The notes under the pieces are model-generated. The model was not told the origin of the DNA, made no database searches, and saw nothing but the letters and a program-made list of their open reading frames with translations. From contig CABMGO010000006.1 of assembly GCA_902385655.1 (NCBI GenBank), forward strand, positions 10,329-74,328: DNA of 64,000 nucleotides. The letters are read 5' to 3'. A program made the translations under genes and the position numbers. Of this stretch, positions 1 through 64,000 are shown piece after piece. This stretch comes from an uncultured archaeon (GTDB taxonomy: Archaea > Nanobdellota > Nanobdellia > Pacearchaeales > GW2011-AR1). How positions within the stretch are numbered: position 1 is the stretch's first letter; each line of letters starts with the position of its first letter.

Positions 1-426
1 TTTCTTTTCCTTAATGGTTCAATAAATATTGCATTGATGGGCCTTTCATTCGTAACTCTTTTTTTAATAAACAAGTCAAGAACGGGTTCAGCAGCAATAA
101 TTTCCCAAATAGGTCAAATAACTTTTCGAGAGCTATTAATTATTTTAGCACTGATCCTAGTTATTAGTATGATCTCATTTTACCTCACGTTAATAATCTC
201 CAAAAACATTGCAAATAAAATCGGAAACTGGAATTATAGAAAAATATCTATTTCAATTCTAATATTTCTTGTAGCTTTAACAGGGATTATTTCAGGAGTT
301 TTAGGACTTCTAGTTTTACTAACTGGAACTTGTCTAGGATTGTCTTGTCAATATTATGGATTGAGAAAAGGAATCTTAATGGGCTGTCTTTTAATTCCAA
401 CAATAATTATTTATTGGAAATTTTAA
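1..426 (+). CDS. polytopic membrane protein, C-terminal part (frame open to window edge)
   Basis: Track ORF 34..426; no in-frame stop back to nt 1; several hydrophobic helices; stop TAA 424-426 directly abuts stop of convergent gene. Confidence 0.45.
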   Translation, partial: FLFLNGSINIALMGLSFVTLFLINKSRTGSAAIISQIGQITFRELLIILALILVISMISFYLTLIISKNIANKIGNWNYRKISISILIFLVALTGIISGVLGLLVLLTGTCLGLSCQYYGLRKGILMGCLLIPTIIIYWKF

Positions 427-1260
427 TCACCATCTTTCAGAGCATCGAAATTTTGAGCCTCCAGAAGAATATTTCAAAGCACTACAGTCTAAATATTCTT
501 TACGATAGGTAAATACTCTTTTTCCCTTTCCAGCCCTACAAAAGCTTTCCTCAAGAGAACAACCAAAGTTTACAGGAACAGAATATTTAGCGGAAAAAGT
601 TTTTGCCTCGCCAATTAACTTATCAATCTCTTCCCTACTTAAAGCCAAGTCATCACGACAGTTTCCCTGCCTTACCAATCTTAAAAAATTAATTGAAGGA
701 TTACAAAAAGAATTTTGTTTACTTGCAACATATTGAAAAGTTTCTTCTAGATAATCCTTTGTCGGAGACATGCAAACAAAATTAAAGTTAAATGGAATTT
801 TATTTTCCAAAACCTCATTAACTGTCTCATCAAATTCTTCAAATGCTTGATCATTTCTAGTAACTTGAGCATGAACTTTAGAATTACCATATAAAGAAAA
901 ACCAATTCTGTCAACGAACTGTCGACCGCATAAAGAAAGAATAGATGGTATGTGCCTTTCTCGATAATAAACTCCAGAAGACAAAACCTCTGTTTGTTTC
1001 CCTCTTATTTTCGCCTCTCGTAAAAATTCTAAAATTAATGGATGCATAAATGGCTCTCCTCCGGAAAAACGAACCATTTCAAATTGAGAATTTTCATCCA
1101 AAACTTGCTTCACTTCTGGCAGAGTCAGTAAATAAATCTGTTCAGAACTACTCCGTTCATCATCAGCGCCTTGTAAATCCCATTCAAAAAGTGCACAACT
1201 AGAACAATGGACACATCTATTCCCGCAGTTGTTTGTAACTTCAATAGTTAGCTCGGCCAT
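427..1260 (-). CDS. radical SAM domain protein
   Basis: N-terminal CGNRCVHC (CxxxCxxC cluster motif), SGGEP motif, extra C-terminal cysteines; ATG at 1260. Confidence 0.8.
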   Translation of the reverse strand: MAELTIEVTNNCGNRCVHCSSCALFEWDLQGADDERSSSEQIYLLTLPEVKQVLDENSQFEMVRFSGGEPFMHPLILEFLREAKIRGKQTEVLSSGVYYRERHIPSILSLCGRQFVDRIGFSLYGNSKVHAQVTRNDQAFEEFDETVNEVLENKIPFNFNFVCMSPTKDYLEETFQYVASKQNSFCNPSINFLRLVRQGNCRDDLALSREEIDKLIGEAKTFSAKYSVPVNFGCSLEESFCRAGKGKRVFTYRKEYLDCSALKYSSGGSKFRCSERW

Positions 1261-1430
1261 TTTGCGAAACTTCTCAAAGTTAATTTATAATACAGAAGTT
1301 CGCAAGGTTGCATTTTTGAACGAAGTGAAAAGCAACCGCTATCAGATTTTTTTGACCAAACTGAAAGTTTGGAACCAAAGAAAAAACGTCCTTTATTTAA
1401 AGAGATATTTTTCAAGTTAGAGTATACCAT
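1248..1430 (-). CDS. small ORF (60 aa) running through repeat R1; coding status doubtful
   Basis: Starts 1 nt after DP2 stop (TAA-A-ATG), ends 13 nt inside radical SAM gene; similar sORFs in other repeat copies. Confidence 0.2.
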   Translation of the reverse strand: MVYSNLKNISLNKGRFFFGSKLSVWSKKSDSGCFSLRSKMQPCELLYYKLTLRSFAKWPS

Positions 1431-1431
1431 T
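1261..1431 (-). repeat. structured intergenic module, copy R1 (three hairpins; fills DP2-stop to radical-SAM-ATG gap)
   Basis: Hairpin 1 1262-1274/1294-1305, hairpin 2 1307-1336, hairpin 3 1356-1372 flanked by T7/A-rich arms; homologous copies at 34082, 36175, 54170, 62029. Confidence 0.7.
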
Positions 1432-4400
1432 TTAAAAATACTCTTTTAAATTTACTTGCTTATCAGATTCCTTTCCAAAAATGCTTTCAATATAAATCTT
1501 AACGAGATTAATCGCTTGCCTAGTATACTCAGGAATATCATAATTTGTCGCTAGTTCGATTGCATGTTCTAAATATTTCTTAATACTCCCTTCAGAAATT
1601 GTAAATAAAATTTTTCCACCACATTTATGACAAACACCCGTAAGAGGAGGCCTTCTAAACTTCTCATTACAGTTTACACATCTAAACTCTTGGTGTGAGA
1701 ACTTTCTCAGATTACCTCTAATATCCCTAATAAAATGCCTCTCAATAATTAACCTCGCAACATCTGAAGCATCGACCGCTCTCAACTTATTAACCAAATC
1801 CATTTGACAACCAACTTTTTCTTTCATAGTCGGCAAAATCTTATAAGAAGTATTGAAAACACCAGTATTAAAGTTTGTAGTGTCATGAGTAAAACCAATA
1901 TTAGTAAATGGATCTTTTCCTTCCTTTAGCAAAGTCTTAACAGTTACAATTTTAACTTCAGAAGAATGCTTTTTTTGCTCAGCAGCTTCATACATTTCAA
2001 TAGGATAAACGGTACAAGTTTCAAAATCTAAAATCTGATCATCTACTTCCCCTGCTCTAATATGTGCATTCAAAACAAGAGGCGCGTCCTGCGTTCCTCC
2101 CCGGTGGCTTGGTAAAAATTTTCTAGAAAAATTAATTAATACATCTAGTTGCATCATAACTGCAGCCTCATCACCGTCGCAATCTCTTCTCATTGCTGCA
2201 TGCATAAAAGGACTCGCCATTAATCCTTGTAATTTTGAAAAACCAATTATTCTCCCAGCTACTCCTGCGCAATTGTGCGGTGCCATGCAAACAACATAAT
2301 GTCCAATAAGATCCTCCCTAGATTTTAAGTTGTAATATCTTGGTAAGCCATATATTTTTTCAAGCTCATCATCAATGAATTTAGAGATATTAAAAAAAAC
2401 ATCGTCCGCTCTTTCATCAGGAGTTTCAGGACAACACGGAAGAACAACATCATGAGGCATAAGCAACAAAATCTGATCACTCTTGGTTAGATCATTTCCA
2501 TAAATATCTTTGTCATAACCTAACTTTATAAGTTTCTCAATAGGCGCATTAATCTCCTCAGGTTTAAAGTGAGTAATAGGAATTTCCGTCGCGTCATATC
2601 TGATCGTCCCATCCTTATTTACACACAAGTTATGTTTAGCTCTCAAGATTCCTTTAGACATAATTTCAAAGTCATGATCCAAAGAGCTGGTGCCCTTGAT
2701 TCCCTTTATTAAAACAGGAATTTCATCAGAAGTTAATTTCAATTCTTTTACAGAAGAGGAAAAAATTTCTGTAACCCCTACATTTCGATTGGAATAAGTT
2801 TTACACTCGCCATGTAATTGACATTCTTGATGCTCTTTTATCTGATCACACTGCACACAATAAAATCTTTTTTTAGTTTCTGTTCCGCAACTCTCACAAT
2901 ATTTCAAAATAGTTTCTTTCTTACAACTTTCACAAAAATAAATAGGAAATTCTGCTTTTACCGAGCCATGCTCAACGGCCTCATTCAAGCTTCTGAATCT
3001 CCCTCCTTGTTCTCCAACAGGAAATAAAACATTTGGACTTCCAGTCAGTTTTCGAAGTTTTGCCTTCTCTGGTCTCCCCATTCTAGCACCAATAAATTCT
3101 CCTGCTTTATCTTTAACAATAAATTTACAAAGAGAATTAATTATTTCCAAAACGTTCTCCTTGTCTTTTTTCTCATCAATAATTTTCTTTATATCTTCTT
3201 TGAAGTTAGATTCAGGACTCAAACCTAAATTAAATAAGAAGGGCTCTCCATCTTTAACCACAACATTATCAAAAACAACATCGTGCTCGACCCCCAGAAG
3301 TTCCAAAGCGCGTTTAGCTTCCTGAAATTTATCTCGAACAATTGCAGAATACGGTAAAACAAGACTACCCGTCCATTGTGCATTTTGAAGCCAGTCTAGT
3401 AACCAAAAAAAGTCTTCCTTCTTTATCTGAGTCCAGTAAAAGATAAAACTAGGATGAAGAGGTACAGAATATTTCTCAGAAAGTTCTTTTGCCTGTGCTA
3501 GAGATAAGTTGTATTCATCAACAAAGATGTTATCTCCACTTATAGTTAGCTTCTTATCTAAGTCTAGCTTCCACCACTCCTCAACATATCCAGGTTTAAC
3601 TAACTCAGCATTTCTATTCATCAAATCTCCGAGAGGAAATAGTAAGTCTCCAATATAGACAATTTCAGCAACTTCTTTAGTATACTTTCTTGCTTCTTCT
3701 TCGGTCCTAATCTTTTTCAAACTACCATTTTTTAATTTAACAATAGGTCCATCGACTTTATCACAAGAAGTAAGCACGCAACCTTTTGTCGGCCTCTCAA
3801 TTTTCAGCTGATTTCCATTTGACAGAAAGTTATTGGAAATAAGCATAGTAGCAGGATGGATAGAAGTAGCCGAAAATCCAGCAACCCTCGATCTTCCATA
3901 TCTAAATCTAAAACTACCAGAGCGAGAAGGATGCCCAAATACAGGTCTGCCCGCAACTAAATCCTTAATATAAGTAGCAACTACATCTTTAGTTCCCTTT
4001 TCTCTTTTTTTATGAAGATCTATATATCCATCTAAATAACCCCAGTCAGAAAGAATTAGTCCTTTTGATTTTGCAGATTTAACCATTCTTGCAATTTTTG
4101 CAGCCTTCTGTGCCAAGCCTTCTGCAAAAACCAAACACATTCCGCCTCTGATGAAATTTGTTTCAATTCTTGGTAAGTCTTTGTAATTAGAAACCTCTTT
4201 ATCTTCGGAAGGATCACCCGTGATTTCCACAGGAATATTTTTCGCAAGAAAAATCATCTCCTCTTCTGTAGGAAAGTACTGTAAATTATTGATTCTTTCA
4301 TGATAATCTGTAACTTCTGTAACGTACCTCTTAACTTCTTGTTCAGTAGGATCATACTTTGCAAATCCAAACATCTCTCTCAAGTAGTCTGCGATTACTA

Positions 4401-4893
4401 AAGAAAAAGCCGCACCAGTTCCTCCCGCACTTCTAACCGGTCCAGAATAATTCAAAGCAAAATATTCTTTTCCCTCTTTTGTTTTCGCAAGCCTAACACT
4501 AGTAAATCCTTCGATTGGAGAAGAAACAACCCCTAGAGTCATATAAGCAAAACCAACCCTTATACCTGCATCAATCGCTTGAATTAAAGATTCAAATTTA
4601 CAAAATTTTTCCTTAGCAATCTCCTCGGCCATCTTTAAAGGGACTGCAGGATCTAACTGTCCAAATTCTTTTTCCAAATCAAGAAGCCTTTGGGTAATAT
4701 GCTTTCCATTTTCATCACCCATTTGAGGATAAATAGTAGAAATTAACCCGACACATTTTTCAGCCAGAGACATTGCAAGAGGAATCTCTACTTTATTAAC
4801 AGGATCTTTTCCTTGAGCCTTTGCTTTTTCTGCAATAGAATATTCTCTCTTTACATTTTCAAATAAATCTTCGAAATAATGTGCTGTGTTCAT
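1432..4893 (-). CDS. DNA polymerase II (PolD) large subunit DP2
   Basis: About 1150 aa from ATG 4893 (MNTAHYFEDLF); several CxxC zinc clusters; RRDCDGDE catalytic-type motif; ATG overlaps DP1 stop as ATGA. Track start 4926 is an upstream extension. Confidence 0.9.
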   Translation of the reverse strand: MNTAHYFEDLFENVKREYSIAEKAKAQGKDPVNKVEIPLAMSLAEKCVGLISTIYPQMGDENGKHITQRLLDLEKEFGQLDPAVPLKMAEEIAKEKFCKFESLIQAIDAGIRVGFAYMTLGVVSSPIEGFTSVRLAKTKEGKEYFALNYSGPVRSAGGTGAAFSLVIADYLREMFGFAKYDPTEQEVKRYVTEVTDYHERINNLQYFPTEEEMIFLAKNIPVEITGDPSEDKEVSNYKDLPRIETNFIRGGMCLVFAEGLAQKAAKIARMVKSAKSKGLILSDWGYLDGYIDLHKKREKGTKDVVATYIKDLVAGRPVFGHPSRSGSFRFRYGRSRVAGFSATSIHPATMLISNNFLSNGNQLKIERPTKGCVLTSCDKVDGPIVKLKNGSLKKIRTEEEARKYTKEVAEIVYIGDLLFPLGDLMNRNAELVKPGYVEEWWKLDLDKKLTISGDNIFVDEYNLSLAQAKELSEKYSVPLHPSFIFYWTQIKKEDFFWLLDWLQNAQWTGSLVLPYSAIVRDKFQEAKRALELLGVEHDVVFDNVVVKDGEPFLFNLGLSPESNFKEDIKKIIDEKKDKENVLEIINSLCKFIVKDKAGEFIGARMGRPEKAKLRKLTGSPNVLFPVGEQGGRFRSLNEAVEHGSVKAEFPIYFCESCKKETILKYCESCGTETKKRFYCVQCDQIKEHQECQLHGECKTYSNRNVGVTEIFSSSVKELKLTSDEIPVLIKGIKGTSSLDHDFEIMSKGILRAKHNLCVNKDGTIRYDATEIPITHFKPEEINAPIEKLIKLGYDKDIYGNDLTKSDQILLLMPHDVVLPCCPETPDERADDVFFNISKFIDDELEKIYGLPRYYNLKSREDLIGHYVVCMAPHNCAGVAGRIIGFSKLQGLMASPFMHAAMRRDCDGDEAAVMMQLDVLINFSRKFLPSHRGGTQDAPLVLNAHIRAGEVDDQILDFETCTVYPIEMYEAAEQKKHSSEVKIVTVKTLLKEGKDPFTNIGFTHDTTNFNTGVFNTSYKILPTMKEKVGCQMDLVNKLRAVDASDVARLIIERHFIRDIRGNLRKFSHQEFRCVNCNEKFRRPPLTGVCHKCGGKILFTISEGSIKKYLEHAIELATNYDIPEYTRQAINLVKIYIESIFGKESDKQVNLKEYF

Positions 4894-6524
4894 TTTTTCC
4901 CATCTCCTTGCAGACTGACTTCGCAAACAACTTTTCCATCCGTTTCAACACATTCTTTATCTTGTTTTTCTTCATTGATAAAATCTAAAATTTTTATTTC
5001 CCGACTCTTTAAATTAAATAATGGAACTTTTCCAGGATCAGGAACATTACCTACTTTTTCTTCAAAAGGAGTTATAGATTGCCAACAAGAGCCCGCAATA
5101 AGTAGGATGTTATTATATGTAGAAATTTCCTGCCTATGTAAATCTCCTGTTGCAACAATGTCCGGAACGTGCTCGATAACTAAAGGATCTCGTTTATTAT
5201 TAGGAACATAATCACAGCTACCATGAATCGGAGAGAGATGTCTCCTCTTCAAAAGCTCCTTTACAACTCTAGTAGGAGAACGATGACCATAATTAAGCCT
5301 GATATCTGGCATTTCTTCAATAATCCCATGCATGCTCGCACCATGATACATTAAGACTTTAAATCCACCTTCAATTTCAACCAAACAAGGATTAGTAACT
5401 AAATTCACATTTTCCATTTTTGCAAGATCCTGCGCCCACTCTTCACCAACTGCAGGTTGTGGCTCGCCAACCCAAACCGCATCATGCTGACCTGGAGAGA
5501 TAATTATCCTAATATCTTTCCGAACTAATTTTAAAAACTCTGCAAGTTTTTTATATTGAGCAGTAACTTCAGGTATTTTTAGAAGTTTGTCCTGATCCGG
5601 AAAAACCCCAACACCATCTACATTATCTCCTACTAAAAATAAATATTTAACTTTTTTAGCAATTTGTCTTTGAGATTCTTCGCCTTCTTCACCGTTTAAC
5701 CATTTAATGAATTTCAAAAAACTCTCTTCTAAAAACATTTTACTCCCAACGTGAACATCAGAAGTAAATGCAACCCAAGTATCTTCTTCTCCTTTCCGTT
5801 TCTCACTTAAAAGAGAATCTGGGAAAACAACATCATTTGCAAAAAGCATTTCCTTAGAACCTGAAACATTAAACGCCACCACTTCATCAGGTAGAATATC
5901 CTTACATTTTTCATAAAGTTCTTTTTTTCCCTCATTAATCAAAATTCTCGTTCTCCCAGTGAGATCTTCTACATCAAAAACAAGATTCTTATTTTTAGTC
6001 TGTCTCTTTCCAATAATTTCTACAATTAAATAAGAACTTTCCCGCTCATTAGATAAACGTCGAATAGACTTTAAGTTATCCAAGCTTCTTTCTTGGAGTA
6101 TATTTCGAATTTGTTCATATCTATTTCTAAAATGGTCTACAAAATCTTTAACTTCGACTTTTTTAGGAAAAACAAGATCAGAATTAATAATCTTAAAAGA
6201 TCTTAATTCGTTGTCCGAAGAAGAAATAGATTTAACAAAATTAGGATTAACCAGGCGATTATTTTGTGAATAACCCAAACTTAAGAAAAACTTCTCAAAA
6301 GAAATTTCAGTTTCAGAATTTAAAACAACTTTATTAATATTTTCAATATTATTTAAAAAAATTGACTTAGTAATTACTCTGTCTTTTATCTTTAAATTTG
6401 CAAGAACTTCAATAATCTGAAGAGCGTATTTTTCTTCAAGTAAAGAAAGAGAATTAAGAATTTCTTTATCTAAAAGAAACCCCTTCTGCATACATAGTTT
6501 TAATATTTGTTTTTTCAATTCCAT
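4890..6524 (-). CDS. DNA polymerase II (PolD) small subunit DP1
   Basis: Phosphoesterase motifs DVHVGS, GDNVDG, GQHD, GDLH; ATG 6524 (MELKKQ) preceded by AGGAGAT; track start 6554 is a TTG extension. Confidence 0.9.
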   Translation of the reverse strand: MELKKQILKLCMQKGFLLDKEILNSLSLLEEKYALQIIEVLANLKIKDRVITKSIFLNNIENINKVVLNSETEISFEKFFLSLGYSQNNRLVNPNFVKSISSSDNELRSFKIINSDLVFPKKVEVKDFVDHFRNRYEQIRNILQERSLDNLKSIRRLSNERESSYLIVEIIGKRQTKNKNLVFDVEDLTGRTRILINEGKKELYEKCKDILPDEVVAFNVSGSKEMLFANDVVFPDSLLSEKRKGEEDTWVAFTSDVHVGSKMFLEESFLKFIKWLNGEEGEESQRQIAKKVKYLFLVGDNVDGVGVFPDQDKLLKIPEVTAQYKKLAEFLKLVRKDIRIIISPGQHDAVWVGEPQPAVGEEWAQDLAKMENVNLVTNPCLVEIEGGFKVLMYHGASMHGIIEEMPDIRLNYGHRSPTRVVKELLKRRHLSPIHGSCDYVPNNKRDPLVIEHVPDIVATGDLHRQEISTYNNILLIAGSCWQSITPFEEKVGNVPDPGKVPLFNLKSREIKILDFINEEKQDKECVETDGKVVCEVSLQGDGKK

Positions 6525-6576
6525 TTTATCTCCTAGACTCTTGCTGGTCGGCAAGGTAATTGTCCAATCGAAGGAA

Positions 6577-7791
6577 TTATATTCCTAATGACTCAATTAA
6601 TATTGCATCTACTTTTTCAAGTAAATTAGAAGGGATAGAAAGTTTAACTTCTCTAGTCCTTCCGTGCCTCCCTTTTGAAATCACTTTTGCATTGATTAGT
6701 CCAAACATGTCTATCTCACCAATAATATCCGATACTCTCCTCTGTGTAAGAACTTCCATTTTTATTTCCTTACATACGTCATTATATAGATTAAAAATAT
6801 CACCTGTAAAAAGACTATTATCGACATCTTTATTTTCTTTATTTAATTTAAGAATAGAATATAATACTGCCTGAAATTGTTTTGTGCTCGTTTCCACAAT
6901 GTCTAAGATCTTATCTTTCTCTATCTTTTGATTAGCCTGGTCAATATAATCTTCGTTAATTCTTTCTTTCCCATCTCTTTCGGCTAACTCTCCAGCAATT
7001 CTCAATAAATCTAAAGCTCTTCTAGCATCTCCATGTTCTCTCGCAGCAAAAGCAGCACATTTAGAAATTACTGCCTCATCAACCACACTTTCTTTGAAAG
7101 CGATTTTACTTCGTTCATCTAAAATATCCTTAAGTTGCATGGCATTGTAAGGTGAAAAGATGATTTCCTCTTCCCCTAGAGAACTTTTAACACGAGGATC
7201 AATATTTTCTAGAAAAGTAACATCATTTGAAATCCCAATTATAGAAGTCTGCGCCTTACTTAATTCCGAATTTATTCTAGTTAAATTATATAAAAAGTCG
7301 TCGTCGTCAATTTTTTTAACAACCTGATCAATTTCATCAAAAATAACAACTATAGTTTGTTTTGTTTTATCAACTAGCTCTATAAATTTCTGATAAACAG
7401 CAGGAGTAGGCAAACCAGTATCTGCAACCTTATCTCCTAATTTATCAATTAATGCGGCCAATATTCTATACTCTGTGTCTGCGACTTTTTTTAATTTACA
7501 ATTAATATAAATAACCTGAACGTTGACTCCTGCTTCTTTAGTCCTTTTTAAAATTTCATCGCAAACATATTGCACAGAAAGTGTCTTTCCAGTCCCAGTT
7601 TTTCCATAAACAAATAAATTGCTAACTCGTTCACCTCTTAACAAAGGAGCAAGGATAGAAGCAACTTGTTCTATTTGTTTATCTCTATGAGGAATTGTCT
7701 CAGGCTTATAACTAGTTTGAAGAATACTTTTATCTTTAAACAAGGAATTTTTCATAGCTGAGTCAAAAATATGACCTATTTGTACACCCAT
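6577..7791 (-). CDS. cdc6: Orc1/Cdc6 replication initiator
   Basis: Walker A GKTGTGKT, Walker B VVIFDEID, C-terminal winged-helix region; adjacent to AT-rich gene-free region. Confidence 0.9.
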   Translation of the reverse strand: MGVQIGHIFDSAMKNSLFKDKSILQTSYKPETIPHRDKQIEQVASILAPLLRGERVSNLFVYGKTGTGKTLSVQYVCDEILKRTKEAGVNVQVIYINCKLKKVADTEYRILAALIDKLGDKVADTGLPTPAVYQKFIELVDKTKQTIVVIFDEIDQVVKKIDDDDFLYNLTRINSELSKAQTSIIGISNDVTFLENIDPRVKSSLGEEEIIFSPYNAMQLKDILDERSKIAFKESVVDEAVISKCAAFAAREHGDARRALDLLRIAGELAERDGKERINEDYIDQANQKIEKDKILDIVETSTKQFQAVLYSILKLNKENKDVDNSLFTGDIFNLYNDVCKEIKMEVLTQRRVSDIIGEIDMFGLINAKVISKGRHGRTREVKLSIPSNLLEKVDAILIESLGI

Positions 7792-7965
7792 AACGCCTCT
7801 TTTAATTATAAATTACATTTCAAGAAATCTACTATTTAAATATTAGTATAAATGAAAATATAGTTGTATCACCTTTATTTCTTATGGAAAATTAATTTTT
7901 AATAATTTTACATTTTTTTCTTAATTAATCTTATTTCCGTCAATAGTTTTGTAGACCAAAGAAAA

Positions 7966-8160
7966 CACCCTCACCCCTACGTTTCATTTCCAAAGGAAAT
8001 TTGTTTAATCATTTTTTTTCATATTATTTATATTATATAATATATACTATATATTATATATATTATATTATAGAAAAGCTTTTAAATAAAATAAAGACCT
8101 TTAAAATTTTTATTTTTATTTATAAATCTTTCTCCAAAAGCAATCAAGGGGTGAGAGTCC
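7966..8160. other. predicted replication origin (oriC): inverted ORB-like boxes flanking an AT-only unwinding element
   Basis: 7966-8000 (minus sense ATTTCCTTTGGAAATGAAACGTAGGGGTGAGGGTG) and 8131-8160 (TCTCCAAAAGCAATCAAGGGGTGAGAGTCC) share AGGGGTGAG and face each other across 8011-8130, almost pure A/T. Confidence 0.6.
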
Positions 8161-8249
8161 TAACTATTTTTTACTAAAAAACAACATCTATCTCGAAATA
8201 TATAAAAAAACATACAAACATTTATAAACAAAATTTCTATCGTTCTCTC

Positions 8250-8504
8250 ATGGATAAAAGACCTTTCAGAAGTTTATTAGGAAAACAGGTGGTAACAAAA
8301 GAAGGTAAGAGACTTGGCATCGCTAAAGATCTTACATTCGAAACAAAAACAGGAGAATTAATTCATCTTGTTTTGAAAGATCTCACACCTTACACTTCCA
8401 ATCTATCTTTGGAAAGAACAAAAGATAAAGAAGCATTAATCCCATTCAATTCTGTTATTGCAATTGGAGACTTTATCGTTGTTTCTGAAGAAGACTTGGC
8501 TTAA
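8250..8504 (+). CDS. PRC-barrel domain protein
   Basis: 84 aa; LLGKQVVTKEGKRLGIAKDL...IPFNSVIAIGDFIVV pattern typical of archaeal PRC-barrel proteins. Confidence 0.6.
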   Translation: MDKRPFRSLLGKQVVTKEGKRLGIAKDLTFETKTGELIHLVLKDLTPYTSNLSLERTKDKEALIPFNSVIAIGDFIVVSEEDLA

Positions 8505-8520
8505 ATAAACATTCATTAAT

Positions 8521-8931
8521 ATGGTAAAAGAAATTAAACTAGGTTCATTTAGATTTCTAAAACAATCTGCTGAACGAAATGAAGACTTTAACGGTTCAGT
8601 AACTATTAACCCGAATATTAATATTAAATCTATTGAAAAATTTAAAATTGAAGACTCCAAGCAAGAATCTCTCAAGATAGAATTTAATTTTGATGTTGAT
8701 TATGCTCAAATGGGTAAGATTTCATTAGAAGGAAGGATGTTTTTATTTACTGATCCAAAAACTATGAAAGAAACAATAGAGGGTTGGAAAAATAAGAAGA
8801 TAGACAGCGAGGTTAATGTACTTATCTTAAATTTAATTATGCAAAAGTCATCAGTTAAAGCATTACAACTCGAAGAAGAAATTGGACTTCCATTCCATGT
8901 CCAGTTGCCTAAAGTACAATTTGGGAAATAA
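8521..8931 (+). CDS. hypothetical protein
   Basis: 136 aa ORF, 16 nt after preceding gene; no motif recognised. Confidence 0.5.
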   Translation: MVKEIKLGSFRFLKQSAERNEDFNGSVTINPNINIKSIEKFKIEDSKQESLKIEFNFDVDYAQMGKISLEGRMFLFTDPKTMKETIEGWKNKKIDSEVNVLILNLIMQKSSVKALQLEEEIGLPFHVQLPKVQFGK

Positions 8932-8979
8932 TTTTTCTTTACTCTAATTTATAAATTAATATCTTATAAGTTTCTTATT

Positions 8980-9007
8980 GCCCACATGGCACAATGATAC
9001 TGTCGAA
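8980..9007 (+). pseudogene. tRNA-Ser 5' fragment (partial duplicate)
   Basis: GCCCACATGGCACAATGATACTG matches tRNA-Ser nt 1-23 at 21/23 positions, 47 nt upstream of the intact gene. Confidence 0.5.
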
Positions 9008-9026
9008 TAAATTGGTTTGATAGTAT

Positions 9027-9107
9027 GCTCACATGGCACAATGGTACTGCAATGGTCTCGAACACCATGCCCTCACGGGCTTCCCGGTCCGATTCCGGGT
9101 GTGAGCG
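9027..9107 (+). tRNA. tRNA-Ser (anticodon CGA)
   Basis: Acceptor GCTCACA/TGTGAGC, anticodon stem ATGGT/ACCAT with loop CTCGAAC, long variable arm GCCC-TCAC-GGGC, T arm CCCGG-TCCGATT-CCGGG, discriminator G. Confidence 0.85.
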
Positions 9108-9296
9108 TATTTGTTATCAGAATCGAACTTCGATTCCGAGTAAAAAGGCTTTCCATTTTAATTTAAATATAGAAAAGAGCTCTTTGCGAGTAGGGTCTGG
9201 GCGTTTTTTCTGGCTTCGCTAACCTTCTTTACTTCGAAGAGCAGGAAAAACGGAGTTTCTAAATAATTTTATAAACTCTCTTTTTCTTTTCTAATT

Positions 9297-9458
9297 ATGG
9301 CAGCAACACCACCAGATGCACAAAAAAGAAAGGTTGACTGGAACATCGACAGAAAAGTGTATGACGAATACATGAAAACATGCAGCAACAAAGGTTACGC
9401 ACCTCAAGTTGTTCTTGAAAAGTTGATGGCAAAGTTCAATCAAACTAAACAAATTTAA
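9297..9458 (+). CDS. small ribbon-helix-helix-like protein (53 aa), below the ORF-track size cut-off
   Basis: MAATPPDAQKRKVDWNIDRKVYDEYMKTCSNKGYAPQVVLEKLMAKFNQTKQI: strand-helix-helix pattern; more protein-like than antisense track ORF 9291..9488. Confidence 0.4.
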   Translation: MAATPPDAQKRKVDWNIDRKVYDEYMKTCSNKGYAPQVVLEKLMAKFNQTKQI

Positions 9459-9488
9459 TTTTAGAATTTTCTTTTTAATTACTTTCAA

Positions 9489-10229
9489 TCATAGTTTTTC
9501 AAATTTATACAATTCTCCTTCATCTGTCACAGCAATAACTTTCATACTTTTATTATATATTTCAAGCTCTTGTTTTATATCACTTCCTTCAATTAAAGGA
9601 AAAAAGCTCGGAACAAACACAACTTCCCTCTTGTACTCTGGTGAAAACCCATATAAGAAACATTTATACTTCTCAACTTTTACTCCTTTTTTATCTTGTA
9701 AAACTAAAGCTGGATGAAAGTGCCCTAAAACAATCAATTTCGTTCTTTTGTCTTGTATCTCAAAATAAGCTTTTTTCATGCTTTCAGCATCCCCATGTAA
9801 AAATAACACTCCTTTTTCCAAAAAATAATCTTTCAACTCAATGTTAGTATACTTTATAATGAGAGGTTCTAAAATTTTATCATGGTTGCCTTTTGTGACA
9901 ATTATTTTAACTCTTTTTCCAATTTTCTTCTCAAAAAATTTAACTAGTTCTTCAAAGTCAATAAGTTCTTGCCTTAGGATTTTACCAAAAAAGTGTTTCA
10001 CATCTCCTAATAATATAATTCTCTCTATTTTCTTGTCCAATTTATTAAAAATCCTCTCAAAAATTTCATAATTTTCTTTCTGTTGTGTTCTCGGTAAAGC
10101 ATAGCCTGACTCGGTCAACGTATCTTCATATCCTAAATGCAAGTCTCCAACTATCAAGGTCTTTTCAGATTTCCAATAAAGACATCTATCAACAACTTCA
10201 AGATCATAAATTTTTAGCATAGCGCCCAT
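9489..10229 (-). CDS. metallophosphoesterase (archaeal SbcD-related / ligase-associated MPE type)
   Basis: Motifs VGDLHLG, GDVKH, GNHD, HGD, GHFHP. Confidence 0.75.
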   Translation of the reverse strand: MGAMLKIYDLEVVDRCLYWKSEKTLIVGDLHLGYEDTLTESGYALPRTQQKENYEIFERIFNKLDKKIERIILLGDVKHFFGKILRQELIDFEELVKFFEKKIGKRVKIIVTKGNHDKILEPLIIKYTNIELKDYFLEKGVLFLHGDAESMKKAYFEIQDKRTKLIVLGHFHPALVLQDKKGVKVEKYKCFLYGFSPEYKREVVFVPSFFPLIEGSDIKQELEIYNKSMKVIAVTDEGELYKFEKL

Positions 10230-10259
10230 AATACTTAAAGAACTAAATCAATTAAAAGT

Positions 10260-10727
10260 CTATCTCTTTTTAGCTAAGTCATCAACGTGCAACAAAACAT
10301 GTTCATAACTTTTCATCACACCCTTTGCCTCATTTGCCTTGACAAGTTCCTGAACAGGTTTTCTCAGTATTAATTTTATCGGTTTTCCTTCTGACCTATG
10401 TAAATACAGACTAGTTCCTAAATCAACATAACTCCCGGTCGAACCAGTATTCCAAAAAATATGGATTTGTTTAGCTCTTTTCTGTTCATCACAGTGATCA
10501 ATACAGATTCTATATCCGCCCAAGTCTGCACCTTGATTTGTGTCAGTCGCAGGATAGTGGGCATTAAATCCTCTCTTTTCCATTTCAACCTTATATGCTT
10601 CTAGAAATTCTCTTTCATCTGCTGTTGCTTTTCTAACCGGACAAATCATATAAACCTCGTCTTCTTTTTGTAAACCAGAAGTCATATGATCCCAATCCAC
10701 TTCTTTCATTAAATCTTCCAAAGCCAT
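10260..10727 (-). CDS. nucleoside 2-deoxyribosyltransferase-like fold protein
   Basis: 155 aa; VYMICPVR...G..AHYPATD...RICIDHCDEQKRAKQIHIFWNTGSTGSYVDLG resembles the NDT/RCL pattern; strong SD GGGAGGAGG. Confidence 0.4.
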   Translation of the reverse strand: MALEDLMKEVDWDHMTSGLQKEDEVYMICPVRKATADEREFLEAYKVEMEKRGFNAHYPATDTNQGADLGGYRICIDHCDEQKRAKQIHIFWNTGSTGSYVDLGTSLYLHRSEGKPIKLILRKPVQELVKANEAKGVMKSYEHVLLHVDDLAKKR

Positions 10728-10790
10728 GAGTTAAGAATTCCTCCTCCCTTTTTAATAATTGCTGTCTTCTAATACTACTTTAGCCGTAGG

Positions 10791-13406
10791 CTACTCTGGA
10801 AGCGAAACGCCCTTTTCCAATTCTGCCCAAACTCTTTTGATAAACAAATTTTTATCTTCAATTTTCAAATAGTCAGTATGTGCTTGTATGATCAAATTTA
10901 TAGCAAATGGGCTTATTATTCTCGTATTTTTCTTTTCTATTTTAATTTCTTTGCTTCTTATTTTGTCTAATATTAATTCTGCGTTTTGAGTATCCATTAA
11001 ATCTTCCATAACTTCTCTTCTTGCCTCTTTTAAAATTGGAAAATCTTTAGTTTTCTTCAAAACAGCTGCTAGTAAAAAATGACTAGACATTTGTTGTTTT
11101 CCAGCAGATTTTCTATATCCTTTATAATTCCTCAAAATCATAAGCGATCTTGCCGCGCAGTGCCTAAATCTTCTCTTCAAAACTTCGGTTTTGTCAATAG
11201 CCTCATCAAGTGCCTTTCTTAAATTTCCCCTTTCCTCAATCAATTTCATCAATCCCTTCTCCATTTTTTCAGCATCAATATCCTTTCCAGCCACATAAAA
11301 GCCATTATCACTTATCCCTACTTCGACGTCGTGTTTCCTTGCAGCAGCAACTACATAGGCAACAGCTCTCGAAATTGAATCGTTAACTCTTCTTCCAAAA
11401 AGCGTATGGAAAATCACATATTTTTTCTTATTTACCTTATCATCAAACTCTTCAATTAATATCCTCTTATCACTAGGAATTAAAGAGACTTTGAATTGTT
11501 TACTAAAGTAACTATAGATTACTTTAGCAGTTTTGTTATCGATATATGTGTAATTTTGTATGAACTCCTCGATTTCCTCTGGAGATTTTTTAAGCTTGAA
11601 TTTTTCTTCAATAAGTCTCCTAAATCTACTTATTGACATTGCACTTGTAAAACTCAAAGGTAACATTTCTGAAAACCATGAAGGGATCGTCGGCTTTCTA
11701 TCGCTCGGAACAACATAAACTTTCATACCTTTTGCATAAAGGAACTGATACTTCTTTCCACCCAAGGTAAAAACATCTCCTTTCTTCATTTTTTCTAAGA
11801 AAAGCTCATCTATTTTTCCAATATCTTGTCCTTCTTTTGTCACAACCGAAATAAAACTCTCATCCGGAATCGTCCCGATATTGGTCATATAGATTACCCT
11901 AGCAAGTTTTCCCTTCTTTCCTATTTGATTAGTTGAAGAATCGTACCATATTTTTGAATAAAGGTTTCTAACATTAAGTTCATACTCCCCTGAAAGATAC
12001 GAGATTACTGAAAAAAAGTCTTCTTTAGTCAAATTTCTATAGCAATAACTTTTCTTAATCATTTCATACATCTGATTTGCATCCCAAACTTTGTCAATTG
12101 CCATTCCAAACACTTGTTGTGCTAAAACATCCAGACAATTTTCAGGTATATGGACTTCATCAATTATCTTTTCTTTAGAATTTTTCAAGATTATTGCGCA
12201 TTCTACCAAATCATCAAAATCATAAACAATAAACCTGCCCCTTGCTGTTTCATGTAACTGATGCCCTGCCCTACCTATTCTTTGCATCGCCCTTGAAACT
12301 GCCTTTGGACTTCCTAGTAGAATAACTAAATCGATATAACCTATGTCAATTCCAAGTTCCAAAGATGTAGAGCAAACTACCACCTTTAGCTTTCCTTCTC
12401 TTAATTTCTGTTCAATCTCAAATCTATGTTCCTTACTCAGTGAAGAATGATGCGCCCCTATATTTTCCATATATTTTCCCGGATATTTCTCTCTCAAATT
12501 ATGAACAATTCTTTCGGTTGCAGCTCGAGTATTTGTAAATATTAAAGTAGTTTTATTTTCTTGTATCATTTTATGTAACATTTCATATAATTTCGTGTTC
12601 AATTGTATTGTATCTGTGTCTAAAAAATTATTAACTGGGCTTGCAATACTTAAATCAAGCTTTTTCACCATTTCAACTTCAGCAATTATACACTCTCTTC
12701 CTTGTCCTACTAAGTAATTCGCAACTTTTGGCAGTGGAGAAACTGTCGCAGACAAGCCTACTCTTACAATAGGCATAATACTCATCTCCTGAAGTCTTTC
12801 GATTGTTAAAGAAAGATGAGTTCCTCTCTTATTTTCTGCTAAAGAATGTATTTCATCAATTATTACAAACTCTAGAGCTTTCAATTTTTCAGAAAATTTT
12901 GGAGAATTTATCATAATTGCTAAACTTTCAGGGGTAGTCACTAAAATATGTGGTGCTTCTTTCAACATTTTTGCTCTTTCCTTTGCTTCTGTATCTCCTG
13001 TTCTCAATCCGACTCTTATTTTTTGTAATTTCAAACCTTTTTTTTCAGCCAAAGTTTCGATTTCACTCAAAGGAGTAATCAAATTAACAAAGATGTCATT
13101 ACTTAATGCCTTTAGTGGAGAACAATACGTAGCATAAACCTTAGACTCTAGCTCATTCTTCAGACCCAGGCTTACTAGGTAGTTCAAAATACTTAAAAAA
13201 GCAGTCAATGTCTTTGTTCCCCCAGTAGGTGCCGAAATCAAAATGTTCTTTCTTTCAAAAATAGGTAAAACACCATATTTCTGGGTTAAAGAGAAATCTG
13301 GAAATCTAGAAAAGAACCACTCTTTCACCAAGGGATTTAGACTTTCAGTTACTTCAGCGGAGTTTCTTGGCTTTCCTAATTCATATAACTGTTGTTGTAC
13401 ATCCAT
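10791..13406 (-). CDS. lhr: Lhr-type DEXH-box helicase
   Basis: 871 aa; motif I APTGGTKT, motif II DEIH, SAT, later helicase motifs and long C-terminal DEAD/H-associated region. Confidence 0.85.
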   Translation of the reverse strand: MDVQQQLYELGKPRNSAEVTESLNPLVKEWFFSRFPDFSLTQKYGVLPIFERKNILISAPTGGTKTLTAFLSILNYLVSLGLKNELESKVYATYCSPLKALSNDIFVNLITPLSEIETLAEKKGLKLQKIRVGLRTGDTEAKERAKMLKEAPHILVTTPESLAIMINSPKFSEKLKALEFVIIDEIHSLAENKRGTHLSLTIERLQEMSIMPIVRVGLSATVSPLPKVANYLVGQGRECIIAEVEMVKKLDLSIASPVNNFLDTDTIQLNTKLYEMLHKMIQENKTTLIFTNTRAATERIVHNLREKYPGKYMENIGAHHSSLSKEHRFEIEQKLREGKLKVVVCSTSLELGIDIGYIDLVILLGSPKAVSRAMQRIGRAGHQLHETARGRFIVYDFDDLVECAIILKNSKEKIIDEVHIPENCLDVLAQQVFGMAIDKVWDANQMYEMIKKSYCYRNLTKEDFFSVISYLSGEYELNVRNLYSKIWYDSSTNQIGKKGKLARVIYMTNIGTIPDESFISVVTKEGQDIGKIDELFLEKMKKGDVFTLGGKKYQFLYAKGMKVYVVPSDRKPTIPSWFSEMLPLSFTSAMSISRFRRLIEEKFKLKKSPEEIEEFIQNYTYIDNKTAKVIYSYFSKQFKVSLIPSDKRILIEEFDDKVNKKKYVIFHTLFGRRVNDSISRAVAYVVAAARKHDVEVGISDNGFYVAGKDIDAEKMEKGLMKLIEERGNLRKALDEAIDKTEVLKRRFRHCAARSLMILRNYKGYRKSAGKQQMSSHFLLAAVLKKTKDFPILKEARREVMEDLMDTQNAELILDKIRSKEIKIEKKNTRIISPFAINLIIQAHTDYLKIEDKNLFIKRVWAELEKGVSLPE

Positions 13407-13549
13407 TTGTAGACTTTAATGAGTTTATTCTTAAATCTTTTGTCCCGCAAGAGACAACTCTGGGTAATGGAGGGTCTTTATGCAGGACCAGAGTAGAATA
13501 TAGGGACTATGTAGCAAACCTTTAAATAGTTATTCGGTTTTCAAGGTCC

Positions 13550-13876
13550 ATGCCTAAGCTTTCGGACAAAAAAATCGAGAAAATTCAAGAACAGATACTT
13601 TATTTTTTGTATTCCATCTTCCCTAAGCAGATATTCACGGCAGATATTGCTCGTGAGATTGCCCGAGACGAGGAATTTACTAAAAAAATGCTCCAAGAAC
13701 TAGAAAAAAAGACTCTTGTAATCAAAATCGACAAAAATTCAGAAGGAATAAAGTATGAAAAGAGATTAAGATGGAGAATTTCTAACAATGCTTATGAGAT
13801 TTATAACGCTCATCAAAAAAATGCTCAGCAAACTGCCCTCAATATCGAGTCTGAACAGCAATTTGATCAAAAATAA
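13550..13876 (+). CDS. small winged-helix DNA-binding protein
   Basis: 108 aa; QILYFLYS...FTADIAREIARDEEFTKKMLQELEKKTLV pattern of a wHTH. Confidence 0.5.
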   Translation: MPKLSDKKIEKIQEQILYFLYSIFPKQIFTADIAREIARDEEFTKKMLQELEKKTLVIKIDKNSEGIKYEKRLRWRISNNAYEIYNAHQKNAQQTALNIESEQQFDQK

Positions 13877-13945
13877 TAACTTGATTTCTCAAAATATATC
13901 TTAGACTATCAATAATATTATAAACAAATATTCTTTTTGAGTAAA

Positions 13946-14632
13946 ATGGATCCAATAAAAGAGGCGTTTACCAAAATTAAAGAAGATATTTACTACTTAC
14001 AAGCAGAGCTTGTTTCCCTAAAGCAAGAAATGTCTCTATTAAGATCAGAAAATTCAGCTCTTTCTCAAAAAATTGGTTCGGCAAATAAGGCACTTCCTCC
14101 ATCAAATATATCTTATCCCACAGTTACTCCAACAAATAATCCCACAGTTCCACAGGAAATAAGGGGGTTCCAACCATTAAAAAATGACCTTTCCACAGGA
14201 AATAAGGGGGTTCCAACAGACATATCGACATACAGTCAGACAAACCAACAGACAGACAAATTAGCTATTTTCCCTATAAATAACCTCTCTGAAAACCCAC
14301 TAAATAAGATGCAAGAAACCCTAGAATCTCTCGACAGTATCCGTAAAGAATTACGCCTTAAATTTAAGCGCCTAACGCCTCAAGAAATGCTCGTCTTTTC
14401 AACTCTTTATTCCCTAGAAAATCAAGGTCTAGAAGAGATCACATACAAAGTACTGGCTACTCATTTAAACCTCACAGAATCCTCTATACGAGATTATACT
14501 ACAAAACTACTATCAAAAGGCATTCCTATCAAAAAAATACGTTTGAATAACAAAAAGATAGTTCTAAATGTCTCAGAAGAGCTAAAAAAAATAGCTTCTT
14601 TACCGACGCTAATCAAACTAAGAGAGCTTTAG
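13946..14632 (+). CDS. coiled-coil plus C-terminal wHTH protein
   Basis: N-terminal heptad-rich segment, low-complexity linker, C-terminal LTPQEMLVFSTLYSLE...SSIRDYTTKLLSKG; ATG 13946 (track start 13937 is TTG). Confidence 0.55.
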   Translation: MDPIKEAFTKIKEDIYYLQAELVSLKQEMSLLRSENSALSQKIGSANKALPPSNISYPTVTPTNNPTVPQEIRGFQPLKNDLSTGNKGVPTDISTYSQTNQQTDKLAIFPINNLSENPLNKMQETLESLDSIRKELRLKFKRLTPQEMLVFSTLYSLENQGLEEITYKVLATHLNLTESSIRDYTTKLLSKGIPIKKIRLNNKKIVLNVSEELKKIASLPTLIKLREL

Positions 14633-14838
14633 CACTATAACAAATTCGTTTAAACGAATAATTTTCCTTTCCAAATCATTTAGACCTCGAACCTCACTTT
14701 TTCGAGTCAGTCTTGTTTTTAAGAGCTATTTTCAATCTTCCCTATAAGCTGAAACTCTCTTTTTAACCTGATTCAGTTACTTCTTTTTTACATATTTGAT
14801 TCTCACTTTTTGATTTTAGGCTACTATTCCTCACTTTT

Positions 14839-15450
14839 CTATTCAACTTTATCATTTTCGCTCCTTTTTTTACTACCTCTAACTCTCACTTTTGCAGTTT
14901 TGAGTATAATTTGCTTCATTTCTTCAGGAATATAGAGCCTTTTCTTACCATTTAGCTCTCTTGCTTCCATAATCAAGCCTTCACTTTTCTGTTTTATCGC
15001 ATTTATCTGTCCTCTAATAGTACTTTTATCTTTTCCTAACAAAACCGAGATATCTTCATAACTTAATTTAGTTTCTGAATTTACCATTGCCCAGATGATT
15101 GCTCTTTCCATAAGGGTTAAATTATCTAAAATACTTGTTTGAACAGTTGTTTGCACAACTGTTTGAGCATCAACAACTCCCTGCTGTTTTGTCCCTATTG
15201 TTTGTTGTTGTTTAGAAATCTTTGATCCAAACAATGAAATAAAATCTTTTAATTCATCAATTTCATTTTGCATAACAAATATCTGCTTCTTCATGTCTTG
15301 AATCTCGTTTGCGTGTATTTCATGCTTATTATCGAAGTGAGATATCCACTGGCCTACTTTTGAGAAATCTTCCTTAACTGCATCAAAAGACTTATGAATT
15401 TCTTCCTTTAATTTGCCAGTATCTTCTTTTTTTCTAAATAATCCAAACAT
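14839..15450 (-). CDS. coiled-coil plus C-terminal wHTH protein (same architecture as 13946..14632)
   Basis: N-terminal coiled coil, Q/T-rich linker, C-terminal LTLMERAIIWAMV...STIRGQINAIKQK; TATA-like TTTATAAATA about 25-35 nt upstream. Confidence 0.55.
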   Translation of the reverse strand: MFGLFRKKEDTGKLKEEIHKSFDAVKEDFSKVGQWISHFDNKHEIHANEIQDMKKQIFVMQNEIDELKDFISLFGSKISKQQQTIGTKQQGVVDAQTVVQTTVQTSILDNLTLMERAIIWAMVNSETKLSYEDISVLLGKDKSTIRGQINAIKQKSEGLIMEARELNGKKRLYIPEEMKQIILKTAKVRVRGSKKRSENDKVE

Positions 15451-15456
15451 CTTAGA

Positions 15457-15824
15457 GTTGTTTAAACAACCTTATTTATAAATGTTTCCATTATTTGTCC
15501 AAAAGGGTCAAAAAAAGCCTATTTTTGTACCAAAAAAAGCCTATGTTTTAGTTATCAACATGAGATTTATCTTCGGGCTTTTATGGATATTCATGCTAGA
15601 AGGACTATTGTTTTAAACAACCGGCAAACACCTAAAACAATAGCCCACAAACAGCCCAAAACACCAAAAATAGTCAAAAAAAGAAGCTTTTTCAATAAAG
15701 TCTGTTTAAACCCGTTTGTCCAAGTCTTAGCAGGGTGTTTAAACACATCATTATCGTCGGTAACTTTTTATGAAAACATTTATAAACGAACACTATCTTA
15801 AACACTAAAATGAGGTTTAAACAC
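15457..15824. promoter_or_regulatory. cluster of GTTTAAAC-centred palindromes / half-sites (putative operators or iterons)
   Basis: GTTGTTTAAACAAC 15457-15470, 15610-15621, 15704-15711, GTGTTTAAACAC 15735-15746, 15797-15805, 15815-15824; plus ATTCGTTTAAACGAAT at 14644-14659; direct repeat CAAAAAAAGCCTAT at 15509 and 15531. Confidence 0.5.
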
Positions 15825-16115
15825 AAATTTTTCACAGCAGGAGTAATTTCTATAGGATATTATCTTGCTTCTTTATTCCTGAACATTGTTCCTTGCCAAA
15901 TTTCGCCAAATGTTCCTAATCCACAATACATATGGTCAACATGCACTTTAAATCCGGATACTTTTATTTCATCCGGAGTCCAAAAATTATTCTTCGGGTT
16001 CAGTTCGAGACTAACTGATGCAACTCTTTTGGCGCTAGTACTTCCATTTCTTATAGCTATTATAGTATTAAGTCTTAAATTCAAAAAGCATGGCAAAAAG
16101 GAGGAAACCAACTAA
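15810..16115 (+). CDS. small membrane protein
   Basis: 101 aa with two hydrophobic helices; stop overlaps next ATG (TAATG). Confidence 0.5.
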   Translation: MRFKHKFFTAGVISIGYYLASLFLNIVPCQISPNVPNPQYIWSTCTLNPDTFISSGVQKLFFGFSSRLTDATLLALVLPFLIAIIVLSLKFKKHGKKEETN

Positions 16116-16318
16116 TGGCAAAAAAAGAATCAGGTTTCAGCTTTTCAAATTTTGTAGCATGGGCAACTAGTGTTCTTGTTTCACTGGCAGTCGGATCAGG
16201 CATGATCAACAAGACTTTGTCAATTCCATTTGTACCTTCAATCATAACAATAGTTGCAGGTTGGATAGTAGTTGTTGGCACAATTGTTTCAATAATCTTG
16301 GCAGTGTTTAACCGATAG
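16115..16318 (+). CDS. small membrane protein
   Basis: 67 aa, two hydrophobic helices, coupled to preceding ORF. Confidence 0.5.
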   Translation: MAKKESGFSFSNFVAWATSVLVSLAVGSGMINKTLSIPFVPSIITIVAGWIVVVGTIVSIILAVFNR

Positions 16319-16455
16319 TCTTTTAATCAAATAATTTGCTTAGAACCGCTTATATATAACTTAGGTCAGCTTAGTGCACAAAATCGCCGGTACCAAAGAA
16401 GTTAGTAGCGCCAAAACACCTAAATTCTTAAAAACTATAACTTCTTGATTTTAAA

Positions 16456-16665
16456 ATGAGTTCACAAATCAGAAACTGTCGTCCAGAAGAATGTCAGTAC
16501 TGTACTCAGCAAGATTCAGACGGTAGCTGTTTTTATACAAGTTCTTTAATTGGTCAGGCCGGTAAGGGGCCACTAGCTATTTCAATAGGTATACCTTGTT
16601 TCTATAACCTTCCTCCACAAGAAAGTTCAGCTCTTAAAAATCCTTTAGAAATAAAAGCAAATTAA
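16456..16665 (+). CDS. Cys-rich small protein
   Basis: 69 aa with CRPEECQYC...C...C. Confidence 0.4.
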   Translation: MSSQIRNCRPEECQYCTQQDSDGSCFYTSSLIGQAGKGPLAISIGIPCFYNLPPQESSALKNPLEIKAN

Positions 16666-16704
16666 TATATAAATCCTTAAAAACTCACAAATTTTTCAAA
16701 AAAG

Positions 16705-17097
16705 ATGGATCCGCTACCTGAGTATATTTGTCCGATTAGAAAACTCAAACTTTCTTTAAATCATTCTGTTGGTGAAAGATGCTATTTAGGTTCAGCTGGA
16801 AATATTTGCAATGCTTCTGGAAAACTTTGCGATATTCTTGAAGCACATGAACTTGCTCAAAGCTCAGATCATTCTCGCCTAATGGAAGTAGGGATAGAAT
16901 CTGATCCTTCTTCAGGCAATCCGGTCCCGTACGTTCGACCTGTAAGATCTTCACAAAGCCAACCAAAGTGCACAACTTCTCCACATATAACAACTTCTCC
17001 ACATATAACAACTTCTCCGCATATAGATTCCACATCGCCAGGTTATAACCCTTATAAAAAAGGAGGAGATAATCCCGATCCAAGAAAAAGGTATTAA
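16705..17097 (+). CDS. Cys-rich repeat protein (4-Cys module plus TTSPHI x3 tandem repeat)
   Basis: YICP-x13-C-x9-C-x5-C...ELAQS module; SQSQPKCTT; 18-nt tandem repeat in frame. Confidence 0.5.
   Translation: MDPLPEYICPIRKLKLSLNHSVGERCYLGSAGNICNASGKLCDILEAHELAQSSDHSRLMEVGIESDPSSGNPVPYVRPVRSSQSQPKCTTSPHITTSPHITTSPHIDSTSPGYNPYKKGGDNPDPRKRY
16972..17025 (+). repeat. 18-nt tandem repeat x3 (ACAACTTCTCCACATATA), in frame
   Basis: Units 16972-16989, 16990-17007, 17008-17025 (one A to G change in unit 3); encodes TTSPHI x3. Confidence 0.9.
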
Positions 17098-17098
17098 G

Positions 17099-17473
17099 AT
17101 GAGAGACAAAAGAAACCCCTATGACTTAAATGATTATAGGCCAATGCAACTTCGTCCAAATCTCTATGGCTTATCAAGTTCTACACAATCCTCTTCACCA
17201 AGCCAACCTAAGTGCAAACTAAAAGAGGAACAACCAAAAACATATTTTTGCCCATATACTGGTTCTTCTGTTTCAGGAGTTGCAGCCAGACATTGCAATT
17301 ATTCTAACTTAGATGATTTTACTTGCAGTCATACTGGTGATGCTTGCGTAGCTAAGGGGGGACTTGAAGAATTTGCACAAAGTCAAGCTAAGTGCACAAC
17401 TCCCTTAATTTTAGCAAGAAGCCAAGGTAGAAAAATTTATGAAACTCCGCGAGGCACTGATTGGCCTTGTTAG
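17099..17473 (+). CDS. Cys-rich repeat protein, paralog of 16705..17097
   Basis: YFCP-x13-C-x9-C-x5-C...EFAQSQAKCTT aligns with upstream ORF; start 1 nt after its stop. Confidence 0.5.
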   Translation: MRDKRNPYDLNDYRPMQLRPNLYGLSSSTQSSSPSQPKCKLKEEQPKTYFCPYTGSSVSGVAARHCNYSNLDDFTCSHTGDACVAKGGLEEFAQSQAKCTTPLILARSQGRKIYETPRGTDWPC

Positions 17474-17586
17474 TTAAAAAGTCTTCTAAAACCGCAAAAT
17501 TTATATACTTTATTCCAATAAGGTTATTAAATCGTTTCGATAAGGGAACCCTTACAGGAAGAAAATACCCTTAGTATACAAATAAA

Positions 17587-18054
17587 ATGGTGAAAAAAGA
17601 GAGAAAAGCACAGCTTAGTAAGAAAGATGTTAACAAAGATAACCTAAGTGCACAAAAGAAGTTCCTTTATCATGGCTCCAATAAAGAGATCAAATTATTA
17701 ATTCCAAAACAACCTTCAGATCCAAAAAAAGAAAATTCCCTTAAAGCCGTTTATGCAACAGACAGGAAAGATTATGCCTTAGCCATGGGTCTAACTAACC
17801 AAAAAGGCTCAACTAGTTTTATAACTTTTAATCCTGTTAAACTCCATTTTGTTAGGGGCAAGCCCAAAATGAAATTTATTTACTTGCATTATCTTTCTCC
17901 AAAAAATTTCAAAAAAAACTCAGAAAACCAATATCTTTCTTTTAAACCTGTAGAGTCCATATTAATTGAAAAATACTTTCCTTATGAACTTAGGCACCTT
18001 TGGACAAAGTCTAACAAAAAAGAATTAAATAAATTCCTTAAAAATAAAAAATGA
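17587..18054 (+). CDS. hypothetical protein with possible H-Y-E ADP-ribosyltransferase-like motifs
   Basis: FLYHGS, KAVYATD, ENQYLSF spaced like the PARP/ART H-Y-E triad; stop overlaps recombinase ATG (ATGA). Confidence 0.25.
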   Translation: MVKKERKAQLSKKDVNKDNLSAQKKFLYHGSNKEIKLLIPKQPSDPKKENSLKAVYATDRKDYALAMGLTNQKGSTSFITFNPVKLHFVRGKPKMKFIYLHYLSPKNFKKNSENQYLSFKPVESILIEKYFPYELRHLWTKSNKKELNKFLKNKK

Positions 18055-18836
18055 TCCATCAGTCTACAACCAAAATTCCTAAAGTAGCAATTTATTCAAG
18101 AGTTTCTACTGAAGAGCAGGCAAGAGAAGGTTTGAGCGTGGATGCTCAGATTGAAAAGTGTGAGGCGTACTGTAAAGCCAGAGGTTGGGAAATTTATCGA
18201 GTTTACAAAGATGCAGGTTTTTCAGCAGGCAGTTTGGACAGGCCTTCCATGGAGTTAATGCTTAGAGATGCAAATGAGTCAAAGTTCAATATAATTCTTG
18301 TTTATAAAATCGATCGTTTTTCAAGAAAGTTAAGAGATTTAATTTTAGTCTTAGAGAGCCTAAAAGAAAAAGACATTAATTTTACTTCAGTCACAGAACA
18401 AATCGATACTACTTCTGCTATGGGTGAAGCCTTCTTTCAAATTATCGGAGTTTTCGCACAACTAGAAAGAGGAATGGTGAAAGAGAGAGTTGAACTGGCA
18501 TTTGATAAAAAAATTGGTATGGGGGAATCTCTTTCTCGGGCCCCTCTTGGTTATGTTTATGAAAACAAAAAATTAGTTCCAGACCCTCAAAATTCTGAAA
18601 AATTAAAAGAGCTTTTTGAAATGGCAGAAATGGGAATAAGTTACAAAGTTATCTGCGAAAAATTTAACATACAACCCTCAACATTTTACTCAATAATCAA
18701 AAATCCTGTTTATACTGGAAAAGTGAAATACAAGGGAGAGCTTTACAAAGGATCGCACAAACCTCTCATTTCTGAAGAAGTTTTCAATAAATTAAATTCT
18801 CTCGAAACTAGAAATGGATCAACAAGCTCGGAATAA
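18051..18836 (+). CDS. serine recombinase (resolvase catalytic domain plus recombinase domain)
   Basis: AIYSRVSTEEQ catalytic Ser region, DRFSR, then SRAPLGY...YTGKV recombinase-domain pattern. Confidence 0.85.
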   Translation: MIHQSTTKIPKVAIYSRVSTEEQAREGLSVDAQIEKCEAYCKARGWEIYRVYKDAGFSAGSLDRPSMELMLRDANESKFNIILVYKIDRFSRKLRDLILVLESLKEKDINFTSVTEQIDTTSAMGEAFFQIIGVFAQLERGMVKERVELAFDKKIGMGESLSRAPLGYVYENKKLVPDPQNSEKLKELFEMAEMGISYKVICEKFNIQPSTFYSIIKNPVYTGKVKYKGELYKGSHKPLISEEVFNKLNSLETRNGSTSSE

Positions 18837-19419
18837 AATTTTAGAAAGAGACAAGTTCTGTTGTCAAAAGTGCGGTTTTGCAGAAGAATCAGAACTAGAA
18901 ACTCATCATATTACTCCTCAAGTTTTAGGTGGAGAAGAAAAAGAAGAAAATTTAATCACTCTCTGTTCGATTTGTCATCATTATGCTCCAGATTCTGCAA
19001 AGGAATTCAAAATATATCTTTCTGAAAAACTAGACTGGAAAATTCTAGAAACCTTTAGGAGGTCAAATCGTTCAATTTCCAAAAAAACAAGACAAGGTAT
19101 GGAAAGAAATATCTCTGAAGGAAAAGTAATTTCCCGAGCACCTTTGGGATACAAAATCATAAACAAGGAACTAGTCATTGATCCAGAAAAATCTGAGCAG
19201 TTGAAATCCATTTTCAAAGAATTCTCAGAAACTCAAATTAGTCTTACGCAACTTGGAAAAAAACATGGTTTTACTACTTCAGGCATAAAAAAACTGCTAA
19301 TGAACACCTCCTACCTCGGAAAGGTTAAATTTGCAGATCATGAAAACGACGGGACTCATCCAGCAATTATTGATCAAGAACTTTTTGATAAAGCGCAAAA
19401 TAGGTTTCTAAACATTTGA
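18814..19419 (+). CDS. HNH endonuclease fused to a serine-recombinase-type DNA-binding (recombinase) domain
   Basis: CQKCGF...HHITP...GG...NLITLCSICHH (HNH), then ISRAPLGY...NTSYLGKVKF; overlaps upstream recombinase gene by 23 nt. Confidence 0.7.
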   Translation: MDQQARNKILERDKFCCQKCGFAEESELETHHITPQVLGGEEKEENLITLCSICHHYAPDSAKEFKIYLSEKLDWKILETFRRSNRSISKKTRQGMERNISEGKVISRAPLGYKIINKELVIDPEKSEQLKSIFKEFSETQISLTQLGKKHGFTTSGIKKLLMNTSYLGKVKFADHENDGTHPAIIDQELFDKAQNRFLNI

Positions 19420-21030
19420 TTATTTTTTAACTACTAATTTTCTAAATTGCTGATATTTTGTTTCTGGAAATTGATTTATTTCTAAAGAGTTCACTAATGC
19501 ATGTGGTGCTTCTTGTGTTGAAGGCACCCATCCTGACTGCGCACCACATTCTCCTCTAAATACTCCATATTGATTGCTTGTCTGAACTATGTTCCGAATT
19601 ATCTGATATGGCGTTCCAACAATATATGCTCCCCTTACTTGCTCAACTTTTCCATTTCTATACAATCTAAAAATCTTTGAAGGATATGTCTCGAAATGGC
19701 TTCTTTCTGGAATAGTTAGACCTCCTGCAGATCCTTCAAAAATTAATCCATAAGGTTCATTCTGCTCTGCACAAATTCTTAGCAAATTTTCCTTAAGCTG
19801 ATCCAGAGGTACTTCATTAGAAGAACGTACAATTAAATTACTCATTCTGGCTACAGGATCTTTTGATTGCTCAGATCTTGCATGACCATTTGAATTTGTT
19901 CTGAAAAATCCTGCACTTTCTCTAGAGTGCAAGTAATCTCTTAAAACTCCTCTTTCGATCAGTCTAACTCTTTGAGCTCTCGCTCCCTCATCATCATAGG
20001 GATAGTATCCGTCAAGTCTCTTTATAGTCGGATCATCATCTACACTAATAAATTCTGGAGCAACTTTTCTTCCAAGCTTACCTAAAAATAAACTCACCTT
20101 GTCTTCTTTTTGTCCATTCTGCCCTGTCTCCGTTTTCATGCTAGTCCCTTCTAGAGCATGGCCTATCATTTCGTGCCATAAAACTCCATGATTTTCCGGG
20201 TCTAATATCGCAGGGTAACTCCCATTTTTTTGAAGTGGAGAAGCAATTATCTCCGCAAGTTCTTCTCTAAGTTCTTCTCCCAAATTGACTATTGCTCGAT
20301 AATGCTCAGGCCTAACCATTCCATCTGGAAAGAAATTCCTTCCATGTTGGATAACCCATCCATGAGCATCTATTGCTTCAACGGAAACTCCGACCATACT
20401 TCTTAGAGAATCATAATAAATTCTCGCACCCTCAGAGTTTACAATATGTCTCCCTTCTCTTCTAACTCTCATAGTAATATCTGCATCAACTAGGTTTTTT
20501 CCCTCTTGCCAAATTTCTGCGGATGCTGCTTTCAACATTTTTTCAACTTCTGCTAAATCTACACTTATTCTTTTTTCAGGCCCGGAGTATTTATCGCCGA
20601 CTTCCTTTGTAAAAATTCTATATTTTTCTCTTTGATTTTTACTTCCAACCGCCATCAAATCCCGCGTGCTTTGATCTTGAACACAATCCCAAAATGCAGA
20701 ATTAGACGCAAGCCAGATTTCATGCATAGAAGATTTTATATCCAAATCACAGGGCAATTCAAAAGGCCAACTTCCCATCCCTCCAGAGTCATAGCCTCCC
20801 ATTCTTACTTCAACTCTTCCTGGGCAAACATGACGAGGGTCATAGTCTCTTGTAACTAGTCCTCCATTTTCTATCCACAAAGAATAGCTCTCAATTTCCC
20901 TTGCTGCAAGTGAAGCGAAAAAAGGACGAAATGTTACAGTTCTCTTTCCTGAATTTCTAAAACTATGTTGTGCCTTTAAAACTTTTTCTAAACCTTCCTC
21001 AAGAAAATTAAATATTTTTCTGTTTGCCAC
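19420..21030 (-). CDS. TldD/PmbA-family metalloprotease-like protein
   Basis: 536 aa; HEMIGHALE (HExxxH), C-terminal GECG..GWVP motif typical of TldD; apparent GTG start. Confidence 0.7.
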   Translation of the reverse strand: MANRKIFNFLEEGLEKVLKAQHSFRNSGKRTVTFRPFFASLAAREIESYSLWIENGGLVTRDYDPRHVCPGRVEVRMGGYDSGGMGSWPFELPCDLDIKSSMHEIWLASNSAFWDCVQDQSTRDLMAVGSKNQREKYRIFTKEVGDKYSGPEKRISVDLAEVEKMLKAASAEIWQEGKNLVDADITMRVRREGRHIVNSEGARIYYDSLRSMVGVSVEAIDAHGWVIQHGRNFFPDGMVRPEHYRAIVNLGEELREELAEIIASPLQKNGSYPAILDPENHGVLWHEMIGHALEGTSMKTETGQNGQKEDKVSLFLGKLGRKVAPEFISVDDDPTIKRLDGYYPYDDEGARAQRVRLIERGVLRDYLHSRESAGFFRTNSNGHARSEQSKDPVARMSNLIVRSSNEVPLDQLKENLLRICAEQNEPYGLIFEGSAGGLTIPERSHFETYPSKIFRLYRNGKVEQVRGAYIVGTPYQIIRNIVQTSNQYGVFRGECGAQSGWVPSTQEAPHALVNSLEINQFPETKYQQFRKLVVKK

Positions 21031-21114
21031 AACAAATTCTATTTTTCTAGTTTAAAAAGCCTTTATCTTGTGCAAGATATATTTCGTAGACTACTATTTT
21101 ATTTTTCTTCGAGA

Positions 21115-22644
21115 TCAGAATTTTGCTTTCCATTTTCCATTAATCATAGGAAGAAGTTGAACAGTATCATTTTCATATAACACTCCATTAGCAGCCATAG
21201 AAGCACTCGAAGCTCCTTGCATGTAAGAAGTTTCTGGAGAAAGCATTGTTCCAACTCTGTAAATATCGCCCTTTATCTCTGGCGAGTGTGAATGGCCAAA
21301 TATTCCTTTACCAAACGATTCTTCTTGAGATGAAACTCCTCCTCCTCTTGCTCCATTCTTTCCAAGATGACCATGGGAAGCCAGTTGATATCCTCCCACA
21401 ACTAAGTTACTACTTAATCTCAAAAATTGTACATTCGAAGGTATCTGTCCAATGAGCTTTAATGCTTCTTCTAGATATCCATCTTGTCTCGGCATCCTAG
21501 AAGTGATCATTGCATTCATTTCAAAATTCCAAAGATCATCGGCACTCTGGGGACTATTCAAATACTTCGGAAGAAAATCATGGTGATTTGAGTGCACAAT
21601 ATAAATCTCTCTTCCTTTCATCGCTTTAGAAAATTCTTTTAAATATTTCATGTTAAGCTCTAATTCTTTTCTTAAGTCCAATTTCCCATCCCGGAACAGT
21701 CTAGCTCTTTCAATTCTGTTTGCTAATTCATGATGAGAAATACTATATCCTGAAAAGAAATCATGTAAAATTAATCTTTCGGGTTTGAAAAACTCTATTT
21801 GCTCTAATGTGGCTTCAAGTGCACGAGGATCATGTTCACCAATGTGGACATCACTTGCATCAAGAGCTTTTACTTTTACTCTTTCAGGTTTTCTGTCTCC
21901 ATTATATTTTAATCCCATATCAACAAATGAACCATCCATTCTTGCTCTAAGAGTTCTCATATTAAAGTAATTGCCGTCGATCGTTTCTACTAATACTGCG
22001 CCAAGCCTATGATCTTTAGCAGCTTGATCTCCCTTTGCGTTATACTGGTTATAATTCGGAAGAGTGACCATTCCAGTAGTCAGCAAATATCTTGGGAAAT
22101 CTGCTTGATAAACTGCAACAGGTCTAAATCTTTGTTTTGAATGTGGGAAAACTAATGTCGATCCATACTTTGCAGGAAGTTTTGTTTTTCCTGTCGTAGG
22201 ATCCACATTTTGTGGCGGAACAAGAATATCACTTAACTGGATATTATCGTTAAAACTAAAATATCCTTTTCTCCAAGCAGGATAGAGCTCAGGTAAATGC
22301 TCGACGCTTTCATGAAGAACATCCTCTGCTTGACATTTTCCCGCAGTCGGGCAAATTAACATTTCAGAACCGACATCTCTTTCTTTCATCATTCTTCTCA
22401 ATCCATCGTAAAGATTCTGATGTAATGGGGCAGACCCTTCTCCCAAGAATGGAACATAAATTGTCCTTGCTACCCACTTCCCGTCAATTTTTTCTCTTAC
22501 TTCTTTAGTCATATATGTTGACTGCGCAGCACTAACAACCCAGAGCATCGGAGTAGTTGGATGAGGGTTAGAATCTCGAACAGTTAGTCTTTCTCTCTGT
22601 TCCTGATTTATTCTAGAAACCTCCTCTCTTTTTGTCATGCTCAA
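21115..22644 (-). CDS. large calcineurin-type metallophosphoesterase with about 260-aa unknown N-terminal domain
   Basis: SDVHIGEHD, LHDFFSG, SNHHDF, SHGH, GHSHSP in canonical order in the C-terminal half. Confidence 0.6.
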   Translation of the reverse strand: MSMTKREEVSRINQEQRERLTVRDSNPHPTTPMLWVVSAAQSTYMTKEVREKIDGKWVARTIYVPFLGEGSAPLHQNLYDGLRRMMKERDVGSEMLICPTAGKCQAEDVLHESVEHLPELYPAWRKGYFSFNDNIQLSDILVPPQNVDPTTGKTKLPAKYGSTLVFPHSKQRFRPVAVYQADFPRYLLTTGMVTLPNYNQYNAKGDQAAKDHRLGAVLVETIDGNYFNMRTLRARMDGSFVDMGLKYNGDRKPERVKVKALDASDVHIGEHDPRALEATLEQIEFFKPERLILHDFFSGYSISHHELANRIERARLFRDGKLDLRKELELNMKYLKEFSKAMKGREIYIVHSNHHDFLPKYLNSPQSADDLWNFEMNAMITSRMPRQDGYLEEALKLIGQIPSNVQFLRLSSNLVVGGYQLASHGHLGKNGARGGGVSSQEESFGKGIFGHSHSPEIKGDIYRVGTMLSPETSYMQGASSASMAANGVLYENDTVQLLPMINGKWKAKF

Positions 22645-22736
22645 AAAAATTCATTTCTCTTTAAAAGTCTTTATGTCTTTCAGAATATATTATTTTTAAG
22701 GGCCATATTTAAAAACCAACTATTCCAAAATTCTCT

Positions 22737-23198
22737 ATGAAACACGATTTACCAAAAAAACCATCGACAAAATTAAGAGACACACACGTAATTGCCAATC
22801 CTTTTCTAGATAGTTCTGGTAGATATGTTCATGTTTGTTTTTGTGGTTATCACACTGGGATTGTTCATCCATCAACTTTAATTTCTAAAAATCACTGTGG
22901 ACAGCAATGTACAAATATACGGAGAATATATTTTAATTATAAACCTCTCGATGAAGAAAAGATGGAAGCAGAACTTGATAAGCAAAGACAGGCGGCTCGT
23001 TCTATTCCTACTGTCGGATTAACTCCCTTTGAAATTGCTGGACAAAAATATTTTTGGGTTTTGGATCGAGGAGAATATGTTTATTTTCTCAGGCCAGAAA
23101 AAGCACATTTAGTTCAAGAAGTAGAAAGAGACCACAAAAAAGTAGATATTTCAAGACTCCTTCTTAGCAACAATTTTAAACCTTATTTTGTTGAGTAA
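22737..23198 (+). CDS. hypothetical protein (Cys/His cluster)
   Basis: 153 aa; CFCGYH...HCGQQC; 3 nt before next gene. Confidence 0.45.
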   Translation: MKHDLPKKPSTKLRDTHVIANPFLDSSGRYVHVCFCGYHTGIVHPSTLISKNHCGQQCTNIRRIYFNYKPLDEEKMEAELDKQRQAARSIPTVGLTPFEIAGQKYFWVLDRGEYVYFLRPEKAHLVQEVERDHKKVDISRLLLSNNFKPYFVE

Positions 23199-23201
23199 TT
23201 C

Positions 23202-23738
23202 ATGGTTTGTGAGAAATGTGGTTATCAAGATGTAAAAGAGATTGAAAAATTCAATTTTCCCCTTTGCCAATTTTGTAATTTTTTTGCCCCAGAAGAAGAA
23301 GATAATTTTACTTTTTATTTAAACGAAAAAACAGATTGGAAACTTTTAGATACTTTTAGAAAATACGGTCAGACTTTTGGAAGCAAACAAAAAGCCGGAA
23401 TGAACGAAAAAGCAAAACAAGGCAAACTTGTTACTCGAATTGCTCTCGGTTACTCTCTGCAAAATGGAGAACTTATTCCGAATGAAATGTCTTCAAAAGT
23501 ACATTCGATATTTAGAACATTCAATGAAAAAAACTTTTCTTTAAATAGTATGGCTAAACACTATGGTCTTTCTGTAAATGGATTAAAAAAAGTTTTAAAA
23601 AACAGAACTTATTTGGGAGAGATAAAATTTGATGGAAGAATACATAAAGGAAATCATAAACCTTTAATCAGTCCAGAAATTTTTTACGCAGTCCAAAGAA
23701 AATTACAAGAAATAAGTAGAAAGAAAAAACAGGCTTAA
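23202..23738 (+). CDS. zinc-ribbon (degenerate HNH) plus recombinase-domain protein, paralog of 18814..19419
   Basis: CEKCGY...CQFCNFFAP aligns with the HNH of the paralog but lacks HH/N; FYLNEKTDWKLLDTFRK and IALGY...NRTYLGEIKF conserved. Confidence 0.6.
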   Translation: MVCEKCGYQDVKEIEKFNFPLCQFCNFFAPEEEDNFTFYLNEKTDWKLLDTFRKYGQTFGSKQKAGMNEKAKQGKLVTRIALGYSLQNGELIPNEMSSKVHSIFRTFNEKNFSLNSMAKHYGLSVNGLKKVLKNRTYLGEIKFDGRIHKGNHKPLISPEIFYAVQRKLQEISRKKKQA

Positions 23739-24619
23739 ATTCTTGTTTTCATAAATCGTTTTATTCTGGAAGATAAAAAGTATTCCCCTGGATTTGTATT
23801 CGCTTCCCTTATGATGTCTTCTCTAACTGCATGGAAAAGTAAGTCCGAGCTTATGTCCGTTTCCTCTAGTCCCTGCTCGAGAAGTTTGTAATATGTCTTT
23901 CTTATTCTCGGCGTTGTACTATACCGATCATTTGGCGATAATTCTCTTTCATGACTAATTTCAGAATACGGCTTAAGAAGCCATTTCCTTGCGAGAATGT
24001 CTCCAGCGGATTGTACTCTATAATCTTTGAAGACTATTCCTTCCATATCTCCTTTTGCAAATTTTCCAGGCAATCCTTCAACAAGGAGTCTTTCTATGTC
24101 TCTTTTATTTGGCTTAGCAACTCTTAATTCAGGTAGAGCAGGAACATCTTCAATCCCTCTTTCTCTTAGAAGTTGTACTGCTTCTTGATAATCCAAAAAT
24201 CTTTCTAAGTTGCCTTCAGCATTCAATAAACCGACATCAATTAAAAATAATCTGTTTTCGAATTCTGGAGAGTATTCTATTCGGCTGTGTGGCTCTTCAG
24301 GATCAGATTCTTCTTCTCTAGGTGCAACCCACTCTCCGAAAAGTACGACGTCTTGAGGTAGGCCATAGAGACTGTAATTTTTCATCGCCCATCTTTTGAA
24401 TGTAGGTATCCAGGCCTTGTAACCTATAGACTGATCCCAGCGTCTATTCATAACAAAGTTACTTCTGTTCCCTAAAAGAATTCTTCCTTTAACATTCCTT
24501 ATTTGACAATTGCTTCCGTCGATTTTTTCAAATAAACTTATTTCTCCTGGAAAAACTTCTAGCCCTCCTAGATAGGGTATTTTTGGATACTTCACAAAGC
24601 TAGGTAGTTGATCTGTCAT
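23735..24619 (-). CDS. ATP-dependent RNA ligase family protein (Rnl2/PF09414-like nucleotidyltransferase)
   Basis: KYPKIPYL, motif I EKIDGSN, motif III LFGEW, motif IV FLIDV, motif V EGIVFK. Confidence 0.7.
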   Translation of the reverse strand: MTDQLPSFVKYPKIPYLGGLEVFPGEISLFEKIDGSNCQIRNVKGRILLGNRSNFVMNRRWDQSIGYKAWIPTFKRWAMKNYSLYGLPQDVVLFGEWVAPREEESDPEEPHSRIEYSPEFENRLFLIDVGLLNAEGNLERFLDYQEAVQLLRERGIEDVPALPELRVAKPNKRDIERLLVEGLPGKFAKGDMEGIVFKDYRVQSAGDILARKWLLKPYSEISHERELSPNDRYSTTPRIRKTYYKLLEQGLEETDISSDLLFHAVREDIIREANTNPGEYFLSSRIKRFMKTRI

Positions 24620-25245
24620 ATTCTCGTGTCTATGAAATTTATTTGAGGGTAATTTGAAGTTTGGGAAATGAGTTGAGCTCCTCTTGCAACGTGATTATAA
24701 TCAGAAGTCACTAGAATAATTTTTCTAGGTACCTCTTCATTTCTTAAAGGCGTTTTTGCAAATGTAGCTCCATGCCTTAGTAATTCACAATCTCCTGGAG
24801 AGATTAATTCATATTCGTCTGCCTGATTCAATAAGATTTCTAGATGGTTTTTTACAAGTAACCACGATTCAAGACTATTTGCTTCTCTTTCATCTTCTTG
24901 TAATCGTGTGTAAAATTCATCAAACCTTCGGGCATATAAAAAAGCTCTTCCGAGAGCTGATGGAGAAAGTTCTCTTTCATATCGGTTTAATCTTACTGTT
25001 GCATGCTTTAAGACCTCCTTATAGTTCTCAGGAGTTATAACTGGATCAGAAAGTTCTTCCAATCTCCTTAGATAAATGTCAATACTGTTCTGTCGATTAT
25101 CTGGACTAATACCTTCTTCACTTTTCCTTTGAATATCAATTAATGCTCCAGTATCTACTAATATAATCGGTCTTTGAGCTCCTGAAAGATCAGATAATTC
25201 TCTCTCAATTTTTCTAAAGTCTTTCACTTCCCTATGTTTTTTCAT
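24616..25245 (-). CDS. PIN-domain nuclease-like protein
   Basis: ILVDTGALID, VITPENYKEV, SPGDCELL, ILVTSDYNHV give the four acidic PIN positions in order; 4-nt overlap with ligase gene. Confidence 0.55.
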   Translation of the reverse strand: MKKHREVKDFRKIERELSDLSGAQRPIILVDTGALIDIQRKSEEGISPDNRQNSIDIYLRRLEELSDPVITPENYKEVLKHATVRLNRYERELSPSALGRAFLYARRFDEFYTRLQEDEREANSLESWLLVKNHLEILLNQADEYELISPGDCELLRHGATFAKTPLRNEEVPRKIILVTSDYNHVARGAQLISQTSNYPQINFIDTRI

Positions 25246-25347
25246 GATGTTCTATGTCCTAAAATCTATATAAACCTTTCCTTTTTGTTATCTCTTGCAA
25301 ATGACAACAAAACAAAGATTTTTAAATGTATAAAGCAACTGTTCAGT

Positions 25348-25893
25348 ATGGCTACTTTAAATTTTGATGGATCTAAACTGTATCGAGCTAAAGGAACTCC
25401 CAAGCTTCCGCCAAAGGTAGCACTCGCACTCTTAAACCAGTCTGCTAGAACTTCCTCAAGAAGTTTATATGATCCTTTTTGTGGAGGAGGGACAATTCTT
25501 CTTTGTGCTAGAAAGTATTTCCCAAATCATTATTTAACTATTTCTGGAGCAGACATAGATCCTCTTGCGGTAGAAGCTACAAGACTAAATTTATTGGACT
25601 CCATACCTGAAACAGAATTATTACAAAATATTGTCCCAAGAGACGCAACAAAAGACACTTTGCCTACCGGAACAGATTTAATTGTTACTGATCCACCGTT
25701 CGGAAGAAGATGTCCAGTCTCCGAAGGATTTTTAGAAAAGGCTTTTTTAAATTTCAGAAATCAAAACGTCCAAGACATTTTCTTCTGCTATGATGGAAAA
25801 ACCCCTCTTCAAAATGAATTAAAAAGAATTTATACTGTAAAAGAATTTAAACGAGATTGGGGCAGAGCATTTTATCATGCACAAGCAAAGTGA
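25348..25893 (+). CDS. SAM-dependent RNA methyltransferase (UPF0020/Trm14-RlmL-like catalytic domain, no THUMP)
   Basis: LYDPFCGGGTILL (motif I) and IVTDPPFG (motif IV); ATG 25348 chosen because track start 25234 overlaps the divergent PIN gene. Confidence 0.65.
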   Translation: MATLNFDGSKLYRAKGTPKLPPKVALALLNQSARTSSRSLYDPFCGGGTILLCARKYFPNHYLTISGADIDPLAVEATRLNLLDSIPETELLQNIVPRDATKDTLPTGTDLIVTDPPFGRRCPVSEGFLEKAFLNFRNQNVQDIFFCYDGKTPLQNELKRIYTVKEFKRDWGRAFYHAQAK

Positions 25894-25990
25894 TTTCTAA
25901 AAAAAATTCTTCAACAACGGAAAAATAAAATTATCTGTACAAAGTTTGTCTTTTTGCTCTTTAGCCGTAGGCTTTATGAGCCCAAAGCAA

Positions 25991-26407
25991 TTAACGATAA
26001 GAGGTTTGTCTTTTTGCTCTTGCTTTAGAGTCTCCAGGCTTGTAAGCTTCTTTTCTTCTTGTGTCAGCAACAAGCATACTTCTATCATAAGAAATGAACG
26101 CTTGTCTAACTTTATCGTTCTTAGTATATTCAACAATAACTCTTGCAATAGCTAGTCTAGCAGCTTCGATTTGTGAAGATGTTCCGCCACTTTTTACATT
26201 TACATCAATATCCATATCTAATTTTCCTAAAACTTGTTCAGCAATGATAAGCGATTCTTTCAATTCTAACTGTTGTAGCATTGGATAAGCTTCAATAATT
26301 TTATCATTAATCATAACTTTTCCATTTCCTGGTTTTGCTGTTGCTTTAGCTATAGCTGTTTTTCTTTTACCAGATACAACCTTATTTGGAACAATATTCA
26401 TTGCCAT
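25991..26407 (-). CDS. rps9: 30S ribosomal protein S9 (uS9)
   Basis: GGTSSQIEAARLAIARV...ARAKRQTSYR. Confidence 0.9.
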   Translation of the reverse strand: MAMNIVPNKVVSGKRKTAIAKATAKPGNGKVMINDKIIEAYPMLQQLELKESLIIAEQVLGKLDMDIDVNVKSGGTSSQIEAARLAIARVIVEYTKNDKVRQAFISYDRSMLVADTRRKEAYKPGDSKARAKRQTSYR

Positions 26408-26814
26408 TAGATATATTTAGCAACCTCCGCAAGTGTGATGTACTTAAGGGGTTTATGAGATTTTATTTTTTCAACTTTCTTTAACTCTTCTGCTGTCAAT
26501 GGTCCGTTCCCTACAAAGCATCTTAGTCTATCGAAAGCTTCTCTTCCTTTTGTTCTGTCCCATGGCAACATTCCTCTTATCATTCTTTTCATTAATCTGT
26601 CAGCATATCTAGAAACTTTTGGACCTTTCAAACCTATACCTCCAAGTTTTCTCCATTCGGAAACTGATCCAATAACTTCTTGAGGATTTCCAGTAATTAT
26701 TGATTTTTCAGCATTGATTATAGCAACTTCTTTTCCTTTCAAAAGTTCTTTACAGGCCATGCTCCCGACTCTTCCTAGAGCAATTCCGTTAGCATCAAAA
26801 TATAATTTTACCAT
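26407..26814 (-). CDS. rpl13: 50S ribosomal protein L13 (uL13)
   Basis: Typical uL13 N-terminus DANG..LGR..S..AK.LL.G; 1-nt overlap with rps9. Confidence 0.9.
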   Translation of the reverse strand: MVKLYFDANGIALGRVGSMACKELLKGKEVAIINAEKSIITGNPQEVIGSVSEWRKLGGIGLKGPKVSRYADRLMKRMIRGMLPWDRTKGREAFDRLRCFVGNGPLTAEELKKVEKIKSHKPLKYITLAEVAKYI

Positions 26815-26815
26815 T

Positions 26816-27184
26816 TTATAATATTCTTACTCCTTTGAAATCTTTATTTGTTTTTAATTCTTCTTGTACTGAAATAAATTCTCCCTTTACAGCTTTTATT
26901 TTTTCAACTGCATTTTCAGAAGCACTCCAAGAAACTATTTTTACTTTCTTTGTTAAATCGCCAGAAGCCAAAACTTTTCCAGGAACAAAAACTTTTTCAC
27001 CATCTTTAACCATTTTGTCAATTTGAGTTAAATTAACAGAAGGCCATTTTTTTCTTGGCATTGCCAATAATTTCGCAACTTCGGTATTTGTATTTTTCAA
27101 TTCCAATATGGCATTAACTAAGTACGGATTTGCCTTTGTTTCTGCTCTTCTTGCAATGTGTGTTTTGCTTATTGTTCTTTCCAT
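26816..27184 (-). CDS. rpl18e: 50S ribosomal protein L18e
   Basis: 122 aa, position rpoD-L18e-L13-S9 and sequence pattern. Confidence 0.8.
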   Translation of the reverse strand: MERTISKTHIARRAETKANPYLVNAILELKNTNTEVAKLLAMPRKKWPSVNLTQIDKMVKDGEKVFVPGKVLASGDLTKKVKIVSWSASENAVEKIKAVKGEFISVQEELKTNKDFKGVRIL

Positions 27185-27302
27185 TTTTAATAATCGCTGC
27201 TAGAAATCAATTAATGATTTCCTACTAAATCGCGTTAGCTTGCAGGATAAAACTTTGTGTTGAGGAGGGTTTATAAAGATTGTTATTGGGTTTCATTTAT
27301 TC

Positions 27303-27385
27303 GGGGAGATGCCGGAGTGGTCAAACGGGCGACGTTAAGGCCGTCGTAGCTTACGCTTACAGGGGTTCGAGTCCTCTTCTCCCCA
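27303..27385 (+). tRNA. tRNA-Leu with anticodon AAG (A34; unusual)
   Basis: Acceptor GGGGAGA/TCTCCCC, D stem CCG/CGG, anticodon stem CGACG/CGTCG with loop TTAAGGC, long variable arm, T arm AGGGG-TTCGAGT-CCTCT, discriminator A. Confidence 0.8.
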
Positions 27386-27622
27386 CTAAAACATATTGAG
27401 CGAAGTGAAATATGTTAAGAGGATTCTAATGCTATTTCGGAGAATCAGGGGTTAAAATTTTTGCTCTTCAATATATTTTGCATCAGCAATAAAAGTAAAA
27501 AATCAGAAGAGTGAAAATTTTACAGAGTCCGAGCAAAACACTTTTGATTTTCTTTTTGCATCAGCAAGAAGTGTTTAGTTTTTCAAAAGTATTTTGCAAG
27601 TATCTTCTCCCGAAAATCCTAT

Positions 27623-27769
27623 TTAATCTTTCTCAAGAATTCTAATCAGTCCGTCTAATTTTCCATTAAGAACTTTTAATCCTCTATTAAAATATCTTAA
27701 ATTCATTTTTGTTTGAGCGCATATTTTTCCGACGTAATGAGAAACATAATCACCTATATTGGATTCCAT
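27623..27769 (-). CDS. small ORF (48 aa) 4 nt downstream of rpoD; coding status uncertain
   Basis: MESNIGDYVSHYVGKICAQTKMNLRYFNRGLKVLNGKLDGLIRILEKD; TAA-CAAG-ATG junction with rpoD. Confidence 0.25.
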   Translation of the reverse strand: MESNIGDYVSHYVGKICAQTKMNLRYFNRGLKVLNGKLDGLIRILEKD

Positions 27770-27773
27770 CTTG

Positions 27774-28481
27774 TTACTTCAATTCTTTAGAAAGTTCATC
27801 TAAATTCTTGTTCAAAGCCTTTACAGCATCTTTGAAAATTTCTTCAGCATCAATTTGGCCCCAGGATTCAATTGTGTAAATTAAATCTTCAGTTGGAGTA
27901 ACTTTAACGCCTTTGAATTCTTCTAATTCTTCAGTATCAATATCTAAAGCAGCTTCATTCTTAACTTTCAACTTTCCACCCTCAACTGCAAAAACTTCAG
28001 GATACATTTCAGCAAGTTCAGTTGATTTTTCAGCATCCTTTCCTACTTCAACTTTATTAAAATGTCTATAACTTAAAAGTCCTGGAGAGAACTTTGCATG
28101 TTCAATTCCTTTTCCTTGCTTTGCCTTTGCAACAAGTTCTATTTCTTGTTGTTTGTCAAGAATAACAATTGGGATATTATCATAAACAACTTCTTTTCCT
28201 AAATCTTTTGCTAAAACTTCTCTTCTTTGTCCCTCAGCTTTTACAGAAAGTTTCATTTCAACAACGTCTCCTTCCTTTACTTTTTGATTTTTTAAAGGAA
28301 CTAAACCTACTCTATGTGCAATAATCTCATCATATAATGCAGAGTCATTTTTATAAATGTCTACTTCATCGACAGCTAAAATTGGAATTTCATTAGCACT
28401 TCTTCTAATTGCATTCGCCAAACTAACATTCATGTCTGTCTTGAACACAACCTTATTGTTTTTTTCTGATATTTTTTCCAT
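27774..28481 (-). CDS. rpoD: DNA-directed RNA polymerase subunit D (Rpo3)
   Basis: ANAIRR...PILAVD...DE.IAHR.GL.PL; ATG 28481 (track start 28496 is TTG). Confidence 0.85.
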   Translation of the reverse strand: MEKISEKNNKVVFKTDMNVSLANAIRRSANEIPILAVDEVDIYKNDSALYDEIIAHRVGLVPLKNQKVKEGDVVEMKLSVKAEGQRREVLAKDLGKEVVYDNIPIVILDKQQEIELVAKAKQGKGIEHAKFSPGLLSYRHFNKVEVGKDAEKSTELAEMYPEVFAVEGGKLKVKNEAALDIDTEELEEFKGVKVTPTEDLIYTIESWGQIDAEEIFKDAVKALNKNLDELSKELK

Positions 28482-28513
28482 TTTATTATTTATCAAAGTT
28501 TATTTTTAAAGCT

Positions 28514-28894
28514 TTATACACGTCTTCCTCTTCTTCCGCCGCCTTTCTTTGGTCCGCCTCTTGCAACCTTAGTAGTGTCAGCAATACTTATGATTTTGAA
28601 TCCTTCTTTCTGAAGAGTCTTGACAAGTGAATGTGCTCCTGGCCCAGGTCCTGTTTCACCAGTTTGTCCTCGGATTCTAACGTAAAGAGAAGAGATCTCA
28701 TAGTCTCTTGCAATTTCTTTTAATCTCTTTGCAATGAACATGGCAATTGTTGGGTTTGCTTTCAATCTGTCTTGCTTTGTAATTATTCCACCAGAAACTT
28801 TCGCAATAGTATTTCCAGCCAAATCCGTTAATTGCGCGATAGTATTATTGAAGCTACTGTAAATATGGATTATTGCTGTTTTTCCTTCTGCCAT
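28514..28894 (-). CDS. rps11: 30S ribosomal protein S11 (uS11)
   Basis: IIHIYSSFNNTIAQLTD..G...VSGG. Confidence 0.9.
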   Translation of the reverse strand: MAEGKTAIIHIYSSFNNTIAQLTDLAGNTIAKVSGGIITKQDRLKANPTIAMFIAKRLKEIARDYEISSLYVRIRGQTGETGPGPGAHSLVKTLQKEGFKIISIADTTKVARGGPKKGGGRRGRRV

Positions 28895-28895
28895 T

Positions 28896-29387
28896 TTATT
28901 GTTCTACTACTGCCTCCTTTTTCTCTTTAATCTTTCCAGCGATTAATGAAATCTTGCTTTCTAAATCTTTAGTTACAAAGAACGAGGGAACATTAACTGT
29001 TCTTCCATTTACAGAGATGCTATTGTGCGAAATTATTTGTCTAGCTTGTAATGGAGTTTTTGCTAAACCTTTCTTAAAAACAATTGTTTGCAATCTTCTA
29101 TCAAGCCAGTTTTCAGTCTTTAATGCTAAGACATCTGCAATATTTTCAATGTTCAATCCCATTCCATTTAATTTATTGAAAAATTCCTTTTTCTCTTCAG
29201 GAGACTTTGGGATTAATGTTTTAGCTCTATTTCTTAATGTAGAAATCTTTGCAGAAGCTTTCCAAATTTCTCTTTTACTTTTTAATCCATATTTCTGAAC
29301 AATTTCTTTTTCAGCTGCAATTCTTGCTGCATCAAATGCCTTTCTAGGTCTTGAATACAAATTTGGTTTTCTTTTTATGTCGCCCAT
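28896..29387 (-). CDS. rps4: 30S ribosomal protein S4 (uS4)
   Basis: 163 aa, S4 domain RLQTIVFKKGLAKT..QARQ.I.H. Confidence 0.9.
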   Translation of the reverse strand: MGDIKRKPNLYSRPRKAFDAARIAAEKEIVQKYGLKSKREIWKASAKISTLRNRAKTLIPKSPEEKKEFFNKLNGMGLNIENIADVLALKTENWLDRRLQTIVFKKGLAKTPLQARQIISHNSISVNGRTVNVPSFFVTKDLESKISLIAGKIKEKKEAVVEQ

Positions 29388-29388
29388 C

Positions 29389-29937
29389 TTATTTCTTCTT
29401 CTCCGCTACCATTGGTTTAGCTGTAGGTTTAGACTGGGTCTTAGCACTCATTCCACTCTTCTTTTTATTAACTCTGAAGTGAGATTTTGTTCTTTGTCCT
29501 CTAACTGGTTGTCCTAATGTGTGTCTCACTCCTTTGTAAGACTTTATCTTCTTCATTCTCTTTATATCAAATTCAACTTGTAAATCTAAATCTGTTCCGT
29601 AAATATGTCTATCTGTTCCCAAATCTCTATCCTTTCTTCTATTTAATAGATACAATGGCATTCCTTGAGGATTTTTAATGTAATCTTCAATTTTGTGAAT
29701 TTCTTGTTCATTCAAATCTTGGATTTTCTTATTTTTGTCTAATTTTAAATTTTTACAAACTGCATTTGAAAATGTCCAAGAAACCCCATTGATTTGGCAC
29801 AATCCTCTATACGTTTTCATGTCTCCTCGAATATCTTTAGATAAAATTCTAACTAACTTAACTAACTCTTCTGGCTTTGGTTGACCAGGCTTTCCCTTCG
29901 GTGGTTGTTTTTTTTCTTCTATTTTTTGTTCGCTCAT
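29389..29937 (-). CDS. rps13: 30S ribosomal protein S13 (uS13)
   Basis: LVRILSKDIRGD...GLCQINGV...GQRTKS. Confidence 0.9.
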   Translation of the reverse strand: MSEQKIEEKKQPPKGKPGQPKPEELVKLVRILSKDIRGDMKTYRGLCQINGVSWTFSNAVCKNLKLDKNKKIQDLNEQEIHKIEDYIKNPQGMPLYLLNRRKDRDLGTDRHIYGTDLDLQVEFDIKRMKKIKSYKGVRHTLGQPVRGQRTKSHFRVNKKKSGMSAKTQSKPTAKPMVAEKKK

Positions 29938-30470
29938 CGTATGAATAAGTTTTGCCTTTGAATTTCAGTTAACTCCTCATAAATCCTTTTTTCTATGGCT
30001 TTTTGAGGGTCTGGAATTCCAGCAACTCTTGATTTAATATCTTCGAAAGATTCAAATGGCTTTTTATCTCTTTCGTCTAATATCGCGTCGCAGTGTTTCT
30101 TTCCGAAACCTGGGAGCAATTCGAACTGGTGTAATCGAGTATTTATAGCTTGCGCTTTGTTGAAAAACTCAATAAATCTTGTTTCTTTTTCTTTTACTGC
30201 TTTAGCAATAAAATCCTGAAGTTGCATCTTTGCATTTTCAGTAAGTTTTTCTCTTAATAATCTTCCTTGAATAAACTGGATTTTGTCTCTCTTTCCTTCT
30301 CCAATATAAACTTCTTCTTGTAATTCGAATGTAGATCCTTTTCTAGGAACTAACTGCAACAAGGTAAAATTATTCTTGCCAATAGCCTGAACTACTGGAA
30401 AGGTTCTTTTCTCTAACGGATACCCGTAAGGTAAATAATCTAAGACGATTGCGGATTCTTCTTTGTCCAT
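29934..30470 (-). CDS. DUF655 / COG1491 RNA-binding protein
   Basis: VLDYLPYGYP N-terminus, C-terminal helix-hairpin-helix-like LPGFGKK; canonical neighbour of rpoF. Confidence 0.7.
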   Translation of the reverse strand: MDKEESAIVLDYLPYGYPLEKRTFPVVQAIGKNNFTLLQLVPRKGSTFELQEEVYIGEGKRDKIQFIQGRLLREKLTENAKMQLQDFIAKAVKEKETRFIEFFNKAQAINTRLHQFELLPGFGKKHCDAILDERDKKPFESFEDIKSRVAGIPDPQKAIEKRIYEELTEIQRQNLFIR

Positions 30471-30475
30471 TTTTA

Positions 30476-30775
30476 CTAATATTTTTTAACAACATCTAAA
30501 ATTTTATTAATTTCGTCTTGGTCCAATGAGTTATCAGAAACAATTTTCAAAATATCTGAAGCATCCTTTGGTAAGAAATTAACAATATTCACGATATGCT
30601 CGTCTTTCAATTTAATTATCTTAAGCTCAGTAAGTTCTTCTTTCAAGGCCTTTGCCTCAGTAGGTTTCAAACTATAAAATTCTTTGATAAATCCTTTTAT
30701 TTTAGTTGCTTTTTCTCCATCTCCAATTAAGGAAACAACTTCTCCATATGTTAAAGGTGTTTGGTTTTTTATCAT
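30476..30775 (-). CDS. rpoF: DNA-directed RNA polymerase subunit F (Rpo4)
   Basis: 99 aa, position between rpl21e and DUF655, Rpb4-like helical pattern. Confidence 0.65.
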   Translation of the reverse strand: MIKNQTPLTYGEVVSLIGDGEKATKIKGFIKEFYSLKPTEAKALKEELTELKIIKLKDEHIVNIVNFLPKDASDILKIVSDNSLDQDEINKILDVVKKY

Positions 30776-31023
30776 CTTAATCTCTTCAAATGTATTGGGT
30801 GAACAATGTAATCTTTTGCAAGATTTCCATCCATTATTCTTACAATTTTTGACTTTCCTTTATTCCCGATTACAACTCCAGTACTTCCAACCATTCTTTC
30901 AGGATAGTAAGAAGGAATACTTTTTTCTTTCACAATTGCTACTTTATCATTTAATTTTAATTCTTTAAAGTACTCACTAAATTGTATTTTTCCCTTTTGT
31001 CTTATGCTTTTTCTTTTTGTCAT
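30772..31023 (-). CDS. rpl21e: 50S ribosomal protein L21e
   Basis: 83 aa; basic N-terminus, SH3-like VVIGNKGKSKIVRI...IHPIHLKRL. Confidence 0.8.
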   Translation of the reverse strand: MTKRKSIRQKGKIQFSEYFKELKLNDKVAIVKEKSIPSYYPERMVGSTGVVIGNKGKSKIVRIMDGNLAKDYIVHPIHLKRLR

Positions 31024-31025
31024 TT

Positions 31026-31340
31026 TCAGTTTTTGTGTATTTTATGTTCGAGCTCAGTTCGCATTTTTTCTAAGACTTCAGTAATCGCAATGAAGGGATT
31101 TACGTCTTGTCTTTCAGACTCAACTTTTCCTCGGTCGTATATTACTTGTCCTCGAATCTCGAAATGATTATTGTTCGCTTTTTTGTGAATTCTCATTTCA
31201 AGTTTAAGCTCTTGGTAATCAACAACTCTTCTGATTTTCTCAGCATGTTTATCAACCAATTTCTTCGCGACAATCATTTCATCATCGTCGAGCTGAAACT
31301 TTTCCAGTAATATCTTACTGTCTGGTTGAGTCATTACCAT
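31026..31340 (-). CDS. HPF/RaiA (S30AE)-like ribosome-associated protein
   Basis: Beta-alpha-beta-beta-beta-alpha pattern: ILLEKFQL, MIVAKKLVDKHAEKIRR, LKLEMRIHK, HFEIRGQVIY, NPFIAITEVLEKMRTELEHKIHK resembles bacterial YfiA/HPF. Confidence 0.4.
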   Translation of the reverse strand: MVMTQPDSKILLEKFQLDDDEMIVAKKLVDKHAEKIRRVVDYQELKLEMRIHKKANNNHFEIRGQVIYDRGKVESERQDVNPFIAITEVLEKMRTELEHKIHKN

Positions 31341-31369
31341 TTTATTCAAACAAAATAGTCGTTTTTAAA

Positions 31370-31484
31370 CCTTTGGCCAAAGGCTATATGGAGTTTTTCT
31401 TCGGAAAAAGTTCTTTGGTCGCAGGCCACGATGGACTGACTCGATCAGTTCTTTTGCCGTAGGCTTCACGGAAGCAAAGCGACC
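31370..31484. other. structured non-coding region (palindrome, UUCG hairpin, multi-hairpin 31417-31484)
   Basis: CCTTTGGCCAAAGG 31370-31383; TTTTTC-TTCG-GAAAAA; outer stem GGTCGC/GCGACC enclosing ACTGA-CTCGA-TCAGT and CCGT-AGGCTTC-ACGG. Confidence 0.3.
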
Positions 31485-31585
31485 TTTATTGAGAGTATTT
31501 TCTATTAGCTTTACTCGAAATCATAATAGGCTGAATAGTTCTTAAAAATCTACGACCTTTTTTGTTATGCTTTATTAATTCAGAG

Positions 31586-31768
31586 TTAAGCCTCGCCTAC
31601 CCTGCCTAGTTCTAAATTTCCCTTAGACATTTCAGTATCGGTGTTTTCTATAATTGTCTTAAACATCTTTTCGCCCCAAACTCCTCTTCCACACCTATCA
31701 CAAACATCCATAGCTCTATTCGAAGGAACTTCGCCCTTGCAGTATACGCAACACTTTTTTGCTACCAT
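31586..31768 (-). CDS. small zinc-ribbon protein
   Basis: 60 aa; CVYC...CDRC. Confidence 0.5.
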   Translation of the reverse strand: MVAKKCCVYCKGEVPSNRAMDVCDRCGRGVWGEKMFKTIIENTDTEMSKGNLELGRVGEA

Positions 31769-31889
31769 CTTTTTTATTCTGAAGATAATTCTTCAATTTA
31801 TTTTTTATGCCTGCTTCTCTTTTTAAATACTTCTATTCTCGCCAATATATTTTAACAACATTTAAAAATAGGCTTGCTTTTTCAACAAT

Positions 31890-32726
31890 ATGAAAAAGGT
31901 GATCAGTTTGCTGTCTCTAGTTTTGTTAATATCTTTAGCAGCAGCATCGTCCAATCAATGCTCTCTTTCAGTTTCATTACTTAGTCAAGATCCATATCCT
32001 GCAACACCTGGAGAATATGTCAAACTAGTTTTTCAAGTTGAAGGAGCACAAGATGTTTCTTGTGGAGATATACAATTTGAATTATTGGAAAAATATCCTT
32101 TGATTTTTGATCCAAATACTTCTGGTAAAGTTTCACTGAAAGCCGGAACATTTGTACAAGACTACTCTAGTCATCTTATAATTCCTTACAAAGTAAGAGT
32201 CTCTCCAGATGCACTCAACGGAGATAATCCTATCGAAGTTCAATTCTCAAACAGAGGAGAAACGCAGTCTTTCTTGTCAAAAGAATTTAATCTTTCAGTT
32301 CAAGAAGCAAGGGTTAACTTTGAAGTTTACGTTAAGAACTTTGACTATAAAACAAATACTCTTACCTTAGAAATCTTAAATGTTGGAAAAGCAAATGTGC
32401 AAGCAGTAACTGTTGAAGTTCTAGGCGCGTCTAATTTAACTGTCAAAGGTTCAAAGACAAATATTATCGGAGATTTGGATTCCAATGAGTATACTACTAC
32501 TGATTTTGAAGTCTCACCCAGCTCTGCAATAATTCCTATGAACATTTATTACACGGATGGCGCAGGTATCAGGAGAACAACAACTGCTTCAGTATCTTTC
32601 ACACCAGAAAATTTCTTAGATAGAAAAGCAGACAAAAAAACTTCTTCTTCGACTCCTTTAATTATCGGGGTTGTTGTTCTAATAGCTGTAGGTTATTACT
32701 TCTACAGAAAAAGAAAGAAGAAATAA
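31890..32726 (+). CDS. secreted, C-terminally anchored surface protein (S-layer/CARDB-like beta domains)
   Basis: Signal peptide, beta-rich repeats, C-terminal TM helix plus RKRKKK. Confidence 0.55.
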   Translation: MKKVISLLSLVLLISLAAASSNQCSLSVSLLSQDPYPATPGEYVKLVFQVEGAQDVSCGDIQFELLEKYPLIFDPNTSGKVSLKAGTFVQDYSSHLIIPYKVRVSPDALNGDNPIEVQFSNRGETQSFLSKEFNLSVQEARVNFEVYVKNFDYKTNTLTLEILNVGKANVQAVTVEVLGASNLTVKGSKTNIIGDLDSNEYTTTDFEVSPSSAIIPMNIYYTDGAGIRRTTTASVSFTPENFLDRKADKKTSSSTPLIIGVVVLIAVGYYFYRKRKKK

Positions 32727-32872
32727 TTACACTTTCTGAACCCTATTTGATTTAATTCCTTCAACATTGAATGAGATTTTGTCTGAAACATATTCTTCTT
32801 ATTCTAAAAAAGTAGTTTGATGCAAGGATATTCATATCTCTCACCGAATAAGATGAGTAGAGTATTACTAAC

Positions 32873-34081
32873 TCATTCGTATCTTAATGCTTGAACTACG
32901 TTTATCTTTGAGGCCCTTATAGCAGGTAATACTCCTGAAACTGCTCCCGTTATTGTTGCAAATAAAATACAACCAATAAACAAGGAATAAGAATAATGTG
33001 GAGATAAGAATCCCCATCCTAAATTTACCAAGATAGTATTCGCAATTGAAGTAATTAAAAATCCCCATCCTACTCCAATAACTCCTGCAACAAATCCTAA
33101 AAATCCCGATTCAAATAAGAAAATATTAAATATTTCCGAATTCTTAGCACCAATCGCCTTTATGATTCCGATTTCTTTAAATCTCTCAAGCACAGAAGTA
33201 ATCATCGTATTAGAAGTATTTATTGCGGAAACTAAAACCGAGATCAATGCAATCAAAATTACAAAACCAATCACGATATTTAATGCACTTGTATATGACT
33301 TAACTAGATCTTCAAAAGACTGGACATAAAAATCTTCTTTTCCCTCTTTAAGGTTTCTAGAATTTCTCAAACTTCTTGTAATTGCATCGACAGTCGAAGG
33401 TATTTTTGTTTTGTCCACTTTTGCAACTATCCAAGAGAATCCCTTTATATCGGAGTATAATTTTTTCATACTGTCTGCAGTGAGATACACATTTGAATCA
33501 TCTTGGGGATTTCCTACCGGTGCATAAAAACCAGCCACTCGAAAATCTTTGCCCTCTATCGTGATTTTATCATTTAGGGATAAACCTTTTGAAAATATTT
33601 TGTTGTCCAATTTGTAGTCATACCCTAATGTAACCATTCCATCATCGCCTCTTTGTAATTCTCGTCCACTTTCAATACGGATGTCGGTGATTTGCATGAC
33701 TAACGGATTTTGTGGATCGTATCCACTTACAAAAATATATTTTTGCTCATCTCTTTTTTCAACTTTACCTATTTTTATATAAACTCCTGTTGCACTATAA
33801 ACTCCATTTGATTTTTCAACTGCACGAACATCTTGTTCTGTCAAATAAAAAGTATCATCTAATCCAAAACCTCCCATGCCTTTTGGTTGAATCATCACTT
33901 TATCAGAAGAGCCTCCTGCAGCAACAGAATCTATGTAATCATAAAGTCCCCAACCAAAACTGATAAAAATAAATATCGTAGATATTCCTAAGAAAATAGA
34001 AAGAATAGTCAATAGGCTTCTTGTTTTTCTATGTGCAATATTATTCAAAGAATATTTTATGTTTTCTAAACTAAGTGCCAT
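32873..34081 (-). CDS. ABC transporter permease, MacB/FtsX type
   Basis: N-terminal TM, large extracytoplasmic domain, C-terminal FtsX-like 3-TM module with RFKEIGIIKAIGA. Confidence 0.8.
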   Translation of the reverse strand: MALSLENIKYSLNNIAHRKTRSLLTILSIFLGISTIFIFISFGWGLYDYIDSVAAGGSSDKVMIQPKGMGGFGLDDTFYLTEQDVRAVEKSNGVYSATGVYIKIGKVEKRDEQKYIFVSGYDPQNPLVMQITDIRIESGRELQRGDDGMVTLGYDYKLDNKIFSKGLSLNDKITIEGKDFRVAGFYAPVGNPQDDSNVYLTADSMKKLYSDIKGFSWIVAKVDKTKIPSTVDAITRSLRNSRNLKEGKEDFYVQSFEDLVKSYTSALNIVIGFVILIALISVLVSAINTSNTMITSVLERFKEIGIIKAIGAKNSEIFNIFLFESGFLGFVAGVIGVGWGFLITSIANTILVNLGWGFLSPHYSYSLFIGCILFATITGAVSGVLPAIRASKINVVQALRYE

Positions 34082-34232
34082 TTGTGAAACTTCTCAAATT
34101 TAATTTAGAGTAAAGAGGTTCGCAAGTTTGCGACTTTTGCGTAAAGCAAATGAATCGACTTGTTCGATGCTTTATGGAGCAAACGCTTACCTTATTGACA
34201 ACTACGACTGAGAGGAGTTTAGTGTTTGTCAT
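34071..34232 (-). CDS. small ORF (53 aa) spanning repeat R2; coding status doubtful
   Basis: MTNTKLLSVVVVNKVSV...; starts 1 nt after upstream permease stop (TAA-A-ATG), ends 11 nt inside the next gene. Confidence 0.2.
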   Translation of the reverse strand: MTNTKLLSVVVVNKVSVCSIKHRTSRFICFTQKSQTCEPLYSKLNLRSFTNGT

Positions 34233-34233
34233 T
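34082..34233 (-). repeat. structured intergenic module, copy R2
   Basis: Hairpin 1 34082-34094/34114-34125 (two GU pairs only in plus-sense RNA); further hairpins GTTTGC...GCAAAC and ATCGA-CTTGT-TCGAT. Confidence 0.65.
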
Positions 34234-35454
34234 TTATTTTCTCAATGCCTCCACAGGATTTAACGAAGCTGCTTTTAATGCAGGGGCAATTCCCGATACC
34301 GAACCTATAAAAAAACTTCCGAATAAAGCAAAAGAGACTAAGAAGACGCTTAACTGGTGAGGAGTATTTCCACCGATAAATTGATTTAAAGCATCAACAC
34401 CAACAAAAGCAATTCCTAATCCTAAAAGAATTCCAATTACGCCTCCAATTAACCCTAATAACCCTGCTTCAAAGAAGAATTGGAAAAAAATATCTGAATT
34501 CTTGGCACCAATCGCTTTCATTATTCCAATTTCTTTAAATCTCTCCATTACGGAAGTAGTCATAGTATTGACAATTCCAACTGCCCCTACTAAAATAGAT
34601 ATAGAAGCAATAAGTGCAATAAAAATTTGAATACCTGTTAAAATTTGATTAACGTTAGATAACATTGCCTGAGGTGTAGAAACTTGAAAGTCTTCTTGTC
34701 CCATTTTTACATTTCTTCTCTCTCTAAGTAATTTTTCAATTTCAGTTTTTGCAATCTCCATAAGATCTTTGCTCTTTACTTTTACTGCAATCACATCAAC
34801 TTCATCAGTATTATTTGTCAAATCTCTCAAGGGTTGTTCCATTATTATAACTGCTCTGTCAATTGTAAAACTTCCTTTTTTTGCCAATATTCCTGCGACC
34901 CTAAAATCTTTTCCATTAATTGAAATTTTATCTCCGACATGTATATCCTTGCCAAAACCATTTTTTGTTCCATCGCCCATGTCATTCCCAATTAGGATCT
35001 TATTATTGTCCCCATCTCCGATTAGTCTTCCTTGCGCAGCACTTAAATCAAGATAAGAATAAATTCTTTTTCCATTTTCCCCCTCAGGATTGCTTACTGC
35101 GTATCCGATATTCAACTTATTATTGAACTCCATTTTCAGTGTCTCAATATTTCTTCCTATTGCCGCCTCGACAGAACTAATCTTTCCAATCGCTAAAACA
35201 TCTTCTTTAGTTAGAGGTTTTACAACTCCGCTTCCGGGTGGGCCAAAGCCAGTTAACCCTCCCGCCTGTACGGTAATCAGTTCAGTAGATGAAACTTGAA
35301 ATTGAGAATTCACTGCAGTTTTTAATCCATCACCCAGGGAGACTAAAGCGACCACTGCAGTTATACCAATAACAATTCCTAAAAGAGTAAGCCAACTTCT
35401 TACTCCCCTCCTTCTCAAATTTTTTAAAGCAATTCCAAAATATTCTAATTTCAT
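34234..35454 (-). CDS. ABC transporter permease, MacB/FtsX type (paralog)
   Basis: Same architecture; RFKEIGIMKAIGA. Confidence 0.8.
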   Translation of the reverse strand: MKLEYFGIALKNLRRRGVRSWLTLLGIVIGITAVVALVSLGDGLKTAVNSQFQVSSTELITVQAGGLTGFGPPGSGVVKPLTKEDVLAIGKISSVEAAIGRNIETLKMEFNNKLNIGYAVSNPEGENGKRIYSYLDLSAAQGRLIGDGDNNKILIGNDMGDGTKNGFGKDIHVGDKISINGKDFRVAGILAKKGSFTIDRAVIIMEQPLRDLTNNTDEVDVIAVKVKSKDLMEIAKTEIEKLLRERRNVKMGQEDFQVSTPQAMLSNVNQILTGIQIFIALIASISILVGAVGIVNTMTTSVMERFKEIGIMKAIGAKNSDIFFQFFFEAGLLGLIGGVIGILLGLGIAFVGVDALNQFIGGNTPHQLSVFLVSFALFGSFFIGSVSGIAPALKAASLNPVEALRK

Positions 35455-35466
35455 GATTACTCGTGT

Positions 35467-36174
35467 TTATTTTCTCCTAGTAACTTTCTCTAGCTGGCCA
35501 TCTCGGATCCAGTAAACAATTTCAGCATGTTTTTGTGCCAGTTCGGGCGAGTGGGTTACCATAATTATTGTCCTTCCTTTTTTATGAAGCTCATCAAGAA
35601 ATTTCATAACTATATCTCCAGTTTTAGTATCCAAATTTCCTGTAGGTTCGTCCGCTAAAATAACTTCAGGGTCATTAGCTAAAGAACGAGCAATTGCAAC
35701 TCTTTGTTGTTGTCCTCCAGAAAGTTGGTTAGGATAGTGATCCATTCTGTCTTGAAGTTCAACGAGTTTCAATAAGCTTTCAGCTTTCTTTTCTCTTTCT
35801 TCAAAACTAACCCCTTGGAATAACATCGGGAGCATAATATTTTCTTTTGCAGTTAGGTTAGGAATTAAATTAAAACTCTGAAAAATAAATCCAATTTTTT
35901 TCCCTCTTATTTGCGCAAGGTCGGATTCATGTAACTTTGAAATATCATTATTATCTAAAAAAATTTTTCCATATGTCGGGACATCCAAGCTACCTACAAG
36001 ATTCATTGCAGTAGATTTTCCCGAACCAGAAGGACCCATAATTGCAACGAATTCTCCTTTTTTTATGTCCAAAGTCAAGTGATCGAGTGCATGGACTCTC
36101 GCTTGGCCCATCTTATATATCTTGTGAACATCTCTTAACCTAATAATTACTTCTGATTTTTCTCTCTTTTTCAT
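35467..36174 (-). CDS. ABC transporter ATP-binding protein (MacB/LolD type)
   Basis: Walker [10 protein letters not shown], signature LSGGQQQR, Walker B ILADEP; ATG 36174 (track start 36201 is a TTG inside hairpin 1 of R3). Confidence 0.9.
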
Positions 36175-36285
36175 TTTGACAATTTCCGAAGGAGTTGGCA
36201 AGGTTACAACTTTATGGCGTAACCGCTATCGGATTTTTTCGATCGAACCCTAGGTTCGAAATCATTCGAAAAACGTCCTATCAGC
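36175..36285 (-). repeat. structured intergenic module, copy R3 (in a divergent intergenic region)
   Basis: Short hairpin 1 36176-36182/36195-36201 with UUCG loop in gene sense, hairpin 2 GGTTAC/GTAACC, CGCTATC box, hairpin 3 36243-36259 inside TTTTTCGA/TCGAAAAA outer stem. Confidence 0.65.
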
Positions 36286-36345
36286 CAAACCCTATATTAG
36301 TTTTAATATCAAAACCTTTAAAAACACTCCTAAAATTGATTTAGT

Positions 36346-36543
36346 ATGATAATCCCAGTAAGATGTTTTTCATGTGGAAAGCCAATTGCTCACTTGTGGA
36401 ATCAATACAAGGAAAAAGTAGCTAAGGGCGAAGATCCAAAAAAAGTTTTCGAAGAACTTGGTTTAGACAGATATTGCTGCAGAGCAATTTTCTTAGGGCA
36501 AGTTGACAACTTAGAATTAGTTAACAAATTCAAGAAATATTAA
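36346..36543 (+). CDS. rpoN: DNA-directed RNA polymerase subunit N (Rpo10)
   Basis: MIIPVRCFSCGKPI...YCCR. Confidence 0.9.
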   Translation: MIIPVRCFSCGKPIAHLWNQYKEKVAKGEDPKKVFEELGLDRYCCRAIFLGQVDNLELVNKFKKY

Positions 36544-36592
36544 TTTTTATTTTTTTCTAAATTTTTATAAAGTCTTTTGCGATAACTAATCT

Positions 36593-36805
36593 ATGGCAAA
36601 AAAATTACAACATTTGATTGATCGAGATTTAGACTTGTTTGCAAGGGCAGAAAGAGTTTTAGGAAGTTCGAAATCGGTTGAAAAATGGTTTTATTCTTAT
36701 CCAAAAGTATTTGCAGGAAAAACTCCTCTGGAAGTTTACGAGGAAGGAAGAGTCGAAGAAATTTATCAAATTCTAGGCAGGATTGAGCACGGAGTTTATT
36801 CTTAG
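36593..36805 (+). CDS. ParS/MbcA-type antitoxin C-terminal (DUF2384-like) domain protein
   Basis: 70 aa; AERVLGS...VEKWFYSYPKVFAGKTPLEV...GRVEEIYQILGRIEHGVYS fits the DUF2384 pattern. Confidence 0.45.
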   Translation: MAKKLQHLIDRDLDLFARAERVLGSSKSVEKWFYSYPKVFAGKTPLEVYEEGRVEEIYQILGRIEHGVYS

Positions 36806-37077
36806 AGTCCACCCAATTTTCCGCCCATTTCCAACCAACTTTTTTTAACGGCGAATAAATGTCTGCAATTATCCATCTCTCCAACACAAACAACCGTTCT
36901 TTCTTCATGGTAAGGTAAAAACCTCCTAGGTCCTTTTCTTTCGGGGAAAGGCTCTTCGCCAATGCAAACAGAAATTCCTAATGGCATTCTAGATGTCAAT
37001 ACATAATCTTTATTTTTTCCAGAATAAACTCTGTCATGAAATTCTTGGTATGTGGTGTAGATTTTTAGCTCTGCCAT
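36802..37077 (-). CDS. hypothetical protein (91 aa)
   Basis: ATG 28 nt downstream of the 5S rRNA 3' end; convergent with and overlapping the antitoxin-like gene by 4 nt. Confidence 0.4.
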   Translation of the reverse strand: MAELKIYTTYQEFHDRVYSGKNKDYVLTSRMPLGISVCIGEEPFPERKGPRRFLPYHEERTVVCVGEMDNCRHLFAVKKSWLEMGGKLGGL

Positions 37078-37104
37078 TTTTCTTTAACACCTCGAGAATA
37101 TAAG

Positions 37105-37217
<113 letters not shown>

Positions 37218-37237
37218 AAGCTCCTATTTTGTCTCGT

Positions 37238-38374
37238 TTATAAACCTTCCGTTACAATAGCTTTTCCGAAAAAATAATTTTTTAATTGTCCAAATACTCC
37301 CCTTCTCTGTGCTCTTAAATATTCTTTTATATGCTTTCCCGAATGCTTTCCAATACAGAATCTTTCTCCTTCCCAACCAACACTTTTAGGGTCTACAACT
37401 TCATAAGTTTTCGGGTTTGCCAAAACTCCATGCTGATGAATTCCAGATTCATGCCGAGAAGCATTTTTTCCAAGAAGCGGTTTGTTTATTGGAATTTCTA
37501 TTCCTGTTAATTTTGAAACAAGTTTAGCTGTTCGGTATATTTCTTCTGTTTGGATGTTTGTATACGTTTGGTAAAAATCACCTCGAGTTTCAAGAGCAGC
37601 GATAACTTCTTCTAAAGAGGCATTACCAGTTCGTTCTCCCATTCCAAGTATTGTTCCCTCGAATTGCGTCGCTCCTGCCAAAATTCCTTGAAGACTATTT
37701 GAAACTGCTTGTCCCATATCATTATGACAGTGAACTGACAAACTCATTTTTCCAGAATTAATTTCTTCAGAAAATTTTTTTCTAACTTTTTTTACTCTTT
37801 CATACATTTCAGATGGTTGGCAATATCCCACAGTATCAGCAATATTAATTATTCTCGCTCCAGCATCATAAGCAGTTCTCACAACTTTGAACAAGTAATC
37901 CAAATCCGTTCTAGATCCATCTTCAGGAGTAAATTCTATTTCATCTACAAAAGTTCTTGCATAAGAAACTCCGTTGTAAATCATTTCAAGCGCCTGTTCT
38001 TCTGTCTTCTTCAGTTTCGCATCAAGATGTAACTTCGAGGTTGCAAGGAATAGATGAATTCTTTTTTTCTTTGCATTCTCCAATGCTTTTGCACATTCTT
38101 CTATATCTCCTTTTGTTGCCCTACCAAATGCGCAGATAGCTGGGCCAGTTAAATTTTTTGAAATCATCTCTAGCGCTCTGAAATCTTCCTCATTAGAAGC
38201 AGGGAAGCCTCCCTCAATAACATCCACGCCCAATCTCTCCAATTGTAGTGCTATTTTTAGTTTCTGCTTCGGATTCAAACTAACTCCTGCAGCCTGTTCA
38301 CCATCTCTTAAAGTTGTATCAAAGACAAAAACACGCTTTCTCTCGTCAAGCTTATTAGAATAAGAAGGTTCCAT
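37238..38374 (-). CDS. 2-isopropylmalate / homocitrate / citramalate synthase family protein (catalytic domain only)
   Basis: FDTTLRDGEQ, HMGL-like TIM barrel, HCHNDMGQA; 378 aa, no LeuA regulatory domain. Confidence 0.8.
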   Translation of the reverse strand: MEPSYSNKLDERKRVFVFDTTLRDGEQAAGVSLNPKQKLKIALQLERLGVDVIEGGFPASNEEDFRALEMISKNLTGPAICAFGRATKGDIEECAKALENAKKKRIHLFLATSKLHLDAKLKKTEEQALEMIYNGVSYARTFVDEIEFTPEDGSRTDLDYLFKVVRTAYDAGARIINIADTVGYCQPSEMYERVKKVRKKFSEEINSGKMSLSVHCHNDMGQAVSNSLQGILAGATQFEGTILGMGERTGNASLEEVIAALETRGDFYQTYTNIQTEEIYRTAKLVSKLTGIEIPINKPLLGKNASRHESGIHQHGVLANPKTYEVVDPKSVGWEGERFCIGKHSGKHIKEYLRAQRRGVFGQLKNYFFGKAIVTEGL

Positions 38375-38604
38375 GAAGTCTCCAAAATTTTTAAGAAAAA
38401 GGAAACCCGTTTACAAAATTAGTAATTCACTAATAATTTGTATTTGGGTTTGCATATAATTTTCAGGAATCTTGCCTATATAAATTTTGCTTTTCAACCA
38501 AGTTTTAAAATAACAAACTTTTTGGGTGTCTACTCTACTCCCAATTTGCATTTCTAATTTTTTTATTTTTCTTGCTTCGCAAATGTAATGAAAAGCAAAT
38601 TGTT

Positions 38605-38656
38605 CGGTCAAACGGGCAAGATTTAAGCTCTTGCTTTTGTCACGGCAGGGTCAAGC
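38605..38656 (+). pseudogene. tRNA-Leu(TAA) internal fragment
   Basis: 38605-38633 is identical over 29 nt to 38782-38810 of the intact tRNA (D loop to anticodon stem); similarity then decays. Confidence 0.6.
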
Positions 38657-38767
38657 TTTTTCAACAAATAGTTTTCTAAATTCAAAAAGAGCAGAAAGCG
38701 AGCAGAATCCGTCCTTCTAAATTATCCAATAGTTTTTTATAGTCTTGTTTAACCCTATATTTTATCT

Positions 38768-38850
38768 GTGGGGGTGCCGGAGCGGTCAAACGGGCAAGAT
38801 TTAAGCTCTTGTGGCTTTTGCCTTCGGGGGTTCGAATCCTCCCTCCCACA
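38768..38850 (+). tRNA. tRNA-Leu (anticodon TAA)
   Basis: Acceptor GTGGGGG/CTCCCAC, anticodon stem CAAGA/TCTTG, loop TTTAAGC, long variable arm, T arm GGGGG-TTCGAAT-CCTCC, discriminator A. Confidence 0.9.
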
Positions 38851-38927
38851 TTCATTTTCCAATTCTAACGGTGAATTTTTTCACCTACTCTAATAAAAAT
38901 AAACAAATAAAAAATAAATTTTCTTAA

Positions 38928-39098
38928 TTACTTTCTTTTCTTCTTGTAATTTCTAACTAATTTTCCTATTCCAATGATTAAAACTATTGCTCCCAAAACC
39001 CCTAAAGATGATGGACTAGTTATTGAAAATAGGCCCAAAGCAGCGAGTATAAGAAAAACTCCTGTTAAGGTTACAAGCCATGCAGTTAACTTTGCCAT
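38928..39098 (-). CDS. small membrane protein (56 aa), below the ORF-track cut-off
   Basis: MAKLTAWLVTLTGVFLILAALGLFSITSPSSLGVLGAIVLIIGIGKLVRNYKKKRK; SD AAGGGAGGT about 5 nt upstream of ATG. Confidence 0.5.
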   Translation of the reverse strand: MAKLTAWLVTLTGVFLILAALGLFSITSPSSLGVLGAIVLIIGIGKLVRNYKKKRK

Positions 39099-39200
39099 TT
39101 CTACCTCCCTTTATCAAATAAGTATGCAAAGCATCTATATAAACTAGTGGTCAGGCTCAATTTTCGACACATTTAAATAATCCTCCCAACTGATAATTAA

Positions 39201-39398
39201 ATGAATAAAAAAAGAGTTGGTTTTTGGTTTCAAGTACCTGCAATTGCATTGCTTGTAATTAGCGCCGTTGCAAGCTTGGTTGTAAAGATCACAAATTCGT
39301 ATCCTTTAACATGGTTAACTCCAATAACTCTTTTAGCAATAACAATTCTTTACTTCTTAGGCAGAAGCTATGAGAAATCTGACCACTTCTCTTTTTAA
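39201..39398 (+). CDS. small membrane protein
   Basis: 65 aa, two hydrophobic helices. Confidence 0.45.
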   Translation: MNKKRVGFWFQVPAIALLVISAVASLVVKITNSYPLTWLTPITLLAITILYFLGRSYEKSDHFSF

Positions 39399-39441
39399 TT
39401 TTTCAATAAACTTTTATACTATTAGTTCGACTATTTTTTAA

Positions 39442-39515
39442 GCCCGGGTAGCTCAATTGGATAGAGCAGTGGCATCCTAAGCCGAAGGTTGGGAGTTCAA
39501 GTCTTCCCTCGGGCG
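39442..39515 (+). tRNA. tRNA-Arg (anticodon CCT)
   Basis: Acceptor GCCCGGG/CTCGGGC, D arm GCTC-AATTGGATA-GAGC, loop ATCCTAA, T arm GGGAG-TTCAAGT-CTTCC; one 27:43 mismatch. Confidence 0.7.
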
Positions 39516-39572
39516 TTTGAGTTGATTATACAAAACCTTTAAAACCTTAATTTTCATCAAGTTTTTATATTC

Positions 39573-39664
39573 GCACTGGTAGTATAATGGTAGTATAGTT
39601 GGTTTCCAAGTATTAAATTGTACGAAACGACCAATTGGCTCGGGTCCGATTCCCGACCGGTGCA
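39573..39664 (+). tRNA. tRNA-Gly (anticodon TCC) with a 21-nt intron
   Basis: Acceptor GCACTGG/CCGGTGC, D arm GTAT-AATGGTA-GTAT, anticodon stem GTTGG/CCAAT, loop TTTCCAA followed by 21 extra nt (39610-39630), T arm TCGGG-TCCGATT-CCCGA. Confidence 0.7.
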
Positions 39665-40701
39665 TGAAAAAGAAAATGAAGAACAAACTGAACGCATTTT
39701 ATAACAAGCACTACCAGCTTTCTCTAATTTTCCCAGCAGTGGTTTTAATTCTCTCTTTAATTTTTATAGGTCATAACTATTTTTCTCATGGCGATATCCT
39801 TAATCGTGATGTCTCTTTAACTGGTGGAACATCTATAACTTTTGCATCAAACCTTCCTGTAGAAGATGTTCAAAAAGCACTTTCAAGTTCAATTTCCGAC
39901 GTAGAGGTAAGGAGCCTTTCAGATAACACAGGAATTCAAACTCATCTTTCAGTAATTACTTCTCAGAATTTAGATACTATAAAACCTATTTTAGAAAAGT
40001 ACTTGGGTTATTCTCTCACTGACCAAAATTCAACAATCGAGTCTACTGGATCAAGCCTCAGCAAAGATTTTTACAAACAATTACTTATTGCAGTTCTTAT
40101 TGCTTTCTTTTGGATGGCTGCAGTCGTTTTCATTATTTATGCTTCAAAGAGAAGCGCAAAAGTTTGGGCAATAATTATTAATCTTCTTCTAGGATTTTTT
40201 ATGGGTTCATTCTTTTTCAATTTACCAATAATTCTTTCAATAATAATTCTGGTTGCAATAGCAGGATACTTAATTTATATTTATATAAAACACTCCGTTC
40301 CTAGCTTCGCAGTTATGCTCTGTGCCTTCTTAGATGTAATCATGACTCTCGCAGTAGTCGATCTAACTGGAATGAAAATTTCTGCAGCAGGAATTGTTGC
40401 ATTCTTAATGCTTATTGGATATTCTGTAGACACTGATATTCTTCTGACTACAAGAGTTTTGAAAAGACACGGAACTTCTGTCAATCATGAAATCTTTGGA
40501 GCATTCAAAACAGGAATGACTATGACGTTGACTGCTCTCGCTTCAGTGGCTGTAGCTCTTATTTTTGTTTATTCTTACAAAACTTCTCTTAATCAAATTT
40601 TTGAGATTTTATTAATTGGCTTATTCTTTGACATATTCAATACTTGGATAACAAATACTGCTTTAATTAAATGGTTCGTAGAGAGGGACAGCTTCAAATG
40701 A
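39664..40701 (+). CDS. secF: protein-export membrane protein SecF
   Basis: N-terminal TM, DVSLTGGTSITF, C-terminal 5-TM bundle; first ATG shares its A with the tRNA-Gly discriminator (alternative ATG 39676). Confidence 0.8.
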   Translation: MKKKMKNKLNAFYNKHYQLSLIFPAVVLILSLIFIGHNYFSHGDILNRDVSLTGGTSITFASNLPVEDVQKALSSSISDVEVRSLSDNTGIQTHLSVITSQNLDTIKPILEKYLGYSLTDQNSTIESTGSSLSKDFYKQLLIAVLIAFFWMAAVVFIIYASKRSAKVWAIIINLLLGFFMGSFFFNLPIILSIIILVAIAGYLIYIYIKHSVPSFAVMLCAFLDVIMTLAVVDLTGMKISAAGIVAFLMLIGYSVDTDILLTTRVLKRHGTSVNHEIFGAFKTGMTMTLTALASVAVALIFVYSYKTSLNQIFEILLIGLFFDIFNTWITNTALIKWFVERDSFK

Positions 40702-42257
40702 AATTAACCTGGAGAATGTGGGTTTTGATAGTCTTCGTTTCATTCTCACTCTTGGCAATTTTTGTCTCCCCCGGCCCATCGATTCCTGCTTTAGAAAAAG
40801 GATTAAGCGTAAAATATGTGGAGCAGAATAGTTCAATATTTAATCAAGGATTAAGGACGGGAGATATTATCCAATCTGTTAATGGACAGACGATAACAAA
40901 TGTTACTGATTTCGAAAACGCAATAACCATTTTATCAGATAATCAATCCCACAAATTAACTATTAAAACAAATAAGGAAGAAATAATTGGCTTATTCAAT
41001 TCCTCGATAACTAATGAAATAACTTTAGAAAAAATTTCTCCAACAAATCTTAAGGCAGGGTTAGACATTCAAGGGGGAGCAAAAGCTGTTGTAGCTGCAA
41101 AAGACCATGAGATCACTTCAGACGAGTTAGATCGTTTAATCGAGATTTCTCAGAATAGACTTAATCTTTACGGTCTTACAGATATGAAGATCTATCCTCA
41201 AGATGTTTTAGGTAAAAAGTTTATGGTAATTGAAATTGCAGGTTCTTCAAAATCTGACTTGGAAAATTTAATCAATCAGCAAGGTAAATTTGAAGCAAAA
41301 ATAGGAAACAACACTGTTTTTGTCGGCGGAAATGAAGATATTACCTATGTTGGTAGAAGTGGGCAAGATGCGGGAATATATTCCTGTGATCAAGCCTCAT
41401 CAGGTTATGTTTGTGAATTTAGATTTGTGATTTATTTATCTGAAAAAGCCGCACAAAGGCAAGCAGATCTTACATCTAACCTTTCTGTGAATCTTTCTTC
41501 CGGAGGAAGATATCTAAGTCAACCCCTTGATTTGCTCGTGGATAATCAGACTCTGGATAGCTTACAAATAGGTTCAGATCTAAAAGGACAAGTTACAACT
41601 CAAATACAGATTTCTGGTTCTGGTTCTGGAGCTACTCAACAAGAAGCTCTTGACAATGCAAAAGCAAATATGAAAAAATTACAGACCATTTTAATTACTG
41701 GAAGTCTTCCATTCAAATTAGATATAGTAAAGCTGGATAGAATTTCTCCTCTTTTAGGCGAGCAGTTTGTAAAATCAATTTTAATTGGTGGTTCATTAGC
41801 AATTCTGGCAGTTTCCATAATTATTTTCGCAAGATACAGAAAGATCAAAATCTCTCTTGCACTTTTATTAACTTCCTTTTCTGAAATTGTAATCATCTTA
41901 GGTGTTGCATCGATGATAAAATGGAATCTTGATCTTCCATCTCTCGCAGGAATAATTGCAACTATAGGTACTGGAGTTGACTCTCAAATAATGATTTTAG
42001 ATGAATCAAGAGGAAATCAGGGTTCTCTTATAGAAAAAATAAAGAAAGCATTATTTATAGTTTTCACAGCATTCGCTACTGCATTTGTTTCTTTAATACC
42101 TCTTACGGGTTTCTTAGGTTTCATGGGAATTACAGCAGCAGGCGGAGGATTTTTGAAAGGTTTCGCAATAACAAGTTTAATAGGTATCACTGCAGGAGTA
42201 GTTATAACAAGACCTGCATTTGCAGATATAATTAAACATATTAATGAACATCAATAA
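40698..42257 (+). CDS. secD: protein-export membrane protein SecD
   Basis: GLDIQGGAKAVV, large extracytoplasmic domain, C-terminal 5 TM; ATG 40698 overlaps secF stop (ATGA). Confidence 0.8.
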   Translation: MKLTWRMWVLIVFVSFSLLAIFVSPGPSIPALEKGLSVKYVEQNSSIFNQGLRTGDIIQSVNGQTITNVTDFENAITILSDNQSHKLTIKTNKEEIIGLFNSSITNEITLEKISPTNLKAGLDIQGGAKAVVAAKDHEITSDELDRLIEISQNRLNLYGLTDMKIYPQDVLGKKFMVIEIAGSSKSDLENLINQQGKFEAKIGNNTVFVGGNEDITYVGRSGQDAGIYSCDQASSGYVCEFRFVIYLSEKAAQRQADLTSNLSVNLSSGGRYLSQPLDLLVDNQTLDSLQIGSDLKGQVTTQIQISGSGSGATQQEALDNAKANMKKLQTILITGSLPFKLDIVKLDRISPLLGEQFVKSILIGGSLAILAVSIIIFARYRKIKISLALLLTSFSEIVIILGVASMIKWNLDLPSLAGIIATIGTGVDSQIMILDESRGNQGSLIEKIKKALFIVFTAFATAFVSLIPLTGFLGFMGITAAGGGFLKGFAITSLIGITAGVVITRPAFADIIKHINEHQ

Positions 42258-42728
42258 ATGCTACCACGCTGGCACATTCTTTCCGGATTTATTCTTTCTT
42301 TTTCTTTATGTTACTTTTTTAGCTTTTCTTTATTCGCAGGCCTGATTGTTTTCTTGTCCTCCATTTTTATTGATTTAGACTATGTTCTAGTTTACTACTT
42401 AGAAAAGAAAGATTTACATCCTAAAAACTTCTTTTATTGGTGGAATAAAAAACATGAAGTTTGGAAAAGTTTACAGAAAGAGGAAAGGAAAAATTTCAAA
42501 TCTCCTCAACGTATATTACATGGTGTTGAATTCTTAATTATTCTTTTAATTTTTTCTAAGATTAATGTCTTTTTTTGGTGGATTTTTTTAGGAGTTATTC
42601 TCCATTTAATTTTCGATTTAATTGACTTTGGGCTAGGCGAAGACAAGCATTTAATCTGCTCCAAAACTTCTCAACTTTGGACGTTTCATAAGAATAAAGG
42701 CAAAAGGTCGTTTGTCATCTCTTCCTAA
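42258..42728 (+). CDS. polytopic membrane protein
   Basis: 156 aa; ATG immediately follows secD stop. Confidence 0.45.
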   Translation: MLPRWHILSGFILSFSLCYFFSFSLFAGLIVFLSSIFIDLDYVLVYYLEKKDLHPKNFFYWWNKKHEVWKSLQKEERKNFKSPQRILHGVEFLIILLIFSKINVFFWWIFLGVILHLIFDLIDFGLGEDKHLICSKTSQLWTFHKNKGKRSFVISS

Positions 42729-43233
42729 AAAGACTAATAACTACAAAAATAAGGAGAGTAAGTAAGGAAAGTAAAATAAACCAAAGGTCATAATTATTTT
42801 CTCGTATACTTGAAATTACTTTTCCAGTCAAGTAAGGTAACTCATTAGACTCGACATCATAGTCTATCCAAGTTCCAACTGCATAACTCGTGCCGTTTAT
42901 GCGATACATAAGTGCACCATAGTATTTACCTTCTTTTCCTAAAAAACAAATTTGTTTATCTCCTCCAAACGTTTCTCTTTCGTAGATAACTTGTAATCCG
43001 AGTTCTTCTCCAGATAAAGTATAATCATTTATGTTTTTACTTTCTCTTTTTGAAAATTTTAATTCTCCCGAAAAAAGAAGATTCATATCTCCAAGAAGGC
43101 TGTAGTTTTTACAGATAAGTTCGTTCGGTTTTCCAGAAATCATGATCTTGTCAGGAGATATTCCGAACCTAAACGCAGAGCAGAAACTAATAGTGAGGAA
43201 AAATAACACAATAAGAAACAAAATTTTTTTCAT
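42715..43233 (-). CDS. secreted protein with C-terminal membrane anchor
   Basis: ATG 43233 (MKKILFLIV signal peptide), beta-rich body, C-terminal TM plus RKR. Confidence 0.5.
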   Translation of the reverse strand: MKKILFLIVLFFLTISFCSAFRFGISPDKIMISGKPNELICKNYSLLGDMNLLFSGELKFSKRESKNINDYTLSGEELGLQVIYERETFGGDKQICFLGKEGKYYGALMYRINGTSYAVGTWIDYDVESNELPYLTGKVISSIRENNYDLWFILLSLLTLLIFVVISLFRKR

Positions 43234-43267
43234 AAATAAAATTTGAATAGGTATTATAAAAATATTA

Positions 43268-43738
43268 TTATGCTGGCATTGCAACAAATGTTAAATCTGT
43301 AGTCAAGTTATAAACATCTGAACCGATTTCTTGATCATAATCTCCCAAATCTAATTTCATGCAAAAGTGATATGTATCTCCGCTCTTTCCATTCCCGTAA
43401 ATAATCGAAGAGGTCCATTTAGATATATTTGACCAACTAGAGCAGCTTGCGCTTGCAAATTGCAAATAGTTAAAGAAGTCACTTGCATTTAGACTTAGCC
43501 TAGGTTGTATTCTTGCATTTAATGTTCCTAAATTTCTCGCAGTAATATTTTGAACAGCAGACTCGTATCCGGGACTAACTTGCCCAAGATAAACAGAACT
43601 TGGAGAAATTTCAATTAATGCGTATGGTTCGAGAACATCTACAGAAACAGTTAAACTTCCATCGCGATATTCATCTGCTGAAACCAAACTCGCCCCAAAT
43701 AAAACTAGAAAAATAACCAGTAAAACCTCTTTATTCAT
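43268..43738 (-). CDS. secreted TasA/camelysin-like beta-sandwich protein (possible fibre subunit)
   Basis: Signal peptide; GSLTVSVDV...ISPSSVYLGQVSPG...NITARNLGTLNARI resembles the TasA-family N-terminal pattern. Confidence 0.35.
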   Translation of the reverse strand: MNKEVLLVIFLVLFGASLVSADEYRDGSLTVSVDVLEPYALIEISPSSVYLGQVSPGYESAVQNITARNLGTLNARIQPRLSLNASDFFNYLQFASASCSSWSNISKWTSSIIYGNGKSGDTYHFCMKLDLGDYDQEIGSDVYNLTTDLTFVAMPA

Positions 43739-43820
43739 TCTCTCTAAATACCGGCTTTACTTTTAAACATTTCTTTTGCAATTTCATAACCTTTAATAAT
43801 CATATTTTCTAAACAATTAA

Positions 43821-45152
43821 ATGATTCAGGAACAAAAAAAAGAAGTTCTTGGGATAATCCGCAGATTACGGAATAGGGATTTTTCTGGGAATACCGGGCT
43901 AGCAGTAAAAAATTCGGCATATAATCTTTCTACAAGCCTTATAGCAAAAATAGGTTCACTTTTGTTTACAGTTATAATCGCCAGAATGTTAATGCCCGAA
44001 TTATTTGGTTTATACTCTCTAGCTCTTTCCACAACAGTTCTTTTTGCAGCATTTAGCGATCTTGGGATAGGAACCGTCCTTATTAAATATCTTGCTTCGG
44101 AATCTTCTAAAAAGAAAGGGAATATCGGAAAATATTACTATTATTTGCTCAGACTAAAATTATATCTTTCTATCGGGGTATCTTTGGTCTTGGTACTTGG
44201 GGCGTATCTAATTGCGAACAATTATTACCATAAGCCTATTTTCTTTGCTTTATTGGCTGGAGGACTTTATGTTTTCGCCAATAGTATGCTTGGATTTTTC
44301 TCTAGCGTATTTCAGGCGTTTAATGATTTCAAGAAGTTTTTAGTTAAAGAAGTCATCTTCCAAGTACTCAGGTTAGTTCTAATTCCTTTAGCCATCTTTC
44401 TTGCTCTTAAATATTCTTCAGAACTAGTTCTCTTCTCAGTAATGCTTTCGTTAGCTATCTCTTTCTTTTTTGCTGCTCTTTATTTGTACCTGAATGTTCC
44501 TCGAATTGCAAAATCCTCCATTTCATTAGAAGAAAAAAAGAAGATCCTTCTTTTCATATTGCCTATGTCAACAACGATCCTTTCTGGAATTTTCTTTGGC
44601 TATGTTGATACTATAATCTTGGGTAGATTTGTAGAAGCAGAGTTTATTGGGTATTATCAGGCGGCCCTTGCATTAATTGGCTCTGCAGGCGCATTCGTAG
44701 GATTCACTGCTGGCGCATTATTCCCCCTATTCTCTCAAATGAAAGGAGAAAAGCTTAACCTTCTTTTTAAGCGTTCTAAAAAGTATACTTTGCTTCTAGG
44801 CCTTGCTGGGATGATTGCCTCTCTTCTTTTATCTCGTATTATCATCCTAGTTATTTATGGCTCACCATATCTTCAAGCAGTAAACATTCTTAGAATATTT
44901 TCAGTATTATTGGTCCTTGATTCTCTAATTGGGATATATACGACATTTTATATTTCTCAAAACAAACCAATTTTTGTAGCGAAGATACTAGTCTTTTCTA
45001 CAGTTTTAAACATAATTCTTAATTACTTTTTTATCTCCTATTTAGTTTCTAATAGTCATTATCTGGCAACAATCGGAGCAGCATGTGCAACAATCATCGC
45101 AAAAATAGTTCATTTATGTATTCTAGTTTTGACAAAAAATATTAGTCGCTGA
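43821..45152 (+). CDS. MOP-superfamily oligosaccharide flippase (Wzx-like)
   Basis: 443 aa, about 12 TM helices, polysaccharide biosynthesis protein pattern. Confidence 0.7.
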   Translation: MIQEQKKEVLGIIRRLRNRDFSGNTGLAVKNSAYNLSTSLIAKIGSLLFTVIIARMLMPELFGLYSLALSTTVLFAAFSDLGIGTVLIKYLASESSKKKGNIGKYYYYLLRLKLYLSIGVSLVLVLGAYLIANNYYHKPIFFALLAGGLYVFANSMLGFFSSVFQAFNDFKKFLVKEVIFQVLRLVLIPLAIFLALKYSSELVLFSVMLSLAISFFFAALYLYLNVPRIAKSSISLEEKKKILLFILPMSTTILSGIFFGYVDTIILGRFVEAEFIGYYQAALALIGSAGAFVGFTAGALFPLFSQMKGEKLNLLFKRSKKYTLLLGLAGMIASLLLSRIIILVIYGSPYLQAVNILRIFSVLLVLDSLIGIYTTFYISQNKPIFVAKILVFSTVLNIILNYFFISYLVSNSHYLATIGAACATIIAKIVHLCILVLTKNISR

Positions 45153-46460
45153 TTATTTTCTAAGGGACTTTTCGATCTCTTCTCTAAATTGAACAATTTC
45201 TTCAGGAGACAATGAGTCTGTTCGAACATTACATTTATACTCTCCAGCACGCCCCTTATAAAAGGTCTCCTCCGAGCTATAGTCTGGTTTTCTAAAATAT
45301 AATCCGTTATATTCCCAATCAAATCCGGGAAATTTTCTAGACGGTATCGCGTTATCATAAATAATTGAACCCGGATAAGGTTGTAGAATTCCTATATCGA
45401 AAGAATCGGGGCTATTCCTTTCTATCCATTGCCTTGTTTGTTGCACATCTTCTCTAGTTTCTCCTGGATGTCCCAAAATAGTGAATGCTTTGTATCTCAT
45501 TCCTCTTTCCTCGATTAACTTTCTGGCTAAAGTGTTTATCTCAGAGGTTGTTCCTTTACCTATGTTGCCCAATATTTTATCTGACCCGCTTTCAACACCA
45601 CTGCAAAGCTCTACAAAACCCATATCTGACAAATAGTCCAACGTTGCGGGGTTCCGGACAAGAAGGTCAGACCTTACAAACCCCCGACCAATATAGCTTC
45701 TTTGTTTCATACTTCCAGCTAGCTTTTTTAGTCTTTCAGAATTTATATTTAATTCATCATCGAACCACATAAATGCTTCAAATCCAAATTCTCCATTTAA
45801 GTAATCTAATTCTTCAACAATTCTATTAGGGCTTAAACTTCTGGTTTTCCTGTACATATCTATTTGTCTACCAGAACAGAATTTACATTTAAACGGGCAG
45901 CCTCGTTGAGTCATCACTGTTGTAGCTTTTTTTCCATCTATCGTGTATCTATATGTGAGGATGTCATAAAGTCCTCTATCTGCAATCGGAGTCTCGTCTA
46001 GACTAGATAATATTTCTCCTTGTACGAATCCTCTCGGCATTGCTCTCAGATCTAGCGTTTCAGCTTCTCCTGAAAAAACTGTGTCAAATAGATCAAGAGA
46101 GTTTCTGTTGGGGTCTGCATTGAATGCTTCGGGATTCGTTCCTCTTAGTGAGAGCATCGCAGAGGCATGTGCACCGCCCAATAAAAGATATTTAGAAGGA
46201 TCAGCCTGTTTTACTGCTCTAGCTAGAGGATAAACCTGGGAAAATTGAGGAGTAGTAGAAGAAAATCCAATAATATCTTTTCCGTCTATTTTTTTCAGTA
46301 ATTCTTCCTTGGGAGAATGACTTCCTGCCAAATCAAGAACTTCGACATCTTGGCCTCGAGATAGCAGAGTAGTTGCAAAATTAAGCAGACCAAGGTTTGG
46401 AAATACTCTCTCGTCTATCAAAAACGGTGAGGGTGGATTTACTAATAATATTTTTCTCAT
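45153..46460 (-). CDS. B12-binding-domain radical SAM protein
   Basis: N-terminal Rossmann-like cobalamin-binding region, QRGCPFKCKFC (CxxxCxxC). Confidence 0.75.
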   Translation of the reverse strand: MRKILLVNPPSPFLIDERVFPNLGLLNFATTLLSRGQDVEVLDLAGSHSPKEELLKKIDGKDIIGFSSTTPQFSQVYPLARAVKQADPSKYLLLGGAHASAMLSLRGTNPEAFNADPNRNSLDLFDTVFSGEAETLDLRAMPRGFVQGEILSSLDETPIADRGLYDILTYRYTIDGKKATTVMTQRGCPFKCKFCSGRQIDMYRKTRSLSPNRIVEELDYLNGEFGFEAFMWFDDELNINSERLKKLAGSMKQRSYIGRGFVRSDLLVRNPATLDYLSDMGFVELCSGVESGSDKILGNIGKGTTSEINTLARKLIEERGMRYKAFTILGHPGETREDVQQTRQWIERNSPDSFDIGILQPYPGSIIYDNAIPSRKFPGFDWEYNGLYFRKPDYSSEETFYKGRAGEYKCNVRTDSLSPEEIVQFREEIEKSLRK

Positions 46461-46509
46461 AAAACTTCATTCTTTATCAATTTATAAAGATTATTCGGAT
46501 TGAGAGCAA

Positions 46510-47523
46510 CTATTGATTCACCCAGATTTCTCGGAGCGAATACTGTTTTTTGTAAAATCGAGGATACTTTTTTAATATTCTTAGGATAGTCTTTTTCAAC
46601 CTAATTTTTAGGCTTCGTCTTTCGCCATGTCTAAATTTTCTCAAATTTTCTTTTTCTTCTTCAGTTGCCAAAATTTCAATTTCTTTTTTTGCTCCTCCAA
46701 ACCACCATGCCATTTCCGTAAATGTACTTTGATAAGTTCCAATAATCTTCTTTGTTTTAGATAAAAGCAAAAGTTCAATGAGGCTTTCAACTAAACTTTC
46801 TTTTTCATTCCTCTTTACTATTTTTTTAGGAAAAACAATCATATTTTTACCAAAGATTTTCAAAAGACGGTTTTCTGTTTCACTGGAGTCCGTTGCCAAG
46901 AAAAATCTTTGAGAGAGATCTTTCGCTAATATCTCTTTTATTTTTTCAATAAATTTTTCTTCACTAGATATTTTTCCCCAACCATCTTTCGAATCAACAA
47001 TATCTCCCCTTCTTATGTGGAGACCAATAGTTGCCGAAACTCCATTTTTTTTGGCGAAATTATCTACAGTTTTAGCTATTTCTTTTTTTATTTTAAGTTT
47101 TTTTATCTTTGCAATTATTTTTTCCTTAACCTTCAGAGGGATCCTATTATATTCAAAATCAATAGACTCGCCAATTTTAGGAGTTACTTCTTTAGAAAAA
47201 CCCCTTTGGACCTCTTTATTAAACAAGCAGAATCTCCATGTGTCTGTAATAATTTCCTTTTCTTTATGGAGTGAAATAATGTTATTCTGATCAGTATAAA
47301 AAAAATAATCTCCTTCTTTTTCTATTCTTTCAAGTTGCTCAAGAGAAAGTGTTTCTATCTTATTCTCAAATAGATCTTTAAAATCTGCGCCACATGCCCA
47401 GTTCTTTGGCCAATATAACTTTAGTTTTCGGTTGTATTCCTCAGACATCCTAAAACAAGAGATTAAACATTTCAATCGATTGCACAATCCTCCTGGGCAA
47501 GCAGAAATAACTTCTTTAGTCAT
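46510..47523 (-). CDS. fucosyltransferase-like glycosyltransferase (GT11/GT23-like)
   Basis: IGLHIRRGDIV matches the HxRRGD motif of alpha-1,2-fucosyltransferases. Confidence 0.45.
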   Translation of the reverse strand: MTKEVISACPGGLCNRLKCLISCFRMSEEYNRKLKLYWPKNWACGADFKDLFENKIETLSLEQLERIEKEGDYFFYTDQNNIISLHKEKEIITDTWRFCLFNKEVQRGFSKEVTPKIGESIDFEYNRIPLKVKEKIIAKIKKLKIKKEIAKTVDNFAKKNGVSATIGLHIRRGDIVDSKDGWGKISSEEKFIEKIKEILAKDLSQRFFLATDSSETENRLLKIFGKNMIVFPKKIVKRNEKESLVESLIELLLLSKTKKIIGTYQSTFTEMAWWFGGAKKEIEILATEEEKENLRKFRHGERRSLKIRLKKTILRILKKYPRFYKKQYSLREIWVNQ

Positions 47524-48191
47524 AGTCGTTTGTTCTTAAACAAAACATTATTTCCCCAGATTCCCACAATTTTAAAGCTAGGTAAAAGTGCTCTTATCTG
47601 ATTTAAATTTATCTGACCTTTATATAGCTCCTGGTTATAAAACTCCGTATAGAAATACTTTGTACGGTTATTCAGTGTATCTTTTCCTCCTGTTATTAGC
47701 TCTTTCTCTGCACCCTGGACATCTGCCCAGATAAAATCAATCAATTTCACTTTATTTTTTCTAGCCCAGTTATCAAGAGTATTCGTTTTAACCCCAATTT
47801 TCTTATTAAAATTTATCTCTGGATAAATCTCTAGATGTTTCTTTGGCTCTTTTAAAGAGGAAGAGTCCTTTCCACCAACACCGGTAGAACTTTCAGAGAG
47901 AAAAAAACTAGATATCCCTTGTTTATCCGAGAGAGCGACTTTTTCAATACGAACTCGTTTATCTCCGTGAAATTTTGATTGGAGGACTTTTATCATTCTG
48001 GGGTCTGGTTCAAACAAGAAGAGTCTTGCATTTGGAAAGATTCTCAAGAACTCTTCGGAATCTGTACCTCTATTTGCTCCTATCTCTAAAATCAAAGGAT
48101 GGCTATTAGCTATCAACTTTGTCAGCTTGGTTTTCTTTATTTCAGCACCAAATAGCTTATACTTAAAAAAATTAATTAGTTTTTGTATCAT
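47520..48191 (-). CDS. FkbM-family methyltransferase
   Basis: ILEIGANRGTDSEEF...LFEPDP pattern. Confidence 0.7.
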   Translation of the reverse strand: MIQKLINFFKYKLFGAEIKKTKLTKLIANSHPLILEIGANRGTDSEEFLRIFPNARLFLFEPDPRMIKVLQSKFHGDKRVRIEKVALSDKQGISSFFLSESSTGVGGKDSSSLKEPKKHLEIYPEINFNKKIGVKTNTLDNWARKNKVKLIDFIWADVQGAEKELITGGKDTLNNRTKYFYTEFYNQELYKGQINLNQIRALLPSFKIVGIWGNNVLFKNKRL

Positions 48192-48882
48192 CTTTAATAT
48201 ATTCTTTTATCAACATGTCTTTATAAATATCATTTTTTGGAGTCATCTTCGACATTATTCCATTTGGATCTCTTCTGTACTTTGTCAACGGTAAAAAAAG
48301 ATTTAACATTTTTTTACCTTTCTTTCTTGCTCGTAAATAAAATTCCCAATCTTCACCTCTTTTATATTTTTCATTATATTTTGTGCCATCATTTCTGAAC
48401 ATAATTGAAGAGTGAACAAAAACACATCCCGAATCTAGTCTTTTGCTGACAATAATAGGAAGCCTATGCCATTTCCAAAAAGTTCTAAGCAACTTTCCAG
48501 ATTCATCGATAAATCTTGCTGAAGTTCCAACAAGGAAGATGTGAGGATGTCTCTCTAAGTACTTTACTTGCTTCTCAAGTCTCCGCGGATACATTACATC
48601 GTCTGCATCAAGGATTGCAATATATTTTCCTCTTGCGATCTTTAGAGCTACATTTCTTGTCGTTGTAGAACCTAGATTTTGTTTATTTTTTATAGCTATA
48701 ACTCTCTTGTCTTTTTTGGCTAATCGTCGCATAATTTTCCAAGAATTATCCTTAGACTGGTCATCAATCATTATTATCTCAAAATCTTTTAAAGTTTGAT
48801 TCAGCACAGAATCAACACTTTCTTCTAAAAACCTTTCCTTATTATACACTCCCATGATTACAGAAACAATTGGTTTTTTCAT
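48172..48882 (-). CDS. family 2 glycosyltransferase
   Basis: VSVIMGVYNKERFLEESVDSVLNQT...IMIDDQSKD, DADD. Confidence 0.85.
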   Translation of the reverse strand: MKKPIVSVIMGVYNKERFLEESVDSVLNQTLKDFEIIMIDDQSKDNSWKIMRRLAKKDKRVIAIKNKQNLGSTTTRNVALKIARGKYIAILDADDVMYPRRLEKQVKYLERHPHIFLVGTSARFIDESGKLLRTFWKWHRLPIIVSKRLDSGCVFVHSSIMFRNDGTKYNEKYKRGEDWEFYLRARKKGKKMLNLFLPLTKYRRDPNGIMSKMTPKNDIYKDMLIKEYIKDDTKTN

Positions 48883-48944
48883 TTTTCTTCTCTTAATAGT
48901 TTAGTAACTAGCTTATTAAATCTCTCCGAAACTTGTTGCCAGTC

Positions 48945-49952
48945 TTATTTTTCGGCAAATTCTCTAGCTCTCCTTCCCATTTTTATTCTCAATGTTTTAT
49001 TTTTAGCAAGTAAGTTAATTCTTTCCGTCATCTCTTTCTCAGAGTTTACAACAAAACCGTTACTTCCAGAGCTTACTAGCTCAGGCATAGCAAATCGATT
49101 AAACACTATTGCAGGCTTTCCGCAAGACATTGCTTCTAAAATTGGTAGACCAAAACCTTCCCACAATGAAGGATACACAAAAATGTCCAAAGAGTTCAAA
49201 AATTTTAATTTTTCTTCTTCATTTAGATCTGTAAATATTTTTAGATTTTTATTAGTTCTAGCCAAATTAACTCCTCTTTCGTAGGCTTTCTTCTTTGAAC
49301 TAGAATCTCTTGCTCCTGCCAACCATAACTCCTTCTCTTTAAAATCCTGAATATGGTTTAATAGTAAATCTATATTCTTTGAATCTCCAAATCTGGAAAA
49401 GCAACCTATTCTTATCTTTGAATGGTTTTCTAATTTTTTTGGACTATATTTTCTAGAGTCTATTCCTAACAATATTTTCTCAATCTTATCTGGAGAAACA
49501 CCATATTTTTTTATTAGAAGATGGCGAGAATACTCGCTTATTGCAACAACTTTTTTATTCCCGAATCTGTAAACAAATTGACAAAGTATTTCTACCTTAA
49601 GATTTGCTAGCCAGCTAGCATTACTTGCCATACGAGGAGGATTAACATAGTCAATAACAATGTTGACTATATTTTTGTTTAGACTACTTGCAATAGCAAT
49701 TATGGGTTGATATCTTCCAAAGTTACTTACAATAATCGTTTTTTCTTTTATTCGCCTCAATCTTCTTAAAAGGTCAAACGTACCAGAAAGCCTAATAAGT
49801 TTTGTATTAGTCTCTGGCAAACCTCTTTGATTGCTATACTGGTACCAGATTTCAACATCAAAATTCTTTGACAAGTATCTTGATAACTCCTTTATAACTT
49901 CAGCACGCCCATTTCCGAAACTAAATTCATTTGTGATTTGAATTATTTTCAT
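48945..49952 (-). CDS. family 4 (GT-B) glycosyltransferase
   Basis: EGFGLPILEAMSCGKPAIV. Confidence 0.8.
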   Translation of the reverse strand: MKIIQITNEFSFGNGRAEVIKELSRYLSKNFDVEIWYQYSNQRGLPETNTKLIRLSGTFDLLRRLRRIKEKTIIVSNFGRYQPIIAIASSLNKNIVNIVIDYVNPPRMASNASWLANLKVEILCQFVYRFGNKKVVAISEYSRHLLIKKYGVSPDKIEKILLGIDSRKYSPKKLENHSKIRIGCFSRFGDSKNIDLLLNHIQDFKEKELWLAGARDSSSKKKAYERGVNLARTNKNLKIFTDLNEEEKLKFLNSLDIFVYPSLWEGFGLPILEAMSCGKPAIVFNRFAMPELVSSGSNGFVVNSEKEMTERINLLAKNKTLRIKMGRRAREFAEK

Positions 49953-51094
49953 TTTTCAAAAAAAGTCTTCAAATAATCTCTCCCCCATTTTTCTAAAGAT
50001 AAATTTTCCATAGTTTTTCGCGCATTTTTTTTAATGGCCTCTAATTTCTTAGAGTTATTCAGTACCTTTAATATTTTATCTGCAGAAGTATTATCAAATC
50101 TTTCAATTATTATTCCATTTTTTCCATCAAGAATTATTTCTTGTTCAGAATCATTTGAGCAAACAACAAAACACCCTGAAGACATTGCTTCCCCAGTTAC
50201 CATTGTTGGTGCGCCGCCTTCATACCTAGATAAACAGAAAAAAATATCTGTAGCTAAATAATAATTTCTTATCTCTTCCCTATCGACTGTTCCTCGGTAG
50301 ATTATGAATGGCTTATTCAAAAGAAGGCTAACTTTATCTTCATCTGCTCCGCAAACTATAAGCCTGAATGAATTATTTTTTTTATAAATTTCTTCTGCGA
50401 GAGATATTGCCCGGTCCAATCCCTTTGTCCAATATCCTCCTCGCCCCATATACAGCCCATATGTGCTTTTTACGTCTAAATTAATTAATCTTCTTGCCTT
50501 TAATTTGTCTCCAGGCTTAAATTCCTTGATGTCTGTACCTGTCCGTATAACTTTTATTCCTTTACGATTCCCATAAAGTTTCTCTAAATCTTCTTTTACC
50601 TTCTCAGAAACGCAAATGATTTTTTCAGAATTCCTATAAGGAGGTTCTTCCAATCTTCGAACCATTTTTAGTACAGGTCTCAAAATCATTTTTTTTAAAA
50701 GGTTTAACCTACTCTGATGGTTTTTTAAGAAAAAGTAAGTTACCCCATGATATGTATGTACTGATTTAAAATTTTTATTTTTAATTTTTTTCAAGAAATA
50801 TCCGCCCATAGCATGGCTGTTCACTATTTCATAATTATTATTTTCAACTATTTTTGAAACTTTTTTTGCGTATTCAAAAAAACTTAGTGGATAAGGTAAT
50901 CTAGTTTCCAAAGAAATAAACTTAATATCTAGGTCTATCCATTCTTTATCTTTTTTACCCGGGAAAATGCAATCAATATCAAATTTTCCAGGAAAATTTT
51001 TTCTTAGCTCTCCAAAAATATTTTTCTGATAAATACTTAGTCCACCAAGATAGTTATAGTCCGAACCTAAAACAAAACAAATTCTTTTTTTCAT
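49949..51094 (-). CDS. family 4 (GT-B) glycosyltransferase
   Basis: YEGGAPTMVTGEAMSSGCFVV; ATG 51094 (track start 51118 is TTG). Confidence 0.75.
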   Translation of the reverse strand: MKKRICFVLGSDYNYLGGLSIYQKNIFGELRKNFPGKFDIDCIFPGKKDKEWIDLDIKFISLETRLPYPLSFFEYAKKVSKIVENNNYEIVNSHAMGGYFLKKIKNKNFKSVHTYHGVTYFFLKNHQSRLNLLKKMILRPVLKMVRRLEEPPYRNSEKIICVSEKVKEDLEKLYGNRKGIKVIRTGTDIKEFKPGDKLKARRLINLDVKSTYGLYMGRGGYWTKGLDRAISLAEEIYKKNNSFRLIVCGADEDKVSLLLNKPFIIYRGTVDREEIRNYYLATDIFFCLSRYEGGAPTMVTGEAMSSGCFVVCSNDSEQEIILDGKNGIIIERFDNTSADKILKVLNNSKKLEAIKKNARKTMENLSLEKWGRDYLKTFFEK

Positions 51095-51095
51095 A

Positions 51096-51995
51096 CTAGA
51101 AGTTTTTTCTTCCTCCAATTCCTTTCAAAAAGTCAAAAAATCCTCTCCAGGAATTGAGTGAGCCCCTAAATTTAAATTTTGCAATTTGTTTTATAGGTCT
51201 CAAAATAGTTTCTACTAACAGCGAGGAGTACGCAACAGGTTTCAAGTACCAAACCTGATATTTTCTTATAAACTTTCCTCTGTTTCTTACTAAATAGTAA
51301 TCAGTAGTTACGTTTGAGCCACCACCCGAAGAATATGCTACGTGGTGTAGTAACGTAGCCTTCGGCACAAACAAAATCCTAAATCCATTTCGTCTAGCTC
51401 TTTCTTGGAATTCTGTTTCTTCATAATAGCAGAAAATGTCTTCATCAAAACCACCTATCTTGTCAAAAACTTTTCGTTTTATAAAAAGAAAAGATCCAAC
51501 CAAATGCTCAAAGTTAGTTTTATCATACTGGCCAACATCTTTTTCCATCGTGCCAACTAATTTAGCTTTCATAATTAATCTATTTAGTTTAACTCCTGTT
51601 GCCCATAATGTGTCTGGTCTAGAGACATAATAGTTTTTTACTCCGAATATATCTGCTTCCTCTTTTCTCTTAATAATCTCTGTAATCGTATTTTTTCTTA
51701 GAATTAAATCATTGTTCATAACTATGATATACTCTCCAGAAGATCGCTTCAATCCTTCATTTATTCCGCCTGCATATCCCTTATTTTCTCCCAGCTCCAA
51801 TATCAGAACCTTTGGAAATCTTTTCTTTATTTGTTGTATTGAATCATCTTTGGACCCATTATCTGAGACAATAATTTCTATTTTTTTGTAATCTTGTTTA
51901 AGAATAGACTCAATACACTCTAAAGTAACCCTCCCTCCGTTATAATTTATAATTATTAGAGACACTAACCCTTTCTTACTTTTTTGCTTCACCAT
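51096..51995 (-). CDS. family 2 glycosyltransferase
   Basis: VSLIIINYNGG...SDNGSKD...NNDL. Confidence 0.85.
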   Translation of the reverse strand: MVKQKSKKGLVSLIIINYNGGRVTLECIESILKQDYKKIEIIVSDNGSKDDSIQQIKKRFPKVLILELGENKGYAGGINEGLKRSSGEYIIVMNNDLILRKNTITEIIKRKEEADIFGVKNYYVSRPDTLWATGVKLNRLIMKAKLVGTMEKDVGQYDKTNFEHLVGSFLFIKRKVFDKIGGFDEDIFCYYEETEFQERARRNGFRILFVPKATLLHHVAYSSGGGSNVTTDYYLVRNRGKFIRKYQVWYLKPVAYSSLLVETILRPIKQIAKFKFRGSLNSWRGFFDFLKGIGGRKNF

Positions 51996-53088
51996 ATATT
52001 TTTTCCAATATTTTATTTCTTCTTTTTATAGAGAATTTGCCCTTTTTAATTTCTTCTAGACAATTTCTAGACATTCTTTTTAGTTCACCGGAGTTTTCAA
52101 TAAGTTTTGAAGCTTTGGCAACCATATTTTCAATAACCTCTTCCCCTAACTTGTCAACGCTCTTCCAATCAAAGTCATACTGGTCCTTCACTCCTGGTGG
52201 ATAATTTACAACAAATCCCGTTTTTCCGTCAGTTATAATCTCTTTTCTAGAATATCCATCTACACTTACAATCGGTATACCGAATGACATTGCCTCTAAG
52301 ATTCCAAAGCCAAATGAATCTGCGTAAGCTGGATAAATAGAGATATCCGCAATCGAATAAACTTTTTCAAAAACATCCTTCTGAGGCATTAATGGGTAAA
52401 AAATTATTTTTTTATTTTCTTTGTTGGCATTTATTACCTCTTCTGGGACTGTAGACACAATTATACCTCTTACATTCTCATATTTTTTAGTTAGTTTCTT
52501 CATAACCTCTAACGCATGATATCCTCCTTTCTGATCGAAATATCTCGCGACAAAAACTAAATTAATTCCCGTATGTTTTCTTCTCTTCAATATCTGGACT
52601 GGAACTGCCGGGTAAACTACTTCAATTTTATTCTTAATTTCGGGAAGATAACTAACCATTTCGTCTCGAGTTTTATTCGTCCAAGCAAGTATCTTCTTGC
52701 AATTACTCGAAAGAATTAATTTTTTTGCTTTTTCGTTTATTCTTTTTGTTTCTTTTCCGACAAAATACTGCCATCCACATTCAAAATCCGCTATCCACGG
52801 AGAATCATTTTTACTTAAACAATGAGCACATTGTATTAAATCATACTGCTCAGAAGTTTTTGTATAATGCGCATTCAAAACAGATGTGTTTAATTTGCTC
52901 AACCATTTACGTATATTTCTTTTCAAAAAGTTAGACAACCAAAATTTCTTTACATTTGTCATTGCCCCTCTTTGTTCGGTTACATTAAGAAATTCAACAT
53001 TTTTCGGAGGGTCTTTTATCAAATATTTGTAATATGGCGAGTCAGGAAACTTCCAAGGGTATTGAAGATATACTCTTATTTTTTTCAT
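51976..53088 (-). CDS. family 4 (GT-B) glycosyltransferase
   Basis: DSFGFGILEAMSFGIPIVS. Confidence 0.8.
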   Translation of the reverse strand: MKKIRVYLQYPWKFPDSPYYKYLIKDPPKNVEFLNVTEQRGAMTNVKKFWLSNFLKRNIRKWLSKLNTSVLNAHYTKTSEQYDLIQCAHCLSKNDSPWIADFECGWQYFVGKETKRINEKAKKLILSSNCKKILAWTNKTRDEMVSYLPEIKNKIEVVYPAVPVQILKRRKHTGINLVFVARYFDQKGGYHALEVMKKLTKKYENVRGIIVSTVPEEVINANKENKKIIFYPLMPQKDVFEKVYSIADISIYPAYADSFGFGILEAMSFGIPIVSVDGYSRKEIITDGKTGFVVNYPPGVKDQYDFDWKSVDKLGEEVIENMVAKASKLIENSGELKRMSRNCLEEIKKGKFSIKRRNKILEKIYGEAKK

Positions 53089-53146
53089 TGAGCACCTACT
53101 GAAATTTTATTTCTTTCGAGATGAATGAAAAAACTTGTTTTTGCTT

Positions 53147-54169
53147 TCATTTTAACTCCCTTTCATATTCTTTGGAAACCCTTTCCCAATCAAATTTCAC
53201 ACTATACTTTCTAGCTCCATCCCCCATCTTTTTTCTTCTAGTTTTGTCCATTTTCAATAAGGTAGCCTTTTCAACAAACTCTTCAAAGTTGTTTACAACA
53301 AATCCTGTTTTATTGTTGATAATAACCTCGGGAATAGATCCTTTGTTATACCCAATACTCGGTTTCCCGCACGCACCTGCCTCGACAAAAATTAAACCAA
53401 ATCCTTCCCATTCAGATGCTGAAACGAAAAATGAACAACTCTGATAATTTCTAACTAAATCTTCTCTCGAGACTCTGCCTAGAAATCCAACAGGAGCATT
53501 AATTCTTTCAGTCAAACTTTTTAACTTTTTCTCTTCTAAACCGTATCCGATAATTCTCAATGGAAAATTTATTTTTTTACTTAATTTTATCAGCTGGTCT
53601 ACTCTTTTATGTTTTTCAAGTCTCCCAACATAAAGCATATAGGCTCCGTCTTTCTTTATCGGCTTAAATTCTTCAGATACTCCGAGCAGGATAACTTTTA
53701 CTTTTCTGGCACCCATATTTTTGAGTTCTCCTGCCAAATAATTCGAGATAGTGATAATCTTATTTTCTCTCATGCCTCTTTGGAAATATTTAGAAGCCAG
53801 TTTTCTAAATATATTCTTTGTTGGTGGAGAGCCTAGCCATATATAATTTATTTTTTCATTTTTCCTAAACGCAGAAGATAATCCTCCATGAAATACTAGA
53901 ACTTTATCGAATGAAAATCTCTTATCTAGCTCCTTGAATTGATCTTGCAGAATTCTCATCTTTTTGAAGTATCCAAAGTCTGTAACTTTTCCTGTAAATA
54001 ACTTCTGAAGATTTAGTTTAACAAATTTAAAATTCTTCTCAGGAATGTTAGTCTCTCCTGCTAAAATAAAAACCTCATGCTTTTTTCCAAGCCTCTTCGC
54101 AAGCTCATACATCACTACATCTGCTCCTCTGCCCTGCAGAAATGTATCGTTTATAAAAGCAATTTTCAT
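53147..54169 (-). CDS. family 4 (GT-B) glycosyltransferase
   Basis: EGFGLIFVEAGACGKPSIG; ATG 54169 (track start 54193 is a TTG inside the leader hairpin). Confidence 0.8.
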   Translation of the reverse strand: MKIAFINDTFLQGRGADVVMYELAKRLGKKHEVFILAGETNIPEKNFKFVKLNLQKLFTGKVTDFGYFKKMRILQDQFKELDKRFSFDKVLVFHGGLSSAFRKNEKINYIWLGSPPTKNIFRKLASKYFQRGMRENKIITISNYLAGELKNMGARKVKVILLGVSEEFKPIKKDGAYMLYVGRLEKHKRVDQLIKLSKKINFPLRIIGYGLEEKKLKSLTERINAPVGFLGRVSREDLVRNYQSCSFFVSASEWEGFGLIFVEAGACGKPSIGYNKGSIPEVIINNKTGFVVNNFEEFVEKATLLKMDKTRRKKMGDGARKYSVKFDWERVSKEYERELK

Positions 54170-54264
54170 TTTGCGAATCTGCCTCCTTCGCAAGTTAGTG
54201 AGTTTACCGAACTAACGCTATCATTCTTGACGACTTTGAGCGAAGCGAATTTAATTGAAGTCAT
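54166..54264 (-). CDS. small ORF b (32 aa) in repeat unit a
   Basis: MTSIKFASLKVVKNDSVSSVNSLTCEGGRFAK; TGA overlaps GT4 ATG (ATGA). Confidence 0.3.
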   Translation of the reverse strand: MTSIKFASLKVVKNDSVSSVNSLTCEGGRFAK

Positions 54265-54359
54265 TTTGCGAATCTGTTCCCTTCGCAAGTTAACGAGCTA
54301 GTCGAGTTAACGCTATCTAATTTTACAACTGCGAATGCAATGAGTTTAGTGTTTGTCAT
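54261..54359 (-). CDS. small ORF c (32 aa) in repeat unit b
   Basis: MTNTKLIAFAVVKLDSVNSTSSLTCEGNRFAK; TGA overlaps the ATG of sORF b (ATGA). Confidence 0.3.
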   Translation of the reverse strand: MTNTKLIAFAVVKLDSVNSTSSLTCEGNRFAK

Positions 54360-54447
54360 TTTGCGAATCTGCCTCCTTCGCAAGATAGCGAAGAACTAAG
54401 CTATCGCTAACGTTCTTGAAAACTTTTGTTAAAAATAATGTTTTCAT
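54346..54447 (-). CDS. small ORF d (33 aa) in repeat unit c
   Basis: MKTLFLTKVFKNVSDSLVLRYLAKEADSQNDKH; starts 1 nt after AglB stop (TAA-A-ATG), overlaps sORF c by 14 nt. Confidence 0.25.
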   Translation of the reverse strand: MKTLFLTKVFKNVSDSLVLRYLAKEADSQNDKH

Positions 54448-54448
54448 T

Positions 54449-57163
54449 TTATGCGAATAGCTTGTCTTCAGATCCATAAATTCCATCCGTAGCCATGAAC
54501 TCGGAATGCGCTTCCGTTCCAATAGGATAATTTACCTTCCAGATCTTGACTGGGCCTCTAAACCCGTTGAAATAAATCATATCGCCAATATTCGCGCCCT
54601 GCTGTTTCAATGCCTTAACCACATAATCATCTTCAGAAACACTTTCCTGTAGTGTAGGGTACTTATTCAAAGGATCCCCCATCAAATACACTTGTGCAAA
54701 TAAGCTGTTGCTGACTCGAGGGGACAAGTAAATTCCTGCACCAACCGCGTTTATTGAAATCTGTCCTGTTGAAGACTGCGAAACTTCCGGCATTAATCTA
54801 AACGTGGAATCTATTCCTGATCTAAAGTCCATAATTTGACCATTGAAATAAACGTATCTAACCGGTATCCTATACTGGTTATTATTGTAAATATAAACTG
54901 CAGTAGGCTGGCCTATTACTGTTCCTGTTTTATTCATTGTGCCAATATTCACTATAACTCCTGCAATGTATGCCTTGTAACTTGCAATTCCATTTGTGTC
55001 GTAAGTTGGCCCAGGTATAAAACTTCCATTGTAGTTTATATCTTCATCAACAAAACTTCCTCCGGTGTAGACGAGGGTATTTCCTGTAGCTGTTTCTCTT
55101 GATTGGGTGTTATCTACTACCATTGCTGTTGGAGAAGAAAATCTATCCCAATTAAGATCACTTCCAATTTTTGAATATGCTCCATACTTGCCTAAGTCAG
55201 AAGGGTCGATAACTAGATAAGAAACATTATGGGTTTTCATAAAACTAAATGCCGTTTCTGGCTTAGGGGTAGTCAAAACATATCTTCCCATCATATAGTT
55301 CCAGTACACATTATAATTTCCACCGTCTAAAACCGTCGTTCTATTCCCAAGTAATTGTATCTGGTATCCATAATCCCACCAGTGTACAAAAATATCTGCT
55401 GGATTTGTATTATTTCTGACCCAAGACATTGCTAATTGCCACTGGTCGTTTGCTATTGGTCCCATTCCTGCAGCACCATATTTCGTTATCTGATAACTTC
55501 CAGAAGTATTTGCCAAGGGATTTCCGAATAAACTTATTAAAACTAAGATCAATGCAACTATTGCTGCTATTATTGAAACTGTTCTCAACGACGAGTCTTT
55601 TAATGATTTAGACTTCTCATAAAGTTGAATAATTGCATATGCAACTGCAAATGCGACAAATGTGTAAATAACAAATATAACTCTTACTGCCGATCTAGTA
55701 GACAAAAGCATCACAAACATCCAAGCGAACAAGAAAATATTTTTAGATTCAACATTAAATTTATCATTGAAATATAACCATCCAAAATATGCTGCAAAAA
55801 TTCCAAATGAAACGATATACGCCAACTGGCTAATTAGACTTGTTCCATTGAATATACTCGTTTCAGACGTTCTGCTAAACATCATTCCCAAAACTGCGAT
55901 TGTCCAAGATAAAATAAATCCGAATTTGTGCTTTCTAGACTTTATTCCTTTTGCAGTTTCAACTCCAATGAAAATCATTCCAATAACAAACAACCAAAAG
56001 ATTACTGGAGTATACTGAGAGATTAGATCAGATATATACGGTTGTTGGTAATATGCAACCGTCAAATTTACTCTTGCTAATCCAAAAGGAAATAAAATCT
56101 GAGTGTAGATTGCCTTTATCATTGTAAATGGATTTTTCCCAATAATAAATAATCCGACAAATCCTGCGATAATCGTAATCAGTAAAGAGTATAATAATCG
56201 ATATTTAGATTTTGCAAACTTCATTTTTCCTTCATATCTCAAAATAAGATAGTCAACTATAGAAAATACAAAAAATACCGAAGTTGCAATTCCATAATTA
56301 CTTATAAACTTCTGATACATTTCTGAAAAGTGATATCCAAAAGAAGGCATAAGAACTGTTGATGCTACTATCCAACAAAAAGTGAACACAATCATCTTTT
56401 GTTTTTTAGCAAGATCTTTTTCATCTACTCCAAATAAATAATATACTATCGAAGCAATAGGAAAGATCATAAAAACAAAGTTAGAAGCTCCACTCCAAGA
56501 CCAGAATGAAAACGCGAATGCAACTCCATTGCCTACCCCCCACAGAATTGTCTCTTTCCAACTCTTTCCGAATCTACTCAAGGAAATCGCAAAAACCAGC
56601 ATCGCTAAAAACATAAACGGCATACCTAACGACTCGTGGCTAGACACTCCTCCAGTCGTTCTACTTAAATAAGAGGTAGAATAGGCTAAGAGTGCGCTTG
56701 CAATTGTTGCTGCAACTTTAGAACTCGATAAATACCAGCATAATATAAAGAAGATAATTAATCCCAATGCAAAGGCTGCAACCGGATAAAGAACATCAAC
56801 TTGATCTAAAGTAATTGAAGAGCCGACAGCGTGTAATGTTTTATATGTCATAACCAACATTTTTGGAAGCATCTCTTGAGCGAAAGTTACATTCAGTCCC
56901 GGATTCCTCATCGTGTCTACTCCATTTATAGTTCCTTTTTCCAATAATGTCTGAGCAACTCTTAACTCATAACAAGCATCAGGGTCTGCAGGAATATATT
57001 TTCCCGTTGTAGAATCTTTCAGCAAGTCTAAGTTACCTAGCCTTAAAGAAGTTGAAGAAATTAAAATTATTAAAAAAATAAGAACTGTAATTCCTATTTG
57101 AAATTTTTTGTTAGACAATATTTCTTTACTTGTTTTCAAAATCTCTTTTGTTTTCTTATTCAT
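54449..57163 (-). CDS. aglB: archaeal oligosaccharyltransferase AglB (STT3 family)
   Basis: 904 aa, about 13 N-terminal TM helices, WWDYGY motif (HWWDYGYQI), large C-terminal soluble domain. Confidence 0.9.
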   Translation of the reverse strand: MNKKTKEILKTSKEILSNKKFQIGITVLIFLIILISSTSLRLGNLDLLKDSTTGKYIPADPDACYELRVAQTLLEKGTINGVDTMRNPGLNVTFAQEMLPKMLVMTYKTLHAVGSSITLDQVDVLYPVAAFALGLIIFFILCWYLSSSKVAATIASALLAYSTSYLSRTTGGVSSHESLGMPFMFLAMLVFAISLSRFGKSWKETILWGVGNGVAFAFSFWSWSGASNFVFMIFPIASIVYYLFGVDEKDLAKKQKMIVFTFCWIVASTVLMPSFGYHFSEMYQKFISNYGIATSVFFVFSIVDYLILRYEGKMKFAKSKYRLLYSLLITIIAGFVGLFIIGKNPFTMIKAIYTQILFPFGLARVNLTVAYYQQPYISDLISQYTPVIFWLFVIGMIFIGVETAKGIKSRKHKFGFILSWTIAVLGMMFSRTSETSIFNGTSLISQLAYIVSFGIFAAYFGWLYFNDKFNVESKNIFLFAWMFVMLLSTRSAVRVIFVIYTFVAFAVAYAIIQLYEKSKSLKDSSLRTVSIIAAIVALILVLISLFGNPLANTSGSYQITKYGAAGMGPIANDQWQLAMSWVRNNTNPADIFVHWWDYGYQIQLLGNRTTVLDGGNYNVYWNYMMGRYVLTTPKPETAFSFMKTHNVSYLVIDPSDLGKYGAYSKIGSDLNWDRFSSPTAMVVDNTQSRETATGNTLVYTGGSFVDEDINYNGSFIPGPTYDTNGIASYKAYIAGVIVNIGTMNKTGTVIGQPTAVYIYNNNQYRIPVRYVYFNGQIMDFRSGIDSTFRLMPEVSQSSTGQISINAVGAGIYLSPRVSNSLFAQVYLMGDPLNKYPTLQESVSEDDYVVKALKQQGANIGDMIYFNGFRGPVKIWKVNYPIGTEAHSEFMATDGIYGSEDKLFA

Positions 57164-57273
57164 TCAACAGATTCTCCAGATTTATTTTTGAAGGAATAAT
57201 GGAACAATCCTCTTGTTGCTTGATTCATGTTTATTCGATGAAAAACTCTTTTAAAAACCTTGTGAATTTAACA

Positions 57274-58281
57274 CTACAACATTAAAAATGCAAGCAATAT
57301 AAATATTATTTGTATGAGATGTATTAAGTAAACAACATCATTTTCATAAACTTTCTTTTTGAACTTTTTCAAGAACCAAATTGAAAAATGAGTTAGTCCA
57401 TAAATTTTCTTATAAGGTAGTTCTAAACTTCCATCTCTTTGAGGGATTCCAAATGACTGTTTTCTCGGTGGATGCATTCCTCCTCTAACTTTTAAAATCA
57501 TTTCAATAATGTAGGGGATAAAAATAATTAGTGCTATTTTTTGAAAGTTTCCTAAAATTGCCATAATTGCAATCATAGATCCAATCGCATAGGTAAAAAC
57601 ATCTCCCGGGAAGACTTTAGCTGGCGTCCTATTTAATAACCAAAATCCTGCAACTGCCGCAAGCATGCAGAGTCCTATCAAAGCTAACCAAGCAGAACTA
57701 GTCACAAATGCGACATAACTTAATGCTGCTAAGACTAATACTCCCTGCCCAGATTCAAGCCCATTAAATCCTGCAAGAAAATTAAATATTGTTGAAGTCG
57801 CCGCAATTCCTATTGGAATCAACAAAAGAGGATAAATTAAACCGAAGTTAACTGGGCCAAAAAAAGGAATAGAAATTGTGCTACTTCCTGCGTTGATTAC
57901 TACTAGCGGAATAGATGCTACCAAAGCTAATATCAGTCTAACTTTAGCAGATAAACCTCCTCTATGCCATCCTAGAAAGTCGTCTACTAGGCCAACTATA
58001 CCTAATAGGAGAATAACACTCAACATTGCAAAAATACTTACCTCAATAGAATCAACTTGTTTTATCACAAATGTTCTAATCGCTATATAAGACAAAACTC
58101 CTAGTGCAAATGCAATTACAACTACAATTCCTCCAGAAGCAGCAACATTTTTTGGCTTATCGAACTTGTTCATGTCTTCCCAGAGAAGCCCTATTTGTTT
58201 GCATTTCTTTATCCAAAATAATAATCCTACATAAGAAACTAAAAAACTAACAACTACTGAAATCCATAAAATCGAAACCAT
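57274..58281 (-). CDS. polyprenyl/dolichyl-phosphate GlcNAc-1-phosphate transferase (MraY/AglH/Alg7-like)
   Basis: 335 aa polytopic membrane protein with the GPT/MraY family pattern (VDDFLG, NFLAGFNGLESG, PGDVFTY). Confidence 0.75.
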   Translation of the reverse strand: MVSILWISVVVSFLVSYVGLLFWIKKCKQIGLLWEDMNKFDKPKNVAASGGIVVVIAFALGVLSYIAIRTFVIKQVDSIEVSIFAMLSVILLLGIVGLVDDFLGWHRGGLSAKVRLILALVASIPLVVINAGSSTISIPFFGPVNFGLIYPLLLIPIGIAATSTIFNFLAGFNGLESGQGVLVLAALSYVAFVTSSAWLALIGLCMLAAVAGFWLLNRTPAKVFPGDVFTYAIGSMIAIMAILGNFQKIALIIFIPYIIEMILKVRGGMHPPRKQSFGIPQRDGSLELPYKKIYGLTHFSIWFLKKFKKKVYENDVVYLIHLIQIIFILLAFLML

Positions 58282-58310
58282 CTATTTTTGTCGTTATTTA
58301 TGTTTATAAA

Positions 58311-58445
58311 TTATACTTCCTCTAAAAGTTTTTCTGCGCTTTGTATTTCTACCATTCCACCAGATTTGCTGCAATAGTTACATTTTGCAGGTCTGCTTTC
58401 TTTAGTAGCTTTGTAGCCACAGTAATTACACCTATATGTTCCCAT
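58311..58445 (-). CDS. small zinc-ribbon protein (44 aa), below the ORF-track cut-off
   Basis: MGTYRCNYCGYKATKESRPAKCNYCSKSGGMVEIQSAEKLLEEV: CxxC-x13-CxxC. Confidence 0.45.
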   Translation of the reverse strand: MGTYRCNYCGYKATKESRPAKCNYCSKSGGMVEIQSAEKLLEEV

Positions 58446-58493
58446 AATCTTAATTGTTTATTCTCCTTTAAAAGATTATTTATTCTAGACCAG

Positions 58494-59360
58494 TCAATTC
58501 ACGAAACCCATAATTTGAGGAGTTATATATACTTCGACTAGTGCAGAGAGAAATAAAATTACCAATGCAATAACAATTAACACAAGCGCATCTTGTAATA
58601 TACTCCATTTTCTCTCTCCTTCAAGATCGCCCCTAATTACTGCAACAGAAACAATTCCTCCTGCCAATGCAGAAACAAAATATGCTGCAATCTCTGGAAT
58701 TCCGTGGATCATATATCTTAGTAATCCTAAGGGCAAACTAGCTAATCCTGCTTTCGCAAACATTCCCACCGCAGTACCAATAACTGATGCATTCCATGCA
58801 AGAATAAAAATTGCTCCGGCACCAAGAGCTAAGGAAAAAACTAAAGTGAAAATTAGAACATTTACATTATTTGCAAAAATATTCCAAAATAGTCCTGGCT
58901 TAGTTACACTCCCCGTAATACTTTCTACTCCATTCTGATCCAAACAGTTTTGATAATTATTCGGGCTGTTTATCGAACAGAATACTTCTATTTGTGCATT
59001 AAAATTTTGAGGGGTTGCGTTTGGAAGAACCAAATACCAAAAAGAAAATCCAACTACCAATCCTAAAAATAGCCACATTAATGCTTTCAATGCTTTAGTA
59101 TGTTCTTTGATTAGCTCTCCTTCTTCGCTTATCTCAACATCTTTCCCTTCTTCTAATTTTATAATGTAATACATAAATGGCAAAGTACATAATACTGTAA
59201 AAGTTACAACGAGAATACCTCCATAATGGCCTAGCACTCCATCTTTTGAAAAAACAAATGAAACCAGGAGCAATGAAATTGAAGAATAAAGTAGACCTAT
59301 TAAAAACATCTCACTTGGTTTTCTCTCAGCTCTTTTTGGTTTGACGAACAATTCAATCAT
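58494..59360 (-). CDS. SpoIIM-like (DUF95) membrane protein
   Basis: Multiple TM helices, YMIHGIPEIAAYF motif; ATG 59360 with TTTATAAGC TATA-like box about 25 nt upstream, preceded by TTGCGAA. Confidence 0.6.
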   Translation of the reverse strand: MIELFVKPKRAERKPSEMFLIGLLYSSISLLLVSFVFSKDGVLGHYGGILVVTFTVLCTLPFMYYIIKLEEGKDVEISEEGELIKEHTKALKALMWLFLGLVVGFSFWYLVLPNATPQNFNAQIEVFCSINSPNNYQNCLDQNGVESITGSVTKPGLFWNIFANNVNVLIFTLVFSLALGAGAIFILAWNASVIGTAVGMFAKAGLASLPLGLLRYMIHGIPEIAAYFVSALAGGIVSVAVIRGDLEGERKWSILQDALVLIVIALVILFLSALVEVYITPQIMGFVN

Positions 59361-59432
59361 ATAATTAATTTGTAAGTTTTGCTTATAAACTCTTCGCAAT
59401 ATGTTTAAATATTAAAAAAACGACTATATTTT

Positions 59433-60251
59433 ATGGAGGAGATTAGGGGTGAGCAAGTTTTAGAGAAAATTAGAAACGTAAAGATTCAGGGGGCAAATGA
59501 AATTGCAAAAGCCGGAATAAATCTTTTCACAAAAAACCCTACAAAAGATTTTGCAAAAAAAATAATTTCCCTCCGACCGACAGAACCCTTATTACAAAAC
59601 TCTTTAGATATTTTAGTTAAGACAAGCAAAAAAAATAAAACCGCAAAAGATCTTTTAGATTATATTGAGAAATCAAAACTTGCAATCGCAAAAGCAGGTT
59701 CCCAGTTGATAAAACAAGACATGAATATTTTTTCTCACTGTCATTCAACAAGTGTAATTGAAATATTAAAATATGCAAAATTAAAGCAAAAGAAAAATTT
59801 TGTAGTTTATACTTTAGAAGTTGAGCCATTGTTACAAGGAAGGCAAACAGCAGAAGAACTTGCAAAAGCCGGAATAAAAGTTATAGTTTTTCCAGATCTG
59901 GCGGCTGAAGAAGCTTTGAGGCATTGTGACGTTTTTTTCTTTGGAGCTGATGCTTTTACAAAAAAAGGTGTGGCAAATAAACTTGGAACTGAATTGCTTT
60001 GCAGACTAGCGAGGGAATTAAACATCCCCAGATATTCCTGCGGGGTTTCTCTCAAATATACAAAAAAATTAAAAATAGAATACCGTTCTGGAAAAGAAGT
60101 TTGGGATGAAAGAAGCAAAAACATTCAAGTAATAAATCCTGCTTTTGATTTTACTAACAAAAAATATCTTTCAGGAGTAATCTCTGAATTTGGAATTTTA
60201 AAATTTGATGATTTTGTGAAGAAGGCTAAAAAGACCGTTAATAATTTCTAA
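59433..60251 (+). CDS. aIF-2B / ribose-1,5-bisphosphate isomerase family protein
   Basis: IQGANEIAKAG, FFGADAFTKKGVANKLGT pattern of the IF-2B family. Confidence 0.7.
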   Translation: MEEIRGEQVLEKIRNVKIQGANEIAKAGINLFTKNPTKDFAKKIISLRPTEPLLQNSLDILVKTSKKNKTAKDLLDYIEKSKLAIAKAGSQLIKQDMNIFSHCHSTSVIEILKYAKLKQKKNFVVYTLEVEPLLQGRQTAEELAKAGIKVIVFPDLAAEEALRHCDVFFFGADAFTKKGVANKLGTELLCRLARELNIPRYSCGVSLKYTKKLKIEYRSGKEVWDERSKNIQVINPAFDFTNKKYLSGVISEFGILKFDDFVKKAKKTVNNF

Positions 60252-60662
60252 TTACGCCATATCAAAAACTTTTCTATAAATCATACTGAATGCTATTGAT
60301 GAGACAATATAATACCATATCCAGTTACTCAATATAGGAGTATAAAGTCCTCTGAGCCATCCAAAAAATATTACAAAGGGAACTAATGTAACTAGCATAG
60401 GTTTGAATGAAGATCTCATCATAGTCATAGAAATTTGTAACATCTCACTCTGAAGTTCTTCAAACATTTTTTCTCCCGGTTTGTGATTCTTCAAATCTTT
60501 CTGAATCTGTTTCTGTCTTTCCTTCAATGACTTTAGATGTTCTTGATTTGTTAACCATTTTGTGATCAATGTAGAAACTAATGTTATTAATGCCGAAACA
60601 ATAACTATTGAAACTTTTGCATTTGCAGACATCCAATTAACCAATTGTGTTAAAAAATCCAT
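60252..60662 (-). CDS. DUF106 / EMC3-TMCO1-like membrane insertase (archaeal YidC-like)
   Basis: 136 aa, 3 TM with coiled-coil loop, canonical position downstream of secY. Confidence 0.65.
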   Translation of the reverse strand: MDFLTQLVNWMSANAKVSIVIVSALITLVSTLITKWLTNQEHLKSLKERQKQIQKDLKNHKPGEKMFEELQSEMLQISMTMMRSSFKPMLVTLVPFVIFFGWLRGLYTPILSNWIWYYIVSSIAFSMIYRKVFDMA

Positions 60663-60663
60663 T

Positions 60664-62028
60664 TTATAATCCGAACATTCCCCTCATTGCAGGGTTCATA
60701 TCGACCGCATGCTGTTGAGCAATATTTTGGTATAATTGATATAAGATCATGATTGCAAGTAAAACTGCTGTTCCTCCAACAAGTGCTCCCATTAAATCTG
60801 CAAAACTAGCAAGAAGACCTACTGCTGCTCCGCTCATGACTGTTAAAGGTGTAACATACCTATTCAAAATAGATTCTAATATTCTCTCATCTTTCCTAAA
60901 TCCTGGAATACTTAATCCAGAATGCAAAATATTTCTAGCCTGGTTCGAAGCGTCTTGTCCAGAAGTTTTCATCCAGAAATAAGAAAACATTATCGAGAAA
61001 CCAACATAGAAAATAATGTGCCCTACTGCCTGAACTGCGTAAATCCATCTGAAGCTACCAGTAACTAAATACTGGAGTAATGGTGTTGAGTGAATCCAAT
61101 ATGCAAAACCTGAAATTGGTTGTCCATTAGAAAATCCTCCTAAGAAAGTAGCATGTCCTACCGCATTTTCAACTAAAGAACCAATCAATTGAATATTTGC
61201 TGCAAGAGCAGAAACTAAAATAACTGGAAGAACTCCCGTATAGAAAAATTGTAGTGGCCATCTTATTCCATATCCTCTTATTCTATCAAATGATAGAGGT
61301 ATTTCTACTTTAAGAGACTGTGTCCAGACCACTGCTAAGAAAAGTGCAGCTGTAATTAAAATAGAGAATAATGCCAATGCAAAACCTGCCGAGTCTCCAG
61401 AGATTATAGACGAGAATAAAACCAAGAATTTACCGGAAGGTTCGAATCCTCCAGAAGTTCCTAAAAACTGAAATAACTGCGCAAATAATCTCCAACCGAT
61501 ACCTGCCGCGATGAAAAGAGAAGTTCCTGATCCAAATCCCCATTTCTGTACAACATCATCCATAAAAACAATTAATAAACCGCCAAGGAAAAGTTGTAAA
61601 ATAACTAGAAATTCGAATCCTGCCTTAGCTTCTAATCCTCTCATCATTACATAGATTATTGCTTCAAAAACAATGAATACTATCGTAAGTAATTTTTGTA
61701 CTGCTTGGAAATATTTTTTCCCTTCCGGGTCTTTCAAATCTATTCTGATTATTTGTGCTCCAACAAGAAGTTGTAAAATCATAGAAGCTAAAACAATGGG
61801 GCCGATACCTAAAGAAATAATCGAACCAAAATCCGTTCCAAGTAAGATCGCTAAATACTGGAATCTTGACAATGCCGCACTAGCCAAGCCATAAAGAGGA
61901 ATATTTGCTAGAACAAAAAAAGCAGTAAGCACAATTAAAGACCATTTAAGTTTAACACCAAAAGATAATTTTTTTTCCTCTGGTTTTTTTACTTCAGGCA
62001 AATTGTGCAATATATCCATGAAAGCCAT
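60664..62028 (-). CDS. secY: preprotein translocase subunit SecY
   Basis: 454 aa, 10 TM, archaeal SecY pattern; downstream of rpl30-rpl15. Confidence 0.9.
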   Translation of the reverse strand: MAFMDILHNLPEVKKPEEKKLSFGVKLKWSLIVLTAFFVLANIPLYGLASAALSRFQYLAILLGTDFGSIISLGIGPIVLASMILQLLVGAQIIRIDLKDPEGKKYFQAVQKLLTIVFIVFEAIIYVMMRGLEAKAGFEFLVILQLFLGGLLIVFMDDVVQKWGFGSGTSLFIAAGIGWRLFAQLFQFLGTSGGFEPSGKFLVLFSSIISGDSAGFALALFSILITAALFLAVVWTQSLKVEIPLSFDRIRGYGIRWPLQFFYTGVLPVILVSALAANIQLIGSLVENAVGHATFLGGFSNGQPISGFAYWIHSTPLLQYLVTGSFRWIYAVQAVGHIIFYVGFSIMFSYFWMKTSGQDASNQARNILHSGLSIPGFRKDERILESILNRYVTPLTVMSGAAVGLLASFADLMGALVGGTAVLLAIMILYQLYQNIAQQHAVDMNPAMRGMFGL

Positions 62029-62160
62029 TTTACCAAACTCTCCTAAAATTATTTAATTTGAGAGTTGGTAAGGCAAAAAATGCGAAGCATTGACTGCCGC
62101 TAACGGGTTTTTTCGATCGAGCCAACAGCTCGAAATCATTCGAAAAACGCCCTACTTTTA
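62029..62160 (-). repeat. structured intergenic module, copy R5 (directly upstream of secY ATG)
   Basis: Hairpin 1 62030-62042/62060-62071, hairpin 2 with AATGC-GAA-GCATT, CGCTAAC box, hairpin 3 62117-62133 inside TTTTTCGA/TCGAAAAA outer stem. Confidence 0.7.
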
Positions 62161-62188
62161 GTTGATTTATATTACTCACTTTAAACAT
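62030..62188 (-). CDS. small ORF (52 aa) spanning repeat R5; coding status doubtful
   Basis: MFKVSNINQLKVGRFSNDFELLARSKKPVSGSQCFAFFALPTLKLNNFRRVW; stop then A then secY ATG (TAA-A-ATG). Confidence 0.2.
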   Translation of the reverse strand: MFKVSNINQLKVGRFSNDFELLARSKKPVSGSQCFAFFALPTLKLNNFRRVW

Positions 62189-62244
62189 CTCTTAATAAAA
62201 GAAAATTCGTTTATAAACTTTACTTTAATTAAATACCGACGAGA

Positions 62245-62841
62245 TTATTTTTTTGGAAATTGATTTTCAGTTTCTTCCAAAACTTTTTCCCAAACACTTC
62301 TACTTGGCAAAACCCATTCGAGATTCAATCTTTCAAATTCAATCGGCGACCAAATCGCAAGTTGAGGTAAACAGTAGCTTCCTCTATATTCAAAAACTGG
62401 AACTCTAGACTCCCAATACTTTTTACATGCATAGCTCATTGTTTCATGATTGCTCTTTCCCTGTCGTTTAGATTCTCTATACAATTCATTTTCCATATAC
62501 GCTCTTTCGACGACATATGCTTTATCTTTAGGAGTTAAATCAAAACTAATTAATGCAAGATTATCGGTCCTGCATAAATCATGAAATAAATATTGCCAGA
62601 CTCCTGGGAATTTTGCATTTTTCGTCCAAGATAAGGGTTTTGGAGACAACAAACCTTCAATGACTCCCTCGTAAGCAATATTCGGGAGATTTTTTCCTTG
62701 TCCAATTCGTATAAATCTTTTTCTAGGAATTATTCCCTTAAATGTATCGAGACTTCCTACAAAGTGCCCGCTTATTCCTCCTCTTTTCATTGAACGCAAA
62801 GCTTCTAAATTTGTATAGTGATATGCTCTAATTTCCTCCAT
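62245..62841 (-). CDS. hypothetical protein inserted between rpl15 and secY
   Basis: 198 aa, no motif recognised. Confidence 0.5.
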   Translation of the reverse strand: MEEIRAYHYTNLEALRSMKRGGISGHFVGSLDTFKGIIPRKRFIRIGQGKNLPNIAYEGVIEGLLSPKPLSWTKNAKFPGVWQYLFHDLCRTDNLALISFDLTPKDKAYVVERAYMENELYRESKRQGKSNHETMSYACKKYWESRVPVFEYRGSYCLPQLAIWSPIEFERLNLEWVLPSRSVWEKVLEETENQFPKK

Positions 62842-62853
62842 TTTACTATTCTT

Positions 62854-63042
62854 TTATTTTTCTCCCTTCAATTTATTATGTTCCGCAGTATAAGCCTGAT
62901 GTCCTCTTTCCCATAATCTTCCAGTATTCATATCTCTTCTAAATGGGCATTCGTTATATTGGACTCCTCTAGCTGCATCAATAGTTCCCAAAACCCAATA
63001 TAATGCAAGAGGATCTCCAACTTTTGGCCTTTCTTCTGTCAT
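62854..63042 (-). CDS. small protein with Rmf/CrpP-like motif
   Basis: 62 aa from ATG 63042; ARGVQYNECPFRRDMNTGRLWERGHQA resembles the RMF core G..CP(Y/F)-x8-W..G(W/H). Confidence 0.3.
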   Translation of the reverse strand: MTEERPKVGDPLALYWVLGTIDAARGVQYNECPFRRDMNTGRLWERGHQAYTAEHNKLKGEK

Positions 63043-63082
63043 AATTTTTCCTTCGCCTAATTTTCCCAAGAATCCTAACTTC

Positions 63083-63628
63083 TTATTTCTTCTGTTTTTG
63101 TGTAGCTTTTGGTTTTTCTGATTTCACCTCTGCCACTTTTTTCCCTTCGGTTTTTTCCTCGGCTTTCTCAGAAGAGACTTCCTTTGTTGAATCTGATTTT
63201 TCGACTGGTAAAACAATTTTTCCGCCAGCTTTTTCCATTTTCTCTATTGCAGATTTTGAAGCACTCGCAGCATGGATTTCAGCTTTGAAACCTTCGCCGT
63301 CTCCCAAAATTTTATGTTCTTTCAATTCTATTTTTTGACCATCTTTTTGGAAAAGATTTGCTTTAATATCTTTCAAATTAATTTGTTCAGTTCTTTTCTT
63401 CTGAGTTGATGCAGAAGTCATACCTTGTTTACCAAAATAACTCTTGAATCCAGCTTCGATAGCCATCATATAAGCTTTCTGTTGGATCTGGCTTCCTCTC
63501 TTACCTGTACCAGACATACCGAAACCGCCCTTGTTACCATGGCCCTTATGTTTCTTTCTAAAACCATAGCCTCCGCTTCTACTTCCTCTCAATCTTGTTC
63601 TCTTATTTCTTTTATGTACTTTTACCAT
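63083..63628 (-). CDS. rpl15: 50S ribosomal protein L15 (uL15) with K/E-rich C-terminal tail
   Basis: GSRSGGYG...GHGNKGG...GTGKRG N-terminal pattern; TAATG overlap with rpl30. Confidence 0.85.
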   Translation of the reverse strand: MVKVHKRNKRTRLRGSRSGGYGFRKKHKGHGNKGGFGMSGTGKRGSQIQQKAYMMAIEAGFKSYFGKQGMTSASTQKKRTEQINLKDIKANLFQKDGQKIELKEHKILGDGEGFKAEIHAASASKSAIEKMEKAGGKIVLPVEKSDSTKEVSSEKAEEKTEGKKVAEVKSEKPKATQKQKK

Positions 63629-63987
63629 TAAATCATCCTAGACAACAATTTACTTATATCTTCATGTTTTCCTAAAACTCCTTTAGGGAAAGTCATTTGA
63701 GTAGACTTTTTGAAACCGCCAATTGGTGGATGCATTCTACAGAATCCTCTGAAATTTCCTTTAACATCTTTCTGTCCTCTCTTTGCAATTACTTCGTCCA
63801 TTAATTTTTTATCAACAGTTCCATATGCAACAAAATTCTTAACTTTTTCAAGCATTCCCATTTTAACTATGTCTTTTTCGTCTACAAATATACATGTCAA
63901 CTTTTTCATCATTTTCAATCTATTAAGAGTTTCCTTAATATCTTGGTTGATATTTACTTGCCCTGCGATTCTTATTATTGCTATCAT
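63628..63987 (-). CDS. rpl30: 50S ribosomal protein L30 (uL30)
   Basis: IAIIRIAGQVNINQDIKETLNRLKM pattern and position upstream of rpl15. Confidence 0.8.
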   Translation of the reverse strand: MIAIIRIAGQVNINQDIKETLNRLKMMKKLTCIFVDEKDIVKMGMLEKVKNFVAYGTVDKKLMDEVIAKRGQKDVKGNFRGFCRMHPPIGGFKKSTQMTFPKGVLGKHEDISKLLSRMI

Positions 63988-64000
63988 TTTATTCCTTTAA

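What the first reader, a model, noticed from the sequence alone, without database searches (positions are those of the whole stretch)
1261..1431. Covarying multi-hairpin module that exactly fills stop-to-ATG gaps (repeat family, archetype copy)
Seen: the whole spacer between the PolD-DP2 stop (1432-1434) and the radical-SAM ATG (1260) is one structured module. It recurs at 34082-34233, 36175-36285, 54170-54448 (three tandem units) and 62029-62160. Every copy has the orientation of its flanking minus-strand genes and ends 0-1 nt before an ATG (plus strand reads CAT-T-TTGCGAA).

Gene-strand layout: GGRCGTTTTT, an inner hairpin, an A-run, a G(A/T)TAGCG box, a variable hairpin 2 (often with a GCGAAGC or CGAAG mini-loop), a CTTGCGAA-type hairpin 1, then A-ATG.

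Hairpin-1 arms:
- here: TTGCGAACTTCT / AGAAGTTTCGCAA (1262-1274 with 1294-1305)
- 34082-34125: TTGCGAACCTCT / AGAAGTTTCACAA
- 62030-62071: TTACCAACTCTC / GAGAGTTTGGTAA
The arms differ at several positions between loci, yet they stay complementary and keep the same single bulged T.

Inner hairpin:
- here: CCAAACT / AGTTTGG (1356-1372)
- 36243-36259: TCGAACC / GGTTCGA
- 62117-62133: TCGAGC / GCTCGA

Compensatory change with conserved geometry argues for selection on structure rather than on a peptide or a simple binding word. The hairpin-1 loop is AT-rich and contains TTATAAAT centred about 26 nt before the ATG. That is the spacing expected for the TATA box of a leaderless archaeal mRNA. T5-T7 runs flank the other hairpins.

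Inference: this could be a portable terminator-plus-promoter or translational-coupling cassette, a MITE-like element, or a family of small structured RNAs. I do not know a described archaeal element with this architecture.
Basis: partly seen in the sequence, partly recalled or inferred. Interest (0 to 1): 0.8.

Follow-up and report, generated by a model that had tools for sequence, protein, structure and literature searches.

The report
Hairpin repeat element capping start codons
A 100-170-base, three-hairpin repeat has been copied onto the start codons of unrelated genes in a few small-genome (DPANN-like) archaea, and almost every copy carries a short open reading frame that stops on or next to the gene's start codon, which probably keeps the host gene translated.

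Summary
Base pairing is conserved by compensatory change: 92-93% of cells are paired and 19-29 pairs change on both sides, against at most 13 in the slid controls.

The module is an insertion. Three related lineages have the PolD-DP2 stop and the radical-SAM ATG 1 nt apart. Two other related genomes give three more filled/empty site pairs.

The family occurs at about 25 loci in about 34% GC archaeal MAG contigs, always in front of unrelated genes. It is absent from Rfam, phage, plasmid and viral collections.

In 23 of 26 units with an intact 5' side, the displaced original start codon opens a 29-60 codon frame. That frame runs through all the hairpins and usually stops on the regenerated start codon (ATGA) or 1 nt before it (TAAAATG). 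The peptide is not conserved, and the same bases are read in different frames in different copies.

Best reading: a REP/RPE/MITE-like mosaic repeat that tolerates translation and preserves termination-reinitiation coupling. How it spreads is unknown. The promoter-in-loop idea fits only some copies, and the terminator idea is not supported.

The parts
1261..1431 (-). Archetype copy (type A). It fills the gap between the PolD-DP2 stop (1432-1434) and the radical-SAM ATG (1258-1260).
   Evidence: (95 bits). Relatives have a 1-nt gap here.
1248..1430 (-). Mini-ORF of 60 codons. Its ATG (1428-1430) lies 1 nt after the DP2 stop (TAAAATG). It reads through P1, the box, P2 and P3, and stops 10 nt past the radical-SAM ATG, out of frame with that gene.
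   Evidence: It was called as a protein in the public collection (P0017).
1344..1391 (-). P1: outer stem GGAcgTTTTTT / AAAAAAATCT enclosing the inner hairpin CCAAACT (1366-1372) / AGTTTGG (1356-1362).
1336..1343 (-). Near-invariant single-stranded box GATAGCGG (family consensus GWTAGCGG).
1306..1337 (-). GCAACC.
1262..1305 (-).
34082..34233 (-). Type B copy between two FtsX-permease paralogues. Its mini-ORF (34071-34232, 53 codons) starts 1 nt after the upstream stop.
36172..36281 (-). Type A copy in the divergent region between rpoN (+, 36346) and the ABC ATPase gene (-, ATG 36172-36174). P3 has mismatches. There is no start codon, and the frame has an internal stop.
   Evidence: 105 bits
54170..54448 (-). 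Three tandem type B units between AglB/STT3 and a GT1 glycosyltransferase. They give chained mini-ORFs at 54346-54447 (33 codons), 54261-54359 and 54166-54264 (32 codons each; both stops overlap the next ATG as ATGA).
   Evidence: (D4, D5)
62026..62188 (-). Type A copy in front of SecY. Its mini-ORF (62030-62188, 52 codons) stops with a TAA built into the P3 3' arm, 1 nt before the SecY ATG (62026-62028).
   Evidence: (107 bits); P0025
62210..62217 (-). Native-type TATA box TTTATAAA. It starts exactly 29 nt before the mini-ORF ATG, which is the geometry of this genome's leaderless promoters.

Best explanation
This is a lineage-specific family of mosaic, hairpin-rich repeat elements. It is comparable to REP/BIME, RPE and MITE-like elements, and it has been copied onto the start codons of unrelated genes.

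Anatomy of a copy:
- The mobile core is optional P1 + GWTAGCGG box + P2 + P3 + AAA.
- The 3' end of the core abuts a complete start codon and the intact gene.
- The original start codon stays on the 5' side, with its leaderless promoter or its stop-start junction. It now opens a 29-60 codon frame.
- That frame runs through all the hairpins. In most copies it stops on the new start codon (AAAATGA) or 1 nt before it (TAAAATG).

Inferred mechanism:
- Ribosomes that start at the old site translate through the element and melt P3.
- They terminate at the junction and re-initiate on the host gene (termination-reinitiation coupling).
- A 100-170 nt insertion therefore does not silence the gene in a genome that has almost no Shine-Dalgarno sites and has tightly coupled or leaderless genes.
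- The hairpins are kept by selection on nucleic-acid structure, not on the peptide. Two causes are possible: only structured copies propagate, or the RNA fold gates re-initiation.

Shown: the repeat family, the insertion, the conserved structure, the open frames and the junction geometry. Inferred: that the frames are translated, that coupling occurs, and how the element spreads.
For: Insertion:
- DP2 stop and radical-SAM ATG are 1 nt apart in L001 and L004, and the two genes overlap in L005. Model R1 finds no copy in 47 kb of these relatives.
- PHP|Exo_endo_phos overlaps as ATGA in L030/L031 but holds a 158-nt copy in L028.
- X|ABC is empty in L030 and filled in L028. MarC|CCG is filled in L030 and empty in L028.
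- In all four comparisons the core's 3' end (..CGCAAA or ..TGTAAA) abuts the orthologous start codon exactly.

Spread:
- About 25 loci lie in front of unrelated genes. These include radical SAM, FtsX, ABC, GT1, SecY, NusA-like, Dus-like, PheT-like, oxidoreductase, GyrA, TrkA, NUDIX and LigT genes.
- Modules are shuffled between copies.
- Near-identical variants sit at different loci in different genomes: c62 before SecY, L029a before GyrA, and L037b.

Structure:
-.

Open frame:
- 15 of 18 copies have an ATG-to-stop frame spanning the element.
- All four further copies found by the model alone also have an open frame. One of these, L029a, is cut by the contig end.
- In 22 mini-ORFs (2,895 nt) the reading frame has 0 stops. 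The other two frames have 90 and 80.
- 17 of 18 cores have an open frame, against 8.8 +/- 1.9 in dinucleotide shuffles (maximum 15 in 2000) and 11 of 18 on the reverse strand.

Junction:
- Of 24 mini-ORFs, the stop begins at +1 in 12 (ATGA or GTGA overlap) and at -4 in 7 (TAA-A-ATG).
- A P3 arm with a built-in TAA goes with genes whose 4th base is G (6 of 7). CGCAAA arms go with ATGA genes (13 of 17). Fisher p = 0.009.

Original start retained:
- The mini-ORF ATG follows the upstream stop as TAAAATG, TGAAAAATG or TAATG.
- Alternatively it has a native TATA box at -29, as in c62, L006a and L025.

Peptide not selected:
- GGCAGTCAATGCTTCGCATTTTTTGCC is read as AAVNASHFLP in L012, L017, L006a and others. 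It is read as GSQCFAFFALP in c62, L029a and L037b.
- The inner-hairpin peptides are unrelated (FEPRVR, FELLAR, SKLSVW, SNFQFD, LKSTIS) while the pairing holds.
- The peptides have no Pfam hit.

Host context:
- SD-like motifs precede only 10 of 60 genes. Many co-directional gene pairs have -4, -1 or 0-5 nt spacing.
- In Haloferax and E. coli, coupling by termination-reinitiation needs overlaps or very short distances. About 20 nt almost abolishes it (PMC10666635).

The three copies without a frame are the ones with no gene to feed or no coupled context. c36 lies in a divergent promoter region. L009 and L021 abut tRNA 3' ends on the opposite strand.
Against: - There are no expression data. Translation of the mini-ORFs and re-initiation are inferred.
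- Five mini-ORFs end 4-13 nt past the gene's ATG rather than on it.
- Copies found through the protein search are biased towards ORF-bearing copies.
- Copies share ancestry, so the statistics overstate independence.
- No transposase, reverse transcriptase or autonomous parent was found. This covers the window proteins scanned (39 proteins), the precomputed Pfam lists of the related loci and about 233 kb scanned for solo or split ends. Mobility therefore rests on presence/absence and on mosaicism only.
- Both strands fold equally well. G-U versus A-C counts do not single out a strand (22 vs 14). An RNA-level role for the hairpins is therefore not demonstrated.
Confidence: 0.6

Rival explanations
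1. Portable terminator-plus-promoter cassette. T-runs in P1 and P2 stop upstream transcription. A TATA box in the P3 loop, about 26 nt before the ATG, starts a leaderless mRNA for the downstream gene.
For: - This genome does use leaderless promoters with a sharp geometry. A TTTAWAWA 8-mer starts at -29 in 9 of 22 genes.
- c1 has TTATAAAT at -30. c62 and L029a have ATTAAATA at -29.
- The commonest P2 variant is a small hairpin followed by T6 (ATGCTTCGCATTTTTT).
Against: - P3 loops are only 3-4 nt in L006a/b, L009, L019a/b, L021, L024 and L025, and 8-9 nt and GC-rich in the c54 units, so they hold no TATA.
- In the 16 long-loop copies no 8-mer matches the consensus perfectly. Half match with <= 1 mismatch, at positions scattered from -29 to -37. 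Controls at internal ATGs score 15%.
- Sense-strand T>=6 runs occur 56 times in 53.6 kb of coding sequence, as composition predicts. T6 is therefore not a strong terminator here.
- A terminator inside the element would make the conserved open frame pointless.
Confidence: 0.15
2. A family of genuine small-protein genes (29-60 aa) whose product is the selected function. On this view the hairpins are incidental to the coding sequence.
For: - The frames are open with well-placed starts and stops.
- Public annotations call many of them hypothetical proteins.
- Type B N-termini look similar (MTNTKL..VV.K.DS), with some synonymous variation at the Val codons.
Against: - Identical nucleotides are translated in different frames in different copies.
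- Radical replacements coincide with compensatory base-pair changes.
- Length is highly variable. Frames shift within a subfamily (L006a, c54u1) yet stay open.
- The peptides have no Pfam hit.
- Only about 15 true clusters exist among 1.84 billion representatives.
- Pairing statistics far exceed the controls.
Confidence: 0.08
3. A cis-regulatory leader RNA (riboswitch- or attenuator-like) or a small RNA gene family placed before particular genes.
For: Multi-helix structure conserved by covariation, with a near-invariant single-stranded GWTAGCGG box.
Against: - The downstream genes share no function.
- Copies are present or absent between close relatives at the same junction.
- Copies occur in tandem (c54, P0016) and next to tRNA 3' ends, with no gene to regulate.
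- No Rfam match.
Confidence: 0.07
4. Mode of spread (a): a non-autonomous partner of a hairpin-recognising HUH/Y1 enzyme, of the IS200/IS605-PATE or REP-RAYT type. It would insert as single-stranded DNA next to a short target (..ATG) without duplication.
For: - The hairpins are kept by compensatory change and the modules are mosaic.
- A conserved box lies just 5' of a hairpin, as GTAG does in REPs (that comparison is from my own knowledge).
- The 3' end is precise, and tandem arrays occur.
Against: - No Y1/TnpA, TnpB or RAYT family was found among 39 window proteins or the precomputed Pfam lists of the related loci.
- The segment between the old ATG and P1 is locus-specific, so the 5' end is not a fixed transposon end.
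- No long element shares these ends in 233 kb.
Confidence: 0.2
5. Mode of spread (b): copy-paste by microhomology-mediated template switching, at the DNA or the cDNA level. Synthesis leaves the recipient gene at a GGA 15-40 nt into the coding region and copies a donor core (GGAC...CGCAAA-ATG). It returns at the recipient's start codon, which duplicates the stretch from the ATG to the GGA. Selection keeps only the events that regenerate an intact gene.
For: - In the X|ABC pair the left segment is ATG-AATAAC-AAAACGGAAGGA. The empty site reads GTG-AAAACTGAAGAAGGA.
- A GGA lies in the gene within 3 nt of the matching offset in 4 of 13 copies, against 1.6 expected (permutation p = 0.07).
- L029b shares GGACT at that offset.
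- The tRNA-adjacent copies sit on CATTTT.
- This model needs no dedicated enzyme.
Against: - Left segments are not significantly more similar to their own gene's 5' end than to other genes. Ranks were scattered, and Fisher's method applied by hand to the ranks gives p about 0.45.
- Type A left segments resemble the type B 5' terminus slightly more than gene starts do (p = 0.018). That favours a real, decayed element end instead.
- The GGA test is only suggestive.
Confidence: 0.2

Closest known systems
Rickettsia palindromic elements (RPE)
   Same: Both are 100-150 bp palindromic repeats in a reduced genome. Both are compatible with translation, so insertion does not break expression, and neither has an associated transposase. 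RPEs are described as inserting in frame into many unrelated genes (review PMC10969869).
   Different: RPEs sit inside host ORFs and become part of the host protein. Here the element forms its own out-of-frame mini-ORF at the gene start and ends on a regenerated start codon. The host is archaeal. No sequence relationship was tested.
REP/BIME elements and their RAYT transposases (enterobacteria, pseudomonads)
   Same: Both are mosaics of a few hairpin modules within operons. Pairing is kept by compensatory change, a short conserved motif lies 5' of a hairpin, and copies occur in tandem. The comparison is from my own knowledge.
   Different: REPs are extragenic and untranslated, and usually lie after stop codons. 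They are not tied to start codons. RAYT genes accompany them, and none was seen here.
Prokaryotic MITEs, including archaeal ones (Sulfolobus, Halobacterium, Haloquadratum PATEs)
   Same: Both are short, non-coding-sized, multicopy elements with secondary structure and with presence/absence between relatives. The archaeal examples are listed in PMC10969869.
   Different: This element has no terminal inverted repeats (5' GGAC.., 3' ..CGCAAA), no fixed target duplication and no related autonomous IS. Precise placement at start codons with a bridging ORF is not mentioned in that review, which holds no occurrence of 'start codon'.
Translational coupling by termination-reinitiation at overlapping gene pairs (ATGA, TGATG)
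   Same: The junctions at both ends of the mini-ORF have the -4 overlap or +1 spacing that such coupling needs (PMC6728339, PMC10666635).
   Different: That is a property of ordinary gene pairs. Here it seems to be built into a repeat element. Coupling has not been measured for these junctions or in DPANN archaea.
Hairpin-forming repeat elements of organelle genomes (e.g. sponge mitochondrial RHEs)
   Same: Both are small hairpin repeats that invade compact genomes repeatedly (title and abstract of PMC2800124).
   Different: They belong to different hosts and have a different architecture, with no start-codon rule. I know this case only from the abstract.

Membership tests
Any Rfam family | Match to a curated covariance model at its gathering score | tested here: not met
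   Nothing at any copy in the window or in 8 related loci. An E-value search of 1200-1480 gave only far-sub-threshold chance hits.
MITE | Terminal inverted repeats | tested here: not met
   The ends are GGAC(K)TTTTT.. and ..GTTTCGCAAA, which are not complementary. The inverted repeats are internal hairpins.
MITE | Fixed-length target-site duplication | tested here: inconclusive
   The start codon is present on both sides. Any longer duplication is variable and not statistically supported.
MITE | Related autonomous IS sharing the ends | tested here: inconclusive
   None in about 233 kb of window plus loci. No complete genome was available.
REP/BIME-RAYT | Extragenic, untranslated palindromic units | tested here: not met
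   23 of 26 units with an intact 5' side lie wholly inside an open frame that starts at an ATG.
REP/BIME-RAYT | RAYT (Y1 HUH) gene in the genome | tested here: inconclusive
   Not among 39 window proteins scanned with Pfam or the precomputed Pfam lists of the flanking genes. The rest of the genomes was not seen.
IS200/IS605-derived PATE | Insertion 3' of a fixed tetra- or pentanucleotide without duplication; ends shared with a TnpA/TnpB element | tested here: inconclusive
   The 3' junction is always at ATG or GTG. The sequence upstream of the start in empty sites is not conserved (TAAA, AACT, TAAG, AATT). No TnpA or TnpB was seen.
RPE-like in-frame palindromic element | Inserted in frame inside a host ORF and translated as part of the host protein | tested here: not met
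   The mini-ORF is out of frame with the downstream gene and ends at its start.
Termination-reinitiation coupled gene pair | Stop and start overlap by 4 or 1 nt, or are a few nt apart | tested here: met
   Of 24 mini-ORFs, 12 have the ATGA/GTGA overlap and 7 have TAA-A-ATG. At the upstream junction the mini-ORF ATG closely follows a stop codon (TAAAATG, TAATG or TGAAAAATG) in c1, c34, L019a, L019b, L024, L025 and L006b and in c54u1, L015 and L037b.
Termination-reinitiation coupled gene pair | Downstream translation depends on upstream translation | not testable with these tools
   Needs reporter assays or ribosome profiling.
Archaeal leaderless promoter (for the P3-loop idea) | TATA box about 8 nt long starting near -29 from the ATG | tested here: inconclusive
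   Native genes: 9 of 22 exactly at -29. Element long loops: 8 of 16 within 1 mismatch, at -29 to -37. Short-loop copies have none.

The most novel reading that the evidence does not exclude
This would be a previously undescribed kind of selfish element in DPANN-like archaea, one that is specialised for start codons. It would place itself, by an unknown hairpin-dependent enzyme or by template switching, so that the old start codon drives a throw-away reading frame through the element. A stop codon would sit on a regenerated start codon, making the insertion translationally transparent. The P3 arm would even co-vary to supply a TAA when the host gene cannot supply TGA.
Probability: 0.35. Interest if true: 0.8.

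Novelty: new variant of a known kind. Interest (0 to 1): 0.62.

Why it matters
Small-genome archaea have almost no intergenic space, so how selfish DNA persists in them is an open question. This family suggests one answer. The element sits on start codons and carries its own bridge of translation, so operon coupling and leaderless initiation survive the insertion.

If this is confirmed, three things follow:
- It would be a natural, portable translational-coupling cassette.
- It would be a clear case where selection on nucleic-acid structure and selection for an open but meaningless frame act on the same bases.
- It would be a warning for annotation. Dozens of 'hypothetical small proteins' in these MAGs are probably element read-through frames.

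It also provides presence/absence markers for strain-level studies of these uncultured lineages.

Tried and rejected
- Common regulon: rejected. The downstream genes are unrelated.
- Known RNA family: none.
- Viral, phage or plasmid carriage: two pattern scans of IMG/VR and blastn against the phage and plasmid records found nothing.
- Strand assignment from wobble pairs: inconclusive, 22 G-U against 14 A-C. Both strands fold equally well.
- Long target duplication of the gene's 5' codons: an anchored alignment against non-cognate genes was not significant. GGA microhomology was only suggestive (p = 0.07).
- Shine-Dalgarno supply by the GGAG in the P3 3' arm: SD-like motifs are rare in this genome (10 of 60 genes), so this was not pursued.
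- T-runs as terminators: no depletion of sense T-runs in genes.
- Autonomous parent, or solo P1 or P3 ends: none in 233 kb.
- Orthologous comparison of the window with element-bearing contigs: no shared genes among the fetched loci.
- The exhaustive profile search returned three long repeat proteins (P0038, P0047, P0050). They are unrelated low-complexity matches.
- C/D-box, H/ACA and K-turn readings of the P1 internal loop were considered by eye and dropped. The 3' strand of the loop has only one base.
Full report
**What is there.** The window is 34% GC and archaeal. It encodes PolD DP1/DP2, Orc1/Cdc6, AglB, RpoN and SecY. The nearest named relative of its radical-SAM protein is a Pacearchaeota MAG at 43% identity. 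On the minus strand, the 171 nt between the DP2 stop (1432-1434) and the radical-SAM ATG (1258-1260) hold, in order:
- a long stem P1 (1344-1391) that encloses a small hairpin;
- a single-stranded box GATAGCGG (1336-1343);
- hairpin P2 (1306-1337);
- hairpin P3 (1262-1305), stacked directly on P2;
- AA and then the ATG.

**Is it a repeat, and is the structure real?**
- The repeat finder recovers the families.
- I aligned nine copies with MAFFT and wrote the four helices by hand. 93.2% of cells pair and 19 of 37 pairs change on both sides. Slid controls gave at most 5 such pairs, and 0 of 500 shuffles reached the observed values.
- A covariance model built from that alignment was run over the window with filters off. 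It finds the three type A copies (95-107 bits), the three tandem 54xxx units (E <= 3e-4) and the 34xxx copy (E 0.33), and nothing else.
- With 23 copies from several genomes, 29 of 36 pairs show double changes (137 cells) and 92% of cells pair. That alignment is fitted to the model, so it leans towards the structure.
- Single-sequence folding is unremarkable (z about -2.6) and is equally good on the opposite strand.
- G-U versus A-C counts (22 vs 14) do not settle which strand folds.

**Two 5' types and a mosaic.**
- Type A copies (c1, c36, c62) carry P1.
- Type B copies (c34 and the three c54 units) lack P1. They begin ATGACAAACACTAAACTC...GTTGTCAA instead.
- Both types share GWTAGCGG + P2 + P3 + AAA-ATG.
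- P1, P2 and P3 variants are combined freely between copies and genomes.

**It is an insertion.**
- Relatives with 54-62% identical radical-SAM proteins keep the same gene order. In L001 and L004 the DP2 stop is 1 nt from the radical-SAM ATG (TTTTTTAAAATGGAAC in L004), and in L005 the two genes overlap.
- The model finds no copy in 47 kb of these relatives.
- A gapped DNA pattern required ...TTCGCAAAA but not the TG. It was scanned over GTDB species genomes and JGI metagenomes. It returned 10 distinct genuine copies, all on about 32-35% GC contigs, plus obvious chance hits on high-GC bacterial contigs.
- Model searches of those contigs, and of contigs reached through the peptide search, added more copies. 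The total is about 25 loci.
- Two related genomes carry a syntenic MarC-CCG-x-PHP-Exo_endo_phos operon and an X-ABC pair. These are L028 and L030/L031, the latter being GCA_037140195.1 and GCA_964645175.1.
- PHP|Exo overlaps as ATGA in L030 and holds a 158-nt copy in L028. X|ABC is empty in L030 and filled in L028. MarC|CCG is filled in L030 and empty in L028.
- In every comparison the core's 3' end abuts the orthologous start codon to the nucleotide.
- Downstream genes are unrelated housekeeping genes.
- Extra copies in contigs fetched for a different copy occur about once per 17 kb. The window has one locus per 13 kb.

- Each gene-adjacent copy is spanned by a short open frame.
- The frame's ATG takes the place of the gene's original start. 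In operons it follows the upstream stop as TAAAATG, TAATG or TGAAAAATG.
- In promoter-proximal copies it lies 29 nt downstream of the start of a native TATA box. c62 has TTTATAAA at 62210-62217, and L006a and L025 are alike. This is the sharp geometry of this genome's leaderless promoters (9 of 22 genes at exactly -29).
- The frame runs through the hairpins. It ends with TGA overlapping the gene's ATG (..TTC GCA AAA TGA, 12 of 24), with a TAA built into the P3 3' arm 1 nt before the ATG (7 of 24), or 4-13 nt later (5 of 24).
- In 22 such frames (2,895 nt) there is no stop. The other two frames hold 90 and 80 stops.
- 17 of 18 cores have an open frame, against 8.8 +/- 1.9 in dinucleotide shuffles.
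- The TAA-bearing arm goes with genes whose fourth base is G, where AAAATGA cannot form (6 of 7). The CGCAAA arm goes with ATGA genes (13 of 17). Fisher p = 0.009.

**The peptide is not the product.**
- The same P2 nucleotides are read as AAVNASHFLP in some copies and as GSQCFAFFALP in others.
- The box is read as DSG, VSG, PIAA or PLAA.
- The inner-hairpin peptides are unrelated while the pairing is intact.
- Frames shift within subfamilies and still stay open.
- No Pfam family matches.
- An exhaustive profile search of 1.84 billion cluster representatives finds only about 15 true clusters.

**Copies without a frame.** There are three.
- c36 lies in a divergent promoter region and has a damaged P3.
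- L009 and L021 lie tail-to-tail against tRNA genes. Their ..CGCAAAA meets the tRNA's terminal ..CA, so it again reads AAAATG.
- These copies show that placement is not mechanistically bound to translation starts. They also suggest that the open frame is kept only where a gene depends on it.

**Mechanism proposed.**
- This genome has few SD-like motifs (10 of 60 genes). Many gene pairs have -4, -1 or 0-5 nt spacing.
- In Haloferax and E. coli, coupling by termination-reinitiation collapses once the stop-start distance reaches about 20 nt (PMC10666635; PMC6728339).
- An untranslated insert of 100-170 nt would therefore cut a gene off from its source of ribosomes.
- A frame that begins at the old start and stops on the new one restores the chain. 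It also melts P3, which ends 2-3 nt before the start codon.
- This step is inference. No expression data exist.

**The promoter/terminator idea.**
- The archetype's TTATAAAT sits at -30, close to the native -29. c62 and L029a have ATTAAATA at -29.
- Many copies have P3 loops of 3-9 nt with no TATA. In long loops the best 8-mers are imperfect and scattered from -29 to -37.
- T>=6 runs are as common on the sense strand of genes as composition predicts, so the T-runs say little about termination.
- A promoter role for the long-loop subfamily remains possible. It is not the common denominator of the family.

**How it spreads is unresolved.**
- No transposase-like, TnpB-like or reverse-transcriptase family appears among the 39 window proteins scanned or in the precomputed Pfam lists of genes flanking other copies. 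A serine recombinase with an HNH-bearing neighbour at 18-19.4 kb belongs to a separate island.
- No long element shares the ends.
- The 13-46 nt between the old ATG and P1 are locus-specific. In the X|ABC pair they clearly derive from the gene's own first codons: ATG-AATAAC-AAAACGGAAGGA against GTG-AAAACTGAAGAAGGA.
- A GGA lies at the matching offset in the gene in 4 of 13 copies (p = 0.07).
- Over all copies, however, the left segments are not significantly closer to their own gene. They resemble the type B 5' terminus slightly (p = 0.018).
- Two models fit the data about equally: hairpin-guided single-strand transposition, and microhomology-mediated template switching followed by selection.

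**Comparison with known elements.**
- The nearest analogues are Rickettsia palindromic elements, REP/BIME mosaics and MITEs.
- It fails defining features of each. It has no terminal inverted repeats. It is not extragenic and untranslated. It is not an in-frame part of a host protein.
- Four full-text searches found no description of a start-codon-associated, frame-bridging repeat, in archaea or elsewhere. That is weak negative evidence.
- I rate it a new variant of a known kind (structured non-autonomous repeats) with an unusual placement rule.

Noticed in passing
window 15500-19420: Probable integrated element. It holds a serine recombinase (Resolvase + Recombinase, 18051-18836) followed by an ORF with HNH and Recombinase domains (18814-19419). 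Upstream lie small ORFs (16705-17473) that carry a 41-nt repeat at 16937, 17181, 17361 and 17617.
   Followed up: partly
window 38605-38633 and 38783-38811: An exact 29-nt duplicate of the interior of tRNA-Leu(taa) lies 178 nt upstream of the gene (38767-38851). It looks like an att-site remnant of an integration event.
   Followed up: no
window 39573-39664: Rfam calls a 92-nt tRNA (50.8 bits) that ARAGORN misses. It probably contains an intron. Its last base is the A of the ATG of the following SecD/F-like gene (39664-40701).
   Followed up: no
window 9199-9257 (+): Solo hairpin GGGCGTTTTTTCTGG...CAGGAAAAACGG just after tRNA-Ser. It has the same T-run/A-run stem style as P1 and a GCTTCGC motif. 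The family model does not hit it.
   Followed up: partly
window, 22 genes with free upstream regions: Very regular promoter geometry. A TTTAWAWA 8-mer starts exactly 29 nt before the ATG in 9 of 22 genes, which implies mostly leaderless mRNAs. SD-like motifs precede only 10 of 60 genes.
   Followed up: yes
window 62245-62841 (-): An ORF of 198 codons with no Pfam hit lies between ribosomal protein L15 (63083-63628) and SecY. In archaeal ribosomal-protein clusters these two genes are usually adjacent (from my own knowledge).
   Followed up: no
L012 versus L017 (same secretion-ATPase-like gene in two related genomes): Both genomes carry a type A copy on the same start codon. The two copies have unrelated 5' segments and different P3 loops, and they differ by one compensatory change in the inner hairpin (TTCGAAC/GTTCGA versus TTTGAAC/GTTCAA). 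This points to recurrent insertion or to conversion at one site.
   Followed up: partly
P0016, P0030, P0037 (L036 4666-4905); L037 7309-8165: Tandem or nested copies are fused into single frames of 79-88 codons. In L037 one LigT-like gene has a copy on its own start codon and another on the start codon of the next gene.
   Followed up: partly
L005 15757-15813: In a relative without the element, the FtsX-FtsX junction holds a 57-nt spacer with a GGAGG 11 nt before the ATG and a short ATG-initiated frame. The model does not hit it.
   Followed up: no

Follow-up and report, generated by a model that had tools for sequence, protein, structure and literature searches.

The tract separating the AglB and GT4 genes is no local oddity: its three units are short-form members of a wider element family, of which the window (the whole 64-kb stretch of DNA that was analysed) holds seven copies in total, or about one per 9 kb. 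This family, apparently undescribed, is best explained as start-codon-inserting, gene-sense, structured interspersed elements of a Pacearchaeota-like (DPANN) lineage, carrying a small ORF (sORF) that would keep the gene behind them translated by termination-reinitiation, an interpretation which we regard as fairly probable.

All features described here lie on the minus strand and coordinates refer to the window. The array is preceded by a gene for a 904-aa AglB/STT3-type oligosaccharyltransferase (54449..57163; Pfam STT3-PglB_core at 31.5 bits, the cutoff being 23), the orthologs of which in L001, L045 and L046 contain PF02516 (STT3), and it abuts the start of a gene encoding a 340-aa GT4-family glycosyltransferase (53147..54169; Pfam Glycos_transf_1, E=2.2e-35). 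An exact-sequence search with this GT4 matched no public contig. Between them lie the units U1 (54360..54448), U2 (54265..54359) and U3 (54170..54264), for which a repeat search gives start-to-start spacings of 95 and 95 nt. The first-pass annotation, which had described three tandem units ending in TTGCGAA-N9-TTCGCAA-A-ATG between AglB and GT4, is thereby borne out, the period being exactly 95 nt. The terminal pattern occurs three times in the window, always in the array, compared to 0.32 expected, and three occurrences were reached in 1 of 100 shuffles. It forms helix B, a 7-bp stem (TTGCGAA/TTCGCAA) enclosing the loop GGAGGCAGA in U1 (54361..54383) and U3 (54171..54193) and GGGAACAGA in U2 (54266..54288), as had been read earlier, and leaving a single nucleotide before the ATG of sORF2 (U1), GT4 (U3) and sORF3 (U2). 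Ahead of helix B is a middle helix, GATAGC...GCTATC in U1 (54384..54405, from the cmsearch alignment), GTTAAC...GTTAAC in U2 (54289..54311) and GTTAGT...ACTAAC in U3 (54194..54216), itself preceded by a family motif reading GTTAGCG in U1 and GATAGCG in the other two. The middle helices of U3 and U2 differ by two compensatory pairs, and that of U1 covaries with both. Over their whole length the units share only 45-68% identity, too little for Tandem Repeats Finder to report the array; most of what they share lies in the last 27 nt (23-26 of 27). U1 is the most diverged, with a 5' part unlike those of U2 and U3, while the first 21 nt of U2 match the copy at 34 kb (X34). The three sORFs of the array stand as first called, in both position and peptide: sORF1 (54346..54447, 33 aa), whose A-ATG directly follows the TAA stop of AglB (54449-54451) so that it starts 1 nt after it, sORF2 (54261..54359, 32 aa) and sORF3 (54166..54264, 32 aa). 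The chain of ATGA overlaps proposed for them holds in part. The stops of sORF2 and sORF3 overlap the starts of sORF3 and GT4, respectively, in this manner, but sORF1, which lies outside the family peptide frame, runs 14 nt into the start of sORF2 in another frame.

A full-length copy of the element measures about 150-170 nt between its own ATG and the ATG of the gene and consists, in order, of a short 5' segment opening with the sORF ATG, stem-loop A, the invariant motif G(A/U)UAGCGG, the middle helix and helix B, the 3' strand of which ends one A before the ATG of the gene. The short form (U1-U3, X34 and L039a) lacks stem-loop A, and helix B in U1-U3 has shrunk to 7 bp and a 9-nt loop. Membership of the short forms in the family is evident from searches with nhmmer and the covariance model R1, built from long copies only, which recover U3, U2, U1 and X34 with E=9e-5, 3e-4, 2e-3 and 0.011; the R1 scores of the units are 32.2 bits for U3 (E=8.9e-5), 29.9 bits for U2 (E=2.7e-4) and 25.5 bits for U1 (E=0.0023 in 97 kb, with U1 absent from the model). 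The long form comprises three helices with strong covariation. RNAalifold finds 35 pairs in seven long copies, 18 of them with compensatory changes; 94.6% of the alignment cells are paired, compared to 35-57% with the partners slid, and none of 500 shuffles reached the observed values. With 16 copies, 94.8% of the cells are paired (35-54% when slid) and double changes occur in 23 of the 35 pairs, against 2-9 in the slid control. A K-turn or a bulge-helix-bulge, considered for stem-loop A and helix B, misfits the covarying register as inspected by eye.

Besides the array, the window contains three long-form copies and one short-form relative. X1 (1248..1430; structured part 1258-1391; R1 109.7 bits) lies between the PolD large-subunit and radical-SAM genes and bears a 60-aa sORF starting at TAA-A-ATG. 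X62 (62026..62188; structured part 62026-62152; R1 127.1 bits) stands ahead of SecY, and its sORF (62030-62188, 52 aa) has its start 21 nt beyond a TTTATAAA box and its end at TGG-TAA-A-ATG. X36 (36172..36278; R1 105.8 bits), with a short distal hairpin, lies in the 5' leader of the ABC ATPase gene and is devoid of an sORF, the ATG being absent and an in-frame TAA present. The short-form relative X34 (34071..34232) is situated between two MacB/FtsX permease genes, and its 53-aa sORF starts with TAA-A-ATG at the upstream stop and ends 8-10 nt beyond the downstream ATG; this copy, in which MTNTKL had been seen to recur, is genuine (nhmmer E=1.2e-6; covariance model E=0.011). Outside the window, at least ten further copies are found in Pacearchaeota-like contigs, with copies in L034, L035/L038, L037, L040-L044 and L047, and the 2.4-kb contig L039 carries three, one ending at each gene of a run of three. 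Every copy is oriented with its gene and stops one base short of an ATG, except in L042, where the end falls at a TAATG overlap. Tandem arrangement is seen in the AglB-GT4 array and in L042, which has a composite of about 1.5 units. The genes that follow are unrelated (SecY, ABC ATPase and permease, radical SAM, GT4, ERCC4, SBDS and others); a functionally coherent set, looked for among the genes downstream of the copies, was not found, and non-orthologous genes in different genomes are preceded by the same element subtypes. A scan of a genome collection with TTGCGAA-N9-TTCGCAAAATG gave 29 single matches in unrelated bacteria, approximately the chance expectation, and none in archaea, and a domain-A pattern gave no match in viral contigs.

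The metagenome loci and the window have no orthologs in common, and occupancy was therefore tested via relatives of SecY and AglB. At SecY, orthologous sites are empty in some genomes and filled in others. The 90%, 87% and 84% relatives show TTTATAAA, 21 nt and the ATG of SecY, with no element, whereas the site is filled in the window and in the 92% relative. The window retains the same box and spacing, but here the ATG opens the sORF, and the ATGGCTTTC of SecY follows 160 nt further on. The ATG of the sORF occupies the exact position of the ancestral leaderless start. The AglB gene abuts or overlaps the next gene in all five relatives examined, with no element at the junction; the AglB-GT4 tract is not a regulatory leader that the agl operon had from its ancestors. 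The syntenic DNA of relatives (55 kb) contains no copy of the element.

The open frame of the sORF is maintained throughout most of the family. An ATG-sORF spanning the element is kept in 9 of the 13 copies found by DNA or structure search, and when L039c, open but without an ATG, is included the frame is open in 10 of 13 compared to 1.5 expected; in-frame stops number 0 in the sORF frame and 80 in the other two (420 codons per frame), counts that come from homologous copies and hence from samples that are not independent. The encoded peptide shows no sign of selection. U2 and U3 differ equally at the three codon positions (10, 9 and 11 sites), and the corresponding counts in long copies are 5/19, 9/19 and 11/18, with too few in-register columns to be informative. 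Peptide segments are wholly altered wherever the helices covary (FELLAR, FEPRVR, FVPKER, KLSVW), the conserved ‘residues’ coincide with the invariant nucleotides of the fold, and the sORF peptides have no match in Pfam. The equal changes in U2/U3, the shifted frame of U1 and the free change of peptide at the helices argue that it is the fold and the open frame that are conserved, and not a peptide. This is difficult to reconcile with genuine small-protein genes (32-60 aa) situated between or ahead of other genes, all the more so as the ORF is missing from four copies. Although such genes would agree with the open frames and their credible start signals, with the annotation of nine of these sORFs by gene callers in public data and with the similar N-termini of the short forms (MTNTKL..VV..SV), we consider them very improbable. 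The view of the sORFs as by-products of a duplicated structured element, put forward in the first-pass annotation, is likewise correct in part.

The positions at which the sORFs start and stop are in line with translation initiation in the source organism, where genes start in two main modes, either leaderless, with a TATA-like box some 27-30 nt ahead of the ATG, or coupled to a preceding stop (ATGA, TAA-A-ATG), and the gene pairs of the window themselves use the stop-start classes ATGA, TAATG and TAA-A-ATG. At all five intercistronic loci the start of the sORF lies +1 or -1 relative to the stop of the preceding gene. Of the six promoter-proximal sORFs, five follow a TATA-like box positioned -27 to -32, not more than 2 nt off the genome-wide leaderless peak, and the sixth has GAGGTGAT 3 nt upstream. 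At the distal end, the sORF stop lies at +1 (TAA-A-ATG, the commonest spacing), -1 (TAATG) or -4 (ATGA) in 10 of 14 junctions, taken over all sORF-bearing copies. The U1 to U2, X1 and X34 links are overlaps of 11-14 nt, a kind described as less efficient for coupling (PMC12548453). The Shine-Dalgarno part of the earlier proposal is weak. The genome makes little use of such sites (of 59 genes, six have GGAGG upstream, none of them at 5-10 nt), and in the three units GGAGG lies exposed in the loop, not sequestered, and is missing from one of them. Nearer to sequestration are the long-form copies, where the distal part of helix B pairs a GGAG (-12 to -14) with CUCC.

As genes start leaderless or by coupling, insertion at a start codon would normally silence the gene. 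In the interpretation favoured here, the sORF of the element would take over the native start signal, ribosomes would read through the folded element, melting helix B, and they would terminate at or next to the ATG of the gene and reinitiate there. Termination-reinitiation is known to work in archaea, short ORFs can deliver ribosomes, and mycobacterial MIRUs provide a precedent (PMC12548453). Between AglB and GT4 the three tandem copies would form a relay running from AglB via sORF1, sORF2 and sORF3 to GT4, and the array itself may have arisen because units were duplicated or because one sORF start codon after another received an insertion. A relay of translation, proposed earlier for this junction, holds up across the family and not just here (9 of 13 sORFs, 10 of 14 stops, 0 versus 80 in-frame stops and the start of SecY taken over); we infer that ribosomes translate the sORFs and then reinitiate. 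However, the ATG-sORF is absent from four promoter-proximal copies (X36, L037, L039b and L039c), and probably also from L047; a relay cannot account for the translation of the genes behind those four. Nor does a purely ‘transparent’ insertion give a reason for the covarying conservation of stem-loop A and GAUAGCGG. The fold may serve the spread of the element or a host factor.

The element seems to be mobile. Neither repeat search nor alignments reveal terminal inverted repeats of the kind that define a MITE, and a duplication of the 5' end of the gene at the sORF start, compared between true and mismatched pairs, is not significant (p=0.09). The likeness of U1 to the 5' end of GT4 is suggestive by eye; ATG or AAAATG is found at both ends of the element and is possibly borne by it. 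Among 46 ORFs of the window (those at 26-31 kb and 46-49 kb excluded) no IS200/IS605, TnpB or reverse transcriptase gene was detected. The scan yielded only a serine recombinase region (18-19.4 kb) and an ORF with a recombinase domain (23.2 kb), neither of which could be linked to the element.

One rival explanation is a host cis-regulatory leader RNA, in which the fold (stem-loop A, GAUAGCGG and the middle helix) would bind a protein or small ligand and gate the start codon via helix B, so that many genes would share a single post-transcriptional control, the sORFs being secondary. The strong covariation across genomes, the constant closing of helix B 1 nt before the ATG, the GGAG-CUCC pairing of the long forms, the four copies that work without an sORF and the presence of one copy at each of three consecutive L039 genes would all agree with this. 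It is nevertheless unlikely, given that the downstream genes have no common theme, that orthologous sites in close relatives are empty and that stem-loop A, the putative sensor, is dispensable in the short form, including U1-U3; an Rfam search of the copies also gave nothing at the gathering score or at E<=5. A metabolite riboswitch in particular is ruled out by the heterogeneous downstream genes and the empty sites. We also advance, tentatively and with considerable doubt, the idea that the element, beyond a tolerated parasite, is a mobile RNA module through which unrelated genes, dozens in number, come under a common post-transcriptional control. Reinitiation could then be gated through helix B by a host factor or ligand on stem-loop A and GAUAGCGG, or cleavage of the RNA at A|AUG could set leaderless mRNAs free. 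If true, this would represent a dispersed regulon built by transposition of a structured leader, with SecY, an ABC transporter, an N-glycosylation transferase and a radical-SAM enzyme among its genes.

Cleavage has also been considered on its own, as an RNA processing signal at which an endonuclease, a candidate being tRNase Z acting on a minihelix-like helix B (7+5 bp) with a discriminator-like A, cuts beside the A before the AUG and frees a leaderless downstream mRNA. It would suit an organism built around leaderless starts, the single A between helix B and the AUG in every copy, and the copies devoid of an sORF. But it leaves unexplained why in 9 of 13 copies the frame stays open, starts properly and stops at a distance suited to coupling. 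In U1-U3 helix B has only 7 bp with a 9-nt loop and, judged by eye, the single bulged base on the 3' strand of helix B does not suit a minihelix; we hold this explanation to be highly unlikely. Least credible, and scarcely worth retaining, is a feature acting at the DNA level, either a small CRISPR-like array or palindromic transcription-factor sites 95 bp apart. The palindromic 23-nt core recurs at a fixed period, and the strand-asymmetry count (G.U 15 versus A.C 11, p=0.56) gives no proof that it is in sense RNA, and not in DNA, that the fold acts. Yet a double-stranded palindrome would need neither gene sense nor an ATG at its end, both of which are common to all copies, helices outside the palindrome covary too, and the array has only three repeats, squeezed between coupled genes. 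The stretches between the cores share homology with one another and with copies at other loci and are not unique spacers, which, with the low number of repeats, rules out a CRISPR array.

The closest known counterparts are the mycobacterial MIRUs, dispersed units of 40-100 bp which are intergenic in operons, oriented with the genes and sometimes tandem, and which are described as inserting at start codons, with an internal ORF overlapping or abutting the flanking stop and start codons (Supply et al. 1997; PMC3184786; PMC12548453). The element resembles them in its short units (here 95 nt), its many dispersed copies in gene orientation, its tandem arrays, its empty and filled orthologous sites, and an internal ORF which, placed against or across the flanking codons, would keep the target gene translationally coupled. 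It differs in its three-helix covarying fold, which is outside the MIRU definition, in having long (about 150-170 nt) and short forms, in using leaderless starts besides stop-start coupling, in lacking the ORF in about one third of the copies and in its commonest spacing, +1 (TAA-A-ATG) as opposed to -4. As MIRUs belong to a GC-rich actinobacterium and the element to an AT-rich DPANN archaeon, homology is very unlikely, and the element is by this comparison a functional analogue and not a member of the MIRU family. Its ATGA, TAATG and TAA-A-ATG junctions are the same arrangements that couple efficiently in termination-reinitiation systems (PMC6728339; PMC12548453), recognised here from their geometry. 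In those systems the upstream partner is a functional protein gene, whereas here it is a non-conserved, repeat-borne sORF. Repeats of the REP/BIME, REPIN and MITE type, often co-transcribed, are likewise short, structured, intergenic and interspersed with presence/absence polymorphism (PMC3184786; PMC3116915). They sit after stop codons, however, while the element is strictly gene-sense, fused to a start codon, furnished with a relay ORF, devoid of terminal inverted repeats or a clear target duplication, and without a RAYT or transposase partner that could be found. Rickettsia palindromic elements are selfish repeats that persist by insertions preserving frame and expression, but their insertions fall within coding sequences and are incorporated into the protein, whereas start-codon elements stay outside the gene and would hand the ribosomes over. 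In mycobacteria, leaderless short uORFs deliver ribosomes to downstream genes or attenuate them (10.1101/834739; PMC4633059). As with the element, the transcript opens with a leaderless sORF coupled to the gene behind it, but these uORFs are locus-specific and regulatory, while the sORFs of the element are copies of a dispersed structured repeat.

The DPANN archaea are uncultivated organisms with tiny genomes, the gene expression of which is almost unstudied. A search of the literature and of Rfam turned up no matching paper or family, and the element would be the first archaeal counterpart of MIRUs that could be found. It offers a natural experiment on leaderless initiation and termination-reinitiation in archaea and on their tolerance of intervening structure. 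The three relay steps probably lower the output of the first glycosyltransferase relative to AglB, which could contribute to the rapid diversification of the glycosylation cluster observed among relatives. MIRU-VNTRs are strain-typing markers for tuberculosis, and tandem copies such as the AglB-GT4 array could similarly serve as variable-number strain markers in metagenomes. In genome annotation, copies of the element give rise to spurious ‘hypothetical protein’ calls (32-94 aa) and to otherwise unexplained intergenic gaps.

On the minus strand, three tandem units (U1, U2 and U3) in an exact 95-nt register lie within the 279 nt that separate the AglB stop (54449-54451) from the GT4 start (54169). 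Each closes with CTTGCGAA-N9-TTCGCAA-A-ATG; the first-pass annotation had described both the units and their hairpin ends. The window has three instances of this 23-nt palindrome, all of them in the array, against 0.32 expected. The array is flanked by an STT3/AglB-type protein and by a Glycos_transf_1 (GT4) protein followed by further glycosyltransferases. The three small ORFs (sORFs) and their peptides also agree with the earlier description, while the unbroken relay chain proposed there held in part: sORF1 starts at TAA-A-ATG after AglB and sORF2 and sORF3 end in ATGA overlaps, but the link from sORF1 to sORF2 is a 14-nt overlap. The frame of sORF1 relative to the hairpin differs from that of the other units' sORFs. 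Overall identity among the units is only 45-68%, which is why Tandem Repeats Finder misses the array, and the last 27 nt are identical at 23-26 positions; this concentration of identity indicates that the hairpin and the A-rich context of the start codon are under constraint.

Rather than being an agl-specific leader, as first read, the array consists of three short-form members of a structured, dispersed family with start codons as its target. The second locus noted earlier, 34071-34232, was found by a profile of the three units (E=1.2e-6), and a survey of start-codon contexts revealed that the sequences ahead of the genes at 1260 and 34081 are alike, both with TTCGCAAAATG. The window contains five independent loci: the array, X1 (1248-1430, flanked by the PolD large-subunit gene and one for a radical-SAM protein), X34 (34071-34232, between two MacB-type permeases), X36 (36172-36278, before an ABC ATPase in the same operon as X34) and X62 (62026-62188, before SecY). 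All lie in gene sense, and a single A separates the 3' end of each from the downstream ATG. Five further members and one chance match came from a metagenome scan with the domain-A signature, and a profile of the sORF peptides picked out nine more proteins, called 'hypothetical proteins' in public data; the contigs of four of these nine were retrieved and each holds a copy. On one 2.4-kb contig (L039), three genes in a row each have a copy that ends at their start; these three copies belong to three subtypes, and one of them, L039a, is a short form of the U1-U3 kind in another genome. Across genomes, the same subtypes are found in front of genes that are not orthologous. Named homologs of GT4 and SecY are labelled Pacearchaeota, Nanoarchaeota or Nanoarchaeia, and the G+C content of the window is 34%. 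One exact TTGCGAA-N9-TTCGCAAAATG match each was seen in three Idiomarina/Idiomarinaceae genomes (L012, L018 and L022), probably a single orthologous site that is conserved among them and has no relation to the archaeal family.

Seven long copies yield a 126-position consensus with three elements: stem-loop A (GGG/CCC, U5CGA/UCGA5, a 6-nt bulge and a 7-bp hairpin), a middle element (an invariant G(A/U)UAGCGG, then a 5-bp middle helix) and helix B (7 bp, one bulged base and 5 bp), which ends UU...AA-A-AUG. Among these copies compensatory changes occur in 18 of the 35 pairs, helix B taking forms such as TTGCGAA/TTCGCAA, TTACCAA/TTGGTAA, TTGCGAT/ATCGCAA and TTACAAA/TTTGTAA; paired cells amount to 94.6%, against 35-57% with the 3' partners slid, and none of 500 column shuffles reached the observed pairing values. 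With 16 copies, in an alignment itself fitted to the model, double changes are present in 23/35 pairs, versus 2-9 when slid. A covariance model built without U1-U3 recovers U3, U2 and U1 at 32.2, 29.9 and 25.5 bits (X34, 22.4 bits). The three units retain G(A/U)UAGCG, a covarying middle helix (GUUAG/CUAAC, GUUAA/UUAAC and GAUAG/CUAUC), A-AUG and the 7 proximal bp of helix B; its distal part and most of stem-loop A are missing. No matching family was found in Rfam 15, even at E<=5. The counts of G.U and A.C (15 versus 11) do not distinguish RNA from DNA action. That the copies lie strictly in gene sense and are fused to ATGs favours a fold acting in the transcript. In U1 (54377-54395) an upstream CUUCGC can pair with GCGAAG, overlapping the 5' strand of helix B; this alternative hairpin, absent from U2 and U3, competes with helix B in the minimum-free-energy fold. 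Two of the sORF proteins, P0129 (73 aa; L042:94-301) and P0130 (94 aa), belong to composite elements, so tandem or partial duplication is also found outside the window. In L042 the first unit has both stem-loop A and a small version of helix B (TTGCAAA...TTTGCAA); AAAAAG comes next in place of AAAATG, and then a second, partial unit, with a single sORF spanning both units.

The elements are insertions, not ancestral leaders, and both their geometry and their evolutionary pattern are shown by the comparisons. The array is absent at the AglB junction in all five relatives: in L001, L002 and L004 (GT4 69-73% identical) the AglB-GT4 junction is TAAAATG or ATGA, and in the syntenic L045 and L046 an epimerase gene follows within 2 nt of AglB. 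At the SecY site, relatives with 90%, 87% and 84% identical SecY have the L15 stop, TT(C/T)C(C/T)GTCG, TTTATAAA, 21 nt and the SecY ATG. The window has an identical TTTATAAACGAATTT box and identical 21-nt spacing, but the ATG there opens the sORF, and SecY ATGGCTTTC comes 160 nt after it. In a 92% relative (L047:1-90) the SecY start holds an X36-like CUCC-UUC-GGAG subtype, whereas X62 is a long-loop form with an sORF, so this start codon either took up two insertions independently or had its copy replaced. The long-form model and the short-form profile found no copy in 55 kb of the relatives' syntenic DNA. The gene after AglB is a UDP-GlcNAc 2-epimerase in L045 (17924-19036) and L046 (8007-9146) and GT4 in the window (53147-54169), L001, L002 and L004. 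AglB identity is only 54-69% in relatives with 84-92% SecY identity; the N-glycosylation cluster evolves quickly.

This genome seems to be organised around leaderless mRNAs. Among 62 long ORFs of the window, TATA-like hexamers peak at -30 to -27 from the ATG (24 in that 4-nt bin versus 0-4 elsewhere); the commonest spacings between co-oriented neighbours are -4 (ATGA) and +1 (TAA-A-ATG), and an SD-like GGAGG is rare (6/59 genes), at 12-18 nt upstream and never at 5-10 nt. Among the 13 copies found by DNA or structure search, nine have an ATG-initiated sORF spanning the element, and the sORF frame is open in ten, against 1.5 expected, though the copies are homologous and not independent trials. 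The same non-independence applies to stop codons, with none in the sORF frame and 80 in the other two (420 codons per frame). The sORF starts +1 or -1 from the upstream stop at all five intercistronic loci. Of the six promoter-proximal copies, five have a TATA-like box at -27 to -32 from the sORF ATG, and the sixth has GAGGTGAT 3 nt upstream. Seven copies have their sORF stop in a TAA-A-ATG junction, one has it in TAATG and two have it in ATGA; the others show a +4 spacing (contig L038) or an 11-14 nt overlap with the gene start.

The geometry and open frames suggest that the relay idea is largely right, as a property of the family and not just of this locus. The element would occupy the start codon, and the sORF would inherit the native initiation signal, be it a leaderless 5' AUG or a position just after an upstream stop. 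Ribosomes would then traverse the folded RNA, opening helix B, stop at or next to the AUG of the gene and reinitiate; sORF translation and reinitiation are what we infer here, as would be any mechanism of spread. The AglB-GT4 array would form a three-step relay and should lower GT4 output relative to AglB, since each step is presumably below full efficiency. The closest known kind is the class of mycobacterial interspersed repetitive units (MIRUs). A review of translational coupling (PMC12548453) describes these as apparently mobile, with start codons as insertion sites and an ORF coupled at -4; this agrees with the proposed mechanism, as do the MIRU features summarised in PMC3184786. Termination-reinitiation has been demonstrated in archaea (PMC6728339, as cited in PMC12548453). 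The archaeal family is like MIRUs in function but differs in ancestry, host and structure, and our searches turned up neither an Rfam model nor a publication on it.

Three other readings stay alive because of sORF-less copies, the conserved stem-loop A and GAUAGCGG, and the lack of mobility hallmarks: terminal inverted repeats, an unambiguous target duplication and, among 46 ORFs scanned in the window, a mobilisation gene were looked for and none was found. Stem-loop A and GAUAGCGG are conserved by covariation, yet absent from the short form, and are unnecessary for a mere relay; a host regulatory leader, the reading to be set beside the empty sites of relatives, is nevertheless unlikely. X36, L037, L039b and L039c have no sORF, and the L047 copy probably lacks one too; in such copies the promoter box implies a transcript start 15-25 nt before stem-loop A, with no AUG. 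That the element is a processing signal yielding leaderless mRNAs, a reading to be weighed against the open frames of most copies, we consider quite improbable. It is more doubtful still that the sORFs are real small proteins. The P0129 and P0130 composites keep one open frame despite internal insertions, an observation biased by protein-based ascertainment. Between U2 and U3 there are 10, 9 and 11 differences at codon positions 1, 2 and 3, the U1 sORF is frame-shifted, peptide segments change wholly wherever helices covary and the peptides have no match in Pfam; on this comparison they do not appear to be under selection.

The window also contains a serine recombinase (Resolvase and Recombinase domains, 261 aa), followed by an ORF that overlaps it and encodes HNH endonuclease and Recombinase domains (18051-19419, plus strand), with no evident link to the repeat element. 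Upstream, at 13.5-18 kb, lies a run of plus-strand ORFs without Pfam matches, and another Recombinase-domain ORF is found at 23202-23738 (plus strand); together these may be an integrated element whose large serine recombinase has been disrupted. Tandem repeats occur within two ORFs without Pfam matches, 18-nt x 3 with 97% matches at 16972-17025 (ORF 16705-17097) and 20-nt repeats at 14147-14258 (ORF 13937-14632). A lone 5S rRNA gene (37104-37216, minus strand) adjoins three plus-strand tRNA genes (38768-38850, 39442-39515 and 39573-39664), one of which is 92 nt and possibly intron-containing; a further tRNA of 81 nt lies at 9027-9107 (plus strand). Divergent from the ABC-transporter operon bearing X36 and X34 is a small unlisted gene (about 36345-36540, plus strand); on visual inspection its product resembles RNA polymerase subunit N/Rpb10.
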